NCBI GenBank assembly: GCA_964521285.1
Contig: CAZFQS010000004.1
Span: 8,115-72,114, forward strand
DNA length: 64,000 nucleotides
Origin: an uncultured Bacteroidales bacterium
GTDB taxonomy: Bacteria > Bacteroidota > Bacteroidia > Bacteroidales > UBA10428
Direction: 5' to 3'
Every line of letters begins with the position of its first letter. Positions within the stretch are counted from its first letter, which is position 1. Positions 1 through 64,000 of the stretch are shown here, in pieces. Both the position numbers and the translations under genes were made by a program. Under the pieces are notes generated by a model. That model was not told where the DNA came from and ran no database searches. It saw only the letters and a program-made list of their open reading frames with translations.

Positions 1-1251
1 TACGAAGGATTAAAGGAGAAGTTGAAAAATCCTGAATGGAAACCCGATTTCGGTCCAAGTGAGTTTAATAAAAAATCAGGAGCAATAGCTGTGGGGGCCA
101 GAGATTTCCTTGTTGCCTACAACATAAACCTCAACACAACATCTACCCGCCGCGCAAATGCTATTGCCTTTGATGTGCGCGAGAAGGGGCGGGCGAAAAG
201 AAAAGGGAATCCCCTGACCGGCAAAATTGTAAAAGACGAAAACGGGAATCAGGTTATGATTCCGGGGTCATTGAAAAGTGTTAAAGGAATTGGATGGTAT
301 ATAAAAGAGTTCGGTATCGCACAAATTTCATTGAACCTTACAAATATAAGTGTTACACCAATACATATTGTTTTTGATGAAGTATGTAAAAAAGCAGAAG
401 CCAGGGGGGTAAGGGTTACCGGATCAGAAATAGTGGGACTTGTACCCTTAAAAGCCATGCTTGATGCAGGTAAATATTTCCTGAAAAAGCAAAACCGTTC
501 ATTAGGGGCTTCCGATAAAGAATTGCTCAAAATTGCTGTCAAATCACTAGGACTTAATGATTTATATGAGTTCAAACCTGAAGAAAAAATTATAGAATTT
601 TTGCTGGAAAGCGGGAATAACAATAAACTTATAAGCAGAAGCCTGTCGGACTTTGCCGATGAAACAGCTTCGGAATCTCCTGCACCCGGGGGCGGTTCAG
701 TTTCTGCTTATATGGGAGCACTGGGTGCTGCTCTGGGGACAATGGTAGCCAACCTATCATCACATAAAAGAGGTTGGGACGATCGTTGGGAAGAGTTTTC
801 TGACTGGGCGGAGAAAGGGAAAGAATTTCAGTCAGAACTAATCAACCTGGTTGATGAGGATACCAATGCATTTAATTCATTAATGGCTGCTTTTAAGTTG
901 CCTTCAAAATCCGACAAGGAAACCAAAGAAAAACAAAAGGCCGTTGAACAAGCAACAAAAAATGCCATTCTGGTTCCTTTCAAAGTTATGGAAACATCAT
1001 ACAAGGCTTTTGAGCTGGTTAAGGCAATGGTTGAAACCGGCAACACGAACTCGGTATCAGATGCTGGTGTGGGTGCAATAGCAATACGTGGAGCTATAAT
1101 GGGCGCTTATTTAAACGTAAAAATTAATTTGGCCGGTTTAAAAGATCAAAATTTTATAAAAGAGATTCTGGCAAAATGTGAAACCCTGGTTAAAAAAACT
1201 GTAGAAAAAGAACAGGAGATACTTGCTATTGTCAACAATAAGATTTTATAA
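1..1251 (+). CDS. ftcD: Bifunctional glutamate formimidoyltransferase / formimidoyl-THF cyclodeaminase (FTCD), 5'-truncated by the window edge
   Basis: Frame 1 is open from nt 1 (YEGLKEKLKNPEWKPDFGP...), so the TTG at 22 is not the real start. The protein is collinear with mammalian FTCD from the 'EWxPDFGPS' segment through 'GIGWY' and 'VGLVPLKA' to the cyclodeaminase motif 'APGGGSVSA' (SPAPGGGSVSAYMGALGAALGTMV). Confidence 0.85.
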   Translation, partial: YEGLKEKLKNPEWKPDFGPSEFNKKSGAIAVGARDFLVAYNINLNTTSTRRANAIAFDVREKGRAKRKGNPLTGKIVKDENGNQVMIPGSLKSVKGIGWYIKEFGIAQISLNLTNISVTPIHIVFDEVCKKAEARGVRVTGSEIVGLVPLKAMLDAGKYFLKKQNRSLGASDKELLKIAVKSLGLNDLYEFKPEEKIIEFLLESGNNNKLISRSLSDFADETASESPAPGGGSVSAYMGALGAALGTMVANLSSHKRGWDDRWEEFSDWAEKGKEFQSELINLVDEDTNAFNSLMAAFKLPSKSDKETKEKQKAVEQATKNAILVPFKVMETSYKAFELVKAMVETGNTNSVSDAGVGAIAIRGAIMGAYLNVKINLAGLKDQNFIKEILAKCETLVKKTVEKEQEILAIVNNKIL

Positions 1252-1254
1252 CTT

Positions 1255-1262
1255 TATATTTG
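1255..1262 (+). promoter_or_regulatory. Candidate Bacteroidota sigma-A -7 box (TATATTTG)
   Basis: Perfect match to the TAnnTTTG consensus, 29 nt upstream of the ATG at 1291. No convincing -33 TTTG was seen, and read-through from ftcD is equally possible. Confidence 0.3.
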
Positions 1263-1290
1263 CGTTAAAATCACTTAAACCTGCTTAAAT

Positions 1291-2499
1291 ATGACCGGGA
1301 TTGCTGGCAATAAAGATGATTCAGCTCGTTCAGACTGTTTTGTAAGGGTTTCATTAACAAAGAAATCCGGGATTAAAATTGACCTTCAGACTAAGGTTGA
1401 CACCTTATATGGTGATTCTATAAGGAAATTATGCCTCGATATTCTGAACTTCTTTGAAGTAAAAAATGCAAAAGTTGAAATTGAAGATAAAGGGGCTCTC
1501 GATTTTATTATTGCAGCAAGACTTGAATCTGCTATCAAGGAAGTTATAACTTCAGAAAAGGAATACCTGTTACCACTGATAAAAGAAAATAACTATTTCA
1601 CTGATAAAAAAATTGCCAGGCGATCAAGACTGTACCTTCCCGGTAATTCACCAAAACTAATGATTAATGCCGGAATTTATTCTGCCGATGGTGTTATCCT
1701 CGATTTAGAGGATTCAGTGGCGCCTGATAAGAAAAATGAAGCCAGGTACCTGGTTAGAAATGCGCTCAGATCTGTTGATTTTTATGGTGCCGAAAGAATG
1801 GTGAGGATAAACCAGATTCCAGACGGACTTAATGATTTAAAGTATATTGTACCCCACAACGTAAATCTTATTTTAATACCCAAGTGTGAAACTCCCGCTC
1901 AAATCAAGCAAGTGGACAAAAAGATCAACGAAATAGCTAAAACATCTGATCATAGAATTCATCTTATGCCTATAATTGAAAGCGCATTGGGAGTAATAAA
2001 TGCATACAGCATAGCTTCGGCGTCGAAGCATATTGTTGCTATGGCAATCGGACTTGAAGATTATACTGCGGATATTGGTGCTCAAAGAACTGAAGAAGGA
2101 CAGGAATCGTTTTACGCACGAAGTGTGATAGTTAACGCATCTGCGGCTGCCGGCATTCAGGCTATTGATTCAGTTTATTCTGATGTTTCGAATATGGAAG
2201 GGTTAAAGGAAAATGTTGCACATTCAAAAGCCTTGGGCTTTGTTGGTATGGGGTGTATTCACCCGCGACAGGTTGGAATTATCAATGCAGGGTATAATCC
2301 CGGAGCGGCTGAAATTGAAAAAGCAAAAACTATTGTGCTGGCTTTTGAAGAAGCACAGCGGAAAGGACTGGGAGTTGTAGCTGTCAAATCAAAAATGATT
2401 GATCTTCCCGTAGTGAAAAGGGCTATAGATACTATAAATACTGCTATTACCGCTGGATTATTGAAAGAAAACTGGAAGGAGACGACAGAAAATGAGTAA
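1291..2499 (+). CDS. citD-citE: Citrate-lyase acyl carrier protein (gamma) fused to citryl-ACP lyase (beta): CitD-CitE fusion
   Basis: The N-terminal ~95 aa align with E. coli CitD ('AG..(S)D..VRV', 'YGDSIRKLCLDIL', 'EDKGALDFIIAARLESA'). The remainder aligns with CitE / the HpcH-HpaI fold ('RRSRLYLPGN', 'DLEDSVAPDKK', 'MVRIN', 'IESALGV', 'GLEDYTADIG', 'AIDSVYSD', 'GMGCIHPRQV', 'GLGVVAVKSKMIDLPVV'). Confidence 0.8.
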   Translation: MTGIAGNKDDSARSDCFVRVSLTKKSGIKIDLQTKVDTLYGDSIRKLCLDILNFFEVKNAKVEIEDKGALDFIIAARLESAIKEVITSEKEYLLPLIKENNYFTDKKIARRSRLYLPGNSPKLMINAGIYSADGVILDLEDSVAPDKKNEARYLVRNALRSVDFYGAERMVRINQIPDGLNDLKYIVPHNVNLILIPKCETPAQIKQVDKKINEIAKTSDHRIHLMPIIESALGVINAYSIASASKHIVAMAIGLEDYTADIGAQRTEEGQESFYARSVIVNASAAAGIQAIDSVYSDVSNMEGLKENVAHSKALGFVGMGCIHPRQVGIINAGYNPGAAEIEKAKTIVLAFEEAQRKGLGVVAVKSKMIDLPVVKRAIDTINTAITAGLLKENWKETTENE

Positions 2500-4042
2500 A
2501 ATGATAAAAAATGTATCAGGAAGAATGATTCCTGAATATATTAATGGGAAAAAAATTATTCCTTTTCAGGGTGTCGGTAAATTCATGCCTTCCGGAAGAA
2601 AAGCTATGCCCCGGATACCAACCTGTGCCGATTTTCCGCCTGATGGAAATAAGTTAGTGAAAAATCTTAAAGATGCTCTTTTAAGGGCTGGTGTCAGTGA
2701 CGGAAAGACTATTTCAACTCATCATCATTTTAGAAATGGGGATCTTATTGCAGTTAAGATTTTTAAAATTATCAGGGAGCTGGGATATAAAGATATGGTA
2801 TGGTTCCCTTCGGCATCATTTCCCTGCCACGAACCACTTATCGAATTTTTGGAAGATGGCACAATACATCATATAGAAGGCAGTATGAACGGCCCGCTGG
2901 GAAAATTTTGCTCTGAAGGTAAAATGAAAGGAGTTGCTGTTCTGCGCTCTCATGGTGGCCGTTACCAGGCAGTACAGGATGGCGATATTGAAATCGACAT
3001 CGCTGTTATTGCTGCTCCTGCTGCTGATCCTTTTGGTAATGCAAACGGTCTTACAGGTCCTTCAGCATGTGGCTTACTTGGATTTGCCCTTGCTGATTCC
3101 CAATATGCAGAGAAAGTAATTGTTGTTACAGATAATCTTGTTCCTTTTCCATGCATACCATGGCAGATCCAGGGCAACTACGTGGATTTTGTCGTCGAAG
3201 AAGAGAAAATAGGTATTCCTGAGAAAATTGTTTCAGGTACAACTCAAATGACCAGGAGTCCGGATAGACTGCTAATAGCTGAACTCACCTCAAAGTTTTG
3301 TGAAGAGGCCGGTCTTATTAAAGATGGTTTCTCCTTTCAAACAGGAGCCGGGGGTACTTCACTGGTGATCAGTACTTTCTTTCGTGATATTATGCGTGAA
3401 AAAGGTATCAAAGCACGCTTTGCCAGGGCCGGCAGTAACAAATACCTTGTTGAAATGCTGGAAGAGGGACTGGTTGAATACATACTTGATGGTCAGACAT
3501 TTGATCTTGAAGGTGTAAGATCAATGCGTGAAAATCCTAATCATGTCAATACAAGCCCTTTTACCAGTTATAATTATCACTCGAAAGGAAATTTTGCCAG
3601 CATGGTAGATATTGTTATTCTCGGAGCGACTGAAGTGGATGTGAACTTCAATGGTAATGTGGTCACTCACTCAGATGGCTATCTTTTACATGGAATTGGA
3701 GGGTGGCAAAATTGCCTGTTCGGAAAAACAGTTATTCTTCCTGTACCACTTTTTCGTGACCGTATACCTGTAATTGTTGACGAAGTTACTACCTTATGCG
3801 GGCCAGGTGAAATGATTGATGTAATAGTTACTGAGAGAGGTATTGCCATTAATCCGCTCAGAAAAGATCTTTTTGAAAAAGTTAAAAATTCCAATCTGCC
3901 GATAAAAACAATCCAGGAATTAAAAGATGAAGCTGAGAAAATTTGCGGTAAACCTGGCAAGCCGGAGTTTACAGACAAGGTGGTGGCTGCTATTAAGTGG
4001 GTTGATGGTACTGTCATTGATGTCGTGCGACAAGTTAAATAG
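2492..4042 (+). CDS. citF: Citrate lyase alpha subunit (citrate CoA/ACP-transferase)
   Basis: A 516-aa product of CitF length and pattern ('SFHHHFRNGD'-like 'STHHHFRNGDLI', 'FQTGAGGTSL', 'EVDVNFNGNVVT'). Its ATG overlaps the citD-citE stop by 8 nt (ATGAGTAA), which implies translational coupling. Confidence 0.85.
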   Translation: MSKMIKNVSGRMIPEYINGKKIIPFQGVGKFMPSGRKAMPRIPTCADFPPDGNKLVKNLKDALLRAGVSDGKTISTHHHFRNGDLIAVKIFKIIRELGYKDMVWFPSASFPCHEPLIEFLEDGTIHHIEGSMNGPLGKFCSEGKMKGVAVLRSHGGRYQAVQDGDIEIDIAVIAAPAADPFGNANGLTGPSACGLLGFALADSQYAEKVIVVTDNLVPFPCIPWQIQGNYVDFVVEEEKIGIPEKIVSGTTQMTRSPDRLLIAELTSKFCEEAGLIKDGFSFQTGAGGTSLVISTFFRDIMREKGIKARFARAGSNKYLVEMLEEGLVEYILDGQTFDLEGVRSMRENPNHVNTSPFTSYNYHSKGNFASMVDIVILGATEVDVNFNGNVVTHSDGYLLHGIGGWQNCLFGKTVILPVPLFRDRIPVIVDEVTTLCGPGEMIDVIVTERGIAINPLRKDLFEKVKNSNLPIKTIQELKDEAEKICGKPGKPEFTDKVVAAIKWVDGTVIDVVRQVK

Positions 4043-4080
4043 TTTATTAACAATAGAATAAAATAACAAACCGGAAGATT

Positions 4081-5271
4081 ATGCCGAAAAGGACTATTGT
4101 ATTGATGCCAGGTGATGGAATAGGGCGAATTGTACTCAGGGAAGCTGTCAGGGTTATAGATGCTGCCGGCTTTAAAGCTGATTATATTGTAGGCGATATT
4201 GGATGGGAGTTTTGGAAAAAAGAAGGTAATCCGCTTCCGGACAAAACCGTTAAGTTACTGGAAGAGCATAAAATTGGTTTGTTTGGTGCAATAACTTCAA
4301 AACCAAATGATGAGGCAAAGAATGAATTATCTCCCGGGCTTAAGGATAAAGGATTTGTATATTCCAGTCCGATTGTAGGATTACGCCAGCATTTCAATCT
4401 TGATATATGCATAAGGCCATGCAGGACATATAAAGGAAACCCGTTAAACTTTATTCGCCGCGGGAAAGATGGTTCTATTGAAGAGCCGGAAATTGATGTT
4501 GTTATTTTCAGGCAGAATACTGAAGGGTTATATAGTGGTGTTGAATGGAGTAACCCGGGAAATAAAGTATATGAAGCATTAATGTCCCACCCGAAATTTG
4601 TAAGGAATTTTAGTAATGTGCCCAAAGAAGATATTTCTGTTTCAACAAGGATATTTACAAAAAATGCTACGGAGAGAATCCTCCGTGCAGCATTTTCCTT
4701 CGCAGATAAATATGGTTATAAATCAGTTACAGTATGTGAAAAACCCAATGTTATCCGTGAAACATCAGGAATGATGTTCAGCATGGCCAAAGAGATCCGG
4801 AAGGGATTTTCCCATATCGAGCTTTGGAATACAAATATTGATGCCCAGATGATGTGGCTGACAAAAAATCCTGAGGATTATGGTGTTATTGTTGCAGGCA
4901 ATATGTTTGGGGATATCGTATCTGATGGATTTGCAGGACTTATTGGCGGACTGGGATTTGCTTGTAGTGCTAATATTGGGGATGAGGTGGCCGTGTTCGA
5001 ACCGACTCACGGATCTGCACCCAAATATGCTGCTTATGATATCTCTATTGTGAATCCGATTGCAATGGTATCATCTGCCTGTTTGATGCTTGACCATATT
5101 GATGAAAATGAAATCTCGGCAAATATCAGGAAAGCTATTGCTGAAGTTATTGCGGAAGGAAAGGTGAGAACCTATGATATGATGAAGATGACGGGCAACC
5201 CGGATGTGATATCAAGGGGTGCCGCATCAACTCAACAAATGACAGATGAAATTATTCGAAAATTAAAATAA
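4081..5271 (+). CDS. Isocitrate / homoisocitrate / isopropylmalate dehydrogenase-family enzyme (substrate not assignable by eye)
   Basis: Family motifs are present: 'PGDGIGRIV', 'GLRQHFNLDICIRPCR', 'NMFGDIVSDGFAGLIGGLGFACSANIG' and 'EPTHGSAPKYA'. At 396 aa it is longer than a typical LeuB. Confidence 0.8.
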   Translation: MPKRTIVLMPGDGIGRIVLREAVRVIDAAGFKADYIVGDIGWEFWKKEGNPLPDKTVKLLEEHKIGLFGAITSKPNDEAKNELSPGLKDKGFVYSSPIVGLRQHFNLDICIRPCRTYKGNPLNFIRRGKDGSIEEPEIDVVIFRQNTEGLYSGVEWSNPGNKVYEALMSHPKFVRNFSNVPKEDISVSTRIFTKNATERILRAAFSFADKYGYKSVTVCEKPNVIRETSGMMFSMAKEIRKGFSHIELWNTNIDAQMMWLTKNPEDYGVIVAGNMFGDIVSDGFAGLIGGLGFACSANIGDEVAVFEPTHGSAPKYAAYDISIVNPIAMVSSACLMLDHIDENEISANIRKAIAEVIAEGKVRTYDMMKMTGNPDVISRGAASTQQMTDEIIRKLK

Positions 5272-5278
5272 TAGTAAC

Positions 5279-5824
5279 ATGGAAGATGTAAAATCACTTT
5301 GGCCTGAGCTGGATTGGATAAAAGATGATGAGTTAAGAGAAAAGACAGCTAAAGCATGGCAACTTGCGCTTGAAAGAAGTATGCTGTCTGCTGATGATTT
5401 GCAAAAAATTCCTTTCACCCTGCAGTACGGACCTGACCTGAAAGTAAGCTTTATGGACCATAAGCGGGCTGTAGTTCATATTTCAGCGGAGAGCGGGAAA
5501 AAGATAAATGAGTTTTTTAAAGATGAATTGCCTGTAAATATGGATATCCTTATTTCAGGTGCTATTCTTTGTGATGTCGGCAAATTACTTGAGTATGTTT
5601 TTGATGATGAAGGAAATGTTGTTCAGGGACAATACGGAAAATACCTTCGTCATCCCTTCTCTGGGGTTTCCATAGCTGAAGAGTGCGGGGTTCCTGCTGA
5701 GGTATGCCATATTATTGCTGCTCATGCCGGTGAAGGAGATATGGTTAAGAGAACTACCGAAGCCTATATAGTGCATTATGCTGATTTTATGACATTTTTA
5801 CCTTTTAAAAACAGGCTAGAATAA
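5279..5824 (+). CDS. HD-domain-like protein with the HD dyad replaced by CD
   Basis: The HD-superfamily pattern H...(H)D...H...HH...D is recognisable ('HKRAVVHIS', 'AILCDVGKL', 'LRHPFSG', 'IIAAHAGEGD', 'HYADF'). The canonical 'LLHDIGK' reads 'ILCDVGK'. The gene sits 7 nt from both neighbours. Confidence 0.55.
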   Translation: MEDVKSLWPELDWIKDDELREKTAKAWQLALERSMLSADDLQKIPFTLQYGPDLKVSFMDHKRAVVHISAESGKKINEFFKDELPVNMDILISGAILCDVGKLLEYVFDDEGNVVQGQYGKYLRHPFSGVSIAEECGVPAEVCHIIAAHAGEGDMVKRTTEAYIVHYADFMTFLPFKNRLE

Positions 5825-5831
5825 TCAGAGG

Positions 5832-7643
5832 ATGGGAAAAACCATTATTGAAAAGATACTTGCTGCTCATTCCGGAAAGGAAACAGCAACTCCGGGAGAG
5901 ATCATCGAAGTTGAAATTGATGTCCGCCTGGCAAGAGATTTCGGGGGCGCAAATGTAGTTAAGAATTTGAAAGACAATAATCTTGTAATAGAAGACAAGT
6001 CAAAGACATACTTTACGTTTGACTGTAATCCTACAGGCTCTGATCAGAATTATGCCGCCAACCAGCAAGTTTGCAGGACTTTTGCACGTGAACTGGATAT
6101 TACTGTTTTTGATATTAACAGTGGTATTGGTACTCATCTGGCAATTGATAAAGGTTTGGCAATTCCCGGTTCAACTATTGTTTCAACTGACTCTCATGCG
6201 AATATTATGGGCGCGATTGGTGCATTCGGACAGGGAATGGGCGATCGTGATATTGCAGCAGCCTGGTCAAAAGGATCTGTATGGTTCAAAGTTCCTGAAT
6301 CAGTGAAAATTACAGTTTATGGGAAGAGGCCGGAAGGAGTGCTTGCTAAGGATATTATTCTCAACTTGCTCAGAGAATTTGGAGCAACCGGACTGCTTGG
6401 TTATTCTGTAGAAGTGGAAGGTGATGAGATTGAAAAGCTCACCCTGGATGAGCGTATAACAATATCATCAATGGCCACTGAAATGGGTGCAATAGCTATA
6501 TTTTTTACTCCTTCTGAAGAAGTTATGAAGTATTGCTCAAAGCGGTCAGGAACAAAGTTTGCTAAACTTACTCCTGATGAAGATGCATCATATAAGTATA
6601 ACTATACTGTAAGACTGGAAGATTTTTTTCAGGCTGTATCTTTACCGGGAAAGCCTCATAATGTCGTTCCTGTTAAGGAAGTGAAAGGAACAAAAATAGA
6701 CTCTGTTTTTATAGGGAGCTGTACCAACGGGCGTATTGAAGATATGAGAATAGCCTCCCAAATCCTTAAGGGGAAAAAGGTTGCCCCGGGTGTTGTTCTT
6801 AAGATTGTCCCGTCCACTGATGAGGTATGGAATCAATGTCTTGATGAAGGCATAATTAAGATATTCAAAGATGCAGGTGCTCTTTTTGGAAATGCAGGAT
6901 GCGCAGGATGTGCATCAGGCCAGATCGGACAGAACGGGCCCGGAGAGAAAACAGTAAGCACAGGGAACAGAAACTTTACCGGTAAGCAGGGAAAGGGAGA
7001 TGTTTATCTTGCCTCTCCGTCAGTTGCGGCTGCTTCAGCCATTGCAGGACATATAACAACTCACGATGAGCTGCCTCCTTCCCCATCGTTATTCGCCTCT
7101 TCGGGAGTTGCTATAAAGTCAAAAACTGATACTGCTATCAAAATTCATGATATGAATACGGTTTTAAAAGGGAAAGTATGGATAATTGAAAAAGATAATA
7201 TTGACACGGACATGATCTTTCATAATCAACATCTCTCTGTAACTGAAGTTGAAGAAATGGGCCAGTATACATTTGGAAATCTGCCTGGCTGGAAAGATTA
7301 TGCTACAAAATCTGAAACCGGTGATATTATTATCACAGGCGAAAATTTTGGAGCCGGCAGTTCCCGGCAACAGGCAGTTGATTGCTTTAAAGCATTAAAA
7401 AATAACGCAATTCTTGCCCGCTCATTTGGAGCAATTTACGAGAGAAATGCCATTAATGCAGGATTCCCTGTTTTAACCTACAACGATCTTGAAGTGCTTG
7501 AACTTGAACAAAGAGATATTGTGAGGATTGATTTGGAAAATGGTTTAATAACAAATCTAAAAAACGGAAAATCAGCTGAAATTGCAAAGTTTTCAAAAAT
7601 ACAATTAGAAATTTATAAAAAAGGGGATATTTTAAAATTATAA
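5832..7643 (+). CDS. Aconitase-superfamily dehydratase, fused LeuC/HacA-like large and LeuD/HacB-like small domains (paralogue 1)
   Basis: Large domain motifs: 'STDSHANIMG', 'GSCTNGRIEDM', 'GCAGCASGQ', 'STGNRNFTGKQG'. Swivel domain motifs: 'DNIDTDMI', 'GENFGAGSSRQQA'. Length is 603 aa. Confidence 0.8.
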   Translation: MGKTIIEKILAAHSGKETATPGEIIEVEIDVRLARDFGGANVVKNLKDNNLVIEDKSKTYFTFDCNPTGSDQNYAANQQVCRTFARELDITVFDINSGIGTHLAIDKGLAIPGSTIVSTDSHANIMGAIGAFGQGMGDRDIAAAWSKGSVWFKVPESVKITVYGKRPEGVLAKDIILNLLREFGATGLLGYSVEVEGDEIEKLTLDERITISSMATEMGAIAIFFTPSEEVMKYCSKRSGTKFAKLTPDEDASYKYNYTVRLEDFFQAVSLPGKPHNVVPVKEVKGTKIDSVFIGSCTNGRIEDMRIASQILKGKKVAPGVVLKIVPSTDEVWNQCLDEGIIKIFKDAGALFGNAGCAGCASGQIGQNGPGEKTVSTGNRNFTGKQGKGDVYLASPSVAAASAIAGHITTHDELPPSPSLFASSGVAIKSKTDTAIKIHDMNTVLKGKVWIIEKDNIDTDMIFHNQHLSVTEVEEMGQYTFGNLPGWKDYATKSETGDIIITGENFGAGSSRQQAVDCFKALKNNAILARSFGAIYERNAINAGFPVLTYNDLEVLELEQRDIVRIDLENGLITNLKNGKSAEIAKFSKIQLEIYKKGDILKL

Positions 7644-7667
7644 ATTCAACAAGTAAATCAAAAGAAG

Positions 7668-9449
7668 ATGGCAGGCAAAACCTTTGTTGAAAAGATTTTT
7701 AAGGCTAATGCCGGGTCAATAGTATTTGCCCGCCCTGATATTATTCTGTCACATGATAACACTGCCAGTATAAAGAAGATTTTCAATAAAATGGGATGTG
7801 AAAGGGTGTCAGATCCCCAACAGTTGATCATTGTACTCGATCACAACGCTCCTCCGACAAACAGTAAGCTGGCAAATGATTACCAGCAGATACGAAATTT
7901 TGTGGCAGATCAAAATATTTCCCGGTTTCATGATGCAGGTGAAGGTATCTGTCATCAGCTAATGTCAAAATATGCCCGGCCGGGAATGATAATTGCGGGT
8001 AGTGACAGCCATACATGTACAGCAGGGGCATTCAATGCCTTTGCTGCCGGAATTGACCGGACTGAGACAGCCGGATTATGGAAAAATGGGGAAACCTGGT
8101 TCAGGGTACCGGAGTCTATTAAATTATATTTTCATGGAAAGCTCAGAAATGGAGTATATGCTAAAGATTTAGCCTTATATATTGTGGGTATGATAGGCTC
8201 GAATGGAGCTAATTATATGTCAGTTGAGTATCACGGCGAGGGTGTTAAAACACTGACTGTTGAAGATCGTATGACAATTGCAAATCTTGCATCTGAAATG
8301 GGAGCAAAAAATGCAGTTTTCCCGCCAGACACTGTTTTAAATGAATATTTTGGCCAGGAATACGAGGGTATATGGGCTGATGAAGATGCCATCTACAAAA
8401 AGGTAATTGAAATTAATATTAACGACCTCTTTCCTGTTGTAGCATGTCCTCATCATGTTGATAATATAAAAAGTGTTGATGAGGTGAGCGGACAAAAAAT
8501 TGATATGGCACTAATAGGGACTTGCACAAATGGCAGAATTGAGGATTTGAGAGTTGCAGCAGAAATCCTTAAAGGGAAGAAAGTGAAACCCGGACTTCAG
8601 CTTCTGGTGTCCCCTGCCTCAAAAGAGATATACCTTCAGGCTATAAAAGAAGGACTGATAGAAATATTCATAACTGCAGGAGCAAATATTCTCTCACCCT
8701 CCTGTGGTCCGTGCCTGGGAACCGGACAGGGAATTCCTGCCGATGGATTTAATGTTATATCTACAGCAAACAGGAATTTTTTAGGACGGATGGGAAACAT
8801 AAAATCATTCATCTATCTTGCTTCTCCGGCTACGGTTGCAAAATCTGCCATTAATGGTGAAATTGCTTCCCCACTTGAAAGTCCTGAAAACAAAAAATAC
8901 CCTTACCATGTAAGGCAGGCTAAAACTATTAAAATAGCCCCTGAAGATAATAGAAGACATGAAAATGTCTGGGCATATAATGATGTTGATAACCTCAATA
9001 CAGACCAAATGTTTGCAGGAAACCTGACATATGAAATAGACAGCTCAGAGCCTGAGAAAATCAGGCCACACCTGTTCAGTGGATTTGATGGTAATTTCGC
9101 TGAAAATGTCCGGAAAGGAGATATAATTGTCTGCGGAGATAATTTTGGCTGTGGAAGTTCACGTGAACATCCATCAGTCGGACTTGTAAATGCCGGTGTT
9201 AAAGCAATAGTGGTCAAATCTGTATCACGAATTTTCTTTCGTTCAGCAATAAATCAGGGTTTACCTGTTATTATTCTACCCGAAGCTGTTGAAGCATATA
9301 AACCGGGAGATTATGTGCAGGTTGATCTGAGAAATAGTAAAGTAATAATAGAAAATAAAGAATTTGCAGTTAATCCTTTACCTGAAAGATTAATAGAGAT
9401 AATAGATAAAGGAGGACTGGCGAAATGGATCAAAAGTAAAACTAATTAG
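7668..9449 (+). CDS. Aconitase-superfamily dehydratase, fused LeuC/HacA-like large and LeuD/HacB-like small domains (paralogue 2)
   Basis: Large domain motifs: 'GSDSHTCTAGAF', 'GTCTNGRIEDL', 'SCGPCLGTGQG', 'STANRNFLGRMG'. Swivel domain motifs: 'DNLNTDQM', 'GDNFGCGSSREHP'. Length is 593 aa. Confidence 0.8.
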   Translation: MAGKTFVEKIFKANAGSIVFARPDIILSHDNTASIKKIFNKMGCERVSDPQQLIIVLDHNAPPTNSKLANDYQQIRNFVADQNISRFHDAGEGICHQLMSKYARPGMIIAGSDSHTCTAGAFNAFAAGIDRTETAGLWKNGETWFRVPESIKLYFHGKLRNGVYAKDLALYIVGMIGSNGANYMSVEYHGEGVKTLTVEDRMTIANLASEMGAKNAVFPPDTVLNEYFGQEYEGIWADEDAIYKKVIEININDLFPVVACPHHVDNIKSVDEVSGQKIDMALIGTCTNGRIEDLRVAAEILKGKKVKPGLQLLVSPASKEIYLQAIKEGLIEIFITAGANILSPSCGPCLGTGQGIPADGFNVISTANRNFLGRMGNIKSFIYLASPATVAKSAINGEIASPLESPENKKYPYHVRQAKTIKIAPEDNRRHENVWAYNDVDNLNTDQMFAGNLTYEIDSSEPEKIRPHLFSGFDGNFAENVRKGDIIVCGDNFGCGSSREHPSVGLVNAGVKAIVVKSVSRIFFRSAINQGLPVIILPEAVEAYKPGDYVQVDLRNSKVIIENKEFAVNPLPERLIEIIDKGGLAKWIKSKTN

Positions 9450-9470
9450 TTAAACATAAAATATTTTAAA

Positions 9471-11018
9471 ATGGCACAGGACTATGGTATTCATGAAGCA
9501 TTAAAAAAGCTTGGAATAAAAGATGTTAATAATGGATTGTGTACCGGTACAGTCTGGGAAGAGACATCAGGTGATTTAATAGAGTCTTATTCTCCTGTCG
9601 ACGGTGAAAAAATAGCCAATATTAAACAGGCTACTAAAAAAGACTATCATAAGGTTATAACCACGGCCAGAGATACTTTTAAAAAATGGAGGAAGATTTC
9701 CGCACCTGCTCGCGGAGAAGTGGTACGCCAGATTGGAAACGAATTAAGGGAATATAAAGAGCCACTTGGCAGGCTGGTATCATATGAAATGGGGAAAATC
9801 TTACAGGAAGGATTAGGTGAGGTTCAGGAAATGATTGATATCTGTGATTTCGCAGTTGGTCAATCCCGGCAGCTTTATGGTTTTACTATGCATTCAGAGA
9901 GGCCGAAGCACAGAATGTATGATCAGTATCACCCGCTGGGAATCGTTGGTGTAGTTACAGCATTTAATTTCCCTGTTGCTGTATGGGCATGGAACGCCAT
10001 GATTGCTATGGTGTGCGGAGATGTTGTTGTGTGGAAACCTTCTTCAAAGGTACTTCTGTGTGGAATAGCCGTACATAATATTGTAGCTAATGTTCTTAAG
10101 AAAAACAATGTTCCTGAAGGAGTACTCAATCTTGTAGCCACAAGTTCCAAATATCTTGGTAATGATATGTTTGCAGATAAAAATATTTCTCTTATCTCAT
10201 TTACCGGCTCAACACGTATAGGTAAAAAAGTCGGAGAGCTTGTCGGATCCAGATTGGGCAGGTCTATTCTGGAGCTGGGTGGTAATAACGCAATAATTGT
10301 CACGCCTGATGCTGACCTTGAAATGGCATTACGTGCAATAGTGTTTGGAGCTGTTGGCACCTGCGGACAAAGATGTACATCAACAAGAAGAATTATTATC
10401 CATGAGTCCGTTTATGAAACATTAAAAGAAAAACTGGTTAACAGTTATAAAAAAATAAAGATTGGAAATTCATTGGATCCTGACACCTTAGTAGGACCCC
10501 TTATTGATAAAGGTGCATCTGACATATTTATGGAAGCCATTCAGAAAGTCAAAAATGAAGGAGGTAAAATTTTATATGGGGGGTCAGTACTTGAAGGAGA
10601 TGAATATTCATCAGGATGTTATGTTACACCTTGTATAGCTGAAGTTAAAAATCACTATGAGATAGTCCGGGAAGAGACTTTTGCACCGCTTCTTTATCTT
10701 ATAAAATATAAGACTCTTGATGAAGCTATTGAAATACATAATGATGTGCCCCAGGGATTGTCTTCCGCAATGTTCACAACAAATATTCTGGAAGCTGAAA
10801 GGTTTTTATCCCATGAAGGATCAGATTGCGGTATAGCAAATATCAATATTGGAACTTCAGGAGCAGAGATTGGTGGTGCATTTGGAGGCGAAAAAGATAC
10901 AGGTGGAGGCCGTGAATCAGGATCTGACGCATGGAAAGCATATATGCGCAGACAAACAAATACTATAAACTGGAGTACTGATCTTCCTTTAGCCCAGGGA
11001 ATAGAGTTTAATGTTTAG
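9471..11018 (+). CDS. ALDH7-type alpha-aminoadipic semialdehyde / piperideine-6-carboxylate dehydrogenase
   Basis: Collinear over essentially the full length with human ALDH7A1. Shared segments include 'APARGEVVRQIGNELRE', 'EMGKILQEGLGEVQEMIDICDFAVG', 'VTAFNFPVAVWAWN', 'ELGGNNAII', the catalytic Cys in 'GTCGQRCTSTRR', and the C-terminal 'SGAEIGGAFGGEKDTGGGRESGSDAWKAYMRRQTNTINWS..LPLAQGIEF'. Confidence 0.9.
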   Translation: MAQDYGIHEALKKLGIKDVNNGLCTGTVWEETSGDLIESYSPVDGEKIANIKQATKKDYHKVITTARDTFKKWRKISAPARGEVVRQIGNELREYKEPLGRLVSYEMGKILQEGLGEVQEMIDICDFAVGQSRQLYGFTMHSERPKHRMYDQYHPLGIVGVVTAFNFPVAVWAWNAMIAMVCGDVVVWKPSSKVLLCGIAVHNIVANVLKKNNVPEGVLNLVATSSKYLGNDMFADKNISLISFTGSTRIGKKVGELVGSRLGRSILELGGNNAIIVTPDADLEMALRAIVFGAVGTCGQRCTSTRRIIIHESVYETLKEKLVNSYKKIKIGNSLDPDTLVGPLIDKGASDIFMEAIQKVKNEGGKILYGGSVLEGDEYSSGCYVTPCIAEVKNHYEIVREETFAPLLYLIKYKTLDEAIEIHNDVPQGLSSAMFTTNILEAERFLSHEGSDCGIANINIGTSGAEIGGAFGGEKDTGGGRESGSDAWKAYMRRQTNTINWSTDLPLAQGIEFNV

Positions 11019-11067
11019 CTTTTTAGCAGAAGTATGAGTCTTTAATCAGAAGAACCAAAACTATAGA

Positions 11068-12273
11068 ATGAAAATTGGTATTTTAAGAGAAAGCAAAAAA
11101 CCACGTGATGAAAGAGCTCCTTTATCACCTGAACAATGTAAGAACCTGGTTAAAAAATACAGTGAACTGAAAATTGTAGTTCAACCCTCTGACATTCGTT
11201 GTTTCAATGATGAAAAATATCTTAATGAAGGAATTTCCGTAAAGGAGGACTTGTCTGATTGTGATGTGCTGATGGGAGTAAAAGAGGTAAACATAGATGA
11301 GCTTATCCCTGATAAGACCTACATATTCTTTTCTCACACAATAAAAAACCAGGAGCACAACAAGAATCTTTTAAAAACAATTCTGAAAAAAAGTATACGG
11401 TTAATTGATTATGAAGTTTTAACTGATGTTAACGGATTGAGGGTTGTCGGATTTGGCCGCTTTGCGGGATTAGTGGGGGCTTACAATGGATTGAGGGCTT
11501 ATGCTTTACGGCTCGGAAGAACCGGGCCGAAACCCGTTTATTTATGCTCGGATTTGTATGAGATGAAGAATGAAATAAGGGACTTTGAAGTTCCAAATAT
11601 TAACATAGCTGTTACAGGTGGAGGCAGGGTAACTCACGGGGCAATGGAATTACTGGATGCCGCAGAAGTAAGGAAAGTATCAGTTGAAGATTTTCTGAAT
11701 AAATCATGTTATAATATTCCTGTCTATGTGCAACTTGAACCTGAGCATTATGTAAAACGAAAAGGTGGATTACCATTTGATCTACAGCATTTTTTTGATA
11801 ATCCGGATCAATATGAAAGTAATCTTGATAGATTTTTTTCTAATACTGACATGCTTATATCTGCCGCTTACTGGGACCCCCGGGCCCCTTTACTTTTTAC
11901 GCTTGAGCAGGTAAAAAACAGGGATTTCTCCATCAGGGTTATTGCTGATATAACTTGTGATATTAATGGTTCAATTCCAACAACCAAAAGGGCATCAAGA
12001 ATTGAAAAACCATTTTATGATTATAACAGGATTACCGGAGAGCTGGTGGAGCCTTTTTCAAATGAAGAAAATATTACTGTCATGGCTGTTGATAACCTGC
12101 CGTGCGAACTGCCAAAGGATGCGTCTGTAGATTTTGGGCAAATGCTCTCCGATAAGGTTATTCCTGCTTTGCTGGGTGATGATCCCGGGGAAATGATTAA
12201 AAAAGCTACTATAACGTCAAACGGAAATCTTACAGAGGACTTTAGATATCTGGAGGACTGGGTAAATGAATAA
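11068..12273 (+). CDS. Lysine-ketoglutarate reductase (saccharopine dehydrogenase, L-lysine-forming), monofunctional
   Basis: Collinear with the N-terminal LKR half of human AASS ('RE..DERAPLSP', 'KIVVQPS', 'TYIFFSHTIKNQEHNKNLL', 'IRLIDYE', 'LRVVGFGRFAGLVG', 'DITCDINGSI', 'MAVDNLPCELP', 'ITSNGNLT'). Confidence 0.85.
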   Translation: MKIGILRESKKPRDERAPLSPEQCKNLVKKYSELKIVVQPSDIRCFNDEKYLNEGISVKEDLSDCDVLMGVKEVNIDELIPDKTYIFFSHTIKNQEHNKNLLKTILKKSIRLIDYEVLTDVNGLRVVGFGRFAGLVGAYNGLRAYALRLGRTGPKPVYLCSDLYEMKNEIRDFEVPNINIAVTGGGRVTHGAMELLDAAEVRKVSVEDFLNKSCYNIPVYVQLEPEHYVKRKGGLPFDLQHFFDNPDQYESNLDRFFSNTDMLISAAYWDPRAPLLFTLEQVKNRDFSIRVIADITCDINGSIPTTKRASRIEKPFYDYNRITGELVEPFSNEENITVMAVDNLPCELPKDASVDFGQMLSDKVIPALLGDDPGEMIKKATITSNGNLTEDFRYLEDWVNE

Positions 12274-12310
12274 AGTAAAATTTATGGTCTAACTAATCAG
12301 ATCAAACCAC

Positions 12311-13642
12311 GTGAAAAGAATATTAGTAATTGGTGCGGGTATGTCAAGTATATACCTTATTAAGTACCTTGAAGAGCAATCTCAAATATACGGGTGGAAA
12401 TTAACTGTTGCTGATATAGATGTTAATATTGTTAAGGAAAAAACATGCCCGGATACTCTGGTTACAGAACTTAATGTATTAAATGATAGTCAAAGAGACA
12501 GCATAATACAGAAATATGATATTGTTGTCTCAATGTTGCCTGCAAATCTTCATATCCATGTTGCCAAATCATGTTTAAAATACTCAAAATTTTTGCTTAC
12601 TGCTTCTTATGAGTCAGATGAAATTAAGAAAATGAGAAATGAGGTAAAAGCAAATAATTTACTCTTCTTAAATGAAATGGGCCTTGATCCGGGATTGGAT
12701 CATATGTCAGCCATGCAAATACTTGACAGGATAAGAAGTGCAGGACATGAGTTACTCGGATTCGAATCTTTTACCGGGGGTCTTATTGCTCCGGAGTCTG
12801 ACAATAATCCATGGCACTATAAGTTTTCGTGGAATCCCTCGAATGTTGTCAGGGCAGGACAAGAGGGGCCGGCAAAATTCATACAGGAAGGGAAATATAA
12901 GTATATACCTTACAACAGACTATTTCGCCGGACAGAAATCATTGAAATTGATAAATACGGAAAATTCGAAGGTTATGCGAATCGTGATTCATTGGAATAT
13001 ATAGAAAAATATAATCTTCAGGGTGTGCCAACAGTCTACCGCGGGACTTTAAGAAGACCCGGATTTTGCAGGGCATGGGATGTTTTTGTTCAACTTGGTG
13101 CGACAGATGACAGTTATATTATAGAAAATTCAGAGACTCTGACCCATAAGGAGTTTATTAATTCATTTTTGTACTATAGTAAAACCGATTCGGTTGAATT
13201 AAAACTATACCATTATATGCATATCGATCAGGACTCCAGCATTATTGAAAAGCTCCGGTGGCTGGGAATTTTTGATGATACCCCTGTTGGAATAAAAAAT
13301 GCTTCACCGGCAAAAATCCTTGAACATATCCTTAACAAGAAATGGAGGCTGGAACCTGAAGATAAAGATATGATTGTAATGTGGCATAAGATAACCTATA
13401 AGGAAAAAGATAAGACAAGCCCAGCCATTCTCACGTCATCACTTTGCGTTATCGGAGAAAATATGAAGAAAACTGCTATGGCCAAAACTGTTGGCTTACC
13501 ATTGGCTATAGCGACGAAACTTGTTCTTAATGGAGAGATCAATGTTAAGGGTTTATGTATACCTACGATTAAAGAGATTTATGAGCCAGTACTTATTGAA
13601 TTAAAGGGCTACGGAATTGTTTTTATTGAAAAGGAATTATAG
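12311..13642 (+). CDS. Saccharopine dehydrogenase (L-glutamate-forming), monofunctional
   Basis: GTG start. Collinear with the C-terminal SDH half of human AASS ('ILVIGAGMSS', 'EMGLDPGLDHMSAMQ', 'FTGGLIAPESDNNPWHYKFSWNP', 'EGYANRDS', 'YRGTLRRPGF', 'EDKDMIVMWH', 'AMAKTVGLPLAIATKLVLNGEI'). Confidence 0.85.
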   Translation: MKRILVIGAGMSSIYLIKYLEEQSQIYGWKLTVADIDVNIVKEKTCPDTLVTELNVLNDSQRDSIIQKYDIVVSMLPANLHIHVAKSCLKYSKFLLTASYESDEIKKMRNEVKANNLLFLNEMGLDPGLDHMSAMQILDRIRSAGHELLGFESFTGGLIAPESDNNPWHYKFSWNPSNVVRAGQEGPAKFIQEGKYKYIPYNRLFRRTEIIEIDKYGKFEGYANRDSLEYIEKYNLQGVPTVYRGTLRRPGFCRAWDVFVQLGATDDSYIIENSETLTHKEFINSFLYYSKTDSVELKLYHYMHIDQDSSIIEKLRWLGIFDDTPVGIKNASPAKILEHILNKKWRLEPEDKDMIVMWHKITYKEKDKTSPAILTSSLCVIGENMKKTAMAKTVGLPLAIATKLVLNGEINVKGLCIPTIKEIYEPVLIELKGYGIVFIEKEL

Positions 13643-13774
13643 AATTGTTTTTATAATTCATTACAGTTTATTTGATATATAGCATATAAATCCATAACTT
13701 GCCTTAACCTGATATTTTGAATATTAGTTTTATCGCAATCAAATTTAAATTTTAAAATCTAAAACCTCAAAATC

Positions 13775-14329
13775 ATGAAAACAAACCTGGTTTTACTTTT
13801 AGTACTTTCAATTTTGGCAGCTACTGCCTGTCAGAAGCAAATCGATATTGATAAGGAAAAAGAGGCAATAATAGCGGTTGTTAACGCACAATCCGAGGCT
13901 TACATGGCAAGGGATCTTGAAACAGTGTCCTCTTATATGGTCCAGGATTCTTTAAATATCCGGTTATCTGCAAATAAATGGCAATATGAATATGAAGTAG
14001 GATGGGAAAAAGTGTCTGAATTATATGAAAAGGATTTTGCAGATGATGAAGCATGGGCAAAATATGAGAATCTGAGATATGAACGGAAGGATTTTAATAT
14101 TAAAGTATATCCAAAAAGTGCCTGGGCAGTATTTAAAACAGTTTATATGTGGGAAGAAGATACTGTTACAAATAAGTGGAAAAATATTGAAACAAGGATA
14201 CTTGAAAAGGTTGATGGGGAATGGAAAATAGCATATGAATGCAATATAGGAAAATCAAGTTATAAAGAAAAAGAAGAAAAAGAAGCAGCGGAAAGTGCAG
14301 AAACTGAAAAAGAAGAATCTGCTGAGTAA
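13775..14329 (+). CDS. Lipoprotein with a SnoaL/DUF4440-like (NTF2-fold) domain and an acidic E/K-rich tail
   Basis: Signal peptide with lipobox 'LAATAC'. The NTF2-like pattern is present ('EKEAIIAVVNAQSEAYMARDLE', 'WAVFKTVYMWEED', 'LEKVDGEWKIAY'). The C-terminus is 'KEKEEKEAAESAETEKEESAE'. Confidence 0.45.
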   Translation: MKTNLVLLLVLSILAATACQKQIDIDKEKEAIIAVVNAQSEAYMARDLETVSSYMVQDSLNIRLSANKWQYEYEVGWEKVSELYEKDFADDEAWAKYENLRYERKDFNIKVYPKSAWAVFKTVYMWEEDTVTNKWKNIETRILEKVDGEWKIAYECNIGKSSYKEKEEKEAAESAETEKEESAE

Positions 14330-14352
14330 AAAAAGGGGACAGCACCCTGAAA

Positions 14353-14589
14353 TCATAACTCATTAATTATTTTAACGTTCTTATTGAATTGTTCCAGGGT
14401 CGGCCCAACAGGATCAGAGACATTGAACCTGGTCTTTATAAGCGGATTATCAACACCCACTGCATAATCTACATAAACTTCATTAAGAATCAGTCGTGGC
14501 AGCTGGGCAGAAACTGAAAAACTTAAAGCGAGGAAAACAATAATCAGGCTTTTCCTGACCATTTTCATCAAAAGCCTATTGTTTTGCAT
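14353..14589 (-). CDS. Small secreted hypothetical protein
   Basis: Contains a signal-peptide-like 'MVRKSLIIVFLALSFSVSAQ'; the start may be the internal Met at about 14568. It lies downstream of GH51 on the same strand. No recognisable family. Confidence 0.3.
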   Translation of the reverse strand: MQNNRLLMKMVRKSLIIVFLALSFSVSAQLPRLILNEVYVDYAVGVDNPLIKTRFNVSDPVGPTLEQFNKNVKIINEL

Positions 14590-14614
14590 ATTGTGTTAGT
14601 CTAATAAGTACTGT

Positions 14615-16744
14615 TTATTTATCCTGTTTCAGCTCTATTTCGTAAAGGGAAATACTTAATGGAACGACCTGAATTTTTTCCGGAACATTCTTTAGTGAAT
14701 GTTCCTCTGTCTCAATAACAGGTTCCTCTCCGGGTATATTTCTTGTACTTAGTTCCGGTGCAGCAATCCTGTACAATTTTACCTCCTTCCCGAATTTTAC
14801 ACCTTTAAAGTCCATGCTTATCTCCTGAACAGATTCTGTAGGATTGACGATTGCCACGGTAACTTTTTTACGGTCCTCACTAAGTGCTGCCATAACATCC
14901 AGTGGCCAGGTATCACTGCCTGAAGATATGGCGGGTTTGTCAACACCAACAGTACCTTTAACAGGATGTTGCGGGGAATTTCCACTGACTTCCAGCGGGA
15001 TTGTTCCGAAATGGTAGCGGTATAGCTTAAATAAAAGTCCGATTGAACTGTAGCATGCATCATTTGCATCCCATCGCACACAGGACGTTACAGCGGTATA
15101 TCCTCCCATAGTGATAATATCTGAATGGCGGAATATCTCGTGAAGACCTTCAGCAGCACAAAGCGTCCTGAGAAATGCACTTCTCCAGCCGCCACCTGTC
15201 CATTCGTCAAGGGCAAAAGTGATGTTTTTATCTTTCAGCTCAGGAATCCTTTTCAGATATTCATTCCATGATTCGGCAACAGCCTTTACCCTGTTAGGTA
15301 ACCTTCGCACCTGATCAACGAGAGGGTCATCAACAGCAATAAACTTCTGTGAATCAACATTAAATGCCATGCTGGTAACCGGATATAAATGCTCAGCCAG
15401 GTAATCAAAATAGTCCGATGAGTGAGCCAGAAGTTGATATGACCAGTCCTCCCGTGAACCAAATTCGTAAGGCAGTTCAGCAGGGAGAGGAGGCCTGTGG
15501 TGCCTGGATGTGGTACTGGTCTCAAATGGTGTGGCACCTGATGCTATTAGTTTTATTGTTGGATCAACATCCAGCATTGCCCTGGCAAACATCTTATGTT
15601 TTAAGATATAATGTTCTATGGACATATGACCCAGTTGCCACTGTCCGTACATTTCATTGCCTATGCCCCACCACTCAACATTATATGGCTCAGGATGACC
15701 GTTCTGTGCGCGAATTTTGCCCATGGGTGTGCTTTCCGAACCGTTGACATATTCAACCCATTGGGCTGCAGAATAAGCATCACCAAAACCAATATTTACA
15801 CAAATATACGGGTCAATATTTAGCAGGTCACATAGGATCAGGAACTCTTCAGTACCAACATCATTCGATTCAACGGCATTCCAGGCATAGTCATAACGGG
15901 GAGGCCTTTTATCGATGTCTCCTATCCCGTCACGCCAGTCATATCCGGCTAACATATTTCCGCCGGGCCAGCGATAAATTCCTGAATTAAGTTCCCTGAG
16001 GAGGCTTACTAAATCGGCCCTGAATCCCTGTATGTTTTCTGAAGGCATCAATGATAATGCTCCAATATGAAAACTTCCCTGTCCTGTTCCTGTAATTTCC
16101 AGCCACCCATTCTCCGTGTCTTCGCCTACAGTGAAGTTTAAAGTATATTTTAAATAATCAGCGGTAAGGAAATTTATTGGTATGGTTTGCCTGTCATCTG
16201 GGCCAGAACCCCAAACGAGACTTACATTAATTCTAGCTCCGGCATCTCCGGCAAGAATTACACGGCCTGTATAACTTCTACCGGCACGTAAGGTTAAACC
16301 GGACTGCCTAATGCCAAGGACCGTTGATCCGTCCAGCCTGATGAGTGGTGAATGCTCACCGGCGTACGGAAAATAACGGTCCATTATTACAATATCAGCT
16401 CCGCCAACCGGTCTCCACCTGTTTTGAAATCGCCTGGTGTTTATTGGATTCAGCTTTGCAGTAGTATCCACTGGATAGAAAAACTTCCGGTCACTGAGCA
16501 TTTCAGCCCATAGTCCATGTTCAAAAATATTTCCAAGAAGCTCTGTAAACATCCCGTACACATACCTGTGTATGGGGGCTCCGGTTTTGCTAATATCAAT
16601 AGTTGCAACTACCTGTTCCGGAGCTTCCGAAGACTCATCATTGCTGCCGGAAAGTTCCTGAGAAAAAGCAATTTCTGTTCCGGCAAAGTAAAAAGCTGTG
16701 AGAAAAATGAAACCAGCAAGGCTCCATTTTGGCTTAAGTTTCAT
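14615..16744 (-). CDS. GH51 alpha-L-arabinofuranosidase with an N-terminal beta-sandwich (CBM-like) region, secreted
   Basis: Signal peptide present. The GH51 core block 'YRWPGGNMLAGYDWRDGIG..RPPR.D.AW...ESNDVGTEEF' is present, along with the acid/base motif 'WGIGNEMYGQWQLGHM'. Confidence 0.8.
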   Translation of the reverse strand: MKLKPKWSLAGFIFLTAFYFAGTEIAFSQELSGSNDESSEAPEQVVATIDISKTGAPIHRYVYGMFTELLGNIFEHGLWAEMLSDRKFFYPVDTTAKLNPINTRRFQNRWRPVGGADIVIMDRYFPYAGEHSPLIRLDGSTVLGIRQSGLTLRAGRSYTGRVILAGDAGARINVSLVWGSGPDDRQTIPINFLTADYLKYTLNFTVGEDTENGWLEITGTGQGSFHIGALSLMPSENIQGFRADLVSLLRELNSGIYRWPGGNMLAGYDWRDGIGDIDKRPPRYDYAWNAVESNDVGTEEFLILCDLLNIDPYICVNIGFGDAYSAAQWVEYVNGSESTPMGKIRAQNGHPEPYNVEWWGIGNEMYGQWQLGHMSIEHYILKHKMFARAMLDVDPTIKLIASGATPFETSTTSRHHRPPLPAELPYEFGSREDWSYQLLAHSSDYFDYLAEHLYPVTSMAFNVDSQKFIAVDDPLVDQVRRLPNRVKAVAESWNEYLKRIPELKDKNITFALDEWTGGGWRSAFLRTLCAAEGLHEIFRHSDIITMGGYTAVTSCVRWDANDACYSSIGLLFKLYRYHFGTIPLEVSGNSPQHPVKGTVGVDKPAISSGSDTWPLDVMAALSEDRKKVTVAIVNPTESVQEISMDFKGVKFGKEVKLYRIAAPELSTRNIPGEEPVIETEEHSLKNVPEKIQVVPLSISLYEIELKQDK

Positions 16745-16834
16745 TTTTTAAGGATTAAATTTATGCTTATTGTTAAGTTTACAATTCCGGTATATAAACC
16801 TGCCTGTTCAGTTTTAAAATTCAAAACTTCCCCC

Positions 16835-16877
16835 CTTAATCCTTTTATCCTTAATCCTTAATCCCTAATCCTAATTT
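16835..16877. repeat. Pyrimidine-rich 7-8 bp tandem repeat (cttaatcc ttttatcc ttaatcc ttaatccc taatcc taattt)
   Basis: Read directly from the sequence. It lies between the stop of the MscK-like gene (16876) and the start of GH51 (16744). Confidence 0.7.
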
Positions 16878-19377
16878 ACTTCCCTTTCTTCCCCGTTAGA
16901 TCTTTCATTAATCCTGAATCAACAGACTTAAGATGCAGATCATGCTGTGGAAATGGTATCGTAATGCCGGCTGACTGTAATGCTTTATTCACAACAACAT
17001 TCACTTCACTCTGAATCCTTAATCTCTCATCGGCTTTATTAATCCAGAATAATAGCCTGAAATCAAGAGAGCTGCTGCCAAAACCTGTAAAAAGTGCAAG
17101 GGGTGCCGGCTCTTTAAGAACCTGGGGATGTCCGGAAGTAACATTCCTTAAAATGTCAAGTACCTTATCAGGATTAGTTCCATAAGCCACCCCTACCAAA
17201 ACCTCTGCCCTCCTCTGCCTGTCAGTTAGCGTCCAGTTAATCAATTCCTTTGATATAAGGTTGCCATTTGGGACAATAACCTCAGACCCTTCAAATGTGA
17301 ATATGGTGCTGGAACGAATCCCTATCTCCTTAACAGTACCCCAGAATTCGCCAACCTCTATTATATCACCTACCTGTATAGGGCGTTCAAAAGCCAGGAT
17401 AATACCTGAAACAAGGTTATTGAAAATATTCTGCAATCCAAAACCAATACCAACACCCAAAGCACCAAGCAGTATAGCCATCTTGCTCATATCCACACCG
17501 GCAGCAGCAATGGCAAATAAGAATCCTATCATGATGATTGTAATCCGCAGGATCAATGAAATTGCCCCGGGAACACCCCTCTTAAATTTAAATTTGGGCG
17601 CCACCTCACCCTCAACAATTATCCTGATAAGCTTTGATATCCATAAAGTAAGCCATATTATCAGAATGAAAACCAGTATATTGCCAAGAGATAAACTGAC
17701 AGTGCCAATTGATATGCTTTTGGTAAACAACCCTTGACCCCATTTATAGATGTCGTCCCAGATGGTAAACAAACTAAGTGTAAGAATTAACCATAAAATC
17801 GAGGATACAACGTTTACAATACCTACAATTCTTTTATAAATATTATCACCGTATTGCCTTATTACATTAAGTTTCTGTAGACTTTTACTGTTCATTGAAA
17901 TTATTATAATGCTGTTAAGAGTAAGACTTAAAGCATAAAATATAAGTATAAGTGCAGCACTGTTTATAGTTGCATAGGTGATAAATTCTGCCAAATGAAC
18001 TGCACCTGCGATAGCTGCCAGAATTGCAATACTTAAAAGAATAAAACTCAAAGTTGCCAGACCGTACATAATTTTTCCAAGTCTGAGAGATAATATATAT
18101 TCACGCACAGATTTGTTTTGCAGTATCCAGGCAAGGCATAACAAACCAAAAAGTATGATAAACATCAGGAAAATTCGGCTGAAAAGAGTATCTGTGAATA
18201 ACAGGCTGTGTACCTGGATCAGCACAACAGAAACTACAGTAAAATATGCAAACCTCCTTATTTTTCTTGTAAGAATCTCATTAAGAATGATTAAAACCGG
18301 AACAAGCAAGACAACCATATTGATAAGCTTGGCTGACTCAGGAATATTTTCATATAAAATATATGTCAGCAGAAAAGAAATAAGTATTATGGATGATACC
18401 GGCCGTCTTATTATCTTATTAATGGCCGCAGCCTGGGGAATTTCTTCTCCTGCTATGAAATGTTTAAGATTTTTAAAGGAGAAAAGTATAAATACAAGAA
18501 TTATGAGGAACAACATAAAGTGCAACAAGATTCTGAAAGAATAATTATGTACAAAGTCTTTTAATCTGGTCAGTGTATCATCAATAAAAGAACGTCTTTC
18601 CTTAAATATAACGGCTTCTTCCTTTGCTTTAAACACTTTCCATATGGGCGGTTGGTTAAGCTCAAAAAGCTTTTTGGTTGTAACCTCCTGGGCTAAATTT
18701 ATTTTTCCCAGTATTTCGTTGACAAAGATCAGGCCTCTGGAAACCTGGACAAGTCTTTCCTGTAAGAATTCGGAATCTGACTGGGAAAAGGATTGAAGCT
18801 GCTCCAGTTTTTCTATTGTGGTTCTTATTTGTTGAACTACCATATCAGGTGCCTTAATTTTTTCTGCTGCCAGTAAGGTATTTTGCCATATTGCATGCAT
18901 TTCTCCAAGCATGGTTATTTCATTTTCAAGTTTCTCGACGCGGCCCGTCAAATCACCCTGTTCATTCAGTAAAAGGGAATTTAGCAGAGACCACTCACTT
19001 TCGAGGTTAGAGAGATTCCTGAAGTTCAGGGATTCCATTTTATGTACCCCGGGATCTTCCCTGAGCAAGCTAATTCTGAATATCAGGGCGTCTGTTCTTG
19101 AGACAATAGCAGACTTATTACTTTCAGTTAAAAGATTTTTTTGTTTTTCCAGAATGAGAGAATTTGCCTCTGTTGCCTGCCTTGTTATTTCAGGTATAGG
19201 TATAGAGGTAATTTCCTGTCTTGCCGTATCAGCTGACGGTGTTGATTGTGCTAAAACATTATTCTGCAATAGAAGAATTTGGAATATTAAAAAAATCAAC
19301 CAGGCAATATAGCTGGTATATGTCAGGTATTTACAGGATATTTCAGGGTCAAGATTTTTTCTTTCAATTGATTTCAT
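16876..19377 (-). CDS. Large MscS-family mechanosensitive channel (MscK/KefA-like)
   Basis: An 833-aa product with an N-terminal coiled-coil region and roughly 10 TM helices. The C-terminal MscS core is present: 'LLGALGVGIGFGLQNIFNNLVSGIILAFERPIQVGDIIEVGEFWGTVKEIGIRSSTI'. Confidence 0.85.
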   Translation of the reverse strand: MKSIERKNLDPEISCKYLTYTSYIAWLIFLIFQILLLQNNVLAQSTPSADTARQEITSIPIPEITRQATEANSLILEKQKNLLTESNKSAIVSRTDALIFRISLLREDPGVHKMESLNFRNLSNLESEWSLLNSLLLNEQGDLTGRVEKLENEITMLGEMHAIWQNTLLAAEKIKAPDMVVQQIRTTIEKLEQLQSFSQSDSEFLQERLVQVSRGLIFVNEILGKINLAQEVTTKKLFELNQPPIWKVFKAKEEAVIFKERRSFIDDTLTRLKDFVHNYSFRILLHFMLFLIILVFILFSFKNLKHFIAGEEIPQAAAINKIIRRPVSSIILISFLLTYILYENIPESAKLINMVVLLVPVLIILNEILTRKIRRFAYFTVVSVVLIQVHSLLFTDTLFSRIFLMFIILFGLLCLAWILQNKSVREYILSLRLGKIMYGLATLSFILLSIAILAAIAGAVHLAEFITYATINSAALILIFYALSLTLNSIIIISMNSKSLQKLNVIRQYGDNIYKRIVGIVNVVSSILWLILTLSLFTIWDDIYKWGQGLFTKSISIGTVSLSLGNILVFILIIWLTLWISKLIRIIVEGEVAPKFKFKRGVPGAISLILRITIIMIGFLFAIAAAGVDMSKMAILLGALGVGIGFGLQNIFNNLVSGIILAFERPIQVGDIIEVGEFWGTVKEIGIRSSTIFTFEGSEVIVPNGNLISKELINWTLTDRQRRAEVLVGVAYGTNPDKVLDILRNVTSGHPQVLKEPAPLALFTGFGSSSLDFRLLFWINKADERLRIQSEVNVVVNKALQSAGITIPFPQHDLHLKSVDSGLMKDLTGKKGK

Positions 19378-19689
19378 AATCAGGGTATTATTTAGGATAT
19401 AGCTAAAATAATAAAATTAATCATTCCTTAATAAATAGGAATTTATTTAGCATACTTTTATTAAAATGAAAGAATATGGTACAATAAACTGCCAGTGAAC
19501 AAGTAGACAAGCTATGAGTTTCTCATGTCTTCTTTGCCAAAAAAAGACCGGATGGTTGTCATACAAATTAATGAAATTTTGAGGCACTTGTTTCTTAAAA
19601 ATAATAAGCTTAATTTTAGGTGAGGATTAATAAAATTTTCAGTTTAAAACACTTTCTGAAATTCATATTTAATAATTAATACAGAAAGT

Positions 19690-19926
19690 ATGGATAATTC
19701 AATCTGTCCCAAGTATGAAAAATGCCCGATTTTCACGGGTGAGTCATTTATGCTGGAAGGATCAGGCCAGGTTTATAAAAATTTATATTGTTTGGCTGGC
19801 CCTGATAGGTTTCAAATCTGCAAAAGGTACATAGTTTCTGAAAAAACGGGTTTACCCGTACCTAAAAATATTATGCCCAACAGTGAATTAAGTATAGAAG
19901 AAATAATCAGTAAAATAAAAAAATAA
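19690..19926 (+). CDS. Small Cys-containing hypothetical protein (78 aa)
   Basis: Stand-alone ORF with four Cys ('CPKYEKCP', 'YCLAG', 'ICKRY'). No family recognised. Confidence 0.35.
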   Translation: MDNSICPKYEKCPIFTGESFMLEGSGQVYKNLYCLAGPDRFQICKRYIVSEKTGLPVPKNIMPNSELSIEEIISKIKK

Positions 19927-20111
19927 TTAAGTGACAGGGATAAAGTTTAATTTTGATCACTTAATATCCAAAAACTTTTTAACAAAGAGATTTGCTATTA
20001 AGCAAATAATAAGAAATACAGATTGTTAATTTCTTTTTAGTCTGCATTCTTCAAATCGCACTGAAAAATCGTTTATTTTTAGTTCGGGTTTTTAATATAA
20101 TTATCAGAATA

Positions 20112-21518
20112 ATGAGTGGTTTTTTCGGTAGTATTTCAAAGCACGATTGTGTTTTTGATGTTTTCTACGGTACTGATTATCACTCCCACCTGGGCACAAA
20201 GAGAGCCGGTCTGGCTTACTTCTCAAAGGAAAAAGGATTTCAGCGTGCTATTCATAACATTGAAGACGGCTATTTCAGAAATAAATTCGAAAGCGATGTA
20301 AAAGGCTTTTCAGGAAATAGCGGAATTGGTGTTATCAGCGACACAGAGGCACAGCCTATTATGGTAACCTCACATATTGGCCGTTTTGCTGTTGCTACAG
20401 TCAGCAAGATTGTAAATATTGACGAACTTGAGGCTTACTTTCTGAAACAGAGGCGTACCTTTACAGAGATGAGTGATGGTAGTGTTAATCCTACTGAATT
20501 GATCACCATGCTTATTGCCGAGTGTGAAACCATTGAAGCTGGTATAGAAAACGTGTACGATAGAGTAAAGGGATCATGTTCGATGCTTATTCTCACTGAA
20601 GACAAGATTATTGCAGCACGTGATAAATTGGGCAGGACACCAATTATTATTGGTAAAAATGAAGACTCCTTCGCAGTAGGATTTGAGACCTGCTCATTTT
20701 CCAACCTTAATTACGAAGTAGTGAAGGTTATAGGACCCGGAGAGATAGTTCAGATTACTGCCGAAAGTTATGAACAGCTTAGAAAGCCGAATAAGAAGAT
20801 GCAGATATGCGCATTCCTTTGGGTATATTTTGGATATCCACCGTCGTTTTATGAAGGGGTTAATGTAGATGAATGCCGCTACCGATGTGGCGCAGCGCTG
20901 GCACGGAGAGATAAAACTGAGGCTGATTTTGTAGCCGGTATTCCTGATTCAGGTGTTGGCCATGCTTTGGGATACAGTAATGAAAGACGCATACCCCTTA
21001 AACGCCCGTATTCAAAATATACTCCTACGTGGCCACGCAGCTTTATGCCGCAAAGCCAGGAAATGAGAGACCTTGTTGCCAAAATGAAACTTATTCCAAA
21101 TAAATCACTTATTGAGGGAGGCAGAGGAATTTTTCTCGACGATTCAATAGTACGTGGTACACAGCTAAAGGATAACGTCCGGGATTTATATGCAGCAGGA
21201 ATAAAGGAAATACATATGCGTATTGCTTGTCCCCCTCTGACCTATACATGTGAATTCCTGAATTTCAGCCGCTCCCGGTCTCATCTTGACCTTGCCGCTC
21301 GAAAAGCAGTCAGGCAGCTTGAAGGGACAGAAGATATAGAAATGAAAGATTACTCGGATACTAAAAATGGCAAATATGCGGAAATGGTAGAGCAGATAAG
21401 GAAAAACCTCAATTTCACCAGCCTTATGTATCAAAAACTTAATGACCTTGTGGATGCTATAGGGCTTCCCAAAGAAAAACTATGTACCCATTGCTGGGAC
21501 GGCTCAAGTTATTATTAG
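20112..21518 (+). CDS. Amidophosphoribosyltransferase-like protein (PurF family) lacking the N-terminal Cys nucleophile
   Basis: The PRPP-binding loop is 'FLDDSIVRGTQLK'. Candidate [4Fe-4S] Cys residues sit at PurF-like positions ('QICAFLWVYFGYP', 'CPPLTYTCEF', 'CTHCWDG'). The N-terminus is 'MSGFFG' instead of 'MCGI(V/F)G', and the 'QHRGQ' position reads 'SHLGTK'. Confidence 0.75.
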   Translation: MSGFFGSISKHDCVFDVFYGTDYHSHLGTKRAGLAYFSKEKGFQRAIHNIEDGYFRNKFESDVKGFSGNSGIGVISDTEAQPIMVTSHIGRFAVATVSKIVNIDELEAYFLKQRRTFTEMSDGSVNPTELITMLIAECETIEAGIENVYDRVKGSCSMLILTEDKIIAARDKLGRTPIIIGKNEDSFAVGFETCSFSNLNYEVVKVIGPGEIVQITAESYEQLRKPNKKMQICAFLWVYFGYPPSFYEGVNVDECRYRCGAALARRDKTEADFVAGIPDSGVGHALGYSNERRIPLKRPYSKYTPTWPRSFMPQSQEMRDLVAKMKLIPNKSLIEGGRGIFLDDSIVRGTQLKDNVRDLYAAGIKEIHMRIACPPLTYTCEFLNFSRSRSHLDLAARKAVRQLEGTEDIEMKDYSDTKNGKYAEMVEQIRKNLNFTSLMYQKLNDLVDAIGLPKEKLCTHCWDGSSYY

Positions 21519-21575
21519 TACTATTCCCCATTATTCCCTATTTCCCTTACTCCTAATTCCCTAATCTTTACTCCT
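21519..21575. repeat. Pyrimidine-rich degenerate tandem repeat (tattcccc attattccc tatttccc ttactcc taattccc taatc tttactcc)
   Basis: Read directly from the sequence. It starts immediately after the purF-like stop and lies 60-115 nt upstream of the cupredoxin gene. Confidence 0.6.
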
Positions 21576-21635
21576 GAATTAAATAAACAATTCCCGGTTT
21601 ATATTGTTATAATACATTAACTTAAAATATGAATT

Positions 21636-22271
21636 ATGAAAGCAAGAATTATACTCTCATTATTATTAGCTGTCGGGTTGTACAGTTTAATATTTGCAAA
21701 AACTGTAACAGTAACAAACAGCGGAAATACTTTTACTCCCGATGAAATAACAATTGAGCTGGGTGACACCGTTATTTTTAGTCTTGGATCTATACATAAT
21801 GCTGTGGAAGTCAGTCAGGCCACATGGGAGGCTAATGGAAACGCTCCTAACGGAGGATTCAATATTGCATACGGAGGTGGAGAACTGGTATTAAGCACAG
21901 CTGGAACCTTTTATTATGTATGTACACCTCATGCTGCTCTGGGAATGAAAGGCATAATAACCGTCACCTCAACAATTACATCCTTAGAACAGGGTATTGT
22001 TGAAGACAATTCTGAAGCTATACTCAATGTATATCCAAATCCTGTATCTGATATGATGTATCTGACATTTGATGTAAATAAGCAGTCACGGATTAGTATT
22101 GATATTGTTGATATTACCGGTCGCACAACACAGAATCTAATAGATTCCGGGTACGAAACAGGTACATATTCTGAGAATGTAAGCCTCGGACATCTTAGGT
22201 CAGGCAAGTACTTTGTCATATATAAGTCAGAGTATGATAAGGCAGTTTGGCCTTTGCTATTAATAAAATAG
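21636..22271 (+). CDS. Secreted type-1 (blue) copper protein with a T9SS C-terminal sorting domain
   Basis: Signal peptide present. The cupredoxin ligand set is His in 'GSIHNAVEV' plus 'YYVCTPHAALGM' (C-x2-H-x4-M, as in plastocyanin). The C-terminal ~80 aa 'LNVYPNPVSDMMYLTF...GKYFVIY' matches the Por secretion-tail pattern. Confidence 0.75.
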   Translation: MKARIILSLLLAVGLYSLIFAKTVTVTNSGNTFTPDEITIELGDTVIFSLGSIHNAVEVSQATWEANGNAPNGGFNIAYGGGELVLSTAGTFYYVCTPHAALGMKGIITVTSTITSLEQGIVEDNSEAILNVYPNPVSDMMYLTFDVNKQSRISIDIVDITGRTTQNLIDSGYETGTYSENVSLGHLRSGKYFVIYKSEYDKAVWPLLLIK

Positions 22272-22346
22272 ATCAGTCATTTAAATATCATCTGTTATAC
22301 AATGGTATAAAGTGAGATAGTAAGTAGGCAGATAGTAAGTAAAGAT

Positions 22347-22378
22347 GGTCTAAGATTTTTTTCTTAGGCCCTTTTTTT
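22347..22378 (+). terminator. Intrinsic terminator downstream of the cupredoxin gene
   Basis: An 8-bp stem ggtctaag/cttaggcc (one G-U pair) with an 8-nt loop, followed by c + T7. Confidence 0.6.
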
Positions 22379-22384
22379 GTTTAA

Positions 22385-22415
22385 GGGGACTGCGCCCTAA
22401 AAGGGCGCTGTCCCC
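22385..22415. repeat. Palindromic element ggggacTgcgccc-taaaa-gggcgctgtcccc (full copy of a dispersed motif)
   Basis: 13-bp arms with one mismatch and a 5-nt loop, 5 nt beyond the stop of the minus-strand gene 22420..22950. Single arms of the same motif recur at 14335, 29919, 34163 and 34280. Confidence 0.7.
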
Positions 22416-22419
22416 TTCC

Positions 22420-22950
22420 CTATTCCCATTCCCTACCCGTTTCCTTATACAGTTTTTTAAGAAGTCTCCTCCCTATCACTTTTATTCCGCTGGAGCCTGT
22501 GGGGATCTGTTCTTCAATGGTGGCGATTAGTTCAATCTTTAGATCAGGCTCGAAGTCAGAGATTTTATATAAAAGCTCCATGCTGTAAGCCTTATTTGCT
22601 ATGGATGATTTGTCATTAAGAAGCATTTCAAAACAAGTTTCAACTAATATACCAAGTTGTTCCTCATTAAATTCTAATGTTGTTTCTGCCAGTATTTTCA
22701 TAAAATTTTTCCTCACACTTTCATTTTCAGGAAGCATATGTATTATTTTATTCAGATAGGGATCTATTAAGTGCTGATATTTCTGAACACAGAATATGGC
22801 AGCGCGCGAAGCCCTCATGGATATCTTTCCTTTTCCGCTGAATGCCAGAGCCATGAGTTTTTCAAAATGCTCAGGATTATCACCTACATTTTCAGCAACC
22901 ATCTCTGCAATTAATTTTGAACTATCCACAAGCTGAGATTCAAAGTCCAT
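22420..22950 (-). CDS. Hypothetical all-alpha (ARM/HEAT-like) protein
   Basis: A 176-aa helical-repeat-looking sequence. No catalytic motif recognised. Confidence 0.4.
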   Translation of the reverse strand: MDFESQLVDSSKLIAEMVAENVGDNPEHFEKLMALAFSGKGKISMRASRAAIFCVQKYQHLIDPYLNKIIHMLPENESVRKNFMKILAETTLEFNEEQLGILVETCFEMLLNDKSSIANKAYSMELLYKISDFEPDLKIELIATIEEQIPTGSSGIKVIGRRLLKKLYKETGREWE

Positions 22951-23024
22951 ATAAAAAAATATTTTATATTTGTTTTACTATAAATATTTTAATTTTAACG
23001 TCAAACTTAATAAAAATTAATCCT

Positions 23025-23285
23025 ATGATGAAAGCAAAAAAACCAACCGAACAGGAAATTAATGAAACCAGTTCCTGGGGAACATGGGGAAAAGAACCTT
23101 CTGAATTCCCGTGGTACTATGATGATAAAGAAACCTGTTATATACTTGAGGGTGAGGCAACAGTTACTGATAATAAAGGAAATAAAATTTCATTTGGTCC
23201 GGGTGACATGGTTGAATTTGAACGCGGTCTTGAATGTACCTGGAAAATCAACAAAACAATAAAGAAGAAGTACAAATTCGGGTAG
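23025..23285 (+). CDS. Small cupin (DUF861/cupin_3-like) protein
   Basis: 'WGTWGKEPSEFPWYYDDKETCYILEGEATVT...GDMVEFERGLECTWKI' fits the single-domain cupin_3 pattern. The start is placed at ATG 23025, because the track start at 22917 would overlap the divergent gene and encode low-complexity sequence. Confidence 0.6.
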   Translation: MMKAKKPTEQEINETSSWGTWGKEPSEFPWYYDDKETCYILEGEATVTDNKGNKISFGPGDMVEFERGLECTWKINKTIKKKYKFG

Positions 23286-23633
23286 TTAGTCAAAAAAATC
23301 AAAATATTTAATCTTAGTTTTTGCCTGATCTAATTTTTTTTTATTTATTTGACCTTGAATTTACAAATTATTTAAGTCAGCCAGCAAAAGGCAACATAAG
23401 ATTTAAAAACCTTATTTGAAATTATTATTAAAATAAGATCTTTATAAAGGAAGTTTTTTAAATCTTATTCTTTACACATTTTTCGACTACTGCTAAATCA
23501 ATTTTTTTCAGGGGCCATGTGATATTGCGGATTATTAACCGGTCTGAAGAATAACCGCGCTTTATTGCTGGTGGTTATAAAAAGTAGATGTGTTAAGTTG
23601 AAGCCCAACCTAAATCTCTATATATATCTGTGT

Positions 23634-23668
23634 AAAAAAAAGGGCCGCTTGTCTGCAGCCCTTTTTTT
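23634..23668. terminator. Bidirectional intrinsic terminator
   Basis: A8-gggcCgc-ttgtct-gcAgccc-T7: a GC-rich stem with one mismatch, flanked by an A-run and a T-run. It lies 90 nt downstream of the amrS stop on the minus strand and could also end a plus-strand transcript. Confidence 0.6.
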
Positions 23669-23690
23669 ATTAAAAGTTATTTTACTGGCT

Positions 23691-23760
23691 CAATAGAACA
23701 ATAGAACAATAGAACAATAGAACAATTCAGCAATTTAACAATAGAACAATACAACAATCT
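23691..23760. repeat. 8-bp tandem repeat, about 9 units (caatagaa x4 perfect, then caattcag, caatttaa, caatagaa, caatacaa, caatct)
   Basis: Read directly from the sequence. It abuts the stop codon of the radical SAM gene at 23759..23761. Confidence 0.85.
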
Positions 23761-24913
23761 ACTTCCACACTCCGGGTATATTTTCACCACAATACTTACA
23801 TTTATTGTCTGTAATATTATTTGCCACAATTTGATATCCCCGTCTTTCAATCAGCACCTTTTTGCATTTGGGGCAGTATGTGTTTTCTGCTTTGGCGCCA
23901 GGGACATTTCCTATGTAAACAAACTTAATTCCTGCTTTCAGGGCGATCTCTCTTGCTTTTTGAAGTGTTGCCACAGGTGTTGATGGTAGTTGTGTTAACT
24001 TGTACTGGGGATGAAACCTGCTAAAATGCAGGGGATAATTATATAAATTGTTATTATATAACCAGTCACACATTTTTTTAATCATGTCGAAATCATCTGT
24101 CCAGCTGGGAACAATAAGATTTGTTATCTCCAGCCATACACCTTCTTCACTGAGAACTTTAAGTGTGTTAAGAACAGGCTGCAATGTTCCCCCGTTAAGT
24201 TTAAGATATATGCTGTCGCTAAAAGATTTTAAATCAACATTTGCTGCATCTATATATTTTACAAGATCCCGTAAAGGTTTTTCATTAATATAACCTGCAG
24301 TTACCAAAACGTTTTTTATGCCCCTCTCTCTGGCAAGCTTTGATGAGTCGTAAGTATATTCATAAAAAGTAATGGGCTCCGAATAAGTGTAAGCTATGGA
24401 CTCACAATTATCTTTAGCTGCTCTCTCAACCAGTGCCCGTGGCATTAAATCATAGTTTTTGGTTTTGCGAGGTGAAGTCTGTGAAATGGTCCAGTTCTGA
24501 CAGTTCAGGCATGCAAGGTTGCACCCTGCAGTAGCTACTGAAAAAGAATTGCTTGCAGGTAAAAAGTGAAAGAGAGGTTTCTTTTCAATAGGATCAATAT
24601 GAACGGCACACGGATTACCATAGGCAATTGTATAGAGCTTTCCTCCCTCATTTACCCTGTTATTACATGTACTTAGTTCACCTTCCTTAAGTGTACACTC
24701 ATTAGGACAAATCAAGCATTTTACACCGCGCGCTGTCTGAGTATAATGAGATGCTTCCTTACTCCACTTCCAAAGGTCTTTGCCAGCAATACTCTTCCAG
24801 GAACCTGAATCTATATTGTTAGCAAAAAGCTTATTCTTAAAGCTCAGGCATATTCCTGTAACACCGAGAATCCCGGTTTTGATAAATTGGCGTTTATCTA
24901 TTCTGTTATTCAT
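23759..24913 (-). CDS. amrS: AmmeMemoRadiSam system radical SAM enzyme with a Tat-like N-terminal signal
   Basis: The N-terminal Cys-rich segment 'CLICPNECTLKEGELSTCNNR' is followed by the radical SAM motif in family context, 'ATAGCNLACLNCQNWTIS'. The C-terminus is a zinc ribbon 'CPKCKK...CKYCGE'. The N-terminus 'MNNRIDKRQFIKTGILGVTGICLSF..LFA' resembles a Tat signal (KR variant). Confidence 0.8.
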   Translation of the reverse strand: MNNRIDKRQFIKTGILGVTGICLSFKNKLFANNIDSGSWKSIAGKDLWKWSKEASHYTQTARGVKCLICPNECTLKEGELSTCNNRVNEGGKLYTIAYGNPCAVHIDPIEKKPLFHFLPASNSFSVATAGCNLACLNCQNWTISQTSPRKTKNYDLMPRALVERAAKDNCESIAYTYSEPITFYEYTYDSSKLARERGIKNVLVTAGYINEKPLRDLVKYIDAANVDLKSFSDSIYLKLNGGTLQPVLNTLKVLSEEGVWLEITNLIVPSWTDDFDMIKKMCDWLYNNNLYNYPLHFSRFHPQYKLTQLPSTPVATLQKAREIALKAGIKFVYIGNVPGAKAENTYCPKCKKVLIERRGYQIVANNITDNKCKYCGENIPGVWK

Positions 24914-25097
24914 TTAATTCTTTTTACATATTCATTACCACACATTTCCCAATCAGATAAAACTGATAAAGGAAGTAGCTATAAGCAAAATTATTAAATT
25001 CTTCACCAAATCATTATAATTTAACATTTAAACATTATATGTGCAATCTGACTGTTCCACCAGACGTCAGTGTTTCCGTACTTTGTTTAACCATACT

Positions 25098-25460
25098 TTA
25101 ACAGGTAATATGAAACATTCCGACCTTTGGTTCTCCTTTTCCGTTCCAAATCTTTATTGCATCAGGTGTGGGCTCACAGATTACCTTACAATTCTTTGAT
25201 TTAAAATAATTAAGAGCCTCCCTGGATAGCTCCAGTGCATTATACTGTCCGGCCCCTATTATCACGTATTTAGCACCTTCCTCATAAATGAATTTGGCTT
25301 CCTTTTTTGATACAATATGAGAAGTGCCGTATTTTTCCTTTGACAGCTTTTTTTTCCTCTTCTCTATTGTATTGTCAATCCTTATTATCACATCATTATC
25401 ATACTTGTTCCCGTTTATAGTTATTGAGCCGAACCTTGTATTATCAATTACCGGTTTCAT
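25098..25460 (-). CDS. Mth938-like (DUF498) domain protein
   Basis: 'FGSITINGNKYDNDVII', 'KYGTSH', 'VIIGAGQYNAL' and 'EPTPDAIKIWN' match the MTH938/NDUFAF3-type fold pattern. Confidence 0.6.
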   Translation of the reverse strand: MKPVIDNTRFGSITINGNKYDNDVIIRIDNTIEKRKKKLSKEKYGTSHIVSKKEAKFIYEEGAKYVIIGAGQYNALELSREALNYFKSKNCKVICEPTPDAIKIWNGKGEPKVGMFHITC

Positions 25461-25650
25461 CTTAGTATCTTTAACAATTAATTAATATTGGGAAGGAAGT
25501 ATTATATTGTTAAACAAAATTACTAAAATTGGACTACAAATAACAGGCCAAAAATTTATTACATTTTTATATTTACACCTGAATTTGGAGAAACATTATT
25601 TTGTCAACAACTAACTATTTTATAAATCGCAATTAAACTGAAACGCTTAT

Positions 25651-28017
25651 ATGGTTCCATTTTATAAAAAAACATTTTTTTATTTTTTGATAACATTAAT
25701 TCTGTTTCCTGTAGCAGCACAAAGACAAACAATCAGTGGTTATGTGAGAGATAAGAGTAACGGGGAAATGCTCATAGGTGCAAATGTATTTATTAAAGAC
25801 TCATATACAGGAACTGTCACAAACTCTTACGGATTTTATTCATTAAGTCTTAAACCCGGAAATTATTTAATTGTATACCAATACCTTGGATACAACACCA
25901 ATGAAATACCTGTTGAACTGGATAAGGATATTTCTGTTAATATTGAGTTAGAGACAACAACCGATAGCATTGATGCAGTAATTGTTACTGCTGAAAGAGG
26001 GGACGAGAATATTGTATCAACACAAATGAGTTCAATAAAAATAACCAGCAAGGTGATAAGCCAAATTCCTGTTATTTTGGGGGAAACTGATGTAATTAAG
26101 ACACTTAGTTTATTACCTGGTGTTAAAACTACTGGGGAGGTGAGTTCAAGTCTTAGCATAAGGGGCGGCGCCAGAGATCAGAATATGTTAATACTGGATG
26201 AAGCAACTGTTTATAATGCATCTCATCTGGGAGGATTCTTTTCAGTTTTTAACAATGATGCTATCAAGAACGTTGAATTATTTAAGGGAAATATACCTTC
26301 CCGGTACGGAGGGCGGTTATCTGCATTAATTGACGTCAGGATGAAAGACGGTAATAATAAAAGGTTTTCTGCTAACGGAGGTATTGGCCTATTATCAAGC
26401 CGGCTGACAATTGAGTCACCTATAGTAAAAAATAAAGGATCATTAATAATATCCGGAAGAAGAACCTATTATGATGTATTAATGAAAGTGCTTCACAGCA
26501 TTGCTGATACCATCCCGGAGCTGCCTGTCCATTTTTATGATCTTAACATGAAAGCAAATTATACTCTTAATGAAAAACACAGGTTGTTTATGTCAGGTTA
26601 TCTGGGCCGTGATGCAGCGGATTTAAGTATAGGTGAAGATGTCAGCAGTGAGTTTAACTGGGGCAATTATACCGCTACATTACGATGGAACTATATAATT
26701 AATAAAAGACTGTTTTCAAACTTAACATTGCTGGCCAGTAATTATGACTATGAAATTGAAAATATGTTAAGACTGGGAAGAGGAGATGAGGAATATATGT
26801 TCAGATGGAAGGCTTACTTAAAAGATTACTCTGCCAAACTTGATTTGGGTTTTTATTTGAATCCTGATAATACCTTAAGGTTTGGAATTCTTTCTACTTA
26901 TCATGACTTCAATGTAGGAAAAATTAATGGAAGAAGTGATACACTAACATGGGATTACAAGATTCCAAAAATATATTGTATTGAAAATGCTTTTTACCTG
27001 AGTAACGAACAAAGAATAACCGAAAAAATCAATATCAGCTACGGATTAAGATTTTCCACTCTTCACAATATAGGAAAAGCTACAATCTTTGTCTATGAAA
27101 ATTATAATGTTGTGGATACAAATTTATATGGGTGGGGCGAGATCTATAATACATATAGCGGACTTGAACCACGGCTGGGATTCACTTTTGTTCTTTCAGA
27201 GAAGAATTCAATAAAATGGGGCTATACAAGGACAAGGCAGTATCTGCAGATTGCTTCCAACTCAACATCGGGAACACCCATAGATATATGGATTCCGTCA
27301 AGTCCCAACGTTAAACCGCAGATTGCTGATCAATACAGCATAGGTTATTTCAGAAACTTTAAAAACAATATTATAAAAACATCAATAGAGCTTTATTATA
27401 AGAATATGCAAAACCAGGTAGACTTTAAAGAATTTGCCCAGCCACACTTAAATCCTGAAATTGAAGGAGAGCTTAGATTTGGTAAAGGAAGGGCTTATGG
27501 ACTGGAGCTTATGATAGAAAAGTCTGAAGGAAAATTAACAGGATGGGTAAGCTATACATTATCCAAATCAGAAAGGAACACGAGGGATATACAGGAAAAA
27601 GGATGGTACACTTCACCTTATGATATTCCTCATGATATTTCTGTTGTAGCGGCATATAAATTAACTAACAGAATTTTACTGTCAGCAAACTGGGTTTACC
27701 AGAGCGGGAGACCAATAAATGCTCCTGTAGCCAGATGGGAATACGGGGACCTTATTCTCCCCTACTTTCCGGGCAGAAACAATGACAGGATGCCTGACTA
27801 TCACAGACTGGATCTGGGACTCGAATTAAAGGGGAAACTAAAATCTGCTAAAAGATTTGAAAGCAGTCTTGTTTTTTCAATTTACAACGTTTATAACAGG
27901 AAGAATGCTAATACTGTATATTTTGTCCAGGATTATGAAACACAAACTGTTACCAAAGCTATGAAAGTATCTTTATTCAGAATAATGCCTTCTATTACTT
28001 ATAACTTTAAGTTCTGA
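25651..28017 (+). CDS. TonB-dependent receptor with an N-terminal carboxypeptidase-regulatory-like domain
   Basis: Signal peptide present. CarboxypepD_reg pattern: 'ISGYVRDKSNGEMLIGANVFIKDSYTGTVTNSYGFYSL'. Plug pattern: 'LPGV...SLSIRGG..DQN..LLDEA.VYN'. The C-terminal beta-barrel ends in 'YNFKF'. Confidence 0.85.
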   Translation: MVPFYKKTFFYFLITLILFPVAAQRQTISGYVRDKSNGEMLIGANVFIKDSYTGTVTNSYGFYSLSLKPGNYLIVYQYLGYNTNEIPVELDKDISVNIELETTTDSIDAVIVTAERGDENIVSTQMSSIKITSKVISQIPVILGETDVIKTLSLLPGVKTTGEVSSSLSIRGGARDQNMLILDEATVYNASHLGGFFSVFNNDAIKNVELFKGNIPSRYGGRLSALIDVRMKDGNNKRFSANGGIGLLSSRLTIESPIVKNKGSLIISGRRTYYDVLMKVLHSIADTIPELPVHFYDLNMKANYTLNEKHRLFMSGYLGRDAADLSIGEDVSSEFNWGNYTATLRWNYIINKRLFSNLTLLASNYDYEIENMLRLGRGDEEYMFRWKAYLKDYSAKLDLGFYLNPDNTLRFGILSTYHDFNVGKINGRSDTLTWDYKIPKIYCIENAFYLSNEQRITEKINISYGLRFSTLHNIGKATIFVYENYNVVDTNLYGWGEIYNTYSGLEPRLGFTFVLSEKNSIKWGYTRTRQYLQIASNSTSGTPIDIWIPSSPNVKPQIADQYSIGYFRNFKNNIIKTSIELYYKNMQNQVDFKEFAQPHLNPEIEGELRFGKGRAYGLELMIEKSEGKLTGWVSYTLSKSERNTRDIQEKGWYTSPYDIPHDISVVAAYKLTNRILLSANWVYQSGRPINAPVARWEYGDLILPYFPGRNNDRMPDYHRLDLGLELKGKLKSAKRFESSLVFSIYNVYNRKNANTVYFVQDYETQTVTKAMKVSLFRIMPSITYNFKF

Positions 28018-28039
28018 CTAATAAAAAAAATGATTCACT

Positions 28040-28903
28040 ATGAAGTTATATAGCTTATTAGTATCGATATTAATAACTCTGGTTTGTTGCGAGCCTCAAG
28101 AAGAAATCAGCTGGAAGGTTGATGAAATTCCCGATCGTCTGGTCGTTGAAGGATCAATTACAAATGAACTTAAATTACATACAGTAACATTAAAAAAGTC
28201 AGGTAATTACTTTTCCAATACTGCAGCAGAAGTTGTATCAAATGCTGTTGTCACCATCACTGATGGAAGTAATATTTTTTATTTTGAAGAAAATCCTGCA
28301 GGCTCCGGTATATATAAAACTACAGAAGAAGTTAAAGGTGATACAGGCAGGCTTTATACACTAAATATCAATATTGATGAGCCTTTGAATAATGAGACAC
28401 ACTTTTCAGCCAGGTCTTTCTTAAACAGTAATATAAGAGCAGACTCAATGATAAGTATAATATATGAGAGCCCGTTTATATTTAACAATGCTGACACCGT
28501 AATACTTGTAAATAATATATTTGGCTACGAACCTGAACCTGCAGGGGACTATTATACTGTAAGTTTATATAGAAACGGTACATTACTTAATGATACTATA
28601 GATGAGTATATTACAATCTATGACAGAAATAGCGGGATAAACGGAGCTGATTTTTTCCCATTTGCTTTTCTTGAGAATTTTGCTATTGGTGATACTGTAG
28701 AAATGGAGTTCCGGTCAATAAGCAAGGCATATTATGATTTTATTGACGGAGTAAAAAGGATATCCAGCGGCACTGATCCTTTTGGATTTACCGGTCCTCC
28801 TGCAAACCCTGTTGGTAATATTGAAGGAGGGAACGCCCTGGGCTTTTTTAACGCTTCGGCTGTGACAAGAGTGAGAGCGCAAACAAGGGCGCTGTTACCC
28901 TAA
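28040..28903 (+). CDS. DUF4249-family lipoprotein (usual partner of this receptor class)
   Basis: Lipobox 'LVCC'. Size and position directly after a CarboxypepD_reg TonB receptor fit the family. A typical 'VVEG.ITN....H.V.L..S' N-terminal segment is present. Confidence 0.6.
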   Translation: MKLYSLLVSILITLVCCEPQEEISWKVDEIPDRLVVEGSITNELKLHTVTLKKSGNYFSNTAAEVVSNAVVTITDGSNIFYFEENPAGSGIYKTTEEVKGDTGRLYTLNINIDEPLNNETHFSARSFLNSNIRADSMISIIYESPFIFNNADTVILVNNIFGYEPEPAGDYYTVSLYRNGTLLNDTIDEYITIYDRNSGINGADFFPFAFLENFAIGDTVEMEFRSISKAYYDFIDGVKRISSGTDPFGFTGPPANPVGNIEGGNALGFFNASAVTRVRAQTRALLP

Positions 28904-29859
28904 GCCATCGGATAACTAAACAGTGGTTTTTCTACCTGCCCTTTTTCCTTCATTTCAATAACTTCTTCAGGTGCAAGTGGCGTGAACCTTTTAATCAGGT
29001 TAAGTGCCATCTTAAAAAGATCCTCGTTTCCCGGAGGTATGGCCGCTGTTACAGGATGGGAAAGTGTAAACCGTAAACCCATAAGTGCTTCTTCAGGATC
29101 TGTGAGGGGTTCATACCAGCACTTGGGAATTTTGTTTTCTGTATCTTCAGGATACGGGCGCCTTGCCATAGCTTTGATAGCCAGTATTCCCATTCCCTTA
29201 TCCTTTGCCCTTTCAAGAACCTGTGGGCCAAAGTTACCTGCATGCCATGTTGCAAAGTTTATCGGAAAAAGTATAGTATCGAAATCAAACCTGTCCATAA
29301 GAGCCATGGCCGCTTCTACCGAGTGGGCAGAGAAACCGATATAGCGGATTTTCCCTTCTTCCCTGGCTTTTACAAATGCCTTGATGGCGCCATCAGAACC
29401 AAATATTGTATCAACATCCTCAAGCTTTCGTACAGCATGTAACTGGTACAAATCGAAATGCTCGGTTCTCAGGTTTTTAAGAGACTTATCTAATTCTTTT
29501 ATTGCACCGTCATATTTTCGCTCCTGTGTTTTGCAGGCAAGGAATACATCAGACCTGTATGGCTCAAGGGCCGGGCCTAGTTTAACTTCAGCATCACCAT
29601 AGGTAGGTGCCACGTCAAAATAGTTAATGCCATGATCAATAGCTAAACTTACATATTCAGATGCCTGCTCAGGTGTCGTATCCATTATTACAACTCCGCC
29701 GAGACCAAGGATCGACAATTTTTCTCCTGTACTGCCTAATGTACGTTTCTCAATCATGCCGGCTGCCTTTGTACGATAAATAGACGACAGGTCTGCCGGA
29801 AAAAAGCTGACCAGTGGTGCAGCTGCAGCTGTTATTTTTATAAATTTTCGTCTTTTCAT
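28900..29859 (-). CDS. Aldo/keto reductase with a twin-arginine signal peptide
   Basis: The N-terminus 'MKRRKFIKITAAAAPL' is a Tat motif. AKR motifs are present: 'LGLGG', 'GINYFDVAPTYGDAE', 'DLYQLH', 'IRYIGFS'. Confidence 0.85.
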   Translation of the reverse strand: MKRRKFIKITAAAAPLVSFFPADLSSIYRTKAAGMIEKRTLGSTGEKLSILGLGGVVIMDTTPEQASEYVSLAIDHGINYFDVAPTYGDAEVKLGPALEPYRSDVFLACKTQERKYDGAIKELDKSLKNLRTEHFDLYQLHAVRKLEDVDTIFGSDGAIKAFVKAREEGKIRYIGFSAHSVEAAMALMDRFDFDTILFPINFATWHAGNFGPQVLERAKDKGMGILAIKAMARRPYPEDTENKIPKCWYEPLTDPEEALMGLRFTLSHPVTAAIPPGNEDLFKMALNLIKRFTPLAPEEVIEMKEKGQVEKPLFSYPMA

Positions 29860-30100
29860 GGGTATTTATCTTTTTTATTATTAACTGAAAAATTAACGAA
29901 TATTTTTGAAAAAATAAAGGGACAGCGCCCTAAAAGATTTAGGATTTATGAATTGCTTGCTTGTAGGTGGTCTATTTACCACAAATCCTATTTATTTAGT
30001 TTCAGGAAGGATAAATTAAAATACAAATGATTATATCTTTCTATTATTTGCAATCCGAATTTTAGCAGATCATATAAGTAATAACTATTATATGAAGGTA

Positions 30101-31132
30101 TTAACTTATCTGTTCTATAGTCTCTATAAATGCCTGTATATTCGATGTTGGAACTGCCGGAGGCATCCCTCCACCACAGGAAAATATTATTTTTGTTTTA
30201 TCCTGAAGACTGTCGGCAAGCTCCTGTACAGCTTTTCTGGTATCTTCAGCACTACCATTTGCCAGCACATCTCTTGGAGGTATATTGCCGAGCAAAACTA
30301 TTTTGTCCTTTGTCACACTTTTTAAATCATTCAATGAAACCTCAAAACCCATATTAAATAAATTAATACCCATTTCAGGTAAATAAGGAGCAGAAACTTC
30401 GCACGGAGCATCATTATGCAAAAATTTCACAGAAACATCTACATTAAATAAATCTTTGAAATAAGGCAGTCCGAATGATACAAATTCCTGTTCTCCCATA
30501 AAGCCAATAATATCATCCAGCATAAGTATGCCGTCAATAGTAGGAAATGTTTCCATTTGCAGTTGCAACCAGTCTTTCAGGAAGGCTGCAATCTTTTGAA
30601 TCAGCAGGTGGGCCTTCTCAGGTTCCATCATCATCGTTGTAAGAAATTCAGTTGACCCCATTAAATAGCTTGCAATATTAAGTGGACCGCGGGCTACGGC
30701 AAACCTTATTCTGTGACCTGCTCCCTCAATTTCAGGTTTTGCAATCTTTAATCTGTTCAGCATAAAAGGAAGCAACCCGTCAGTCCCGGGATTTGGTATC
30801 TTAAGATCATCTATATCTGAAGACGAACGGATGATAGAATGAGCATGTGGAAATTCATTCGGAGGGAATGTACACCTTGCACCAAATGCTGATGGTTCGG
30901 TACACATGCCGTATTCAGACCAGAATCCGGGCAGAAACATCACCCCGGGAAAATCATTCAGCGCTTTAAGATTTGCCTCAAGCCATAATTTATCATTGGT
31001 AAAGTAATCCAGAATAGAAATTCCGTACCAGTTGGGTAACCAGGGACAGTCAATAATAAATCCTACGGGTAACGGATTTAGTATTTCTCCCTTAATAATT
31101 TGCTTCAGGTTGTTCCATTGATTATCAGTCAT
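30101..31132 (-). CDS. Uroporphyrinogen-decarboxylase (URO-D) family protein, MtaA/CmuA-like
   Basis: A 343-aa product with a URO-D-fold pattern ('PVGFIIDCPW', 'DDIIGFMG', 'FLHNDAP', 'IFSCGGGMPP'). It starts 5 nt after the GH115 stop on the same strand. Confidence 0.65.
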   Translation of the reverse strand: MTDNQWNNLKQIIKGEILNPLPVGFIIDCPWLPNWYGISILDYFTNDKLWLEANLKALNDFPGVMFLPGFWSEYGMCTEPSAFGARCTFPPNEFPHAHSIIRSSSDIDDLKIPNPGTDGLLPFMLNRLKIAKPEIEGAGHRIRFAVARGPLNIASYLMGSTEFLTTMMMEPEKAHLLIQKIAAFLKDWLQLQMETFPTIDGILMLDDIIGFMGEQEFVSFGLPYFKDLFNVDVSVKFLHNDAPCEVSAPYLPEMGINLFNMGFEVSLNDLKSVTKDKIVLLGNIPPRDVLANGSAEDTRKAVQELADSLQDKTKIIFSCGGGMPPAVPTSNIQAFIETIEQIS

Positions 31133-31137
31133 GTTTA

Positions 31138-34050
31138 TTATTTTAATGTTTCATCAGGTCCTATATATGATGTTTTCAGTCCACCCAAATTTATAATGAT
31201 TTTATCATATGCCATACCTGTATCCACCATCCATAGTTTTAAAGTATGTTTACCGGGTGTGTCTATATAATGTCGTGTAATGTTCAGGGAGGCATTCCTT
31301 CTCACATTCGATTTCCATTGCGTACTATACTCAGGGGCACTTACATCAACCATCTGGGGTGGTTCATCATTTATGGAAATCCCATATTGAGCACCCCTGA
31401 AACTGTTAATAGCAAAAACAGGAAGGACAAACGAATGTATTTCTACGACACCTGAATTGAAAGTATGGATATCATATTCAAGATGTGGTGAATCCTCATA
31501 ACCGGGTCTTCGTGAGGGCGCCGTAAAAGGAAACATTGACACTGATTTTCCTGTTAATCCGAGATCATTAATAACATCCCAGTTTATATCCTGCGATTGA
31601 ATTTTCCGGTGATAGTTTTCAGCAGAAATTGAAATAACACCGTTGTCTTCAACAAACATTCCCTTTATTTCATCTTTTTTAAGCGATGCAGGATTAAAAC
31701 CCTGCACAAAGATTATGTCTTTTCTCCCTGCGCCAGTTATATTTATTTTACCTTTTATTACTTCCTGCTCAGGGACCTTATCCCAGTCTATGCTAACCCA
31801 CACCCGTTCTTCTGTAGTAACCTCTCCTCCTGATGTGCTTAGTTTTATCCATATTTTGTCCGCAGATGCTTCCCAATTAAAAGGGGTTTTACCCTTATTA
31901 AAAATTTCAAAATAATATTTATGATCATAAAATGGATTAAAACAGGGCAGTGTATTATAATAATTAACACCATAAACATCGCTGTTACCTTCAACAAAAA
32001 GTCCCATTTCAGCATAATCCTGAACCTCTATAGAATCAAGAGGGGGCATTCGCCAATAGACAGATGATTCATGCTGCTTCCATGACATCATATATTTCCA
32101 TTTTCCATTAAGCAGTTCATTATACTGGTCTGTTACAAGCTGAATACTATCATAATAACTTCGTACATCTCTGGCTAACTGATTAGTTGCAGCTCTTCCC
32201 TGCTGTGCATACCATCTGTTTTTCTGTGCCAACAGTATTTTACGATTCATATAATTGCCGGCTGCAACAGGATAATAAATCAGCTGGAAAAAGGCAGGTT
32301 TTAAAGAATCCGGCATTATACGGTATGCTCTGGCAGTCTGGTCGCTGAGAGCCTGGAACTTCTCAAGCCGCCTCTCTGCTTCCCTGTAATTGACAAAGCT
32401 ATACTCAGTATCTTCCCACTGCTCATGAGGATCATGAAAGCTGAATTGTTCACCAGAACTCATATATTCAACTTTTCTCTCAAATGAGATTGCATAAAAC
32501 TTTTTCATAATATCTGCCAGTTCTTCAGCATACTGATTGCCAAAAACAGATGCCAGCCATGAAGATAGATGAGAAGTTATATTGGAATTGTCAACAATAT
32601 TTATATCCCAGGCCAGATCAAGAAAAAATGACATACCATACTCACATGGTTTTATATCTCCGACATTTGCAATCCACATTTCACGCGCGTTAAAACTATA
32701 TGCCTTTGTCATTTCTTCCCAGATAAGGGAAGGTGATGTTGATGACAGCCATAAATATTCGTGAGGTGGCCCCAGATAGGATAGATGGTAATAAACACCT
32801 GCTCCTCCTGACCTTTTTTGTTCGAGGGGATCACTAAGCCTCCGTATATATCCGTAATTATCATCCACCCACATCAGTGTAACATCATCAGGGACCTTTA
32901 AACCGTTATTATAGAGAGTAAGGACCTCTTTATAGGGAATGAATACCTGTGGTATCTCACTGATCTTCTTATTAATATGTGTTGTAAGGATTTGGCGCTG
33001 ATCGGCAAATACCTGCTCAAGCAATTCAATCTGCTCTTCAAGTTTCAGATTACCCCTCATCCCAGCATCATGCAATCCTCTCATACCTATAGTATAGATA
33101 TTTTCATATATACAGTTCTCTGAAACGCGTTTATCTAAAATCTTATATACCATTTTCTTATTTATATCATAACGCCAGTCACCCAGGGTTTTTACATCCC
33201 ATTCGCTGGCAGTATTAAAAAGTAAAGGTTCACAATGTGATGCTCCCATAACAATCGCATAATCGTCAGCCACCTTCTTATTTTCCTTGAAGTAATTGAA
33301 TGGCTTGGTACATTCATGCATGGCAGGCCAGCAATAATTTGCCTTAAGTCTTAGCAAAAGTTCAAAAATCTTCATATAGGTTTTAGGTCCAATGTCGCCC
33401 GTTTCAGGATCATATGTTTTTGTTGCCCACGGTTTTAAACCCCAGTCCTCGTCATTAATAAAAATACCCCTGTACTTTACAGAAGGAGGGCCCTCAGAAT
33501 ATATACCCTTACTTACAACGAGATTCTTTTTTTTATGAACAGGCACATCGGCCCACCAGTACCATGGAGAGACACCAATTTGTTTTGATAATTCATAAAC
33601 GCCGTAAGCAGTTCCTCTTCTGTCACTCCCTATGATAACCAGTGCAGAGGTAATACTTTTGTTGGGGTTATCAATAACCTGTAAGCTATATGTTTCCCAT
33701 TTACCGGTAATTCCGGATGTATCTATTTTCCCTTCCTTAATCAGTTTATTAATTAGCTCATTTTTGCCAATTGTACCTATAATTACAAAGTTATTTTTGA
33801 GTTTATCAATATCAGTGATAACATTCGGAGCAGTTCCTGTTACATTTTCAATATCTTTTACCAGATGATTTGCAGCAATTTCCACTACCTTATAATCATT
33901 CTCATCATAATAAATCTCTGCTGCGACACTGTTAAAAACAAGCTTAAAATCACCTTCATTATAGTCCTGTTTTATTATGTTCTTAATCTCAGCATTCAGG
34001 CTATAATTACAGATGATTAGAAACAGTAATATTTTTACGGATGTTTTCAT
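31138..34050 (-). CDS. GH115 family alpha-glucuronidase, secreted
   Basis: Signal peptide present. The hallmark GH115 block is 'GSDRRGTAYGVYELSKQIGVSPWYWWADVPV', followed by 'YRGIFINDEDWGL'. Length is 970 aa. Confidence 0.8.
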   Translation of the reverse strand: MKTSVKILLFLIICNYSLNAEIKNIIKQDYNEGDFKLVFNSVAAEIYYDENDYKVVEIAANHLVKDIENVTGTAPNVITDIDKLKNNFVIIGTIGKNELINKLIKEGKIDTSGITGKWETYSLQVIDNPNKSITSALVIIGSDRRGTAYGVYELSKQIGVSPWYWWADVPVHKKKNLVVSKGIYSEGPPSVKYRGIFINDEDWGLKPWATKTYDPETGDIGPKTYMKIFELLLRLKANYCWPAMHECTKPFNYFKENKKVADDYAIVMGASHCEPLLFNTASEWDVKTLGDWRYDINKKMVYKILDKRVSENCIYENIYTIGMRGLHDAGMRGNLKLEEQIELLEQVFADQRQILTTHINKKISEIPQVFIPYKEVLTLYNNGLKVPDDVTLMWVDDNYGYIRRLSDPLEQKRSGGAGVYYHLSYLGPPHEYLWLSSTSPSLIWEEMTKAYSFNAREMWIANVGDIKPCEYGMSFFLDLAWDINIVDNSNITSHLSSWLASVFGNQYAEELADIMKKFYAISFERKVEYMSSGEQFSFHDPHEQWEDTEYSFVNYREAERRLEKFQALSDQTARAYRIMPDSLKPAFFQLIYYPVAAGNYMNRKILLAQKNRWYAQQGRAATNQLARDVRSYYDSIQLVTDQYNELLNGKWKYMMSWKQHESSVYWRMPPLDSIEVQDYAEMGLFVEGNSDVYGVNYYNTLPCFNPFYDHKYYFEIFNKGKTPFNWEASADKIWIKLSTSGGEVTTEERVWVSIDWDKVPEQEVIKGKINITGAGRKDIIFVQGFNPASLKKDEIKGMFVEDNGVISISAENYHRKIQSQDINWDVINDLGLTGKSVSMFPFTAPSRRPGYEDSPHLEYDIHTFNSGVVEIHSFVLPVFAINSFRGAQYGISINDEPPQMVDVSAPEYSTQWKSNVRRNASLNITRHYIDTPGKHTLKLWMVDTGMAYDKIIINLGGLKTSYIGPDETLK

Positions 34051-34372
34051 TTTGCTATTTTTAATTTTTCCAGCTACATTTATTTTAAAATGGACATCGA
34101 TAGAGTCAAGACACTGAAATAGCTGATCAGGAAATAAAGATAATAAATCATTTCTTAAATAGGGGGACAGAGACCCTAATAAATATCGTATTGATGATAG
34201 GTCCGGCCTGCCGGCTGGCAGGGATTTAATATTTCAGGCGCTGTTCCAAACTTATGCTTTACAAACATAGGGGCTTTTTCGCTGTCCCCTTTTTTAATGA
34301 TTGATTTGTTTTATATGAGAAAAATTACTATTTATGTCATCCTGTTTTGTGATGTAATTAATACGTTAAATC

Positions 34373-35854
34373 ATGGTTAAAAAATCGATGAAACTTTCCT
34401 TTGGTGAAAAATTGGGATATGGTTGCGGAGATTTTGGATCCGTTTTATTCTGGCAGACCATAATGATACATCTGCTATTCTTTTACACAGATGTATTCGG
34501 ACTTGAAGCAAAAGTCGCCGGAATTATGTTTTTCGTATCAAGAGTTCTTGACGCTATTTTTGATGTTGTAATCGGGATGACAGCGGACCGTACCAAAAGC
34601 CGGTGGGGAAAATTCCGGCCATATATTTTATTTGGCGCTATTCCATTGTGTGTTGCAGCGATTTTTGCCTTTACAACACCAGGTTTTGGAGAAGTTGGTA
34701 AAATTGTATATGCTTATGTTACCTTCATTCTTTTTATGTTTCTGTATTCAACAGTCAATATTCCATATACATCTTTACTCGGTGTAATTAGTGGAGATCC
34801 TCATGAAAGAACAAAAGCTGCATCTTTTAAGTTTGTAGGTGCATACCTTGCCGGTATTATTGTTTCTGCTACAGCACTTCCATTTGCAGGAAAGTTTGGT
34901 CATGGAACTCCGGCAAAGGGCTGGCAGACAACTATGTTAATTTATGCAATTGCAGCCTTCGTTTTCTTCATGATAACTTTCCTGGCAACGAGAGAACGTA
35001 TTCAACCTATCGCTAAAGAAAGAACTAATGTTAAAAAGGATCTAAAAGATATATCACAAAACATACCCTGGATCATGTTATTTACAGTAACAATTCTTTT
35101 TATCCTTTTCGTATGTATCCGTCTGAGTGTGACCAACCACTATTTTAAATATTATGTTGATGAACAGGTAGTCCCATGGCTTTCACACACATTTAATGCA
35201 GTAAATAAAAATATCTTAAATCCTGTCTTCAGAATTATAGGCAGACCTGAAAATGTTTTATTAGCTGACAGTCATAAATTCGGGTTTGAAGTACTGGCCT
35301 CTATTTTTCACACAATTGGTCAGGCCCTTTCTTTAATTGGAGTGATTTTAGTTCCATATTTTGCAAAACTGGTTGGACGGAAAAAAGCATTGGTCATACT
35401 ATTTATTCTGGCAATGTTATTTACCGGGGCATTTATGTTTTTTAAACCTGAAAACCTTATACTGATTTATGTATTTCAAGCATTCGGCTCAATAACAGGC
35501 GGCCCTGTTTCACCCTTATTATGGGTTATGTATGCAGATACTGCGGACTATTCCGAATGGAAAACCGGCAGAAGAGCTACAGGTCTTGTATTCTCAGCTT
35601 CCATAATGTCAAATAAACTTGGCTGGGCTTTTGGCAGTATGATAGCCGCATTTATTCTTGCAATGACCGGATTTGTTTCAGATATATTACAACCTGAATA
35701 TGTTAAAAATGGTTTGAAGGCTATGATGAGTATAATACCTGTTGCAGCGGGAATAATTGCTTTAGTCATTATTGCTTTCTTCTATAACCTGGATGAATCC
35801 ACAATGACAAAAATTAAGACTGACCTGGAAGAAAAACGGGGAGAGGAAAACTAA
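34373..35854 (+). CDS. Glycoside-pentoside-hexuronide (GPH):cation symporter
   Basis: Twelve-TM profile. GPH signature: 'KLGYGCGDFG', 'DAIFDVVIGMTADRTKSRWGKFRPYILFGAIP'. Confidence 0.8.
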   Translation: MVKKSMKLSFGEKLGYGCGDFGSVLFWQTIMIHLLFFYTDVFGLEAKVAGIMFFVSRVLDAIFDVVIGMTADRTKSRWGKFRPYILFGAIPLCVAAIFAFTTPGFGEVGKIVYAYVTFILFMFLYSTVNIPYTSLLGVISGDPHERTKAASFKFVGAYLAGIIVSATALPFAGKFGHGTPAKGWQTTMLIYAIAAFVFFMITFLATRERIQPIAKERTNVKKDLKDISQNIPWIMLFTVTILFILFVCIRLSVTNHYFKYYVDEQVVPWLSHTFNAVNKNILNPVFRIIGRPENVLLADSHKFGFEVLASIFHTIGQALSLIGVILVPYFAKLVGRKKALVILFILAMLFTGAFMFFKPENLILIYVFQAFGSITGGPVSPLLWVMYADTADYSEWKTGRRATGLVFSASIMSNKLGWAFGSMIAAFILAMTGFVSDILQPEYVKNGLKAMMSIIPVAAGIIALVIIAFFYNLDESTMTKIKTDLEEKRGEEN

Positions 35855-35870
35855 ATATAATTTTCTTGCC

Positions 35871-38261
35871 ATGCAGTTTGGCTATTTTGACGACAAGAAC
35901 AAGGAATATGTAATTACTAATCCGGATACTCCTGCCCCCTGGAGCAATTACCTTGGATCTACTACTTACGGGGCTATTATCACCAACAATGCAGGAGGAT
36001 ACAGTTTTTATAAATCTGCTGCCCAGGGCCGGTTTATGCGGTACCGTACAAATGCTATACCTATGGATCAGCCAGGCAGGTATATTTATATCCGCGACCG
36101 TGATTCGGGAGACTTCTGGTCTGCATCCTGGCAGCCTGTTGGCAAGCCCCTGGACAAATTTAAGTCAGTTTGCCGGCATGGTACAGCGTACACAGTCATT
36201 GACTCTCAATATTCGGATATCCGCTCTGAAACTACCTACTTTGTTCCTCCCGGAAAAGAATATGAGTACTGGCACTGCAAAATAAGCAACGAGGGATCTT
36301 CAAAGCGCAGGCTAAGACTATTCACTTTCGTTGAATATACAAGCAACTGGCACCTGTGGATGGACTTGATAAACCTTCAGTACACGCAGTATATACTTAC
36401 AATGGATGTTGTCGACGGCATTATAGACCAGGGTACAAATGTTTATCTGCCGCAGCAGCCTGATAATTTTGAGGAAGGGGGGCAAGCGCGCCACACTTTC
36501 CTGGGGGTTGCAGGTGCTAAAGTATCAGGCTTCGATACTGACCGTACAAAGTTCCTTGGAGCTTACGGGAGTTACGCAAAACCTGTTGCAGTGGAGACGG
36601 GTGAATGCTTTAATTCATTGGCCTCAGCGGATAACGGGTGCGGGGTATTACAATTTGATATTGAGCTGGGTCCGGGAAATAAAAAAGAATTTGTTGTTGT
36701 TTTGGGCATAGGTCATGCAGGAAATGAAGGACAGGAAGCCATTGAAGAAGCAAAAAATATAGCAGGAGTGAAAAAAGAGCTTGAAGAATTAAAAGCATAC
36801 TGGCACAGCCGGCTCGAAGGAATGTATGTTGAAACCCCCGATACAGAGTTCAACAGTATGATGAATATGTGGAATCCTTACAACTGCCTAATAACCTATG
36901 CATGGTCACGTGCAGCGAGCCTTGTTTATGCAGGGGAGCGGGACGGACTGGGTTACAGGGATACCGTACAGGATCTGCTGGGAGTGCTCCATACCATACC
37001 CGATGAAGCAGTGAAAAGGCTTGAACTGATGATCACCGGGCAGGTATCTTCAGGAGGTGCCTTTCCTGTTGTAAAACCATTCTCGCATAAACCCGGTGAA
37101 ATGGAAGCCCCTGAAGAGACAGAATACCGCTCAGACGACAGTTTATGGTTGTTTATTACGATACCTGCCTATGTTAAGGAAACAGGTAATATTGACTTTT
37201 ATAACAAGACTCTTCCTTATGCCGACAAGGGGCAGGATACGGTGCTGGGACATATGAAAAAAGCTATTGAATTCAGCCTGCAGCGTTCAGGAGCACATGG
37301 ATTACCATGCGGACTGTCAGCTGACTGGAACGACTGCCTGATGCTCGGACAGAAAGGTGAATCGGTATTTGTTGCTTTCCAGCTACGCCTGGCACTTGAC
37401 ACTTATGCAGAAATATGTGAGCTTTTAAGTCTGCCTGATGAAAAGGCATGGGCGGAAAAACAGCTAGACATCCTTGATTTCAATATTGAAAAATATGCAT
37501 GGGATGGGAACTGGTATCTGCGTGCTTACAGGTATGACGGACTTAAGTACGGAACTCAAACTGACGAGGAAGGCTCATTGTGGCTTAACCCCCAGACATG
37601 GGCAATATATAGCAGGCACACAAAGGGCGAAAAGGCATTAAGTATTATGAAGTATGTCCACCAGAAATTGTTTACAGCGTACGGACTTATGTTATGTGAT
37701 CCTCCGTATCAAAAGGCTGACCTTAATATTATTAAAGCCACATTGTTTAATATAGGGACAAAAGAAAACGGTTCTATATTTTGTCATACCCAGGGTTGGG
37801 CAATAATAGCAGAAACAATGAATGGGAATGGTAGCAGGGCCTACAATTATCTCCGGGCTTTCATGCCAGCAGCCATGAATACAAAAGCTGAAATAAGAGA
37901 AATTGAACCCTACGTATACTGCCAGTCCACACACAGCCCCTATAGTCCGCGTTATGGAGCTTCGCGCCTGCCATGGCTAAGTGGTTCCGCTACATGGTCG
38001 TATTACGCTGTGACACAGTATATACTTGGAATACAGCCACATTATAACGGATTGCAGATTGACCCCTGCATACCTGCAAAGTGGGAAAAATTTAAAGTTA
38101 ACCGCAGATTCAGGGGCAAATTCCTGGAAATAGAAGTAATAAATGAAAATCATAAAGAAAAAGGTGTTAGTAAAATAATTATAAATGATGAAGAGGTTGA
38201 TGGAAATCTTATTTCTGTTGATATGATGAAAGAGCACAATACTGTTAAAGTAATTATGTAG
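35871..38261 (+). CDS. GH94 disaccharide phosphorylase (cellobiose / chitobiose phosphorylase family)
   Basis: The N-terminus 'MQFGYFDDKNKEYVITNPDTPAPWSNYLG' mirrors cellobiose phosphorylases ('MKFGFFDD..KEYVIT.P.TP.PW.NYLG'). At 796 aa it has the length of an (alpha/alpha)6 catalytic region. Confidence 0.85.
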   Translation: MQFGYFDDKNKEYVITNPDTPAPWSNYLGSTTYGAIITNNAGGYSFYKSAAQGRFMRYRTNAIPMDQPGRYIYIRDRDSGDFWSASWQPVGKPLDKFKSVCRHGTAYTVIDSQYSDIRSETTYFVPPGKEYEYWHCKISNEGSSKRRLRLFTFVEYTSNWHLWMDLINLQYTQYILTMDVVDGIIDQGTNVYLPQQPDNFEEGGQARHTFLGVAGAKVSGFDTDRTKFLGAYGSYAKPVAVETGECFNSLASADNGCGVLQFDIELGPGNKKEFVVVLGIGHAGNEGQEAIEEAKNIAGVKKELEELKAYWHSRLEGMYVETPDTEFNSMMNMWNPYNCLITYAWSRAASLVYAGERDGLGYRDTVQDLLGVLHTIPDEAVKRLELMITGQVSSGGAFPVVKPFSHKPGEMEAPEETEYRSDDSLWLFITIPAYVKETGNIDFYNKTLPYADKGQDTVLGHMKKAIEFSLQRSGAHGLPCGLSADWNDCLMLGQKGESVFVAFQLRLALDTYAEICELLSLPDEKAWAEKQLDILDFNIEKYAWDGNWYLRAYRYDGLKYGTQTDEEGSLWLNPQTWAIYSRHTKGEKALSIMKYVHQKLFTAYGLMLCDPPYQKADLNIIKATLFNIGTKENGSIFCHTQGWAIIAETMNGNGSRAYNYLRAFMPAAMNTKAEIREIEPYVYCQSTHSPYSPRYGASRLPWLSGSATWSYYAVTQYILGIQPHYNGLQIDPCIPAKWEKFKVNRRFRGKFLEIEVINENHKEKGVSKIIINDEEVDGNLISVDMMKEHNTVKVIM

Positions 38262-38284
38262 AACTTATAAATCAGGAAACAGAT

Positions 38285-39280
38285 ATGAAAAAAATTATGG
38301 TTGGCCCCTCCCTCCCCAATATACCGTGGGAAGATAAACCCTCAGGTCATAAAGAATTAATGTGGAAATACAGCAAAAATCCGGTAATAGGATGGAATCC
38401 GACACCCACTACTGCCAGAATATTTAACAGTGCCGTACTACCTTACAAGGGAGAGTTTGTGGGGGTCTTTCGTGCCGATCATAAAAACGGAAGGGCATTT
38501 ATCCATTTTGGTAAAAGCAGGGATGGATTTAAATTTGAAATTGATGATAATGTAATTCCCTGGCAGGATGAAAATGGCAATCCACGCCCCGTGAGCTATG
38601 CATATGATCCCAGGCTGTTGAAAATTGACGACTTGTATTATATAACATGGTGCGATGATATGCGTGGTGCATCCATAGGAATGGGAAAAACCAGAGATTT
38701 TAAAACATGGATAAGGATGCCTAATCCGCTTATGCCTTTTAACCGTAACGGCGTACTATTTCCCAGGAAAATTAAGGGTAAATATTACCTTTTAAGCAGG
38801 CCGAGTGATAGCGGACATACTCCATTCGGAGATATATTCATCAGTGAAAGTCCTGATTTAACATACTGGGGAAACCATAAATTTGTAATGGGCACAGGTG
38901 GCCAGGGATGGTGGCAAGGGGTGAAAATCGGGGCCGGTCCCGTGCCGATAGAAACCACTGATGGATGGCTGCTCTTTTATCATGGTGTGTCAACTACATG
39001 TAATGGTTTTGTATATAGCTTCGGCGCAGCAATTCTTGATCTCGATGATCCATCGAGAGTTATTTACCGGTGTGCAGACTATTTTATTACCCCTGAAGAG
39101 ATATATGAAACAACCGGATTTGTGCCCAATGTGGTATTTCCTTGTGCAAACCTGTATGACCCTGACACAAACAGGATAGCCATTTATTACGGTGCCGCAG
39201 ATACTTTTACAGCATTAGCCTTCGGATATGCAGACAAAATCATAGAATATATTAAAAAGCACCACGAAGATGTAAACTAG
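38285..39280 (+). CDS. GH130 beta-mannoside phosphorylase (short, GH130_2-like size)
   Basis: A 331-aa five-bladed-propeller pattern ('NPVI', 'FNSAVLPYKGEFVGVFR', 'YDPRL', 'PNVVFPCA', 'IYYGAADT'). Confidence 0.75.
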   Translation: MKKIMVGPSLPNIPWEDKPSGHKELMWKYSKNPVIGWNPTPTTARIFNSAVLPYKGEFVGVFRADHKNGRAFIHFGKSRDGFKFEIDDNVIPWQDENGNPRPVSYAYDPRLLKIDDLYYITWCDDMRGASIGMGKTRDFKTWIRMPNPLMPFNRNGVLFPRKIKGKYYLLSRPSDSGHTPFGDIFISESPDLTYWGNHKFVMGTGGQGWWQGVKIGAGPVPIETTDGWLLFYHGVSTTCNGFVYSFGAAILDLDDPSRVIYRCADYFITPEEIYETTGFVPNVVFPCANLYDPDTNRIAIYYGAADTFTALAFGYADKIIEYIKKHHEDVN

Positions 39281-39342
39281 TCTATCAAAACATAAATTAT
39301 ATACTTGTTATCACACCGGATACTTCAATAACTTATATTAAT

Positions 39343-40902
39343 ATGGCATCAAGAAAATTGATTATAATCTTCTGCATAGTTATTGCAATAGTAGCCTTTT
39401 CATGTTCCAGGGAAAGGAAAAATAAATTACTGTTCAGACGCATAGATAAGGCTAAGCCCAGAAATGTAATATTCATATTAAGTGATGATCACCGGTACGA
39501 CTTTATGGGTTTTACAGGTAAAGTCCCCTGGCTTGAAACTCCAAACATGGATCAGCTGGCAAAGGACGGGGTGTACTGCCGTAATGCCTTTGTCTCGACA
39601 TCGTTGAGCTCACCCAGCAGGGCTTCAATATTAACCGGTTTATATGCCCATTCACATACAGTTGTAGATAACTCGGCACCGGATCCTGAAAATCTTATTT
39701 ACTTTCCCGAATATATAAAGGCTGCAGGATACCGGACTGCCTTTTTCGGTAAATGGCATATGGGAAGTGAGAATGATGAGCCGCGCCAAGGGTTTGATCA
39801 CTGGGAAAGCTTTAAAGGACAAGGTGATTATTACAATCCGACACTTAATATAAACGGTGAAAGGATAACTTACGGTGACTCGGCCTATATTACAGACTTG
39901 TTAACAGATCATGCTATTGAATGGCTGAAAGACAGAAAATCTGACAAACCTTTCTTCCTTTATCTCTCGCATAAAGCCGTACATGCGGAATTCAGCCCGG
40001 CAAAAAGGCACAGGGGTAAATATGCCGGTAAAAAGATTGAGTATCCCCCGTCATTTAATATAACAAAACCTGGGATACTGGAATCTGACGGTATGCACTG
40101 CAAGCTGAGTAATGAACATAATCCGGATTATAATTACGGTAAGGGAAGAATACCTGACTGGGTGAAGGAACAGCGGTTTAGCTGGCACGGTGTCGATTAT
40201 ATGTATAACGGCGAGATGGATTTTGAATCATTTTATTATAGTTATTGCGAGACATTGGCAGGAATTGATGAAAGTCTGGGTACCATAATCAATTATTTGA
40301 AAGAACAGGGTATGTATGAGTCTACACTTATAATTTACATGGGTGATAACGGATTTTCCTTTGGTGAGCATGGTTTAATTGACAAGAGACACTTTTACGA
40401 GGAGTCTGCAAAAGTACCTCTTCTGGTTAGCTGTCCTGAACTTTTCAAAGGCGGAAGGGTCGAGAACAGGATGATCCAGAATATTGACATTGCCCCCTCC
40501 ATACTTGAAATTTTTGGAATTAAGAAGCCCGGACATATGCAAGGTATGTCTTTTGTAGAATTGCTCAGTGAAAAAGATATTAAGTGGAGGGATAAAATAT
40601 TCTATGAATATTACTGGGAGGAAAACTTCCCTCAAACACCTACAACTTTCGGAATACGAACTGACAGATACAAGTACATTAGGTATTGGGGTATATGGGA
40701 TACTAATGAATTTTATGACCTTGAAAATGATCCCAATGAGATGAACAATCTTATTGCCAGTCCGTTACACCAGCATATTATTAAGGAAATGGCCGATGAA
40801 TTATATACATGGCTGGAAAATACACATGGAATGCAAATACCCTTAAAAAGACCCCCTGGCCCGAGATTCAGGGGAGACTACAGAAACATTAACCTATATT
40901 AA
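39343..40902 (+). CDS. S1-family sulfatase, Ser-type
   Basis: 'ILSDDHRYD', and the formylglycine motif 'SLSSPSRASILTG' (S-x-P-x-R). Signal/lipoprotein N-terminus 'VAFSC'. Confidence 0.85.
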   Translation: MASRKLIIIFCIVIAIVAFSCSRERKNKLLFRRIDKAKPRNVIFILSDDHRYDFMGFTGKVPWLETPNMDQLAKDGVYCRNAFVSTSLSSPSRASILTGLYAHSHTVVDNSAPDPENLIYFPEYIKAAGYRTAFFGKWHMGSENDEPRQGFDHWESFKGQGDYYNPTLNINGERITYGDSAYITDLLTDHAIEWLKDRKSDKPFFLYLSHKAVHAEFSPAKRHRGKYAGKKIEYPPSFNITKPGILESDGMHCKLSNEHNPDYNYGKGRIPDWVKEQRFSWHGVDYMYNGEMDFESFYYSYCETLAGIDESLGTIINYLKEQGMYESTLIIYMGDNGFSFGEHGLIDKRHFYEESAKVPLLVSCPELFKGGRVENRMIQNIDIAPSILEIFGIKKPGHMQGMSFVELLSEKDIKWRDKIFYEYYWEENFPQTPTTFGIRTDRYKYIRYWGIWDTNEFYDLENDPNEMNNLIASPLHQHIIKEMADELYTWLENTHGMQIPLKRPPGPRFRGDYRNINLY

Positions 40903-40935
40903 TACAAATTAAAGTCATTGTATATCTGATATATT

Positions 40936-42693
40936 ATGAAAAAAAATATTATCATTCATTTGAAGTTGTACTTTTTCCTGAGAGAAAGCAATTTTTATTT
41001 TAAAAGAAGATTTAAGGGATTAGTATATATAACTGTAGGTTCAGGTTTATTATTATCTAATTTAGGCTGTAAAAAACCCGGTGAAACTGAAATAACTGGA
41101 AAGCCTTTTCCCGCGCAGCCCAATATCTTATGGATTAGTTGTGAAGATATAAGTCCGAGACTTGGATGCTATGGTGATAATGTGGCACAAACACCCAATA
41201 TAGACAGGTTAGCAAGCCAGGGTATTAAATATACAAATGTGTTTACCACTGCCCCTGTTTGTGCTCCATGCCGCTCAGGTATAATAACAGGAATGTACCA
41301 GACTTCTATTGGAACACACCACATGAGGACCTCTCACAGGGCCGATAACCTTCCTACTCCCTATGAAGCTGTCCCTCCGCATTATGTAAAAACGTTTACA
41401 GAATACCTTAGGGCAGCCGGTTATTATTGCACAAATAACGCCAAAACAGATTACCAGTTTGCCTCACCGGTAACAGCATGGGATGAATGCAGCAATACAG
41501 CCCACTATAAAAATCGGCCCGGCAGAGATACTCCGTTTTTTGCAGTTTTCAATATAGAAATTACTCATGAAAGTAAAAACTGGCAGCCACCTGAAAGTAC
41601 TGATCCGTCCTCAGTTGAAGTGCCCCCTTATTATCCTGATAATGAAATAGTGAGAAAAAATATTGCGCGGTTATACGATAATATTGCAAAACTGGATACT
41701 ATAGTTGGTGAGATACTTAAAGAGCTCGAGTATGAAGGGCTGGCTGAAAATACCGTTGTTTTCTTCTGGAGTGACCATGGAGACGGACTGCCACGGGCAA
41801 AAAGATGGTTGTACGACTCAGGAACGAGGATACCTCTTATTATTCGATGGCCCGGATATATAAAGGAGGCAGATTCAAACAGCAGGCTTATCAGTTCAAT
41901 TGACTTTGGGCCTACAGTGTTGTCTGTGACCGGAGTACCTGTTCCCAAACACATGCAGGGAAGAGCTTTTCTGGGAGCACAGGCAAAACCACAAAGAAAC
42001 TATGTTTTTGCTGCGCGTGACCGTTTTGATGAATCATACGACATGGTTCGTTCTGTCAGAGACAATAAATACAGATATATACGCAACTATTATCCTTTAA
42101 AGCCATATGTGCTGTGGGTACCTTACAGGAACCGTATGCCCATAATGCAGGAATTACTAAGGCTGTATGCCGAAGATAAGTTGGAGGGAGCACAAAAGAT
42201 ATGGTTTAGTGACACACGCCCCCCTGAAGAATTATATGACTGTGAAAAAGATCCTCACCAAATAAACAATCTGGCTTATGATACTGAATACAAAGCTGTT
42301 TTGAATAGAATGAGTGCCAGGCTTAATAAATGGATGAGTAATACAAAAGATATGGGCAATATTTCAGAATCAGAGATGATTTATAATATGTGGCCTAATG
42401 GAGTGCAGCCAGTAACTGCACCACCTGCATTCATTGTTTATGGTAAAGAATCTGTTAATATGACTACAATATCCACAGGAGGTAAATTCAAATATCCGGT
42501 CAGGATTTCTGTTTATTCTGCAACACAGGGAGCATCAATTGCTTTTACTACTGATACTGCAGAAAATGTTCACTGGAAATTATATGCAGGACCTATAAAA
42601 CTAAATAGGGGAACCACATTATTACGAGCTAAGGCTATACGTTACGGATATAAAGAGAGCAAAGAAGTTACTGTAAAATTTGAAATTGAATAG
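40936..42693 (+). CDS. S1-family sulfatase, Cys-type, lipoprotein
   Basis: 'WISCEDISP', and the formylglycine motif 'PVCAPCRSGIITG' (C-x-P-x-R). Lipobox 'LSNLGC'. The true start may be internal to the annotated N-terminus. Confidence 0.85.
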   Translation: MKKNIIIHLKLYFFLRESNFYFKRRFKGLVYITVGSGLLLSNLGCKKPGETEITGKPFPAQPNILWISCEDISPRLGCYGDNVAQTPNIDRLASQGIKYTNVFTTAPVCAPCRSGIITGMYQTSIGTHHMRTSHRADNLPTPYEAVPPHYVKTFTEYLRAAGYYCTNNAKTDYQFASPVTAWDECSNTAHYKNRPGRDTPFFAVFNIEITHESKNWQPPESTDPSSVEVPPYYPDNEIVRKNIARLYDNIAKLDTIVGEILKELEYEGLAENTVVFFWSDHGDGLPRAKRWLYDSGTRIPLIIRWPGYIKEADSNSRLISSIDFGPTVLSVTGVPVPKHMQGRAFLGAQAKPQRNYVFAARDRFDESYDMVRSVRDNKYRYIRNYYPLKPYVLWVPYRNRMPIMQELLRLYAEDKLEGAQKIWFSDTRPPEELYDCEKDPHQINNLAYDTEYKAVLNRMSARLNKWMSNTKDMGNISESEMIYNMWPNGVQPVTAPPAFIVYGKESVNMTTISTGGKFKYPVRISVYSATQGASIAFTTDTAENVHWKLYAGPIKLNRGTTLLRAKAIRYGYKESKEVTVKFEIE

Positions 42694-43930
42694 TAAAACT
42701 GCCGTGGATTATTTCATTGGTGACCATATAGCGTATAATATAATGGTAAAGCCTGCCGGCCCCAGGTGCAACCTGAATTGCACATATTGTTATTATCTTG
42801 AGAAGAAGAACCTGTATAAAGATGACAATATATCACTTATGCCGGAATCAGTACTGGAAAAGTTTATAAAACAATATATTCAGTCACAAACAGCACCTGT
42901 TATTTCATTTGTCTGGCAGGGAGGTGAACCTATGCTTGCCGGACTGAAATTTTTTCAGACAGCTGTTGAATACCAGAAATATTATGCTGCAGGCAGGCGG
43001 ATAATAAACTCTTTTCAAACCAACGGTACCTTAATAAATGAAAACTGGTGCAAATTTTTCAAACAACATAATTTTCTGATAGGTATTTCTATTGACGGCC
43101 CTGAGAAAATACACGATTATTACAGGCGCAATATTCACGGTGCAAACACGTGGCATAAGGTGATGAAAGGGATAAGGCTATTACAGGATCATAATGTTGA
43201 TTTTAATACTCTTACTGTAATAAATGACCATAATTCAGATTACCCCCTGGAAATATATTCATTTCTGAAGAGCATAGGCAGTAATTATCAACAGTATATA
43301 CCCATAGTTGAACAGGCAGCAACAGATGAAGATTTTTTCCCCTTATCACTGGTATCACCCGATTACAGGGGTAATACAAGCATCACTGATTGGTCTGTAA
43401 GTCCGCAGAAATTTGGTGATTTTTATATTAAGATTTTTGATCAATGGGTAAAGAATGATGTAGGTTCTGTTTTTGTTCAGATTTTTGATGTTATGCTGGC
43501 AAACTGGATTGGCGAACCGGGAGGACTGTGTATATTTGATAAAACCTGTGGTAATGCAGCCGTTATTGAATGTAACGGTGATTTGTACAGTTGTGATCAT
43601 TATGTGTATCCTGAAAATCTTCTGGGTAATATTTTGAATGAACCACTGCTTGAAATGATGCTTTCAAAAAAACAGCAGGAGTTTGGTATGCATAAAAGAA
43701 ATGCTTTACCGGATTTTTGTCTCAACTGTGATTATTTAAATGTATGTAACGGAGAATGTCCTAAAAACAGAATATCAACAACTCCCGGAGGTGAAAAGGG
43801 ATTAAACTATTTATGCAGTGGACTGAAAAACCTGTTTAAACATGTTGCGCCATATATGAATTTTATGGCTAATGAGCTCAGGAATAAAAGGGCTCCTGCA
43901 AATGTTATGGCATGGGCAAAAGATAAATAG
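42680..43930 (+). CDS. Anaerobic sulfatase-maturating enzyme (radical SAM/SPASM)
   Basis: 'MVKPAGPRCNLNCTYCYY' is the radical SAM CxxxCxxC motif. The C-terminal SPASM Cys clusters are 'CIFDKTCG', 'CNGDLYSCDH' and 'CLNCDYLNVCNGECP'. The track start is a TTG overlapping the sulfatase stop; GTG 42704 or ATG 42743 are alternatives. Confidence 0.85.
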   Translation: MKLNSKTAVDYFIGDHIAYNIMVKPAGPRCNLNCTYCYYLEKKNLYKDDNISLMPESVLEKFIKQYIQSQTAPVISFVWQGGEPMLAGLKFFQTAVEYQKYYAAGRRIINSFQTNGTLINENWCKFFKQHNFLIGISIDGPEKIHDYYRRNIHGANTWHKVMKGIRLLQDHNVDFNTLTVINDHNSDYPLEIYSFLKSIGSNYQQYIPIVEQAATDEDFFPLSLVSPDYRGNTSITDWSVSPQKFGDFYIKIFDQWVKNDVGSVFVQIFDVMLANWIGEPGGLCIFDKTCGNAAVIECNGDLYSCDHYVYPENLLGNILNEPLLEMMLSKKQQEFGMHKRNALPDFCLNCDYLNVCNGECPKNRISTTPGGEKGLNYLCSGLKNLFKHVAPYMNFMANELRNKRAPANVMAWAKDK

Positions 43931-43990
43931 CTAAGAGTGTTCAATTTTTTTAAATTATTTTGCAAATAAATAATGTGTTATTTTTGATAT

Positions 43991-45271
43991 ATGAACAATA
44001 CAGATGATAAAGTAATAACAAAAGCGGTTCGAATTTATGGTGTTTGTGACCTTCGGCTGGAAGAATTTGAACTACCCCGGCTTAAAGAAGACGAAATTCT
44101 TGCCAAAGTAATGTCAGATTCTGCCTGTATGTCATCTTATAAGGCTGCTCTGCAGGGAGCACAACATAAACGTATTCCTGATGACATAGCTGTAAATCCT
44201 ACTATCATCGGTCATGAGTTTGGCGGAGTAATCCTAAAGGTTGGGAAAAAGTGGAAGCATAAGTTCCGGGAGGGTATGAAATTTGCTATTCAGCCGGCAC
44301 TCAACTATAAAGGGTCCCTGGATGCCCCCGGATATTCTTTCAGATATATCGGAGGGGCAGCTACATACATAATTATCCCTAATGAAGTAATGGAAATGGA
44401 TTGTCTTCTTGAATATAAGGGTGAAGGATTTTTTCCCGCATCTTTATCTGAGCCTCTCTCATGCGTAATAGGGGCATTTCATTCAAATTATCATAATAAC
44501 CATGCACAGCATTCACATGATATGGGTATCATTGAAGGAGGAAACACTGCAATATTGGGGGGATGCGGACCTATGGGACTGGCAGCTATAAATTATCTTT
44601 TTCATTGCAACAGAAAACCGGGGCTGCTTCTTGTATCAGATATTGATGATAACAGGCTTAGGAATGCATCATCACTGTTTTCTGAAGTAGAAGCAAAAAG
44701 CCGGGGAATAGAGCTAAAATATGTTAATACAAGTAAATATAAAGATCCTTCTGAGGCCCTTCTTTCCCTTACAGGTAATAAAGGTTATCATGACATATTT
44801 GTATATGCACCTGTAAAGGGATTAATAACCCAGGCTGACAGGATACTGGCAAAAGACGGATGTCTTAATTTTTTTGCAGGCCCTGTAGATCAGAACTTTT
44901 CAGCTGAAGTAAATTTCTATAATATTCACTATTCTACAAATCATATTATTGGTTCCATCAGTGGAAACACAAATGATATAGCTGAAGCTCTGGACCTGAT
45001 GTCAAAAGGTATGAATCCCGCAAGCATGATAAGCCATATCGGCGGATTAAATGCCGTCAGGCATACAACCTTAAATCTTCCTAAAATTCCCGGGGCCAAA
45101 AAGTTATTTTATACTCATATTGATATGGAACTAACCGCTATAGAGAATTTTGAGGAAAAAGGCAAGGAAGATCATCTATTTAAGAATCTCCACAATATAT
45201 GCAAAAAACATAACGGATTATGGTCTGTTGAAGCGGAAAATTACTTATTAAGCCATTATAGTGTTAGTTAA
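43991..45271 (+). CDS. Zn-dependent medium-chain dehydrogenase, L-sorbose-1-phosphate-reductase (SorE)-like
   Basis: 'KAVRIYGVCDLRLEEFELPRLKEDEILAKV.SDS.C.SS.KA..G..HK..P.D....P.I.GHEF.G.I..VGKKW.HKF' recalls enterobacterial SorE. 'SEPLSCVIGAF' and 'GGCGPMGL' are also present. Confidence 0.6.
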   Translation: MNNTDDKVITKAVRIYGVCDLRLEEFELPRLKEDEILAKVMSDSACMSSYKAALQGAQHKRIPDDIAVNPTIIGHEFGGVILKVGKKWKHKFREGMKFAIQPALNYKGSLDAPGYSFRYIGGAATYIIIPNEVMEMDCLLEYKGEGFFPASLSEPLSCVIGAFHSNYHNNHAQHSHDMGIIEGGNTAILGGCGPMGLAAINYLFHCNRKPGLLLVSDIDDNRLRNASSLFSEVEAKSRGIELKYVNTSKYKDPSEALLSLTGNKGYHDIFVYAPVKGLITQADRILAKDGCLNFFAGPVDQNFSAEVNFYNIHYSTNHIIGSISGNTNDIAEALDLMSKGMNPASMISHIGGLNAVRHTTLNLPKIPGAKKLFYTHIDMELTAIENFEEKGKEDHLFKNLHNICKKHNGLWSVEAENYLLSHYSVS

Positions 45272-46514
45272 CCCTTTGATAATTAGTATTTTTATCAAAT
45301 CCTTCTATTCTGAATTTTGGATTGTATCCTATTAATTTTCTCACCTGCTTTATAGAAAAGAGATTATAAAAAACAGGTAATAAATAGTTTGTATCAGGCT
45401 TCCAGTTAATCAGGTACTTTATAAGTTTCTTGTCATTACTTATTAGTTTATGTAAAGGAGTACCCGGATATACCCTGTAATATGAATTTACTCCGACAGT
45501 TTCCACAGGCTGTTTATTTAAAAAATCTATCATTTCTTTTGTTTGCTGTATTTTTTCATAGGGATGACCTATAGACAAATCTATGGCTATTTTAATTGTT
45601 TCATTACCTGCAAGTCTGAAAAATTCTGCCAGTCTTTTATAAGATTCAGCACCTGATGTTTTTGTATCGATGCTAAGTGTTATTAGTGTTGCTCCTGATA
45701 TTTTAAGCCACCTGAACAAATCAGCGGAAAATGGTTCGGGTTTCATGTAGAGAGTCCAGTTTACCGGCCCGGCATATTCAATAATTGCTTTACAGATGTT
45801 TATACAATGGTCAAGATTAAGATTAAACTCGCTGTCGCACAGATGGAAATGAAAATAACCTCTTTGTTTCAATTCATAGATTTCTCTGCCAACAGATTCA
45901 GGGGTACTATAAATTATTTGTGTTTTACCTTCAGTACAAAAGAAACAATTATCAGTACAGCCTGTTTGTGTGCGAAAACCAACTATTCCATCCTTTTTAA
46001 TATATTCAGAATAGTCAATTATCTTGGTCCGGATAAACTCATATTTATTATCAGTAAAAAAACTGAACCCGTCGCTTAATGCAGGTACGGATTCCCCTTT
46101 TTCAAGGTCATCCAGCAACTTTACAAGAGCCAGTTCGCCTGGCCCGCAAACACCATAATCTGCTCCTGTATAATTCAGTATTTCTGAAGGCATTATAGAA
46201 TATCCGACACCTCCCAGTACAACTTTCAGGTTCATCTTTTTGCATATTTCAACATATTCCTTTACCTCATAAATAAAGAACTCATTAAACTGGTAGAGTA
46301 CTGTATCAATATGTCTTATCGAGATACCGGCAATATCGGGTTTGATTTCATTTATTTTGTTTACTAATTCCTGCAACGGATTTTCGGAAAAACATAAATC
46401 CAGTACATATGCATCATGAATGGATTTTTGCAGATGTCCGTATAAATATTCTAATCCTGCTGGTATAACTGGAGGGTAATGATAACGATTGGCATTTATC
46501 AGCAAAATTCTCAT
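45264..46514 (-). CDS. B12-binding-domain radical SAM protein (class B), function unknown
   Basis: The N-terminal Rossmann-like cobalamin-binding region is 'MRILLINAN......P.GLEYL', with 'KVVLGGVG'. The radical SAM motif is 'TGCTDNCFFCTEG' (CxxxCxxC). Its stop overlaps the convergent SorE-like gene by 8 nt. Confidence 0.75.
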   Translation of the reverse strand: MRILLINANRYHYPPVIPAGLEYLYGHLQKSIHDAYVLDLCFSENPLQELVNKINEIKPDIAGISIRHIDTVLYQFNEFFIYEVKEYVEICKKMNLKVVLGGVGYSIMPSEILNYTGADYGVCGPGELALVKLLDDLEKGESVPALSDGFSFFTDNKYEFIRTKIIDYSEYIKKDGIVGFRTQTGCTDNCFFCTEGKTQIIYSTPESVGREIYELKQRGYFHFHLCDSEFNLNLDHCINICKAIIEYAGPVNWTLYMKPEPFSADLFRWLKISGATLITLSIDTKTSGAESYKRLAEFFRLAGNETIKIAIDLSIGHPYEKIQQTKEMIDFLNKQPVETVGVNSYYRVYPGTPLHKLISNDKKLIKYLINWKPDTNYLLPVFYNLFSIKQVRKLIGYNPKFRIEGFDKNTNYQRVN

Positions 46515-46526
46515 ATGCTGTTCACA

Positions 46527-47012
46527 CTACTCTATAGTTATGACATATCCGTCGCTTCTCAAATTTTCAGCAACGCTCTGGGCATATTCAAAATCAAAAT
46601 AAACTTTTGGCTTATTCTTTGCAAAAACAGGATATCTTCCTACAGCATCTTCAGAATTAAGATAATTATAACCTACAAGAAACAAATCGGTGGTGGCAAG
46701 TTTAAGCTTATATACAGGTCTGTGTTTACAAATTTCCAGTACTTCTATAAGTTCATATTTACTTATATCAGGCTCCTGCTTAAGCTTAATGGTTTTGATA
46801 ATCTCGTCACTAAAAGGCTCCTTGGTGAAATGCAGGTTAAAGTTCTTTACATAGCACGATAAGACTACAGCCTCATCGCGTATAACTGCAGGTTTGTTTT
46901 CGTCTCCTACAAGACGAACATGTATACCATTGCGTGAAAAGAGACTTTTTAGCCTCTTGTTACGCCTGGTTACCATTTCTTCTAAAGACTCATTTTTCCT
47001 CATCATCGGCAA
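46527..47012 (-). CDS. Hypothetical 161-aa protein, first gene of the B12-rSAM cassette
   Basis: An ORF 12 nt upstream of the rSAM gene on the same strand. It has a basic N-terminus and no signal peptide or recognisable motif. Confidence 0.4.
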   Translation of the reverse strand: MPMMRKNESLEEMVTRRNKRLKSLFSRNGIHVRLVGDENKPAVIRDEAVVLSCYVKNFNLHFTKEPFSDEIIKTIKLKQEPDISKYELIEVLEICKHRPVYKLKLATTDLFLVGYNYLNSEDAVGRYPVFAKNKPKVYFDFEYAQSVAENLRSDGYVITIE

Positions 47013-47190
47013 ATAACAATAATTGCTAAAAACGATTTATAATAAAAATCATTAGATTAATGGATAATTAGTACTGTTCTACTTAGGTCTATTAGAATGC
47101 TAAGATAATTAAAATCTATTTTAAAATAAAAAGTTTATTATAAATAATTGTTAAAATTACTTTTATTAAATACTTAAATGCCTCAGATAC

Positions 47191-48345
47191 TCATTCCATA
47201 TCTTCCTTCAACATATTTCTGAGATAATAATTAATATTTGTTTTCCATGGTTTGGAACAGATATCAATATCTCCGTCATTATCAACATCGGCAGCCACAG
47301 CATCAAAACACTCTGTATCGGTCAGCACCTCGTGCCTTGTCCATTCCAGTCCCACACTATCAGTATTTTCCCAGATAAAGCATCTTTTATGCAGTTCGCC
47401 TGTTTCAGGACCGCCCCCTGAAAATATATCCAGGTCACCATCATTATCGAAGTCAGCTACACATAATGAATGCAAATCCTGGTTCGTCTCATAGTCAATT
47501 TTATGGGTAAACCAGTTTTTACCAAGACCGTCTTTGTTTGCATGCCATGCTATTTTTCCGTTCGGATTGTTTGACTCTGCCTGAATTATATCTATGTCCC
47601 CGTCTGCATCGAAATCAAGAGTCAGTATCCTTGAAGAGTTTGCATATTTGCCTTTGCTTTCTACAAAACTTAGTGTTCTGTGTACTGTCCATTTACTACC
47701 GTCACCGTTAATGTTTTCATACCACAGATTTGACCTTACAATATCGTTATCTCCATCGTTATCAATATCGGCTATGCCATTTGGATATATTCCGCCTGTT
47801 ATCCCCTCTCCTATTTTTACCTTTTTCCATTTTTTAAATGGCTTTAGCGAAACATCATACCAGAAAAGACCTTCCTGCTCGCTTAGTGCCACCAGGTCCG
47901 TTTTCCCATCACCGTTAATATCTCCGGTAATATTATCATAGGCATATATTGCCCCGTTTTCATACCTGGTGAAACCCTCCTTTGGATTTCCTGTATTATG
48001 ATACCATGTACCTCCTGAAACCTGGTCAAGATAGCCGTCGCCATCCACATCAAAGACCACACCTCCTTTGTCAGTCAGTGTATATTCTCCGATGAGATGT
48101 TTGGTCCACTTATCTGCTGCCTGGTATTCAAACCAGTACACCGAATTCCCCCCGGAACCAACAATCCAGTCCAAATCGCCGTCATTGTCAATGTCCGCCA
48201 GGGATGACTGCCCCAATAATCCCTCATCAACAGAACCTATCTCATAATATTTAAACTCAGGGATCTGGCTATGTACAGAAATAACAAGACCCAAAATAAA
48301 AATTAGAGCCTTAAGAACTTTAAGAATTTCCGTTAAATATTTCAT
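47191..48345 (-). CDS. Secreted FG-GAP/VCBS-repeat (seven-bladed beta-propeller) protein
   Basis: Signal peptide present. Seven Ca-binding-like repeats: 'DIDNDGDLD', 'DVDGDGYLD', 'DINGDGKTD', 'DIDNDGDND', 'DFDADGDID', 'DFDNDGDLD', 'DVDNDGDID'. Confidence 0.8.
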   Translation of the reverse strand: MKYLTEILKVLKALIFILGLVISVHSQIPEFKYYEIGSVDEGLLGQSSLADIDNDGDLDWIVGSGGNSVYWFEYQAADKWTKHLIGEYTLTDKGGVVFDVDGDGYLDQVSGGTWYHNTGNPKEGFTRYENGAIYAYDNITGDINGDGKTDLVALSEQEGLFWYDVSLKPFKKWKKVKIGEGITGGIYPNGIADIDNDGDNDIVRSNLWYENINGDGSKWTVHRTLSFVESKGKYANSSRILTLDFDADGDIDIIQAESNNPNGKIAWHANKDGLGKNWFTHKIDYETNQDLHSLCVADFDNDGDLDIFSGGGPETGELHKRCFIWENTDSVGLEWTRHEVLTDTECFDAVAADVDNDGDIDICSKPWKTNINYYLRNMLKEDME

Positions 48346-49850
48346 AGTGCTGTCTCCTTTTCAAATACAAAATATTGCCACGGATTTAATGTTAGGCCAA
48401 AACCCGTCCCAAATAAAACTGTTGAATCAGTGAATAGTTCTTTCAATGTGCCTAAATCCTTTGTCAGGCTGAGTGTATAATCCTGCAGATCTTCACTTAA
48501 ATTACAAATGACCAGCAATCTATCCTCGTCGTTCATCCTTACAAACGCAAATACACTGCTATCAGCCGGTGATGAGATCACTTCCAGCTTTCCTCCTTCT
48601 GCTCCGTTACACAGAGTCTTGTTGCGCTTCTTCAGACGGATTAGCGACTTGTAAAAGTCGCTGTAACCATAATCGCCCCAGGTAATGCTGTCTTTAAGAA
48701 AAAATTCAAGCCTCCTGTTAAAGGCCGATTCCTGCCCGTTATAAATAAGTAACATATCAGGCAGGGTTGCAGCCAGCACTGCAAAGGTCCGTGCGCCATC
48801 TCCCATTCGTTCAAACTCAGTGCCGCTCCATGAGTTCTCATCATGATTTGAGGTGAATTGCATAAGGTATGAATCATAGGGATACACAGAATCCACCCAT
48901 TTAAAATGCTCAGCTATGCTGTAGGCGTTTTTCTCTTTACTTGCTATGTCATTGAAAATATGATGCAGTTTCCAGTCATAGCTCATATCAAATGCCTTTT
49001 TATGATGCTCCGGTTTGTCCGCTTCGGCAAGCATGAAAACGGGTTTAATACTGTCAAGAGGTGCGCGGATTTCATCCCAGAAATCAGAGGGGACCCATGC
49101 TGCTGCATCACAACGGTAACCATCCACATCAAATTCAGATACCCAGAACTTAAAAATCTGCTTAAATTCATTTCGGAGGTCTTTATTATCGAAATTTAAA
49201 TCTGCAACATCCCACCAGTCAGTTTCCTCATGATGAATCGGATATGTCATGTTAAGCTTTTCCAGTCTTTTAAAATATTCAGGATGTTCATTCATCCATT
49301 CCTTTTTCCATGGTTTACTTCCCTCTTCAACCCGTGTATAATATTCAGGATGATTTTCCACCCACTTATGATCCCAGGCTGTATGGTTAACTGCTATATC
49401 AAGAATAATAAACATTCCAAGTTTATGAATTTCATTAACCAGTGATTTAAAATCCTCTAATGTTCCAAACTCAGGATTAACCGAAAGATAGTCTTTTGTA
49501 GAGTAATAGCTGCCCAGATATTTTCCCCGTTCAAGCGGATCTTTCACCTCCTCAGTTAACAGTGTCTGCGTAGCTTTTCTGTTCAGTTCTCCTATAGGGA
49601 ATATCGGCATTAGCCAGAGGATATCAACTCCCAGTTCTTTAAGTCTGGGCAGATCTTTTTCAAATGCCTTAAATGTTCCTTCAGGTGAATACTGCCTGAT
49701 GTTTACCTCGTATATGACAGCATTGCGCGTCCATTCAGGGTGATTTACAGCTGACCTGTCTTTTATTTCCTTAGTATCAGTACATCTGAATAAAATAACA
49801 AACATCAGGATGAAAACACCGATTATTAAATACCTGCCTGATTTTTTCAT
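48342..49850 (-). CDS. GH13 alpha-amylase-family enzyme, secreted
   Basis: GH13 conserved regions are present: 'DIAVNHTA', 'VDGYRCDAA', 'FMLAEA', 'FTSNHD'. 'GVDILWLMPIFP' is also present. Confidence 0.85.
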   Translation of the reverse strand: MKKSGRYLIIGVFILMFVILFRCTDTKEIKDRSAVNHPEWTRNAVIYEVNIRQYSPEGTFKAFEKDLPRLKELGVDILWLMPIFPIGELNRKATQTLLTEEVKDPLERGKYLGSYYSTKDYLSVNPEFGTLEDFKSLVNEIHKLGMFIILDIAVNHTAWDHKWVENHPEYYTRVEEGSKPWKKEWMNEHPEYFKRLEKLNMTYPIHHEETDWWDVADLNFDNKDLRNEFKQIFKFWVSEFDVDGYRCDAAAWVPSDFWDEIRAPLDSIKPVFMLAEADKPEHHKKAFDMSYDWKLHHIFNDIASKEKNAYSIAEHFKWVDSVYPYDSYLMQFTSNHDENSWSGTEFERMGDGARTFAVLAATLPDMLLIYNGQESAFNRRLEFFLKDSITWGDYGYSDFYKSLIRLKKRNKTLCNGAEGGKLEVISSPADSSVFAFVRMNDEDRLLVICNLSEDLQDYTLSLTKDLGTLKELFTDSTVLFGTGFGLTLNPWQYFVFEKETAL

Positions 49851-49911
49851 GATTTATATCTTTTAAATTTCAAATATTATATTGAATTTAATAATGATAC
49901 TTTTACTGGTT

Positions 49912-52221
49912 TTATTTTAAAATGTCAACTTCCAGATGCTTTGTCAGCACGTAATCATTATCATAAACCTGCAAATTTACAGCAGTATCGGAATGATTAC
50001 TAAAACTTACTTTTTCTTTTGAAACCAGCACTTCAACTATACTCTCCCTGAAAAAAACACGGAAAGAATAACTGGTCCAGTTACGAGGAATAAGAGGATT
50101 GAAACTTAGTTTGTCATTTTTCACACGCAGGCCTCCAAAACCAAGTACTATTGCCATCCATGTGCCAGCCATACTTGTTATGTGAAGTCCTTCCCTTACT
50201 TCATTATTATAATCATCCAGGTCCAGGCGGGATGTCCTCAGGTATAACTTATAGGCTTTCTCTGTATAACGTATCCGGGAAGCAATAACGGAATGTATGC
50301 AGGAAGATAAAGATGACTCATGCACAGTACGGGGCTCATAAAAATCAAAGTTCCTGCGAATTGTTGCGAGTTCATACTGATTTTCGAAAATAAAGAGTCC
50401 CTGTAAGACATCGGCCTGTTTTATAAAGCATGAGCGCAGTATACGGTCCCAGGACCACTTCTGGTTGATAGGTCTTTCCCCGGGCAGGAGGTCATTTACT
50501 GTTTTCAGTTCCTTTTCAAGGTACCCATCCTGCTGCACAAAGATGCCCAATTCTTCATTAACCGGGAAATGCATATTTTCGATTATTTCCTTCCACTTTC
50601 CGGTTTCGGCTTTTTCATCAAATGACCATTTATTCACAATTTCCTTGTATCGTTGGGGTGAGCTGGTTTTTACATATTCAATGCTTTCATTGGTATATTT
50701 AAGGCACCACGAGGCAATTGTATTTGTAAACCAGTTATTGTTTACATTATTTTCATACTCATTGGGACCTGTAACACCCAGGATAACGTATTTCTTCCTT
50801 ACCTGGGAAAAAGAAACCCTCTGGCTCCAGAACCTTGATATGCCAATAAGCACTTCCAGTCCGTGTTCTGACAGGTATTTTTTGTCACCTGTATAATTAA
50901 TATAATTGTAGATAGCATAGGCTATGGCTCCGTTACGGTGTATTTCCTCAAAAGTAATTTCCCATTCGTTATGGCATTCCTCCCCATTCATAGTAACCAT
51001 AGGATATAGGGCCGCCCCGTCCTTAAATCCCAGTTTCCGTGCATTTTCAATAGCTTTTTCCAGATGCTTATATCTGTATACTAATAAGTTACGTGTAACT
51101 GATGCCGGGGCAGTACTAAGAAAGAAAGGTACACAAAAAGCCTCAGTGTCCCAGTATGTCGATCCCCCGTATTTCTCCCCTGTAAATCCTTTTGGGCCTA
51201 TATTTAGCCCGGGATCATCACCCCTGTATGTCTGATTTAACTGGAAAATATTAAACCGTATACCCTGCTGTGCTTCTTTATCACCATCAATTTTAATATC
51301 ACTTTGCTGCCAGATAGTATCCCATACCTGAATGTGATCATTATATAGTTTTTTAAATCCGGTTTTTAGAGCCATATCTGCTTTGGTTTGAGCTTCCGCT
51401 TTAATATTTTCAGGTGCACAGTATAATGAATTAACTACAGCCACATATTTTATTATTATTACCGGTTCACCTTTGTTAAGCTTTATTGATACTGAATTTC
51501 CAGCATATTTATCTGTTTTGTCCGCTTTTGCACCAAAGCTGGCAGGTTTTCCGCTTACCAGAATCTGGTATTTCATAGCAAAACCTGCAACAAAACCTGT
51601 TTTTTTTGTTACTGCTTCAATATATGCTGTTCCCTGCGCAGAATCAGTTACAGTGACATCCCAGAATACTTCATCATAGTTTGCATCCTCGTTACGGATG
51701 TCACCATTAAGATAAGGGGCAAGATCCATAGTGCCGCTGAAATTTAGAGGTTTAACAGTATATCTGATAACACTCAGATCAGGATTATTCATACTGAGGA
51801 ACCTGATACATTCTACTTCAACTTTCTTTTGCTTTTTATTTTCTGCTGTAAAAGCTCTTGACAGGGTTCCTTCTTTCATATTCAGAACCCGGGAAAACTT
51901 TAGAGTCTTCCAGACATTAAGATCGAGCATTTCTTTATCCACCATAACATTTATTCCGGTCCAGTTAGGCGCATTCAATACCTTGGCAAAATACTCGGGA
52001 TACCCGTTTTTCCACCAGCCAACCCTGGTCTTGTCAGGATAATAAATTCCTGCAATATAAGAACCGGGCAGTGAATCACCTGAATAGGCCTCTTCGAAGT
52101 TGGCCCTCTGCCCCATTCTGCCATTTCCCAGGCTGAAAATACTTTCAGATGACCTTTGATTATTGTGATCTAAGTGGTCTTCAATAATACACCATGGATC
52201 AACTTTCAGGTATTTATTCAT
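49912..52221 (-). CDS. GH65 alpha-glucoside phosphorylase (maltose/kojibiose/trehalose phosphorylase family)
   Basis: 'ESIFSLGNGRMGQRANFEE', 'GPKGFTGEKYGGSTYWDTE' and 'HITSMAGTW' are typical of GH65. Length is 769 aa. Confidence 0.85.
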   Translation of the reverse strand: MNKYLKVDPWCIIEDHLDHNNQRSSESIFSLGNGRMGQRANFEEAYSGDSLPGSYIAGIYYPDKTRVGWWKNGYPEYFAKVLNAPNWTGINVMVDKEMLDLNVWKTLKFSRVLNMKEGTLSRAFTAENKKQKKVEVECIRFLSMNNPDLSVIRYTVKPLNFSGTMDLAPYLNGDIRNEDANYDEVFWDVTVTDSAQGTAYIEAVTKKTGFVAGFAMKYQILVSGKPASFGAKADKTDKYAGNSVSIKLNKGEPVIIIKYVAVVNSLYCAPENIKAEAQTKADMALKTGFKKLYNDHIQVWDTIWQQSDIKIDGDKEAQQGIRFNIFQLNQTYRGDDPGLNIGPKGFTGEKYGGSTYWDTEAFCVPFFLSTAPASVTRNLLVYRYKHLEKAIENARKLGFKDGAALYPMVTMNGEECHNEWEITFEEIHRNGAIAYAIYNYINYTGDKKYLSEHGLEVLIGISRFWSQRVSFSQVRKKYVILGVTGPNEYENNVNNNWFTNTIASWCLKYTNESIEYVKTSSPQRYKEIVNKWSFDEKAETGKWKEIIENMHFPVNEELGIFVQQDGYLEKELKTVNDLLPGERPINQKWSWDRILRSCFIKQADVLQGLFIFENQYELATIRRNFDFYEPRTVHESSLSSCIHSVIASRIRYTEKAYKLYLRTSRLDLDDYNNEVREGLHITSMAGTWMAIVLGFGGLRVKNDKLSFNPLIPRNWTSYSFRVFFRESIVEVLVSKEKVSFSNHSDTAVNLQVYDNDYVLTKHLEVDILK

Positions 52222-52885
52222 TTTTCTTTGTTTTTGGCAGGTTCACAACATTATCAATAACAATTTCTTTAAATGAGGAAATAACCATATCGGCTTTGTA
52301 CAATATGTGTTTATCCCCTACACCTACTGCAAACATTTGTCCTGCATGGGCCGCTTCAATACCGGCTATTGCATCTTCAAATACAACACAGCCCTGCGGC
52401 TCCACCCCCAGTTCTTCAGCACATTTCAGGAATACTTCCGGATCTGGTTTGGCGCGGGTTACAACCGTACCATCAACAATACAATCGAACAAATAGGTTA
52501 GTCCGATCCTTTCAAGCAATAATCGCGCATTTTTACTGGCCGATGCCAATGCCATATATAATTTCTTGTTTTTCACATCTTCCAGGAACTTCAAAACACC
52601 AGGTAAAATCTCATCCGGAGTGATCCTTTTTATATATTCAACATACCATTTGTTCTTCAGGTCAGTTAATTGTTGTTTTTCTTTTTCCGGCACATCTTCA
52701 TTGCATATCCGAAGCAATATATTCAGGGATTCGACCCGGCTCACTCCCTTCAATTGTTCATTATCATGGATAGAAAAATCTTTATTAAACTTCTCTTTAG
52801 CCAGCCGTTTCCATGCAAGGTAATGATATTTTGCAGTATCAACAATAACACCATCAAGATCGAATATGCATGTGGTTATCTTCAT
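52214..52885 (-). CDS. pgmB: Beta-phosphoglucomutase
   Basis: HAD motifs 'CIFDLDGVIVDT', 'ALASASKN' and 'VVFEDAIAGIEAA'. The gene is coupled to GH65 by an 8-nt overlap. Confidence 0.85.
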   Translation of the reverse strand: MKITTCIFDLDGVIVDTAKYHYLAWKRLAKEKFNKDFSIHDNEQLKGVSRVESLNILLRICNEDVPEKEKQQLTDLKNKWYVEYIKRITPDEILPGVLKFLEDVKNKKLYMALASASKNARLLLERIGLTYLFDCIVDGTVVTRAKPDPEVFLKCAEELGVEPQGCVVFEDAIAGIEAAHAGQMFAVGVGDKHILYKADMVISSFKEIVIDNVVNLPKTKKNE

Positions 52886-54387
52886 AATTTGGCTTTTTTA
52901 TCTTCAACCCGTAATGTGATAAGGCCTGCAATGACCATCGATATACCACCCAGAACAAGCGCAAAAATAGCTTCCCCTTTAAACAAATGACGTACAAGGG
53001 CTCCGAGTATGCTTGCTGCCAGTATTTGAGGTATGACAATAAAAAAGTTAAAAATCCCCATATAAACACCCATTTTATTCTGTGGTAATGACCCTGTGAG
53101 TATAGCATAGGGCATAGCCAGGATGCTTGCCCATGCAAACCCGATACCCAGTTCCGATATGAGCAGCATGTTCGGATTCTTAATAAAATAAAAAGATGCC
53201 AGTCCGATACCACCAAAGGTTAATGCAATAAGGTGTGTAATTTTTCGGTTGGTTAAACGGGCCAGCACAGGTAACAAAAATGCCATTAATGCAGCAAAAC
53301 CGTTATACACAGCCATTAAAACTCCTACCCAGTTTGCACCTTTGTTATAGGCCTCAGATACGGTATCAGAGGCTCCGAAAATATGTCTTGTCACTGCAGG
53401 AGTACTGTATATCCACATGGCAAAAAGTGCAAACCAGGAAAAGAATTGAACAAAGGCAAGCTGGCCCATAGTTTTGGGCATATGAAAGAGGTCCTCGATA
53501 ATATTTACCAGTCCGTTTGTCCTTTTTTCCCTCATAAAGTTCCATGTAATGAACTGTATGATACCAAAAAATACAAATCCGAAAGAAAGGATAAGCAATT
53601 CCTTTTCCCAGTTCATCCTGATTAACAGCAAGGAAAGTACAAGTCCGGTTAGAATCCATATAAGGCTGTTTCTTAAATAGTTTATCTTTTTTGAATATCC
53701 CTGCTGAGAAGAACTGCCTTTTTGCGAATTATTTTCATTCTTGTTTTCAAATTTTGCCAGCTGCCCGGGAGAATACTCCTTGGTTGAAAATACTGTCCAT
53801 ACGACAGCAAGCAAAAATACTGTCGCTCCTATATAGAAACTGAATGTAACAGAATCAGCCTGTTTTCCCCCTGCCGGTTGATTTGAAACGCTAAACCATT
53901 CTGTCATCATCCAGGTCAGGGCTGAAGCAATAACTGCACCGGTACCTATAAAAAAGCTTTGCATGGCAAATCCTTTGGTACGCTGCTCATCAGGAAGCAT
54001 ATCTCCGACAAAAGCCCTGAAAGGTTCCATTGAAATATTTATTGAGGCATCCATAATCCACAGCATGCCGGCAGCAACCCATAAGCTTGGAGAATTCGGC
54101 ATCATTATCAGCGCGCATGATGCAAGGATGGCACCTATCAGAAAATAGGGCCTCCTTCGGCCCAGCCTGTTCCATGTGTGATCACTCAAATACCCGATGA
54201 CAGGTTGTACAAGCAATCCGGTTACAGGTGCAGCGACCCATAATATCGGTATACTTTCCACCGAGGCGCCAAGGGTCTGAAATATGCGGCTTACGTTTGC
54301 ATTCTGAAGAGCAAATCCGAACTGTATTCCGAGAAAGCCGAATGACATATTCCAGATTTGCCAGAAAGACAGTTTTGGTTTTTTCAT
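52882..54387 (-). CDS. MFS sugar transporter (SLC45/sucrose-maltose symporter-like)
   Basis: Twelve-TM profile. 'GFLGIQFGFALQNAN' and 'IGYLSDHTWNRLGRRRPYFLIGA' are present. It is the first gene of the maltose operon. Confidence 0.8.
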   Translation of the reverse strand: MKKPKLSFWQIWNMSFGFLGIQFGFALQNANVSRIFQTLGASVESIPILWVAAPVTGLLVQPVIGYLSDHTWNRLGRRRPYFLIGAILASCALIMMPNSPSLWVAAGMLWIMDASINISMEPFRAFVGDMLPDEQRTKGFAMQSFFIGTGAVIASALTWMMTEWFSVSNQPAGGKQADSVTFSFYIGATVFLLAVVWTVFSTKEYSPGQLAKFENKNENNSQKGSSSQQGYSKKINYLRNSLIWILTGLVLSLLLIRMNWEKELLILSFGFVFFGIIQFITWNFMREKRTNGLVNIIEDLFHMPKTMGQLAFVQFFSWFALFAMWIYSTPAVTRHIFGASDTVSEAYNKGANWVGVLMAVYNGFAALMAFLLPVLARLTNRKITHLIALTFGGIGLASFYFIKNPNMLLISELGIGFAWASILAMPYAILTGSLPQNKMGVYMGIFNFFIVIPQILAASILGALVRHLFKGEAIFALVLGGISMVIAGLITLRVEDKKAKL

Positions 54388-54499
54388 TTATTATCAGTCA
54401 TTAATTTCAATAGTTTATAAATATAATAAGAAAGCTTAAGATTGCAATTATATAAGTTAAATCATAGAGATTTTCAATAATAAGCAAACATAATACTCA

Positions 54500-54531
54500 T
54501 TTGCTAATTGTTATGGAAAAGTTTAATTTTA
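54500..54531 (+). promoter_or_regulatory. Candidate Bacteroidota promoter (-33 TTTG, 20-nt spacer, -7 TAATTTTA)
   Basis: TTTG at 54500..54503 and TAATTTTA at 54524..54531 (one mismatch to TAnnTTTG), about 45 nt upstream of the ATG at 54575. Confidence 0.3.
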
Positions 54532-54574
54532 GGTAGAGATCAATCTACAGAAAATTTTTAAAACAATAAAACTG

Positions 54575-56299
54575 ATGAAAAATACTATTAATTTATTCCG
54601 GATTTTTTTGATCGTGTTTTTAGTGTTTGCAGTTTGTAGTTGTAGCCACAAAGAAAAACAGCCTTTAAATAAAGGAACACAAACCTATTCAGAGCAAATT
54701 CCTTACCTGAAAAAGCAAGGCACTGCCACACAGCTTATCGTAGAAGGAAAGCCCTTCCTTCTGATTTCAGGAGAACTTCATAACTCGACTGCCGGAGGAT
54801 TTAAGTCCATGAGACCAGTATGGAAGAGATTAGCTAAAAAAAACCTTAATTCTGTCATTGCTACGGTTTCATGGGAACTTATTGAACCCATTGAGGGAAA
54901 ATTTGATTTTTCCCTTGTGGACAGCATGATTTCGGGCGCCAGGGAAGCAAAGCTTAAGTTGGTTATAATCTGGTTTGCCAGTTGGAAAAATGCAGGTTCT
55001 GTTTATATTCCTTCCTGGGTGAAGAAAGATTATGAAAAATATCCCAGGGCCAGGGATGAGCATGGTAAACCACTGGAAATCTTATCTACCTTTGGAAAGG
55101 CTTCTGCCGAAGCAGATGCCAAAGCATTTACAGCGCTAATGAGACATATCAGGGAAGTAGATAGCGCGCAGCAAACTGTGGTGATGATACAGGTTGAAAA
55201 CGAGATGGGTGTACTTGATAATTTAGGGAAAACCCCGGGTAATGCGAGGAGGGATTTTAGTGAGCCGGCCAATAAAGCATACAACGGTCCTGTTCCCCAA
55301 AAATTGATGGATTATCTTGTTGAACATAAGGATGACCTGTTTCCCGAGCTTTACAAAGTATGGGCAAAAAATGGCTTTAAAACTTCCGGGTCATGGGAAG
55401 AGGTATTTGGAAAAAGCAAATTCAAACCTGATATAAAGGACTGGAAATTTTACTCTTATTATACCGAAGAACTTTTTATGGCATGGAATTATGCCAGGTA
55501 TACTGAAAAAATTGCAGCAGCAGGTAAGAAAGAATATCCCCTACCCATGTTTGTGAATGCCTGGCTAAAACAACCTTTCAGCTACTGGCCGGGGAGGTAT
55601 CCGTCGGGAGGTCCTTTACCACAAGTAATTGACGTATGGAGGGCAGCCGCCCCTTCGATTGATTTCATAGCCCCCGACATTTATACAGATGAGTTTGCAT
55701 GGGTATGTAAGGAATATACAAGAAGTGGTAATCCTTTGTTTATACCTGAGACACGGGGTGGGGAGACTGGCGCCGCAAGGGCATTTTATGTTTTCGGGGA
55801 ATACGATGCAGGATGTTTTTCTCCATTTGGGATTGATAACCTTCGTCATGCTGAAAACGATCCCCTGGATGAAAGTTATGCCGTATTGCAAAAGATGTCA
55901 TCAATTATCCTTGAAAACCAAGGCACGGGAACCATGAGGGGAATACTGGTTGATACAATATCACCGGTTATGCGGTTTGAACTTGGAGACTATACGATTG
56001 AGTCTATACTTGGAGGAAGGGAAAGACAGGATATTGCAGGGGGACTTATCATAAAAACAGGCCAGCAGGAATGCATTTGTGCAGGCAGGGCCCTTGATAT
56101 CTTTTTTATTCCTAAAGATGATTCTATGCGTGTAGCAATTGATGCAGTGGATGAAGGAACTTTTGAAGGCGGGAAATGGATTCCTGAAAGAAGGTTAAAC
56201 GGAGATGAAGTACACGCGAGCACATGGTCAGGGACAGGTGTGAAGCTTCCGGGCCACAAGGTTAGTATTCAGAAGATTTCTCTTTACAGGTACAAATAA
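54575..56299 (+). CDS. Lipoprotein with a GH35/GH42-like TIM-barrel glycosidase N-domain and a DUF5597-like C-domain
   Basis: Lipobox 'AVCSC'. 'VEGKPFLLISGELHNS', 'VSWELIEPIEGKFDF' and 'IQVENEMG' (a candidate acid/base NE motif) fit clan GH-A beta-galactosidase-like enzymes. Confidence 0.55.
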   Translation: MKNTINLFRIFLIVFLVFAVCSCSHKEKQPLNKGTQTYSEQIPYLKKQGTATQLIVEGKPFLLISGELHNSTAGGFKSMRPVWKRLAKKNLNSVIATVSWELIEPIEGKFDFSLVDSMISGAREAKLKLVIIWFASWKNAGSVYIPSWVKKDYEKYPRARDEHGKPLEILSTFGKASAEADAKAFTALMRHIREVDSAQQTVVMIQVENEMGVLDNLGKTPGNARRDFSEPANKAYNGPVPQKLMDYLVEHKDDLFPELYKVWAKNGFKTSGSWEEVFGKSKFKPDIKDWKFYSYYTEELFMAWNYARYTEKIAAAGKKEYPLPMFVNAWLKQPFSYWPGRYPSGGPLPQVIDVWRAAAPSIDFIAPDIYTDEFAWVCKEYTRSGNPLFIPETRGGETGAARAFYVFGEYDAGCFSPFGIDNLRHAENDPLDESYAVLQKMSSIILENQGTGTMRGILVDTISPVMRFELGDYTIESILGGRERQDIAGGLIIKTGQQECICAGRALDIFFIPKDDSMRVAIDAVDEGTFEGGKWIPERRLNGDEVHASTWSGTGVKLPGHKVSIQKISLYRYK

Positions 56300-56324
56300 A
56301 ATGGTTTTAGCCCAGTCCCTTTAG

Positions 56325-56397
56325 CCGGTCTGGAGGGGCTCGAACCCTCGACCCCATGATTAAGAGTCACGTGCTCTGCCAACTGAGCTACAGACCG
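56325..56397 (-). tRNA. tRNA-Lys(CTT): tRNA-Lys (anticodon CTT)
   Basis: I folded the reverse complement CGGTCTG-TA-GCTC-AGTTGGCA-GAGC-A-CGTGA-CTCTTAA-TCATG-GGGTC-GAGGG-TTCGAGC-CCCTC-CAGACCG-G by hand. It gives a 7-bp acceptor stem, canonical D and T arms (GTTCGAG T-loop) and anticodon CTT. No CCA is encoded. Confidence 0.9.
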
Positions 56398-56504
56398 GTT
56401 CTGCAAATTTAAAATATTTATGATGAAATAGAAAAATCTGTCTGAGGTTAATATTCTAATCCGAATTCAGCTAAAGGTCAAAATTCACGGATAAGGCGGC
56501 AATC

Positions 56505-56624
56505 TCAAAAATCCCTTTTCTCGAATTTTTCATTTTTCTTTTCCTCTATCCTGTTAACAATAACATACAGAAGAAGAATAAAAACAATTAAGCCTATAAG
56601 CATATATATTCCGGCAATAAGCAT
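56505..56624 (-). CDS. Possible 39-aa single-TM small protein
   Basis: My own translation gives MLIAGIYMLIGLIVFILLLYVIVNRIEEKKNEKFEKRDF*. It is below the ORF-track cutoff and lies downstream of ybjQ on the same strand. No homology was judged. Confidence 0.2.
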   Translation of the reverse strand: MLIAGIYMLIGLIVFILLLYVIVNRIEEKKNEKFEKRDF

Positions 56625-56688
56625 AATAACATTGTATCCTGATTTTAAAACCGGTATTTAAAAAGCCGTAAGATTATTTTATTACAGA

Positions 56689-57003
56689 CTATTTTAATTT
56701 TACGGCTGTACCGTATGCTAGAATTTCAGAGGCTCCAGCCATAATAGCAGAAGTCATAAACCTTACATTTACTATTGCATCAGCACCCATTTTCTGTCCG
56801 TCAATTTGCAATCTTTCAAGCGCCTGCTCCCTTGCATCTGCCATAAGTTTTGTATACTCGGATATTTCACCTCCAACAATATTTTTAAGACCGGCAAAAA
56901 TATCTCTGCCAATATTTCTTGCCCTTACTGTACTTCCCCTAGCCAGGCCCAGAGTTTCTGCTATCTCCCTGCCCGGAATTGTTTCTGTTGATACTATTAT
57001 CAT
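56689..57003 (-). CDS. ybjQ: YbjQ/UPF0145 (DUF74) family protein
   Basis: A 104-aa product with 'TTETIPGREI...LG.V.G..VRARNIGRDIFAGLKNIVGGEI..YT.L...AR..A..R....A...GA.A.V.VRF'. Confidence 0.8.
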   Translation of the reverse strand: MIIVSTETIPGREIAETLGLARGSTVRARNIGRDIFAGLKNIVGGEISEYTKLMADAREQALERLQIDGQKMGADAIVNVRFMTSAIMAGASEILAYGTAVKLK

Positions 57004-57239
57004 AATATTTAATTTTAAGATTAACTATGCACGATTCAGCATAAAATTATAACATTTTTCAGATATTAAAGTTATTAAATTTAAACCTTTAGAATATAGA
57101 TACTGCTATTGATTCCGGCAACAACTTTGTTTGCTGTCATTTCATAAGCTGACAATAAATTCTTTTGTATTAAATTAGAATTTACTTTTGATTTATTACT
57201 AAATTTGGTTATAATTTTTTAATAACTAAATTTCAACAA

Positions 57240-58838
57240 ATGAACCTCTATTCTAAATTTGGAAATTTAAATATTTTACTTTTTGTAGTAATACAAATAT
57301 TCTTTTTTACGTCATGCAATTCACAAAACACTAAAAACCAACAAATGCAAAATTCATATAAAGAATTAAAAGACCGTGAACCTGTTGTTGCGGGGCAGTT
57401 CTATCCCGGACGATCAGACGAACTCAGTGCAGACCTTATTAAACTCTTTTCTGAAGCTGAACAGAAAAAAGTCAAAGGGGAAGTACTTGCAATAATTGCC
57501 CCCCATGCAGGATATGTTTTTTCAGGTGAAGTAGCAGCATCAAGTTTTAATCAGATAAATCCCAAAAAGAAATATGAAATAGTGTTTGTTATAGGTTCAA
57601 GTCATAGAACAGCTTTTGAGGGAGCTTCAATATATAACAAGGGTAATTATAAAACGCCTTTAGGTACAGTAAATGTTGATTTACAGATAGCCAATAATCT
57701 TATTAATAAATATGATGTTTTTAAATACAGGTCAGAGGCACATCAATATGAACATAGCCTTGAAGTTCAGCTACCTTTCCTGCAGCATATCATGGAAACC
57801 GACTTTAAAATTGTACCGATAGTTTTAGGTACTCAATCTCCTGAAACATGTAAAAAAATTGCCGGCGCACTGGCACCTTATTTTAATTCGGATAATCTGT
57901 TTGTTATAAGTACAGATTTTTCTCATTACCCACAATACGAAGATGCTAATAAGGTAGACAATTTAACTGCCAGCGCAATAACCTCTAATGATCCTGATAA
58001 ACTTCTTACCACATTAGGAAAGAATTCGCAAATGAACATTTCTAACCTTGCTACAAGTTTATGTGGCTGGACATCAGTATTAACATTAATGTATATAACA
58101 GAGGGTATGACTGACATTAAATATTATCCTGTAGAATATAAAAACTCGGGTGATGCCCGATTCTATGGTGATAAATCAAGAGTCGTAGGCTATTATTCCA
58201 TTGCCGTGGCAAAGGAAGTGGAAGAAAACACACTTCCTGAAAATGAAACAAAAAAAGAGAATCCAAAAAAAAAAGACTTTGAATTAACAGGAGAAGATAA
58301 AAAGGTACTTCTTGGGATAGCACGTAATACTATTGAAGATTATGTTAATAATAAGAATATTCCTAAAATAGACACAGAAGGATTTTCACAAAACCTGCTT
58401 ACCAACACCGGCGCATTTGTTACTATTCATAAGGATGGAAAATTGCGTGGTTGTATTGGAAGATTTGAACCCGATATTCAGTTATATAAAGTAGTACAGG
58501 AGGTAGCCATTTCAGCGGCGACCAGAGATTTCAGATTTAGTCCCGTTGCACGGGATGAGCTTGAAAATATTGATATTGAAATATCTGTACTTACACCTTT
58601 AAGAAAAATCGATTCCGCTGATGAAATTGAACTGGGTAAGCATGGCATATATATAAAACAGGGACGTAATTCGGGAACATTCCTGCCGCAGGTGGCTATA
58701 CAAACCGGCTGGAACCTGGAAGAATTTCTCGGGCATTGTTCGCGGGATAAAGCTGGTATAGGATGGGACGGATGGAAAAATGCTGATCTTTATGTATATG
58801 AGGCACTGATTTTTTCCGAAAATGAATTAATCCATTGA
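57240..58838 (+). CDS. amrB-amrA: Memo (AmmeMemoRadiSam protein B) fused to AMMECR1 (protein A), with a lipoprotein-type signal peptide
   Basis: The N-terminus is 'LLFVVIQIFFFTSCNS'. The Memo block is 'PVVAGQFYPG' and 'AIIAPHAGYVFSGEVAASSF'. A charged linker follows. The AMMECR1 block is 'GAFVTIHKDGKLRGCIGRFEP', 'AATRDFRFSPV' and 'IEISVLTPL'. Confidence 0.85.
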   Translation: MNLYSKFGNLNILLFVVIQIFFFTSCNSQNTKNQQMQNSYKELKDREPVVAGQFYPGRSDELSADLIKLFSEAEQKKVKGEVLAIIAPHAGYVFSGEVAASSFNQINPKKKYEIVFVIGSSHRTAFEGASIYNKGNYKTPLGTVNVDLQIANNLINKYDVFKYRSEAHQYEHSLEVQLPFLQHIMETDFKIVPIVLGTQSPETCKKIAGALAPYFNSDNLFVISTDFSHYPQYEDANKVDNLTASAITSNDPDKLLTTLGKNSQMNISNLATSLCGWTSVLTLMYITEGMTDIKYYPVEYKNSGDARFYGDKSRVVGYYSIAVAKEVEENTLPENETKKENPKKKDFELTGEDKKVLLGIARNTIEDYVNNKNIPKIDTEGFSQNLLTNTGAFVTIHKDGKLRGCIGRFEPDIQLYKVVQEVAISAATRDFRFSPVARDELENIDIEISVLTPLRKIDSADEIELGKHGIYIKQGRNSGTFLPQVAIQTGWNLEEFLGHCSRDKAGIGWDGWKNADLYVYEALIFSENELIH

Positions 58839-58864
58839 TGCGGATTGCAAACCCTTTATAATTT

Positions 58865-61387
58865 ATGAATTCCCCTTACCTCATATTTCCGATAGGTGTT
58901 CTTTTGCTAGTTTTATATCTAATTTCATTAAGCCTTTCAAGACTTTCTTTTATAAAACTTGCTACTCACAGAAAATTTTGGAACGTTCTTCTGCTAACAG
59001 CATTTTTTGTTACAGCAATACTGGGACTCATTCTTGCTATACAGGTGAATTATAAAATTAAGATCCCTTTTATTAAACAGCTGCTTACCCTGCATGTTGA
59101 TTTCGGAATTGGAATGACCACTATAGCAATATTTCATTTCCTGTGGCACTGGAATTATTACCTTAATCTGCTTAAAAAGAAAAACCTGAAAAAAAAGACA
59201 GGTGAAGAGGAACTAAAAGCTATGGAAGAAGTCAGTGTGGATTCTGAAAAGCCGGTCAGTATAAGATTTTTTGAAGCGCTGCCCTTATTTGTTCTTGGTT
59301 TTACAGCTATATTATCTCAGATAGTGTTGTTAAGAGAGTTCTTGCTGGTCTTTGGCGGTAACGAACTTGTTTGCGGCCTTGTCCTGGCAAACTGGATGAT
59401 CCTGACAGGGACAGGCGCCTTTATTGGAAGAATTACCAGAAGAACAGGATTCACCAGGAACTTTGTTTTTTATGCACTGGTCTTACTCGGACTGATCCCC
59501 CCAATTACTGTATTTCTCATAAACAATTTTAAAAATATTGTATTCGAACCGGGTATTGCCATAGGATTATTTCAGATTTTATACTCTACTCTTATTATAC
59601 TTTTACCCTTCTGCCTTTTGTCAGGATTCCTCTTTACCTGGCTGGCAACAAAACTCTCAATAAATATGAAAGCCAATGTAATAGAGAAGGCTTACGCTTT
59701 TGAATCTATAGGCAGTATTATTGGAGGAGGCCTGTTTAGTTTTGTTCTTGTATATTTTCTGACTACCTATCAGGTATTAGGTATATTGTTGTCAGTTAAT
59801 ATTTTAACCGGACTGGTACTCGCATTCAGACTTAGATTTAATATATATAAAGTTATTTTGCTTGTTTTATCCCTTTCATTTATAATAGTGTTTTTTATTA
59901 CTGATTTTGATTCTTTTTCAAAAAAGGCCTTGTTCAGAAATCAGGAATTGATTTTTCTTAAAGATACACCCTATGGTAATCTTGCCATAACACGCTCAGG
60001 GGATCAGTTAAACTTTTATGAAAACAACATTCTCCTGTTCAATACTTATAACACGATAGCGAATGAAGAAGCCGTCCATTATGCTATGGTACAGCACAGG
60101 GATCCGAAAAGTGTTTTATTAATATCAGGAGGAATATCAGGTATAACTGATGAAATACTAAAATATAATGTTGCCAGAATTGACTATATTGAACTTAATC
60201 CCTTGATATTCAGAATTGGCAAACAATTTACAGAGTCATTGGAAGATAAGCGAATAAATGCAATAGAAACAGATGCCCGGCTTTTTTTAAAAAAGACAAC
60301 TAACAAATACGATATTGTACTGATTAATTTACCCGAACCTTCAACTGCACAAATAAACAGGTATTATACAATTGAATTCTTCAGGCTGCTGAAAAAAAGA
60401 CTTAACCGGAATGCAATAATTTCTTTGGGTCTTCCTTCAACAGCAAATTATATTAGCAAAGAAGCAGCAAGGGTAAACTCTGTAATATATACAACCATTA
60501 AACAGGTATTTAGAGAAATTCTGGTTATACCGGGCGAAAAAAATTTCTTCATTATTTCTGACAACCCGCTAAGTATAAATATTGGCAAATTAATTGAAGA
60601 TAAAGGAATAGACAATGTTTATGTTAACCGTTACTATCTTGATGATAATCTTCTGAAGCAAAGGAGTAATTACATATTAACGAATATTTCTCATGATGTA
60701 AAAATTAATAAGGACTTCAGACCCGTCTCATATTTCAACCAGTTGCTATTCTGGATAAGCCAGTTTAATTTCAACTTAAATGTCTTTTTGATTATAAGTA
60801 CTATCATATTATTTGCAGTGGCATTATTAATAAGCAGACTCAACCCTGTTAACCTGGGAATATTTGCTGCAGGATTTACTGCCTCTTCTGTAGAGGTAAT
60901 GCTAATCATTTCATTCCAGATCATTTACGGATATGTTTACCAGACATTAGGTATAATAATAACAATCTTTATGGCCGGTCTGGCTACAGGGGCCCTGTTA
61001 AGGAAAAAGTTTTTCCCGGCACCAAAAAATAAACATTATTATATTTTACAATTCTCTCTTGCAATATATTCGATTATTTTACCTTTTATAATAGTATTTA
61101 CTGAATCATTATCAACCTTTCCAAACCTGGTACATATTATTTTCTTCATACTGACCTTTGTTATATCTCTTGTTGTTGGCTTTTTATTTGCTATAGCAAC
61201 TCTAATACAAAAGGAAGCTATTTCGGAAATCTCAGCAAAGGTTTACAGTGTAGATTTATTGGGCGCAGCTTTGGGTGCCCTTATTATTTCAATCTTGCTG
61301 ATTCCTTTAATCGGAATTGTTTATACGGGAATTATTCTTGGTATTTTAAATTTATTGTGTGCTCTAATTACATTTTTAAAATCATAA
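58865..61387 (+). CDS. Polytopic membrane protein with an embedded spermidine-synthase-like (class I methyltransferase-fold) domain
   Basis: An N-terminal 3-TM module ('HVDFGIGMTTIAIFHFLWHWNY') is followed by about 8 TM helices. The soluble domain has 'VLLISGGISG', 'IDYIELNP' and 'YDIVLINLPEPSTAQINRYYTIEFF'. About 5 further TM helices follow. Confidence 0.7.
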   Translation: MNSPYLIFPIGVLLLVLYLISLSLSRLSFIKLATHRKFWNVLLLTAFFVTAILGLILAIQVNYKIKIPFIKQLLTLHVDFGIGMTTIAIFHFLWHWNYYLNLLKKKNLKKKTGEEELKAMEEVSVDSEKPVSIRFFEALPLFVLGFTAILSQIVLLREFLLVFGGNELVCGLVLANWMILTGTGAFIGRITRRTGFTRNFVFYALVLLGLIPPITVFLINNFKNIVFEPGIAIGLFQILYSTLIILLPFCLLSGFLFTWLATKLSINMKANVIEKAYAFESIGSIIGGGLFSFVLVYFLTTYQVLGILLSVNILTGLVLAFRLRFNIYKVILLVLSLSFIIVFFITDFDSFSKKALFRNQELIFLKDTPYGNLAITRSGDQLNFYENNILLFNTYNTIANEEAVHYAMVQHRDPKSVLLISGGISGITDEILKYNVARIDYIELNPLIFRIGKQFTESLEDKRINAIETDARLFLKKTTNKYDIVLINLPEPSTAQINRYYTIEFFRLLKKRLNRNAIISLGLPSTANYISKEAARVNSVIYTTIKQVFREILVIPGEKNFFIISDNPLSINIGKLIEDKGIDNVYVNRYYLDDNLLKQRSNYILTNISHDVKINKDFRPVSYFNQLLFWISQFNFNLNVFLIISTIILFAVALLISRLNPVNLGIFAAGFTASSVEVMLIISFQIIYGYVYQTLGIIITIFMAGLATGALLRKKFFPAPKNKHYYILQFSLAIYSIILPFIIVFTESLSTFPNLVHIIFFILTFVISLVVGFLFAIATLIQKEAISEISAKVYSVDLLGAALGALIISILLIPLIGIVYTGIILGILNLLCALITFLKS

Positions 61388-61399
61388 ACCATATAAACT

Positions 61400-62215
61400 A
61401 TGAAACAAACAATCTGCATTCTAAAAGCATTCTTTTTTCTAATTCTGTTAATGATCTTCTGCATATCCAGTGCACAGGATACTATCCCTGATGATGAGAT
61501 CCTGAAATTATATGACGGACTTCGAGTTGCTGATGTATCTGATGGCATGGATATGATCGGACTTCGTGATGCCGGTTTAGTAGACACGCGCATTGAAGCT
61601 CTCTGGAAAGACACTGAAAACATGACCCATGTATTTTGCGGAATAGCTGTGACCGCAAGATACGTTCCAACAAATAAAATAGTTAAAAATCCTATGGGAA
61701 AAGAGGAATTTCAAAAGTGGGAAGGTAACTGGTACAATGATTACTCATCCGAGCCCTTTGTTGAATTTATTAAGCCTGGCACCGCAATTGTTCTGGATGT
61801 TCAGGGAGACGGGGATGCAGGTTCCGTAGGATCATTCAATTCACTTGCCTGGTACAGTAAAGGAGCCAGGGGAATTATTTCAAACGGAGGAATTCGTGAT
61901 ACAGATGAGATTACTAAACAGCGTATACCTGTTTATCTGGATTATATGGAAAGAGGCAGAGGCATAAGGCCGGGCAGGAATGAAATCGAATCGGTCAACA
62001 GATCGGTTACAATAGGAGGAGTATTAATAAGACCCGGGGATATTATTGTTGCGGATGGTGACGGCGTTATTGTTGTGCCCAGGGAACATGCAAAAGAAGT
62101 TGCAGAGCATGCAAGGGAAATACTTAATAAAGATAAAAGAGGCAGAAGAGCTTTGTACAAGAACCTGGGTATGCCTTTGGATAAGACTGTTGAGATAGAT
62201 GAGGACGGGAGCTAA
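61400..62215 (+). CDS. RraA-family (RraA / HMG-CHA aldolase-like) protein with a signal peptide
   Basis: The N-terminus is 'ILKAFFFLILLMIFCISSAQ'. RraA-fold motifs: 'VADVSDGMD', 'GTAIVLDVQGD', 'GIISNGGIRDTDEI', 'IPVY', 'PGDIIVADGDGVIVVP'. Confidence 0.7.
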   Translation: MKQTICILKAFFFLILLMIFCISSAQDTIPDDEILKLYDGLRVADVSDGMDMIGLRDAGLVDTRIEALWKDTENMTHVFCGIAVTARYVPTNKIVKNPMGKEEFQKWEGNWYNDYSSEPFVEFIKPGTAIVLDVQGDGDAGSVGSFNSLAWYSKGARGIISNGGIRDTDEITKQRIPVYLDYMERGRGIRPGRNEIESVNRSVTIGGVLIRPGDIIVADGDGVIVVPREHAKEVAEHAREILNKDKRGRRALYKNLGMPLDKTVEIDEDGS

Positions 62216-64000
62216 TATCCATTTTCCAGGATTTGCTTTGCAGCCAGTACGAGAAACATAAACTTTGTAGCTCCGCCGCCAATAACATATTCAGTTTGCT
62301 GCCATAAGTACGGCCATTCTTTCAATTCCGGAAAATCGGGCCTTATAAGTGCTGTTCCTGAAACAACGCCTCCCGGTATATAAGACCAGTCCGCTCTGTT
62401 AACTCCATAAGCAACAACTGTTGATTTTGTGCCCACACCGGACACAAATGAGGCAGTATTGCTGCCGGGGTGGCAACCCAGCACAAAATTAAGTGCATTT
62501 AGCATATATTCCTTTGACGCTTCCTTCTGCCAGTATTTATACAGGTAGTAATGCTCCAGGCCAAGGCTCTGTATAAGCCAGCCTGACCCCCAAATACGTG
62601 GACTGTAAGGTACGCCAAAAGGACTTTCATTAAGCTCATTATTCACCTTTATGTAATAATTCTGAATAGAATCATTTATAGTCTTTGTAAAATTTTCATT
62701 ATCAATAATTGGTAAAATGCGGCCTATTGTCCATCCAACATCTGCCACATCGATATCATGTGACATATCGAGAAGTTGCTCTTTATATGCCGGGCTCTCT
62801 GATGTAAGAATTAATTCAGCCAGAGCTTCTATTCTAAATCTCATGTATTTGCCACTATGTTTGTTGTTTTCCCAAAGAGCTTCAGCAACTCTCATACATT
62901 CCCCGGAGAGAGAGTCATTATATCCTCTCAGGACACGTGATGCTGCAGCAAGGCATCCGCAAACAAATAATTCCCTTCGCGGATTATTCTCTGTAAAGAC
63001 CCATCGGTCATCTTTATTTTTAAGCTGGCTTTCAGGATTGTTTATGTCATCCTCTTTAAGCCCTATAACGTTATCTGTCATATTTACTCCGTCACCCAGC
63101 AAAACATACTGTCGTAACGTAGGGCATATTATACCCCTGTATAAACGTCCCAGGCTATGATATCCCGACAAGATACTTATCACCCCGTGTTCTATTTGCT
63201 GCAAAATATCGGATTTTCCGTCAGGTATATGCATTTCCACCAGATGATTTTTCTGATCGATAGTTGTTTCATCATAGTATATATTAAAGTCTTCACTAAT
63301 CAGACTCAGAACATATACAGTACCTGCCTGCGATTCAACACGCAGGTCATAATCTCCTGCATCATGCCACCCCCCTCCGTTGAGTCCGGGCACATGCTCA
63401 AATGATCTATAGTTTGTAAGTGTTGAATCTCCCTGGTAATATCCATCGATATGAATGGTATCCACAGGAGCCATAAGCGCATCGTCCATATGACAGAGTC
63501 CGTGCCATACCCTGTACCTGTCATTTACCCTCATATGACACATCTGAACAGGTAAAAAATACTCAAGTGTGGGTTGCCACACATGCCTGTTAAAGATATC
63601 ACGATCTATAATGAATGTATTTGACTCAGAGTCACCATAATTTATAATATAAATGCCTGGCTGTGTCACTGATGAAAAGTCAAACTTAAAATACTGGTAC
63701 CTTAAAAATTCACCCCATCTTTCAGGAGCTTTTGAAAGTATTGTTTCCCTGACACCGGAAGCTGATATACGTTTCAAACTGACTTCCGCTGTTGCATTAT
63801 GCCTGCTATCACATTCAATAACTGCTACTTTTGACTGGTCAGGATGATAACCGAGCTGGGATATTTGAATTACAGGATTATACTCCCAGTCCGTTTTAAC
63901 ATAAGGTGTTATCATCCATTCTACTGCATTTTCTGAAACACCTGCCGGGATATTTGTACCTACAATATACCAGCCATTATTATGCTGAATACGGCCGTCT
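62212..64000 (-). CDS. GH9-like (alpha/alpha)6 glycosidase with an N-terminal Ig-like domain, 5'-truncated by the window end
   Basis: The frame stays open upstream of Met 63915 to nt 64000 (...DGRIQHNNGWYIVGTNIPAGVSENAVEW-M). It has the CelD_N-like 'ISQLGYHPDQSK' and the GH9 catalytic 'GGWHDAGDYDLRV'. The usual C-terminal 'HHR' is not obvious ('YGVNRADWS'). Confidence 0.6.
   Translation of the reverse strand, partial: DGRIQHNNGWYIVGTNIPAGVSENAVEWMITPYVKTDWEYNPVIQISQLGYHPDQSKVAVIECDSRHNATAEVSLKRISASGVRETILSKAPERWGEFLRYQYFKFDFSSVTQPGIYIINYGDSESNTFIIDRDIFNRHVWQPTLEYFLPVQMCHMRVNDRYRVWHGLCHMDDALMAPVDTIHIDGYYQGDSTLTNYRSFEHVPGLNGGGWHDAGDYDLRVESQAGTVYVLSLISEDFNIYYDETTIDQKNHLVEMHIPDGKSDILQQIEHGVISILSGYHSLGRLYRGIICPTLRQYVLLGDGVNMTDNVIGLKEDDINNPESQLKNKDDRWVFTENNPRRELFVCGCLAAASRVLRGYNDSLSGECMRVAEALWENNKHSGKYMRFRIEALAELILTSESPAYKEQLLDMSHDIDVADVGWTIGRILPIIDNENFTKTINDSIQNYYIKVNNELNESPFGVPYSPRIWGSGWLIQSLGLEHYYLYKYWQKEASKEYMLNALNFVLGCHPGSNTASFVSGVGTKSTVVAYGVNRADWSYIPGGVVSGTALIRPDFPELKEWPYLWQQTEYVIGGGATKFMFLVLAAKQILENGY

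What the first reader, a model, noticed from the sequence alone, without database searches (positions are those of the whole stretch)
1291..13642. Saccharopine-pathway genes clustered with citrate-lyase-, homoaconitase- and homoisocitrate-dehydrogenase-like genes: candidate reversed alpha-aminoadipate route for lysine catabolism
Seen: nine + strand genes with gaps of -8 to 49 nt. They are the CitD-CitE fusion, CitF, an IDH/HICDH-family dehydrogenase, an HD-like protein, two fused LeuC/LeuD-type dehydratases, an ALDH7-type dehydrogenase, LKR and SDH. FTCD, a glutamate-linked catabolic enzyme, lies 39 nt upstream. Established: LKR, SDH and ALDH7 convert lysine to 2-aminoadipate. The known continuation uses 2-oxoadipate dehydrogenase and glutaryl-CoA dehydrogenase, and neither is here. 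Homoaconitase-type and HICDH-type enzymes make 2-oxoadipate in alpha-aminoadipate (AAA) lysine biosynthesis. The two committed biosynthetic enzymes of that pathway, homocitrate synthase and aminoadipate reductase, are absent. A citrate-lyase complex and a catabolically directed ALDH stand in their places. Inference: the upper AAA pathway runs backwards. 2-oxoadipate + CO2 + NAD(P)H would give homoisocitrate, then cis-homoaconitate, then homocitrate, which the lyase would cleave to acetate + 2-oxoglutarate. With a generic aminotransferase the balance closes as Lys + 2-OG + CO2 -> 2 Glu + acetate. That is approximately redox-neutral and would suit an anaerobe. I do not know of a description of such a route and cannot search to confirm novelty.
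Basis: partly seen in the sequence, partly recalled or inferred. Interest (0 to 1): 0.85.

Follow-up and report, generated by a model that had tools for sequence, protein, structure and literature searches.

The report
Reverse-homocitrate lysine breakdown gene cluster
A nine-gene operon, conserved in several phyla of anaerobic bacteria, joins the known first steps of lysine breakdown to enzymes that look like the lysine-building (aminoadipate) pathway run backwards; if it works that way, it is an undescribed, oxygen-free route from lysine to glutamate and acetate.

Summary
Nine tightly packed + strand genes lie at 1291-13642: a CitD-CitE fusion, CitF, an Iso_dh-family dehydrogenase, an HD protein, two fused LeuC/LeuD-type dehydratases, an ALDH7-type P6C dehydrogenase, LKR and SDH.

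The link between the lyase/dehydrogenase/dehydratase module and the lysine genes is not chance. It recurs in two different gene orders, in Bacteroidales/Marinilabiliales and in Cloacimonadota-type genomes, with LKR only 32-38% identical between them. In some loci lysine 6-dehydrogenase stands in place of LKR.

The catabolic direction is favoured for three reasons. ALDH7 passes its equivalog cutoff. A histidine-utilisation (hut) operon sits directly upstream. The dehydrogenase carries an NADP-type cofactor signature and lacks the IDH Asn115 and the Thermus HICDH Arg85.

Best reading (about 0.5): 2-oxoadipate is reductively carboxylated, isomerised and cleaved to acetate + 2-oxoglutarate.

Open problems:
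- The dehydratase specificity loops are not homoaconitase-like.
- No citC/X/G genes and no aminotransferase lie in any cluster.
- The conserved HD protein has no role and a degenerate HD motif.
- There is a stereochemical mismatch: the CitEF family cleaves the pro-S-type arm, whereas (R)-homocitrate needs pro-R-type cleavage.

I found no description of such a route in the literature I could search.

The parts
22..1251 (+). 3' part of a formiminotransferase-cyclodeaminase (FTCD) gene, the last gene of a hutH-hutU-hutI-FTCD histidine-to-glutamate operon. It is adjacent context rather than a core part.
   Evidence: Pfam FTCD + FTCD_C. The full 561-aa gene and the upstream hut genes are seen on the source contig, L100. 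It is not conserved next to the cluster in other loci.
1291..2499 (+). CitD-CitE fusion: an acyl-carrier domain plus the lyase (beta) subunit of a citrate-lyase-like complex. It is the proposed homocitryl-ACP lyase.
   Evidence: Pfam ACP 14-84 and HpcH_HpaI 111-325. CitE model 280 bits against a cutoff of 443; CitD model 61 bits against 63.5. It is 38% identical to E. coli CitE and 34% to CitD. An 'RSDC' Ser is invariant in all fusion orthologues. The fusion is widespread and diverse.
2492..4042 (+). CitF-like alpha subunit (acyl-ACP:tricarboxylate transferase). An alternative start at 2525 is possible.
   Evidence: Pfam CitF; TIGR01584 523 bits against a cutoff of 501. It is 40% identical to E. 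coli CitF. A gene caller gives 505 aa in L100.
4081..5271 (+). Beta-decarboxylating dehydrogenase of the IDH/HICDH/IPMDH family with an NADP-type signature. It is the proposed 2-oxoadipate reductive carboxylase (homoisocitrate dehydrogenase run in reverse).
   Evidence: The best NCBIfam models are AksF2/AksF HICDH, all below cutoff. PDB: 6lky 4.7e-53 and Thermus HICDH 8e-51. All catalytic Arg/Tyr/Lys/Asp residues are present. The pocket is Ser/Ile/Val, against Icd Thr105/Asn115/Val116 and Thermus Ser72/Ile84/Arg85. 'HGSAPKY' matches Icd K344/Y345, against 'HGSAPDI' in the NAD enzymes, and is present in 34 of 35 sequences (the window protein and 34 orthologues).
5279..5824 (+). Small HD-fold protein of unknown role. 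It is always found between the dehydrogenase and the first dehydratase.
   Evidence: Pfam HD, NCBIfam HDIG. More than 7900 homologues. The His of the HD dyad is Cys here and Ala/Cys in the Bacteroidota clade; His is kept in a second clade. AF2 model pLDDT 91.5. The best fold match is the YhaM HD domain at 3e-5, a generic HD fold.
5832..7643 (+). Fused LeuC/LeuD-type [4Fe-4S] dehydratase, 'Acn1'. It is proposed to carry one half of the homoisocitrate/cis-homoaconitate/homocitrate isomerisation.
   Evidence: Aconitase + Aconitase_C; hacA_fam 394 bits against a cutoff of 386. Cys297/357/360 and the GSSR motif are invariant. It forms a clean orthologue clade separate from Acn2. Loop 'NQHLSVT' ('NRYL[TA]IT' in other clades), with no Arg at the HACN Arg26 position.
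7668..9449 (+). Second fused LeuC/LeuD-type dehydratase, 'Acn2', proposed to carry the other half-reaction. It is unfused in an Aminicenantes locus and absent from a Calditrichota locus.
   Evidence: hacA_fam 491 bits against a cutoff of 386. It is about 33% identical to Acn1 and forms its own orthologue clade. Loop 'G[NK][LH]TY'. Variants in L098 and L097.
9471..11018 (+). ALDH7-type L-piperidine-6-carboxylate / 2-aminoadipate-semialdehyde dehydrogenase. It is the irreversible step that sets the catabolic direction.
   Evidence: NF050084 equivalog, 810 bits against a cutoff of 730. It follows Acn2 in the window, L001-3, L006, L008, L011, L013 and L016.
11068..12273 (+). Lysine-ketoglutarate reductase (saccharopine dehydrogenase, L-lysine-forming type).
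   Evidence: AlaDh_PNT_N/C. Human AASS LKR domain 1.5e-46; yeast Lys1 2.4e-14. The same position is occupied in L011, L013 and L016. In L001/2/4/8 a lysine 6-dehydrogenase homologue takes its place.
12311..13642 (+). Saccharopine dehydrogenase (L-glutamate-forming type). The GTG start at 12311 keeps the Rossmann GxGxxG motif.
   Evidence: Sacchrp_dh_NADP + Sacchrp_dh_C. Human AASS SDH domain 1.2e-62; Magnaporthe saccharopine reductase 4.6e-59.
13775..14329 (+). SnoaL-like/DUF4440 protein downstream of SDH. Membership is doubtful.
   Evidence: Pfam SnoaL_3/DUF4440. It is seen only on contigs that carry the identical HD protein (L100, L101) and not in other loci.

Best explanation
The cluster encodes an oxygen-independent route for lysine catabolism.

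Shown by homology: LKR and SDH (or, in relatives, lysine 6-dehydrogenase) convert lysine to 2-aminoadipate semialdehyde, and the ALDH7-type enzyme oxidises this to 2-aminoadipate.

Inferred: a housekeeping aminotransferase encoded elsewhere gives 2-oxoadipate. The NADP(H)-type dehydrogenase then carboxylates it reductively to homoisocitrate. The two Fe-S dehydratases convert this through homoaconitate to homocitrate. The ACP-dependent CitDE/CitF complex cleaves homocitrate to acetate + 2-oxoglutarate.

The net reaction is about Lys + 2-oxoglutarate + CO2 -> 2 Glu + acetate, with one net NAD(P)H. This is the 2-oxoacid chain-elongation module of aminoadipate lysine biosynthesis run backwards, with a citrate-lyase-type complex in place of homocitrate synthase. 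The HD protein is a conserved partner of the dehydrogenase and Acn1, and its role is unknown.
For: 1. Identity of the lysine steps: ALDH7 passes the P6C-dehydrogenase equivalog cutoff. LKR and SDH match the two AASS domains.

2. Conserved linkage in two architectures. CitDE-CitF-DH-HD-Acn1-Acn2-ALDH7-LKR-SDH occurs in Bacteroidales/Marinilabiliales, including the isolate Marinilabiliaceae bacterium JC017. SDH-LKR-CitDE-CitF-DH-HD-Acn1-Acn2 occurs in Cloacimonetes-type genomes. The LKR and SDH of the two architectures are only 32-38% identical.

3. The reciprocal test works. Starting from three LKR homologues on 3.7-4.0 Mb contigs, all three sit next to the module.

4. The first step is displaced by a non-orthologue. 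A lysine 6-dehydrogenase homologue (3ABI, 8e-66) lies divergently upstream in L001/2/4/8, where LKR is missing.

5. Sixteen of 24 lyase-containing loci carry at least one lysine gene. Excluding L100 (the source contig) and L103-L105 (found by starting from LKR), it is 12 of 20. Four of the eight without one are truncated on the relevant side. None of 13 well-flanked loci that lack the lyase carries one.

6. Direction. The ALDH step is irreversible. A complete hut operon, which also ends in glutamate, is directly upstream on the same strand. AraC or TrmB regulators flank the module in relatives.

7. The dehydrogenase has the Icd-type NADP signature ('APKY', Tyr391), whereas the NAD enzymes aligned here (Thermus HICDH, the biosynthetic one; 6lky; E. 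coli LeuB) have 'APDI'. It lacks both known ways of binding isocitrate: Asn115 is Ile and Thermus Arg85 is Val.

8. Two aconitase-family enzymes are what the homocitrate/homoisocitrate isomerisation needs in fungi (PMC3556520, title and abstract).

9. No homocitrate synthase, aminoadipate reductase or LysW-type genes are in the window or the loci.
Against: - There is no biochemical or expression evidence. Everything beyond 2-aminoadipate is inferred from gene context.
- The LeuD-domain loops of Acn1 and Acn2 have Ser/Thr/Ala where methanogen homoaconitase has the carboxylate-binding Arg (the reference motif is from memory).
- The dehydrogenase is below every HICDH cutoff.
- CitF still passes the citrate-lyase equivalog cutoff, so citrate remains a possible substrate.
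- No citC/citX/citG genes lie near any lyase locus. No aminotransferase lies in any cluster. Type B clusters also lack ALDH7.
- Stereochemistry (my reasoning from established facts): citrate lyase and citramalate lyase cleave the pro-S-type arm. The acetate arm of (R)-homocitrate is pro-R-type.
- The module occurs without lysine genes within 10 kb in L007, L022, Calditrichota L097 and Aminicenantes L098.
- DH-HD-Acn1 and Acn1-Acn2 occur as separate fragments in many Bacteroidota-like contigs.
Confidence: 0.5

Rival explanations
1. The module is an NADP-isocitrate dehydrogenase + aconitase + citrate lyase set that works on the C6 tricarboxylates. It would either run reductively (2-oxoglutarate + CO2 + NADPH -> isocitrate -> citrate -> acetate + oxaloacetate, which ferments the glutamate produced by the hut and LKR/SDH genes), or run oxidatively to supply LKR with 2-oxoglutarate and NADPH. 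On this reading lysine breakdown stops at 2-aminoadipate or continues through genes elsewhere.
For: CitF passes the citrate lyase alpha equivalog cutoff. The dehydrogenase shares the NADP signature, Ser113 and an insertion with E. coli Icd. Its substrate loop is locally most similar to E. coli IDH. In the source organism the hut operon, the module and the LKR/SDH genes all revolve around glutamate and 2-oxoglutarate.
Against: Asn115 is Ile in the aligned orthologues; the 'SPIV' substrate loop is the same in the window protein and the five aligned orthologues, and 'SPIVGLRQ' recurs in 20 of 35 sequences. In the short-segment search the top local hit, 1grp, reads Leu at this position. The dehydratases belong to the LeuC/HacA subfamily and score far below all aconitase models. 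CitE is well below its equivalog cutoff. No citrate transporter, oxaloacetate decarboxylase, gdh or citC/X/G lies in any locus. This reading does not explain why LKR/SDH/LysDH, rather than hut or gdh, is the recurrent partner across phyla. One contig with Acn1-Acn2 also carries a canonical Icd.
Confidence: 0.15
2. The module shortens or isomerises some other 2-oxoacid or alkylmalate, for example a hydrophobic or otherwise uncharged substrate or a range of chain lengths. Its proximity to the lysine genes would then reflect co-regulation of amino-acid catabolism rather than one linear pathway.
For: The specificity loops of both dehydratases lack the Arg of homoaconitase and carry small or hydrophobic residues as in isopropylmalate isomerase. 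The dehydrogenase pocket, Ile-Val, resembles the Thermus R85V variant (properties of the variant are from memory). The module exists without lysine genes nearby in four well-flanked loci, and as fragments in many contigs. The HD protein has no place in the simple scheme.
Against: Three different lysine-to-semialdehyde solutions are attached to the module in two gene orders. No genes for leucine, isoleucine or another substrate recur next to it. 2-Oxoadipate is the only 2-oxoacid that the attached genes lead to.
Confidence: 0.2
3. The genes run in the biosynthetic direction. Acetate (as acetyl-ACP) + 2-oxoglutarate give homocitrate, then 2-oxoadipate and 2-aminoadipate, and, as in fungi, saccharopine reductase and saccharopine dehydrogenase make lysine.
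For: LKR and SDH belong to the same families as fungal Lys1 and Lys9 and are reversible. By analogy with isocitrate dehydrogenase, aconitase and citrate lyase, the lyase/isomerase/dehydrogenase sequence is near equilibrium overall (inference). Type B clusters lack ALDH7.
Against: No aminoadipate reductase or LysW/LysZ/LysY genes are present, and a non-acylating ALDH7 cannot reduce a free carboxylate. ALDH7 passes the catabolic P6C-dehydrogenase equivalog cutoff. The dehydrogenase is NADP-type, unlike the NAD-type Thermus HICDH. A catabolic hut operon is adjacent. Bacteroidales are expected to make lysine through diaminopimelate (general knowledge, not tested here).
Confidence: 0.05

Closest known systems
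Saccharopine pathway of lysine catabolism (LKR/SDH + AASADH/ALDH7; animals, plants, Ruegeria pomeroyi)
   Same: The last three genes match the two AASS domains and the P6C dehydrogenase equivalog, and they give 2-aminoadipate (pathway definition in PMC7253579, abstract).
   Different: The known continuation (2-oxoadipate dehydrogenase, glutaryl-CoA dehydrogenase) is absent from the cluster. A lyase/dehydrogenase/dehydratase module is attached instead. LKR and SDH are separate proteins here.
Upper alpha-aminoadipate pathway / 2-oxoacid elongation (homocitrate synthase, homoaconitase, homoisocitrate dehydrogenase; Thermus, fungi, methanogen AksADEF)
   Same: The enzyme families for the isomerase and dehydrogenase steps are the same. 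Two aconitase-family enzymes are used, as in fungi (PMC3556520). The best NCBIfam models are AksF and hacA_fam.
   Different: There is no homocitrate synthase. The dehydrogenase has an NADP-type signature and lacks Thermus Arg85. The dehydratases are large/small subunit fusions without the homoaconitase loop Arg. The proposed direction is reversed.
Citrate (pro-3S)-lyase CitDEF and citramalate lyase of glutamate fermentation
   Same: An ACP-dependent transferase plus a lyase. CitF passes the equivalog cutoff, and the proteins are 38-40% identical to E. coli CitE and CitF. Citramalate lyase is the precedent for this complex acting on another hydroxy-acid at the end of an amino-acid fermentation (knowledge).
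   Different: CitD is fused to CitE. No citC/X/G genes are nearby. CitE is below its cutoff. The proposed substrate, homocitrate, would need the opposite arm to be cleaved if it is the (R) isomer.
Reductive carboxylation of 2-oxoglutarate followed by citrate cleavage (reductive TCA logic)
   Same: The order of reaction types is the same: an NADPH-linked carboxylating dehydrogenase, an aconitase-type isomerase, then cleavage to acetate or acetyl plus a shorter oxo-acid.
   Different: The substrates are one carbon longer. The lyase is ATP-independent. The purpose is amino-acid catabolism rather than CO2 fixation.
HglS/2-hydroxyglutarate route of Pseudomonas putida (2-oxoadipate -> D-2-hydroxyglutarate -> 2-oxoglutarate)
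   Same: The same metabolic job: converting 2-oxoadipate from lysine into 2-oxoglutarate without glutaryl-CoA (bioRxiv 10.1101/450254 and 10.1101/2020.01.30.927905, abstracts).
   Different: That route uses an O2-dependent Fe(II) oxygenase and loses a carbon as CO2. The route proposed here is O2-independent, fixes CO2 and releases acetate.

Membership tests
Saccharopine pathway (LKR, SDH, AASADH) | An LKR homologous to the N-terminal domain of AASS / Lys1 (AlaDH fold) | tested here: met
   AlaDh_PNT_N/C. Human AASS LKR domain 1.5e-46; yeast Lys1 2.4e-14.
Saccharopine pathway (LKR, SDH, AASADH) | An SDH homologous to the C-terminal domain of AASS / Lys9 | tested here: met
   Sacchrp_dh_NADP + Sacchrp_dh_C. 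AASS SDH domain 1.2e-62.
Saccharopine pathway (LKR, SDH, AASADH) | An ALDH7-type semialdehyde/P6C dehydrogenase | tested here: met
   NF050084 equivalog, 810 bits against a cutoff of 730.
Saccharopine pathway (LKR, SDH, AASADH) | Conversion of lysine to 2-aminoadipate demonstrated | not testable with these tools
   This needs enzyme assays or labelling.
Citrate (pro-3S)-lyase complex CitDEF | Alpha subunit CitF | tested here: met
   TIGR01584, 523 bits against a cutoff of 501. 40% identical to E. coli CitF.
Citrate (pro-3S)-lyase complex CitDEF | Beta subunit CitE at equivalog level | tested here: not met
   TIGR01588, 280 bits against a cutoff of 443. 38% identical to E. coli CitE.
Citrate (pro-3S)-lyase complex CitDEF | Gamma subunit ACP with the prosthetic-group Ser | tested here: inconclusive
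   CitD model 61 bits against a cutoff of 63.5. The domain is fused to CitE. A Ser in 'RSDC' is invariant but aligns one residue away from E. coli Ser14.
Citrate (pro-3S)-lyase complex CitDEF | Accessory genes citC, citX and citG in the operon | tested here: not met
   tblastn with E. coli CitC, CitX and CitG gave no hit in the window or in the 93 loci held at that point, which include 19 of the 24 lyase-bearing loci. For the later lyase-bearing loci L097-L100 and L103-L105, the precomputed Pfam tables list none. The rest of the genomes could not be searched.
Citrate (pro-3S)-lyase complex CitDEF | Citrate as substrate, with pro-3S cleavage | not testable with these tools
   This needs an assay with citrate, (R)-homocitrate and (S)-homocitrate.
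Homoisocitrate dehydrogenase | Membership of a curated HICDH model | tested here: not met
   AksF2 265 bits against a cutoff of 540; AksF 258 against 500. These are the best-scoring models, but all are below cutoff.
Homoisocitrate dehydrogenase | Catalytic residues of beta-decarboxylating dehydrogenases | tested here: met
   The equivalents of Arg119/129/153, Tyr160, Lys230 and Asp283/307/311 are all present.
Homoisocitrate dehydrogenase | Thermus-type substrate determinants Ser72 and Arg85, and the NAD signature | tested here: not met
   The Ser72 equivalent is kept, Arg85 is Val, and 'APKY' replaces 'APDI'.
Isocitrate dehydrogenase | The Ser113/Asn115 pair that binds the gamma-carboxylate of isocitrate | tested here: not met
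   Ser is kept. Asn115 is Ile in the window protein and the five aligned orthologues ('SPIV'), and 'SPIVGLRQ' recurs in 20 of 35 sequences.
Homoaconitase (HacAB / methanogen HACN) | LeuC/HacA-type large domain with three cluster Cys, and a small domain with GSSR | tested here: met
   Both proteins exceed the hacA_fam cutoff. The Cys and GSSR residues are conserved.
Homoaconitase (HacAB / methanogen HACN) | Small-subunit loop 'YLRT' with the carboxylate-binding Arg (motif from memory of the M. jannaschii work) | tested here: not met
   Acn1 has 'HLSV' or 'YL[TA]I'. Acn2 has 'NLTY' or 'KHTY'.
HD phosphohydrolase | H...HD...D metal-binding motif | tested here: not met
   The dyad His is Cys in the window and Ala/Cys in 119 of 120 close homologues. 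The other His and Asp residues are invariant. The fold itself is HD.

The most novel reading that the evidence does not exclude
A previously undescribed anaerobic lysine pathway is widespread in FCB-group bacteria (Bacteroidales/Marinilabiliales and Cloacimonadota). The core module also occurs in Calditrichota and Aminicenantes. After saccharopine or lysine 6-dehydrogenase and ALDH7, 2-oxoadipate is shortened by reverse 2-oxoacid elongation: NADPH-dependent reductive carboxylation, two dedicated Fe-S dehydratases and a new ACP-dependent 'homocitrate lyase'.

The module may work iteratively (C6 -> C5 -> C4, releasing acetate each time). It may pass through an unusual stereoisomer, since (S)-homocitrate would fit the lyase family's geometry. 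It includes an HD-fold protein with a degenerate metal site as a new accessory component.
Probability: 0.45. Interest if true: 0.85.

Novelty: new variant of a known kind. Interest (0 to 1): 0.75.

Why it matters
How strict anaerobes dispose of 2-aminoadipate/2-oxoadipate without a 2-oxoadipate dehydrogenase complex and glutaryl-CoA dehydrogenase is not settled.

If this reading is right, it would:
- add a new lysine degradation route to the known set;
- provide the first homocitrate-cleaving lyase, a third substrate class for the citrate/citramalate lyase family;
- give a natural example of a 2-oxoacid elongation module used for chain shortening, with net CO2 incorporation.

Pathway annotation and carbon and nitrogen budgets for peptide-degrading anaerobes would therefore change. 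The enzymes would also be of use for making or degrading adipate-family chemicals. A cultured carrier exists (Marinilabiliaceae bacterium JC017), so the idea can be tested directly.

Tried and rejected
- The class I/II 'aminotransferase' next to the cluster in L011 looked like the missing 2-aminoadipate aminotransferase. It is 2-amino-3-ketobutyrate CoA ligase (Kbl, 1e-164), so it is irrelevant.
- An Rfam scan of the window and 11 loci for a lysine riboswitch or other leader found only one tRNA.
- The sigma-70 promoter and terminator scan was uninformative: fewer promoter-like sites than in shuffles, and Bacteroidota promoters are not covered.
- The HD protein has no solved relative by sequence. 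The fold search of a confident model gave only generic HD domains, so no function could be assigned.
- I recalled that fungal HICDH carries a 'YSSPIV' loop like the window protein. A short-segment PDB search did not retrieve S. pombe HICDH and instead gave E. coli IDH, so I dropped that argument.
- The Thermus HICDH paper (JBC 2003) is not held. Statements about the R85V variant therefore rest on memory.
- I used contig length as a fingerprint to ask whether the Calditrichota and Aminicenantes genomes that carry the module also carry LKR. They did not appear among the best 120 LKR hits. This is inconclusive because of the listing limit, although seven other contigs matched between the HD and LKR lists.
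- FTCD as a conserved member of the cluster is rejected. It is adjacent only in the source lineage.
- Literature searches ('homocitrate lyase'; 2-oxoadipate + reductive carboxylation + homoisocitrate; reverse aminoadipate pathway; Bacteroidetes + saccharopine + citrate lyase) found no description.

Full report

Pfam and NCBIfam confirm each family:
- a CitD(ACP)-CitE fusion;
- CitF, above the citrate lyase alpha cutoff;
- an Iso_dh-family dehydrogenase;
- a 181-aa HD/HDIG protein;
- two 600-aa LeuC-LeuD fusions, both above the hacA_fam subfamily cutoff and about 33% identical to each other;
- an ALDH that passes the L-piperidine-6-carboxylate dehydrogenase equivalog cutoff (810 bits against 730);
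- an AlaDH-fold protein whose best solved relative is the LKR domain of human AASS (1.5e-46);
- a Sacchrp_dh protein whose best solved relative is the SDH domain of AASS (1.2e-62).

The FTCD ORF is cut by the window edge. On the source contig it is the last gene of hutH-hutU-hutI-FTCD, directly upstream on the same strand (L100). The rest of the window encodes glycoside hydrolases and phosphorylases, sulfatases and several radical-SAM enzymes. That profile fits a saccharolytic anaerobe of the Bacteroidales type. It has no citC/X/G, aminotransferase, homocitrate synthase or glutaryl-CoA genes.

**Comparative genomics.** A genome scan with Acn2 and a metagenome scan with an Acn1 alignment gave 89 loci (L001-L009 and L014-L093); L010, the tenth locus from the genome scan, is a distant Methanococcoides relative (25% identity) that took no further part. 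Look-ups by exact protein added further loci used below (L011-L013, L097-L105). I mapped the window proteins onto all of them with tblastn and clustered the flanking ORFs.

Acn1 and Acn2 form two clean orthologue clades. Four kinds of locus appear:
- *Type A*, the window's order, occurs in Bacteroidales/Marinilabiliales. It includes the isolate Marinilabiliaceae bacterium JC017 and a 3.1-Mb contig.
- *A variant of type A* has no LKR. A divergent upstream gene is 8e-66 to 3ABI, the L-lysine 6-dehydrogenase of Pyrococcus horikoshii (identity of 3ABI from PMC10413350).
- *Type B*, SDH-LKR-CitDE-CitF-DH-HD-Acn1-Acn2, occurs in Cloacimonetes and related contigs. Its LKR and SDH are only 32-38% identical to the window's.
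- *Fragmented loci* contain only DH-HD-Acn1, or only AraC-Acn1-Acn2, between housekeeping genes.

In the reciprocal test I started from three type B LKR homologues on 3.7-4.0 Mb contigs. All three lie next to the module.

Sixteen of 24 loci that hold the lyase genes carry at least one lysine-to-aminoadipate gene; without L100 (the source contig) and the three loci found by starting from LKR, it is 12 of 20. Four of the eight that carry none are truncated on the relevant side. None of 13 well-flanked loci without the lyase carries any. The module alone occurs in a Calditrichota genome (TrmB-DH-HD-Acn1-CitDE-CitF). It also occurs in an Aminicenantes genome, where the second dehydratase is unfused.

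The functional link between the module and lysine oxidation is therefore well supported, although it is not universal.

**Direction.** Four observations favour catabolism:
- The ALDH7 step is practically irreversible, and the protein is an equivalog of the catabolic enzyme.
- A catabolic hut operon that also ends in glutamate is directly upstream.
- AraC and TrmB regulators accompany the module in relatives.
- No aminoadipate reductase or LysW-type genes are present.

I aligned the dehydrogenase with real E. coli Icd and LeuB (fetched) and with Thermus HICDH and 6lky (rebuilt). All catalytic residues are present. The cofactor signature is that of NADP-Icd: 'HGSAPKY' corresponds to K344/Y345, and Tyr391 is kept. 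The three NAD enzymes have 'HGSAPDI'. 'HGSAPKY' is present in 34 of 35 sequences, the window protein and 34 orthologues. The assignment of these residues to NADP binding is established knowledge of E. coli IDH, recalled from memory. An NADPH-linked enzyme fits a reductive carboxylation, but it does not prove one.

**Substrates.** The dehydrogenase keeps the equivalents of Icd Ser113 and Thermus Ser72. It has Ile at Icd Asn115 and Val at Thermus Arg85. It therefore lacks both known ways of holding the gamma-carboxylate of isocitrate. It is neither a canonical IDH nor a Thermus-type HICDH. Its best curated models are the methanogen HICDHs, at about half of their cutoffs.

The dehydratases have the three cluster cysteines and the GSSR motif. 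However, their small-domain loop reads 'HLSV'/'YL[TA]I' in Acn1 and 'NLTY'/'KHTY' in Acn2. It does not read 'YLRT', the loop I recall for methanogen homoaconitase.

CitE is 38% and CitF 40% identical to the E. coli subunits. CitE is far below its equivalog cutoff, while CitF is just above its own. Sequence therefore neither proves nor excludes the homo-series. What it does exclude is simple membership of the IDH, aconitase and LeuBCD families.

**Mechanism proposed.**

*Shown by homology:*
- Lys + 2-oxoglutarate + NADPH -> saccharopine (LKR);
- saccharopine -> 2-aminoadipate semialdehyde + Glu (SDH);
- or Lys -> semialdehyde + NH3 (LysDH in relatives);
- semialdehyde -> 2-aminoadipate (ALDH7).

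*Inferred:*
- transamination to 2-oxoadipate by an enzyme encoded elsewhere;
- reductive carboxylation to homoisocitrate;
- dehydration and rehydration by Acn1 and Acn2, one half-reaction each, as fungi need two aconitase-family enzymes (PMC3556520);
- transfer to the ACP and cleavage to acetate + 2-oxoglutarate.

Counting cofactors, the balance gives one net NAD(P)H rather than redox neutrality. By analogy with isocitrate dehydrogenase, aconitase and citrate lyase, the lower module should be close to equilibrium. It would be pulled forward by consumption of 2-oxoglutarate (inference).

**Problems.**

1. *Stereochemistry.* By CIP rules the carboxymethyl arm of (2R)-homocitrate occupies the position of the pro-R arm of citrate. 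That is the arm on which aconitase-type enzymes act. Citrate (pro-3S)-lyase and (S)-citramalate lyase both cleave the pro-S-type arm. Either this lyase has inverted specificity, or one of the two dehydratases delivers (S)-homocitrate. The second option would be another reason for having two dehydratases. This is my reasoning from textbook facts and is not a tool result.

2. *Priming of the ACP.* No citC, citX or citG lies in the window or near any lyase locus. It is therefore unknown how the ACP domain is primed and acetylated. The domain has an invariant Ser in 'RSDC'.

3. *Missing steps.* No aminotransferase lies in any cluster, and type B clusters lack ALDH7.

4. *The HD protein.* It is the most constant neighbour of the dehydrogenase and Acn1, with 7-nt gaps, and it is present even in the fragmented loci. 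Its confident model (pLDDT 91.5) matches only generic HD domains. The His of the HD dyad is Ala or Cys in the Bacteroidota clade. A second clade, which includes Cloacimonetes, Calditrichota and Aminicenantes proteins, keeps it, as seen in three of its members. No role can be assigned.

**Rivals.**
- *A C6 reading.* The module would be NADP-IDH + aconitase + citrate lyase, either fermenting glutamate-derived 2-oxoglutarate or feeding LKR. It fits the CitF score and the Icd-like features. It is weakened by the missing Asn115, the LeuC/HacA-type dehydratases, the absence of citrate-related genes, and the specific recurrence of lysine genes.
- *Another substrate.* The module might act on a different 2-oxoacid and be merely co-regulated with lysine genes. 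The atypical specificity residues and the lysine-free loci keep this reading alive.
- *A biosynthetic direction.* This is unlikely for want of a carboxylate-reducing step.
- *An iterative version* (C6 to C5 to C4) would reconcile the first rival with the main reading.

**Novelty.** Full-text searches found no 'homocitrate lyase', no reductive carboxylation of 2-oxoadipate, and no reversed aminoadipate route. The library misses most subscription journals, so absence is not proof.

The parts all belong to known families, and the upper pathway is the known saccharopine route. What is new is the combination, the proposed direction and the proposed lyase substrate. I therefore rate it a new variant of a known kind, of high interest and directly testable in a cultured carrier.

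Noticed in passing
window 22-1251; L100 1-5973: On the source contig the cluster is immediately preceded, on the same strand, by a complete histidine-utilisation operon (hutH, hutU, hutI, FTCD). The two together form a 13-gene run of amino-acid-to-glutamate genes. This adjacency is specific to this lineage.
   Followed up: partly
window 5570-5572 (residue 98 of the HD protein, 5279-5824): The His of the HD dyad is Cys here and Ala/Cys in 119 of 120 close homologues. Sampled members of a second clade, which includes Cloacimonetes, Calditrichota and Aminicenantes proteins, keep His. All other putative metal ligands are invariant.
   Followed up: yes
L099 8158-8615; L020/L023/L025 between CitF and DH; L011 7981-8617: Unrelated genes are inserted between CitF and the dehydrogenase in relatives. 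They are a DUF4258/DUF2283 pair (toxin-antitoxin-like), an M23 peptidase with a T9SS sorting tail, and two small ORFs without Pfam hits.
   Followed up: no
L033, L039, L044, L054 and others (DH-HD-Acn1 only); L047-L049, L053, L072 and others (AraC-Acn1-Acn2 only): In many Bacteroidota-like metagenome contigs the module is split into two fragments flanked by housekeeping genes (CCA-adding enzyme, MiaA, BioG). Whether those genomes also hold the lyase and the lysine genes could not be checked.
   Followed up: partly
L052 424-1632: A canonical Icd (70% identical to E. coli Icd) lies about 8 kb upstream of an Acn1-Acn2 pair. At least one carrier therefore has a separate housekeeping IDH.
   Followed up: no
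P0387, P0442 (representative library): Two proteins of about 930-943 aa carry the CitDE-like region at their C-terminus (residues ~568-933). They may be a larger fusion of lyase subunits.
   Followed up: no
window 57240-61387: A Memo + AMMECR1 fusion protein (532 aa) is followed by an 840-aa protein with a spermidine-synthase-like domain. Radical-SAM genes lie elsewhere in the window.
   Followed up: no
window 39343-43930: Two sulfatases are followed by a radical-SAM/SPASM protein, the usual arrangement for an anaerobic sulfatase-maturating enzyme.
   Followed up: no
window 31138-39280 and 48342-54387: There are two carbohydrate clusters built around phosphorylases: GH115, an MFS_2 transporter, GH94 and GH130; and, on the minus strand, alpha-amylase, a GH65 phosphorylase, a HAD hydrolase and an MFS transporter.
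   Followed up: no
window 21636-22271: A small cupredoxin (plastocyanin/azurin-like) protein carries a type IX secretion C-terminal sorting domain.
   Followed up: no
window 56325-56397 (-): A single tRNA gene, the only Rfam match at gathering score in the window.
   Followed up: no

Follow-up and report, generated by a model that had tools for sequence, protein, structure and literature searches.

Gene content of the locus

The window, by which we mean the whole 64-kb stretch of DNA analysed here, encodes on its minus strand a radical SAM enzyme of the AmmeMemoRadiSam system (AmrS) and, beginning 32.3 kb away from it on the plus strand, a protein in which Memo (AmrB) and AMMECR1 (AmrA) form a single chain. 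An 840-aa polytopic membrane protein is encoded on the same strand as the fusion. The features are listed in Table 1. The N-terminus of AmrS is MNNRIDKRQFIKTGILGVTGICLSFKNKLFANN, and GCNLACLNCQNW also lies within the protein; Memo-AMMECR1 begins with MNLYSKFGNLNILLFVVIQIFFFTSC. An earlier note on this DNA had described a Tat-shaped signal with KR on AmrS, had set it beside the RR signal of an aldo/keto reductase (AKR), and had placed the fused Memo and AMMECR1 behind a lipoprotein signal about 33 kb away. Each of these features was confirmed.

Table 1. Features of the window, with positions, strand and supporting evidence
Feature	Position	Strand	Evidence or remark
amrS, AmmeMemoRadiSam-system radical SAM enzyme precursor	23759..24913	-	384 aa, stop codon within span; ORF, TIGR04337 and PF04055
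Predicted Tat-type signal peptide, AmrS residues 1-31	24821..24913	-	n-region with motif; h-region TGILGVTGICLSF; c-region KNKLFA
Tat consensus variant D-K-R-Q-F-I-K, AmrS residues 6-12	24878..24898	-	K7-R8 replaces RR
Variable linker, AmrS residues 32-45	24779..24820	-	mean top-residue fraction 0.23, indels; low pLDDT
Conserved mature AmrS enzyme, residues 46-384	23762..24778	-	opens with clade motif LWKWSKEA
N-terminal Cys motif C66-x2-C69-P-x2-C73 ... C83	24665..24718	-	alignment
Radical SAM cluster motif C131-x3-C135-x2-C138	24500..24523	-	invariant, alignment of 42 diverse members
C-terminal Cys pairs C347/C350 and C372/C375	23789..23875	-	invariant or nearly so in alignment
Intrinsic terminator, hairpin then U8 run, ends amrS transcript	23635..23668	-	fold energy -20.5 kcal/mol, z = -6.0
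Possible Bacteroidota -7 box TAATTTTG	24986..24993	-	about 73 nt upstream of amrS ATG, read from sequence
DUF498/Mth938-like gene	25098..25460	-	PF04430, 47 bits; 184 nt upstream of amrS
Aldo/keto reductase (AKR)	28900..29859	-	begins MKRRKFIK
Fused Memo (AmrB)-AMMECR1 (AmrA) lipoprotein precursor	57240..58838	+	532 aa; TIGR04336, TIGR04335, PF01875, PF01871
Lipoprotein-type signal, residues 1-25, and lipobox F-T-S-C26	57240..57317	+	sequence; hydropathy 3.10
Polytopic membrane protein, 840 aa	58865..61387	+	NF037959, 52.1 bits against cutoff 40; PF01564, 66.7 bits
Spermidine-synthase-like (SAM/dcSAM-binding fold) domain, about residues 355-555 of the 840-aa protein	59927..60529	+	central

The possible -7 box was read against TAnnTTTG, which we take to be the consensus of Bacteroides promoters, and is also conserved in a related locus (L085), where the terminator hairpin is kept as well. 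This terminator had been missed by the promoter/terminator scan, and folding confirmed the hairpin.

The amrS gene product

AmrS matched TIGR04337 with 373.4 bits (cutoff 220) over residues 62-383 and PF04055 with 63 bits, and its ORF encodes a bona fide AmmeMemoRadiSam radical SAM enzyme. The expected co-occurrence with AMMECR1 (TIGR04335) and Memo (TIGR04336) is met within the window by the fusion, which is not adjacent to amrS. In the alignment of diverse members, C66, C69 and C83 are invariant and C73 is conserved in at least 90%; this N-terminal motif is probably an auxiliary metal or cluster site, a function that is inferred. The C-terminal pairs are likewise inferred to form a zinc-ribbon-like or cluster site. 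In the AF2 model, the core reaches a pLDDT of at least 95 and residues 1-45 are detached and of low confidence, with a single helix at residues 7-24 and a pLDDT of 42-65 in the signal. The N-terminal extension covers about 50 aa ahead of the TIGR04337 match, and alignment places the first residue of signal-less homologues at the equivalent of about residue 46.

Anatomy and conservation of the predicted signal

The canonical Tat motif is S/T-R-R-x-F-L-K, and the family consensus at the corresponding site of AmrS is S-K-R-x-F-[ILVM]-K. The twin-arginine criterion is unmet, with K7-R8 in place of two consecutive arginines; the other consensus positions are met, the preceding residue being S, N or T in the family (D in the window protein) and position 11 being I, V, L or M. 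The earlier note had suggested a survey of homologues for conserved signals, and among 120 AmrS homologues with 67-94% identity the Tat-like motif was kept in 117, the other three being gene calls that begin inside or past the h-region. KR was present in 112 of the 120 and an in-register RR in 6. In the conservation profile, built on the 117, R8 and F10 were found in 100% of the sequences, K7 in 95% (the rest carrying R) and K12 in 86%. Alignment also places the KR of the window protein in register with the canonical RR of AmrS from other phyla: RR signals occur at the same position in about 30 of the best 150 AmrS cluster representatives, and the four RR-bearing representatives tested all exceed the TIGR04337 cutoff.

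Behind the motif, the profile has a tripartite shape, with no net charge in columns 14-23 and almost none in columns 13 and 24-25; in the window protein, residues 13-25 are uncharged and the basic K26 and K28 lie in the c-region. A putative signal peptidase I site follows L-F-A, cleavage there being inferred. The maximum 12-residue hydropathy of the AmrS signal in the window is 1.95; the partner's Sec/SPII signal reaches 3.10 and the AKR's RR signal 1.85. Across the family, the h-region of AmrS has a hydropathy of 1.64 +/- 0.24 with 28% Gly, against 2.54 +/- 0.46 with 2% Gly for the partner's Sec-type signals (p = 4e-29). Judged by these values, the hydrophobicity of the AmrS h-region is Tat-type rather than Sec-type. 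Low h-region hydrophobicity and a basic c-region are documented for Tat signals, TtrB is a natural and functional KR variant, and substitution of R by K is tolerated in the Tat signals of SufI and TorA (PMC1182353).

The window was scanned for the Tat-like pattern in six frames, from every ATG, GTG and TTG start, in ORFs of at least 100 aa, and only AmrS and the AKR matched the pattern plus an uncharged stretch. The AKR, with its canonical RR signal, points to the use of Tat by this organism; neither tatA or tatC nor a TatA-like motif was found within the 64-kb window. The Tat profile TIGR01409 gave no match to the N-terminus of the window AmrS at E up to 10, and an RR-bearing AmrS homologue scored 13.3 bits, below the cutoff of 16.7. 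We count this failure as uninformative, because the model has only 29 positions and is RR-based. In Omnitrophota and Elusimicrobia, the AmrS N-terminus looks Sec-like or lipoprotein-like and has no RR, which fits poorly with the export of a protein that carries Fe-S clusters.

Memo-AMMECR1 and the 840-aa membrane protein

Memo-AMMECR1 exceeded the cutoffs of both TIGR04336 (261.7 bits) and TIGR04335 (166.4 bits), and its PDB relatives are MEMO1 and MM0484/PH0010. The protein contains what we take to be the AMMECR1 motif LRGCIG and the Memo motifs. By sequence anatomy, without a predictor, the criteria for signal peptidase II are met: K6 is followed by LNILLFVVIQIFFF and then by F-T-S-C26. Phenylalanine at -3 of a lipobox is atypical compared with E. 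coli. Among 120 homologues, 77 carry a signal plus the Cys and 16 an SPI-type signal, the rest being mostly truncated gene calls; overall, a signal persists in about 100 of the 120. As far as these alignments go, the partner bears a conserved lipoprotein or Sec signal.

The 840-aa protein, absent from the earlier note, is a fourth conserved component: in about 41 of 80 loci, spread over different phyla, a homologue is the neighbour of AmrS. Its match to NF037959, the fused MFS/spermidine synthase family, exceeds the curated cutoff, and it aligns with Thermus SpeE (1uir; E = 3e-17). The SAM-binding residues are conserved (G-rich loop, acidic residue and adenine-binding Asp), whereas the catalytic Asp in the D-x-x-D-P of polyamine aminopropyltransferases has become Asn in this protein, as it has in 23 of about 40 homologues, so that the motif reads N-L-P-E-P. 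Assignment as a polyamine aminopropyltransferase was rejected, with 63.9 bits against 249.55 for TIGR00417 and 161.5 against 472 for PRK03612. Compared with NF037959/PRK03612 proteins, its domain is flanked on each side by a block of transmembrane helices and predicted to be periplasmic, and the gene is tied genomically to the AmmeMemoRadiSam genes. The topology calls are crude, home-made hydrophobicity and positive-inside counts; they put the spermidine-synthase-like domain in the periplasm in 24 of 29 homologues. The domain therefore appears to face the periplasm, an orientation that is inferred.

Gene order and co-variation of the signals

The earlier note had called amrS unlinked from its partners. 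This holds for the window, where they are about 32 kb apart, but not for most relatives, in which they form one operon with the membrane gene between them. Bacteroidota, Ignavibacteriota, Desulfobacterota and Verrucomicrobiota all have examples of the order Memo-AMMECR1, membrane protein, AmrS, and in many relatives amrS directly neighbours its partner genes or shares an operon with them. On this comparison of gene orders, the separation is a rearrangement peculiar to this lineage. The note had also pointed to the Mth938-like gene upstream of amrS. Its distance and shared strand are as described, but it did not hold up as a conserved partner of the system: a homologue occurs near AmrS in only 1 of 80 loci, and synteny is limited to close relatives.

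The co-variation of signals was drawn from 80 genomes/loci. Both AmrS and Memo-AMMECR1 carry a signal in 26 loci and neither does in 6; a signal on Memo-AMMECR1 only was found in 5 and on AmrS only in none (Fisher p = 2e-4). These statistics are uncorrected for phylogeny, and the classes of signal fall into a few clades. In the Bacteroidales clade without signals, both proteins begin exactly at the mature motifs and the membrane gene is absent. Read across genomes, the signals of the two proteins are gained or lost in concert. A signal-less AmrS beside a signal-bearing, exported-type Memo-AMMECR1 was seen in five or six loci (L028, L042, L053, L059, L072 and perhaps L027), and co-localisation is therefore not obligatory.

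In other organisms, AmrS is found as part of single chains that open with one N-terminal signal and also contain domains of extracytoplasmic type, among them a beta-propeller, CBM_11, FMN_bind and Memo plus AMMECR1. AmrS is also fused to DsbD-like and FMN_bind/NapH-like modules. Crude helix counts in the NosR-like/DsbD-like fusions are odd for P0255 and even for P0256 and P0262. These fusions serve only as a hint, because such counts are ambiguous.

Localisation and possible mechanism

Our main reading, to which we give a rough probability of 0.6, is that residues 1-31 of AmrS are a KR-type Tat signal and that the enzyme belongs to a four-part extracytoplasmic system; actual export and cleavage are inferred. 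The AmmeMemoRadiSam system encoded here probably works outside the cytoplasm, because the AmrS signal is conserved and the partners bear export or membrane signals. The suggestion in the earlier note that all components may be targeted outside, with AmrS going through Tat, is thus supported, although by comparative sequence evidence only. AmrS would acquire its Fe-S clusters, and probably SAM too, while still in the cytoplasm, and the Tat system would move the folded enzyme across the inner membrane. Memo-AMMECR1 would be exported unfolded by Sec and then lipidated. Periplasmic AmrS could then act with this lipoprotein and the 840-aa membrane protein, and the substrate of the four-part set, whose nature is inferred, would be found within the cell envelope or at it.

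Radical SAM chemistry requires SAM and a low-potential reductant, and to our knowledge neither is known in the periplasm. The earlier note had considered an exported radical SAM enzyme mechanistically puzzling; this puzzle remains and deepens, and the sources of both are unexplained. SAM may be a bound, regenerated cofactor that is carried along, or may be supplied by the membrane partner, and electrons may be drawn from low-potential carriers in the periplasm or from conduits in the membrane; both routes are inferred. Such sources of electrons are suggested by the DsbD-like and FMN_bind/NapH-like modules to which AmrS is fused in other organisms. In the fullest form of the proposal, Tat-exported AmrS, the lipoprotein and the membrane protein would carry out extracytoplasmic radical SAM catalysis and modify an envelope lipid or polymer, with SAM (or a derivative) and electrons crossing via the membrane partner or DsbD-/NapH-like conduits. 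We put this forward tentatively, as a possibility that the evidence does not yet favour. If true, it would be the first extracytoplasmic radical SAM system, would entail a periplasmic supply of SAM, and would place the long-sought function of Memo/AMMECR1 at the cell envelope.

Other explanations were weighed against the same observations. AmrS may stay in the cytoplasm, its N-terminus being either a membrane tether or, as in NarG, the vestige of a Tat signal, while a product or substrate passes via the 840-aa protein to periplasmic Memo-AMMECR1. SAM and the required reductant are available at the cytoplasmic face, KR stands in place of RR, and TIGR01409 fails; moreover, the loci with a signal-less AmrS and an exported Memo-AMMECR1 show that AmrS can support an exported partner from within the cytoplasm. 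Among the fusions, the charge distribution round the N-terminal helix of P0254 favours a cytoplasmic catalytic part, as does the odd number of predicted helices after FMN_bind in the NosR-like P0255. Yet only about 13 uncharged residues separate K12 from K26, too few for a transmembrane helix, and the positive charges ahead of the h-region predict the N-terminus inside and the C-terminus outside. A vestige would not be expected to retain an h-region, a c-region with A or G at -1 and, in many phyla, RR, and the signals of both partners were lost together in one clade. We consider retention in the cytoplasm unlikely. It is also conceivable, if quite doubtful, that AmrS reacts in the cytoplasm before export, for instance by making or altering a bound group or one of its own residues, and that Tat delivers a loaded carrier with one or few turnovers to the partners in the periplasm. 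This would remove the problem of SAM and reductant and fits the nearest solved fold, the PFL-activating enzyme, which has a protein substrate. We know of no carrier-type radical SAM enzyme, however, and the AmrS fusions to transmembrane electron-transfer modules would be left unexplained, as would the membrane partner's SAM-fold domain, which is apparently periplasmic. In support of such a route, Tat carries folded, cofactor-loaded proteins (PMC1182353), and in the HXS system the maturation of Tat-exported effectors by radical SAM chemistry in the cytoplasm has been documented (PMC13128918).

The two remaining explanations concern the signal itself. An ordinary Sec signal with unfolded crossing is very improbable: the h-region of AmrS is weakly hydrophobic, Gly-rich and clearly apart from the partner's Sec-type signals, K26 and K28 make the c-region basic, and R8, F10, [ILVM]11 and K12 are conserved. 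The enzyme also has an invariant CX3CX2C and eight more conserved Cys, and as far as we know Fe-S clusters cannot be acquired after Sec export. Only the RR-less and very hydrophobic N-termini of some distant homologues (L074, L077, L082 and L083) speak for Sec. That the signal is an annotation artefact, with translation beginning downstream, is scarcely credible. The earlier note had named a better downstream start as something that would refute its reading, and for AmrS this is ruled out: past M1, the only in-frame starts are TTG-67, beyond the invariant C66, and ATG-157, beyond the cluster motif. The extension is also conserved as protein, with only synonymous changes in the motif codons relative to a 91%-identical homologue. 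Nothing in AmrS favours an artefact; Memo-AMMECR1 has an internal ATG at codon 36 (M36), the equivalent of which is chosen by some gene callers, but M36 is disfavoured as the true start because the signal is conserved in about 100 of 120 homologues.

The Memo/AMMECR1/radical SAM trio is conserved from archaea to humans, and MEMO1 and AMMECR1 are disease-linked; we know of no reaction for the trio. Export signals on the whole set in many bacterial phyla, the tie to a membrane protein and the apparent concerted gain and loss of signals sharply restrict where a substrate is to be sought and can be tested genetically. Radical SAM enzymes are one of the largest enzyme superfamilies and are treated as strictly cytoplasmic, because SAM, a low-potential donor and protection of labile clusters are needed. 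A widespread, conserved Tat-targeted member would challenge this assumption, and it would raise the concrete question of how the enzyme receives SAM and electrons from across the membrane. A literature search found no published account of an exported, periplasmic or Tat radical SAM enzyme, and at the level of titles and abstracts the AmmeMemoRadiSam literature held nothing on function or localisation. A prior mention of the signals or the membrane partner in Burroughs et al. 2019 (JBC), reportedly the principal comparison of gene contexts around Memo-AMMECR1 and radical SAM, is not excluded. A survey of flavinylation makes no mention of radical SAM or Memo (PMC8238504).

Comparison with known systems

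The three families of the AmmeMemoRadiSam system, TIGR04335 (AmrA), TIGR04336 (AmrB) and TIGR04337 (AmrS), all score above their curated cutoffs here, and the radical SAM cluster motif is intact. The version described here differs in the Tat-type signal on AmrS, in the fusion of Memo and AMMECR1 behind a lipoprotein signal, in the membrane protein with its spermidine-synthase-like domain as a conserved fourth part of the module, and in the distance of 32 kb between amrS and its partners in this lineage. The TIGR04337 model spans neither the signal nor the linker, and signal-less versions exist in a sister Bacteroidales clade.

The PFL activating enzyme is the nearest solved structure to AmrS, both by sequence (PDB 3cb8, 3c8f and 8fo0; E = 6e-10) and by fold (3cb8; E = 1e-15, TM 0.78-0.81 normalised to target), and the two share a partial TIM-barrel radical SAM core. 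AmrS adds N-terminal and C-terminal Cys4 modules and the export signal, and lacks a glycyl-radical enzyme partner. A role as activase of a glycyl-radical enzyme was rejected (TIGR02493, 60.7 bits against a cutoff of 231.75), the likeness being in fold only.

Salmonella TtrB, itself a KR protein, resembles AmrS in its N-terminal S/T-[KR]-R-x-F-[LI]-K motif, in the weak hydrophobicity of its h-region and in its basic c-region (PMC1182353). Clusters that need insertion before export are common to AmrS and Tat-exported Fe-S proteins. Those of the TtrB type are ferredoxin-type electron-transfer subunits of respiratory enzymes, whereas AmrS is a SAM-requiring radical SAM enzyme. In anaerobic sulfatase-maturating enzymes and the HXS antiphage system (PMC13128918), a radical SAM enzyme is also tied functionally to periplasmic proteins. 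There, only the substrate has a signal and the enzyme is cytoplasmic; here, AmrS itself bears one. By analogy, a cytoplasmic-maturase model is plausible for the loci that pair a signal-less AmrS with a signal-bearing Memo-AMMECR1. NarG is a cofactor-containing enzyme with a Tat-like motif minus one arginine, a remnant not known to have a hydrophobic h-region or a cleavage region. AmrS, in contrast, keeps both regions, and its relatives in other phyla keep RR.

Identity of AmrS and its surroundings

Family membership of AmrS, the AmmeMemoRadiSam radical SAM enzyme, is established by its match to TIGR04337 (373.4 bits, well clear of the 220-bit cutoff), which begins only at residue 62. The N-terminus (MNNRIDKRQFIKTGILGVTGICLSFKNKLFANN) carries the Tat-like KR recognised in the earlier note, and the translated ORF also contains GCNLACLNCQNW. 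In the AlphaFold2 model, residues 46-384 reach a pLDDT of at least 95, and residues 1-45 form a detached helix and coil with pLDDT values of 42-65. The end of a DUF498/Mth938-like gene was placed 184 nt upstream, as had been claimed; all features listed in the earlier note were thus found in the sequence. A TonB-dependent receptor-like gene and a 287-aa gene adjoin this DUF498-amrS pair. L085, a close relative (91% identical in protein), has kept this arrangement, and its counterparts carry CarboxypepD_reg + Plug and DUF4249 domains, respectively; no link to AmmeMemoRadiSam is evident.

Features of the amrS locus, the AmrS signal and the partner genes
Feature	Position	Strand	Description
amrS	23759..24913	-	384-aa ORF; TIGR04337 and Pfam Radical_SAM matches
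AmrS motif	residues 6-12		R8 and F10 100%, K7 95% (otherwise R), K12 86%
AmrS h-region	residues 13-25		essentially uncharged (columns 14-23 without net charge), Gly-rich
AmrS c-region	residues 26-31		x-K-L-F-[AG]
AmrS linker	residues 32-45		poorly conserved, indel-rich
AmrS mature enzyme	from L47		sharply conserved, begins LWKWSKEA
8-nt repeat array	23691..23758	+	8.5 tandem copies of CAATAGAA (as read on the + strand), directly 3' of the amrS stop and before the terminator
Receptor-like gene and 287-aa gene	25651..28903		receptor-like product 788 aa
Aldo/keto reductase (AKR)	28900..29859	-	RR Tat signal
Memo-AMMECR1 fusion	57240..58838	+	TIGR04336 and TIGR04335 above cutoff
840-aa polytopic membrane protein	58865..61387	+	gene after Memo-AMMECR1; central spermidine-synthase-like domain (NF037959, PF01564)

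Beyond M1, the only in-frame starts of amrS are TTG codon 67, located 3' of the invariant Cys66, and ATG codon 157, located 3' of the cluster motif. A better downstream start, named in the earlier note as a route to refutation, is thus excluded for AmrS, as no start other than M1 precedes Cys66. The motif codons differ from those of the 91% relative only by synonymous changes (cgc to cgg, aaa to aag), and the N-terminal extension is, on sequence grounds, translated. A strong terminator hairpin was found by folding about 100 nt 3' of the amrS stop (-20.5 kcal/mol, z = -6), and a possible Bacteroidota-type -7 promoter box lies about 73 nt 5' of the ATG; together, these suggest that amrS can be transcribed independently. 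The 8-nt array is not present in L085 and is therefore a recent, strain-specific expansion.

Anatomy and conservation of the signal

Conservation of the signal was observed across the 120 best AmrS homologues (67-94% identity, 375-392 aa): KR was found in 112 and an in-register RR in 6, and the three without the full motif are gene calls starting inside or beyond the h-region. Their column profile is that of a classic tripartite signal. The maximum 12-residue hydropathy was 1.64 +/- 0.24 (Gly 28%) in AmrS homologues, whereas Memo-AMMECR1 homologues reached 2.54 +/- 0.46 (Gly 2%; p = 4e-29); the window AmrS and AKR scored 1.95 and 1.85, respectively. By this calculated measure, the AmrS h-region is distinct from Sec-type signals. 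According to the TatP paper (PMC1182353), Tat signals have a less hydrophobic h-region and carry basic residues in the c-region, R-to-K substitution is tolerated, and the signal of Salmonella TtrB naturally contains KR.

The whole window was scanned for Tat motifs in six frames, using every possible start of each ORF with 100 aa or more, and a Tat-like motif with an uncharged stretch was found only in AmrS and AKR. The MKRRKFIK start of AKR, previously described as bona fide, was confirmed in the sequence; its canonical RR Tat signal (MKRRKFIKITAAAAPLVSFF) acts as the in-window control for this organism's use of Tat.

AmrS across the wider family

A search with core residues 44-384 against 1.84 billion cluster representatives recovered 1425 proteins at E <= 1e-30. 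The best 150 of these form four groups. In the first, some 30 proteins have a canonical RR signal at this position (e.g. DRRRFLK, SRRDFIK, TRREFL), aligned in register with the window KR; the four tested exceed the TIGR04337 cutoff (295-318 bits). Many of the best 150 are 330-350 aa long and begin directly at the mature N-terminus, some possess hydrophobic N-terminal anchors, and some are fusions.

Fusions were called by Pfam and a crude helix prediction. Behind a single N-terminal signal or anchor, AmrS is fused to a beta-propeller (P0241), CBM_11 (P0243) or FMN_bind (P0272), domains that are typically extracytoplasmic; in P0247 and P0254 it is fused to Memo and AMMECR1. Other fusions join it to DsbD_2 (P0246, P0253) or to FMN_bind and NapH/NosR-like Fer4_5 modules (P0255, P0256, P0262), which are parts of transmembrane electron-transfer systems. 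These hint at an electron route for an exported AmrS, the side on which AmrS lies being unresolved by helix counts. The flavinylation survey PMC8238504 does not mention AmrS fusions with DsbD_2, FMN_bind or Fer4_5.

Several further arrangements were observed. In Omnitrophota, Elusimicrobia, Chlamydiae and other candidate-phylum MAGs (loci L025, L040, L048, L051, L054, L067, L074, L077, L082 and L083), AmrS has a very hydrophobic N-terminus without RR, either Sec-like or lipobox-like (e.g. MKKSLLLLILLLSVLFPAIGA|DQ). Such N-termini do not fit easily with the insertion of Fe-S clusters, and no Fe-S enzyme is known to be exported by Sec. Four loci (L058, L073, L080, L084) encode another, unnamed radical SAM family (about 350 aa), for which no NCBIfam model reaches its cutoff. 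Its members likewise start with a canonical Tat motif (M..TRRDFIK) and are encoded divergently, on the opposite strand, beside an AmrS-like paralogue; radical SAM proteins other than AmrS may therefore have Tat-type signals as well. In locus L003 (5799..7873), the amrS gene (P0251, RR-type signal) overlaps an upstream 71-aa Cys-rich ORF and a downstream 226-aa secreted-protein gene with GYVPMGL-type internal repeats, with no Memo or AMMECR1 gene nearby. In the case of L016, a contig labelled Candidatus Aenigmatarchaeota, a Bacteroidota-like AmrS (54% identity) with a Tat signal accompanies the membrane partner, probably through mis-binning, or possibly through horizontal transfer.

Co-variation with Memo-AMMECR1 and a fourth component

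Memo and AMMECR1 are indeed fused behind a signal peptide (N-terminus MNLYSKFGNLNILLFVVIQIFFFTSC). Among 120 homologues, a signal is followed by Cys in 77 and is SPI-type in 16; most others are gene calls starting within or just past the signal. Co-variation was observed in a survey of 80 loci from many phyla, in which the three proteins (AmrS, Memo, AMMECR1) were identified with custom HMMs. After manual curation, signals occur on both AmrS and Memo(-AMMECR1) in 26 loci, on neither in 6, on AmrS alone in none and on the partner alone in five, possibly six (Fisher p = 2e-4, no phylogenetic correction). The partner-only loci show that co-localisation is not universal. A rough neighbour-joining tree places the window AmrS in a Bacteroidota/Ignavibacteriota clade with Tat signals. 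In a related Bacteroidales/Paludibacter clade, both proteins lack signals and begin a few residues ahead of their conserved mature motifs, which looks like coordinated loss or gain.

The 840-aa membrane protein passes the NF037959 cutoff of 40 with 52.1 bits. Of the 80 loci, about 41 have a homologue adjoining AmrS, across phyla. The conserved operon lies on a single strand and usually runs Memo-AMMECR1, membrane protein, AmrS, as observed in Bacteroidota, Ignavibacteriota, Desulfobacterota and Verrucomicrobiota. Because this order recurs, the 32-kb separation, common to relatives of 91-95% identity, is attributed to a lineage-specific rearrangement; the earlier description of AmrS as unlinked from its partners holds within the window but not generally. 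The membrane-protein gene is missing from loci where AmrS and Memo-AMMECR1 both lack signals, and its presence is associated with the AmrS signal (38:23 against 3:13, p = 0.004). By a crude home-made positive-inside count, the spermidine-synthase-like domain faces the periplasm in 24 of 29 homologues, the window protein among them; this topology is inferred only.

Interpretation and comparison with known systems

We consider it reasonably probable (about 60%) that AmrS would receive its clusters in the cytoplasm, be exported folded by Tat via its KR-type signal, and work on the periplasmic side of the membrane together with the membrane protein and the lipoprotein Memo-AMMECR1. The evidence for an exported AmrS is comparative but broad; export and cleavage are inferred, as are a supply of SAM and electrons and a substrate. 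Radical SAM chemistry, together with the five or six loci in which AmrS lacks a signal and its partner is exported, would suit a vestigial motif or a cytoplasm-facing tether. We regard this as unlikely, though not negligible: the h-region has only 13 residues, the charge distribution speaks against it, other phyla have canonical RR, and signals were lost in concert.

If AmrS and the SAM-fold domain of its membrane partner are both periplasmic, the source of SAM is unexplained. Catalysis before export, with AmrS as a carrier, would resolve this problem but is without precedent, and we find it rather doubtful. Hydropathy and the requirement for Fe-S cluster insertion both contradict Sec export, making it very improbable, and a start-codon artefact, excluded for AmrS by its codons, retains practically no weight. 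The preferred reading, Tat export of AmrS, would surprise specialists in radical SAM enzymology. The three AmmeMemoRadiSam protein families are already known and named; no paper in the literature covered, which did not include the most relevant comparative study (Burroughs et al. 2019), was found to describe export of a radical SAM enzyme, to note that AmrS bears a Tat signal, or to report on the membrane partner.

The closest solved fold to AmrS is that of pyruvate formate-lyase activating enzyme, which identifies AmrS as an activase-like radical SAM protein; the folds are alike, but AmrS has two extra Cys4 modules. Alignment of the membrane protein with Thermus SpeE (PDB 1uir) revealed conservation of the nucleotide-binding elements, namely the G-rich loop, the acidic residue and the invariant Asp, whereas the position at which aminopropyltransferases have their catalytic Asp is mostly Asn in this family (motif N-L-P-E-P), including the window protein.
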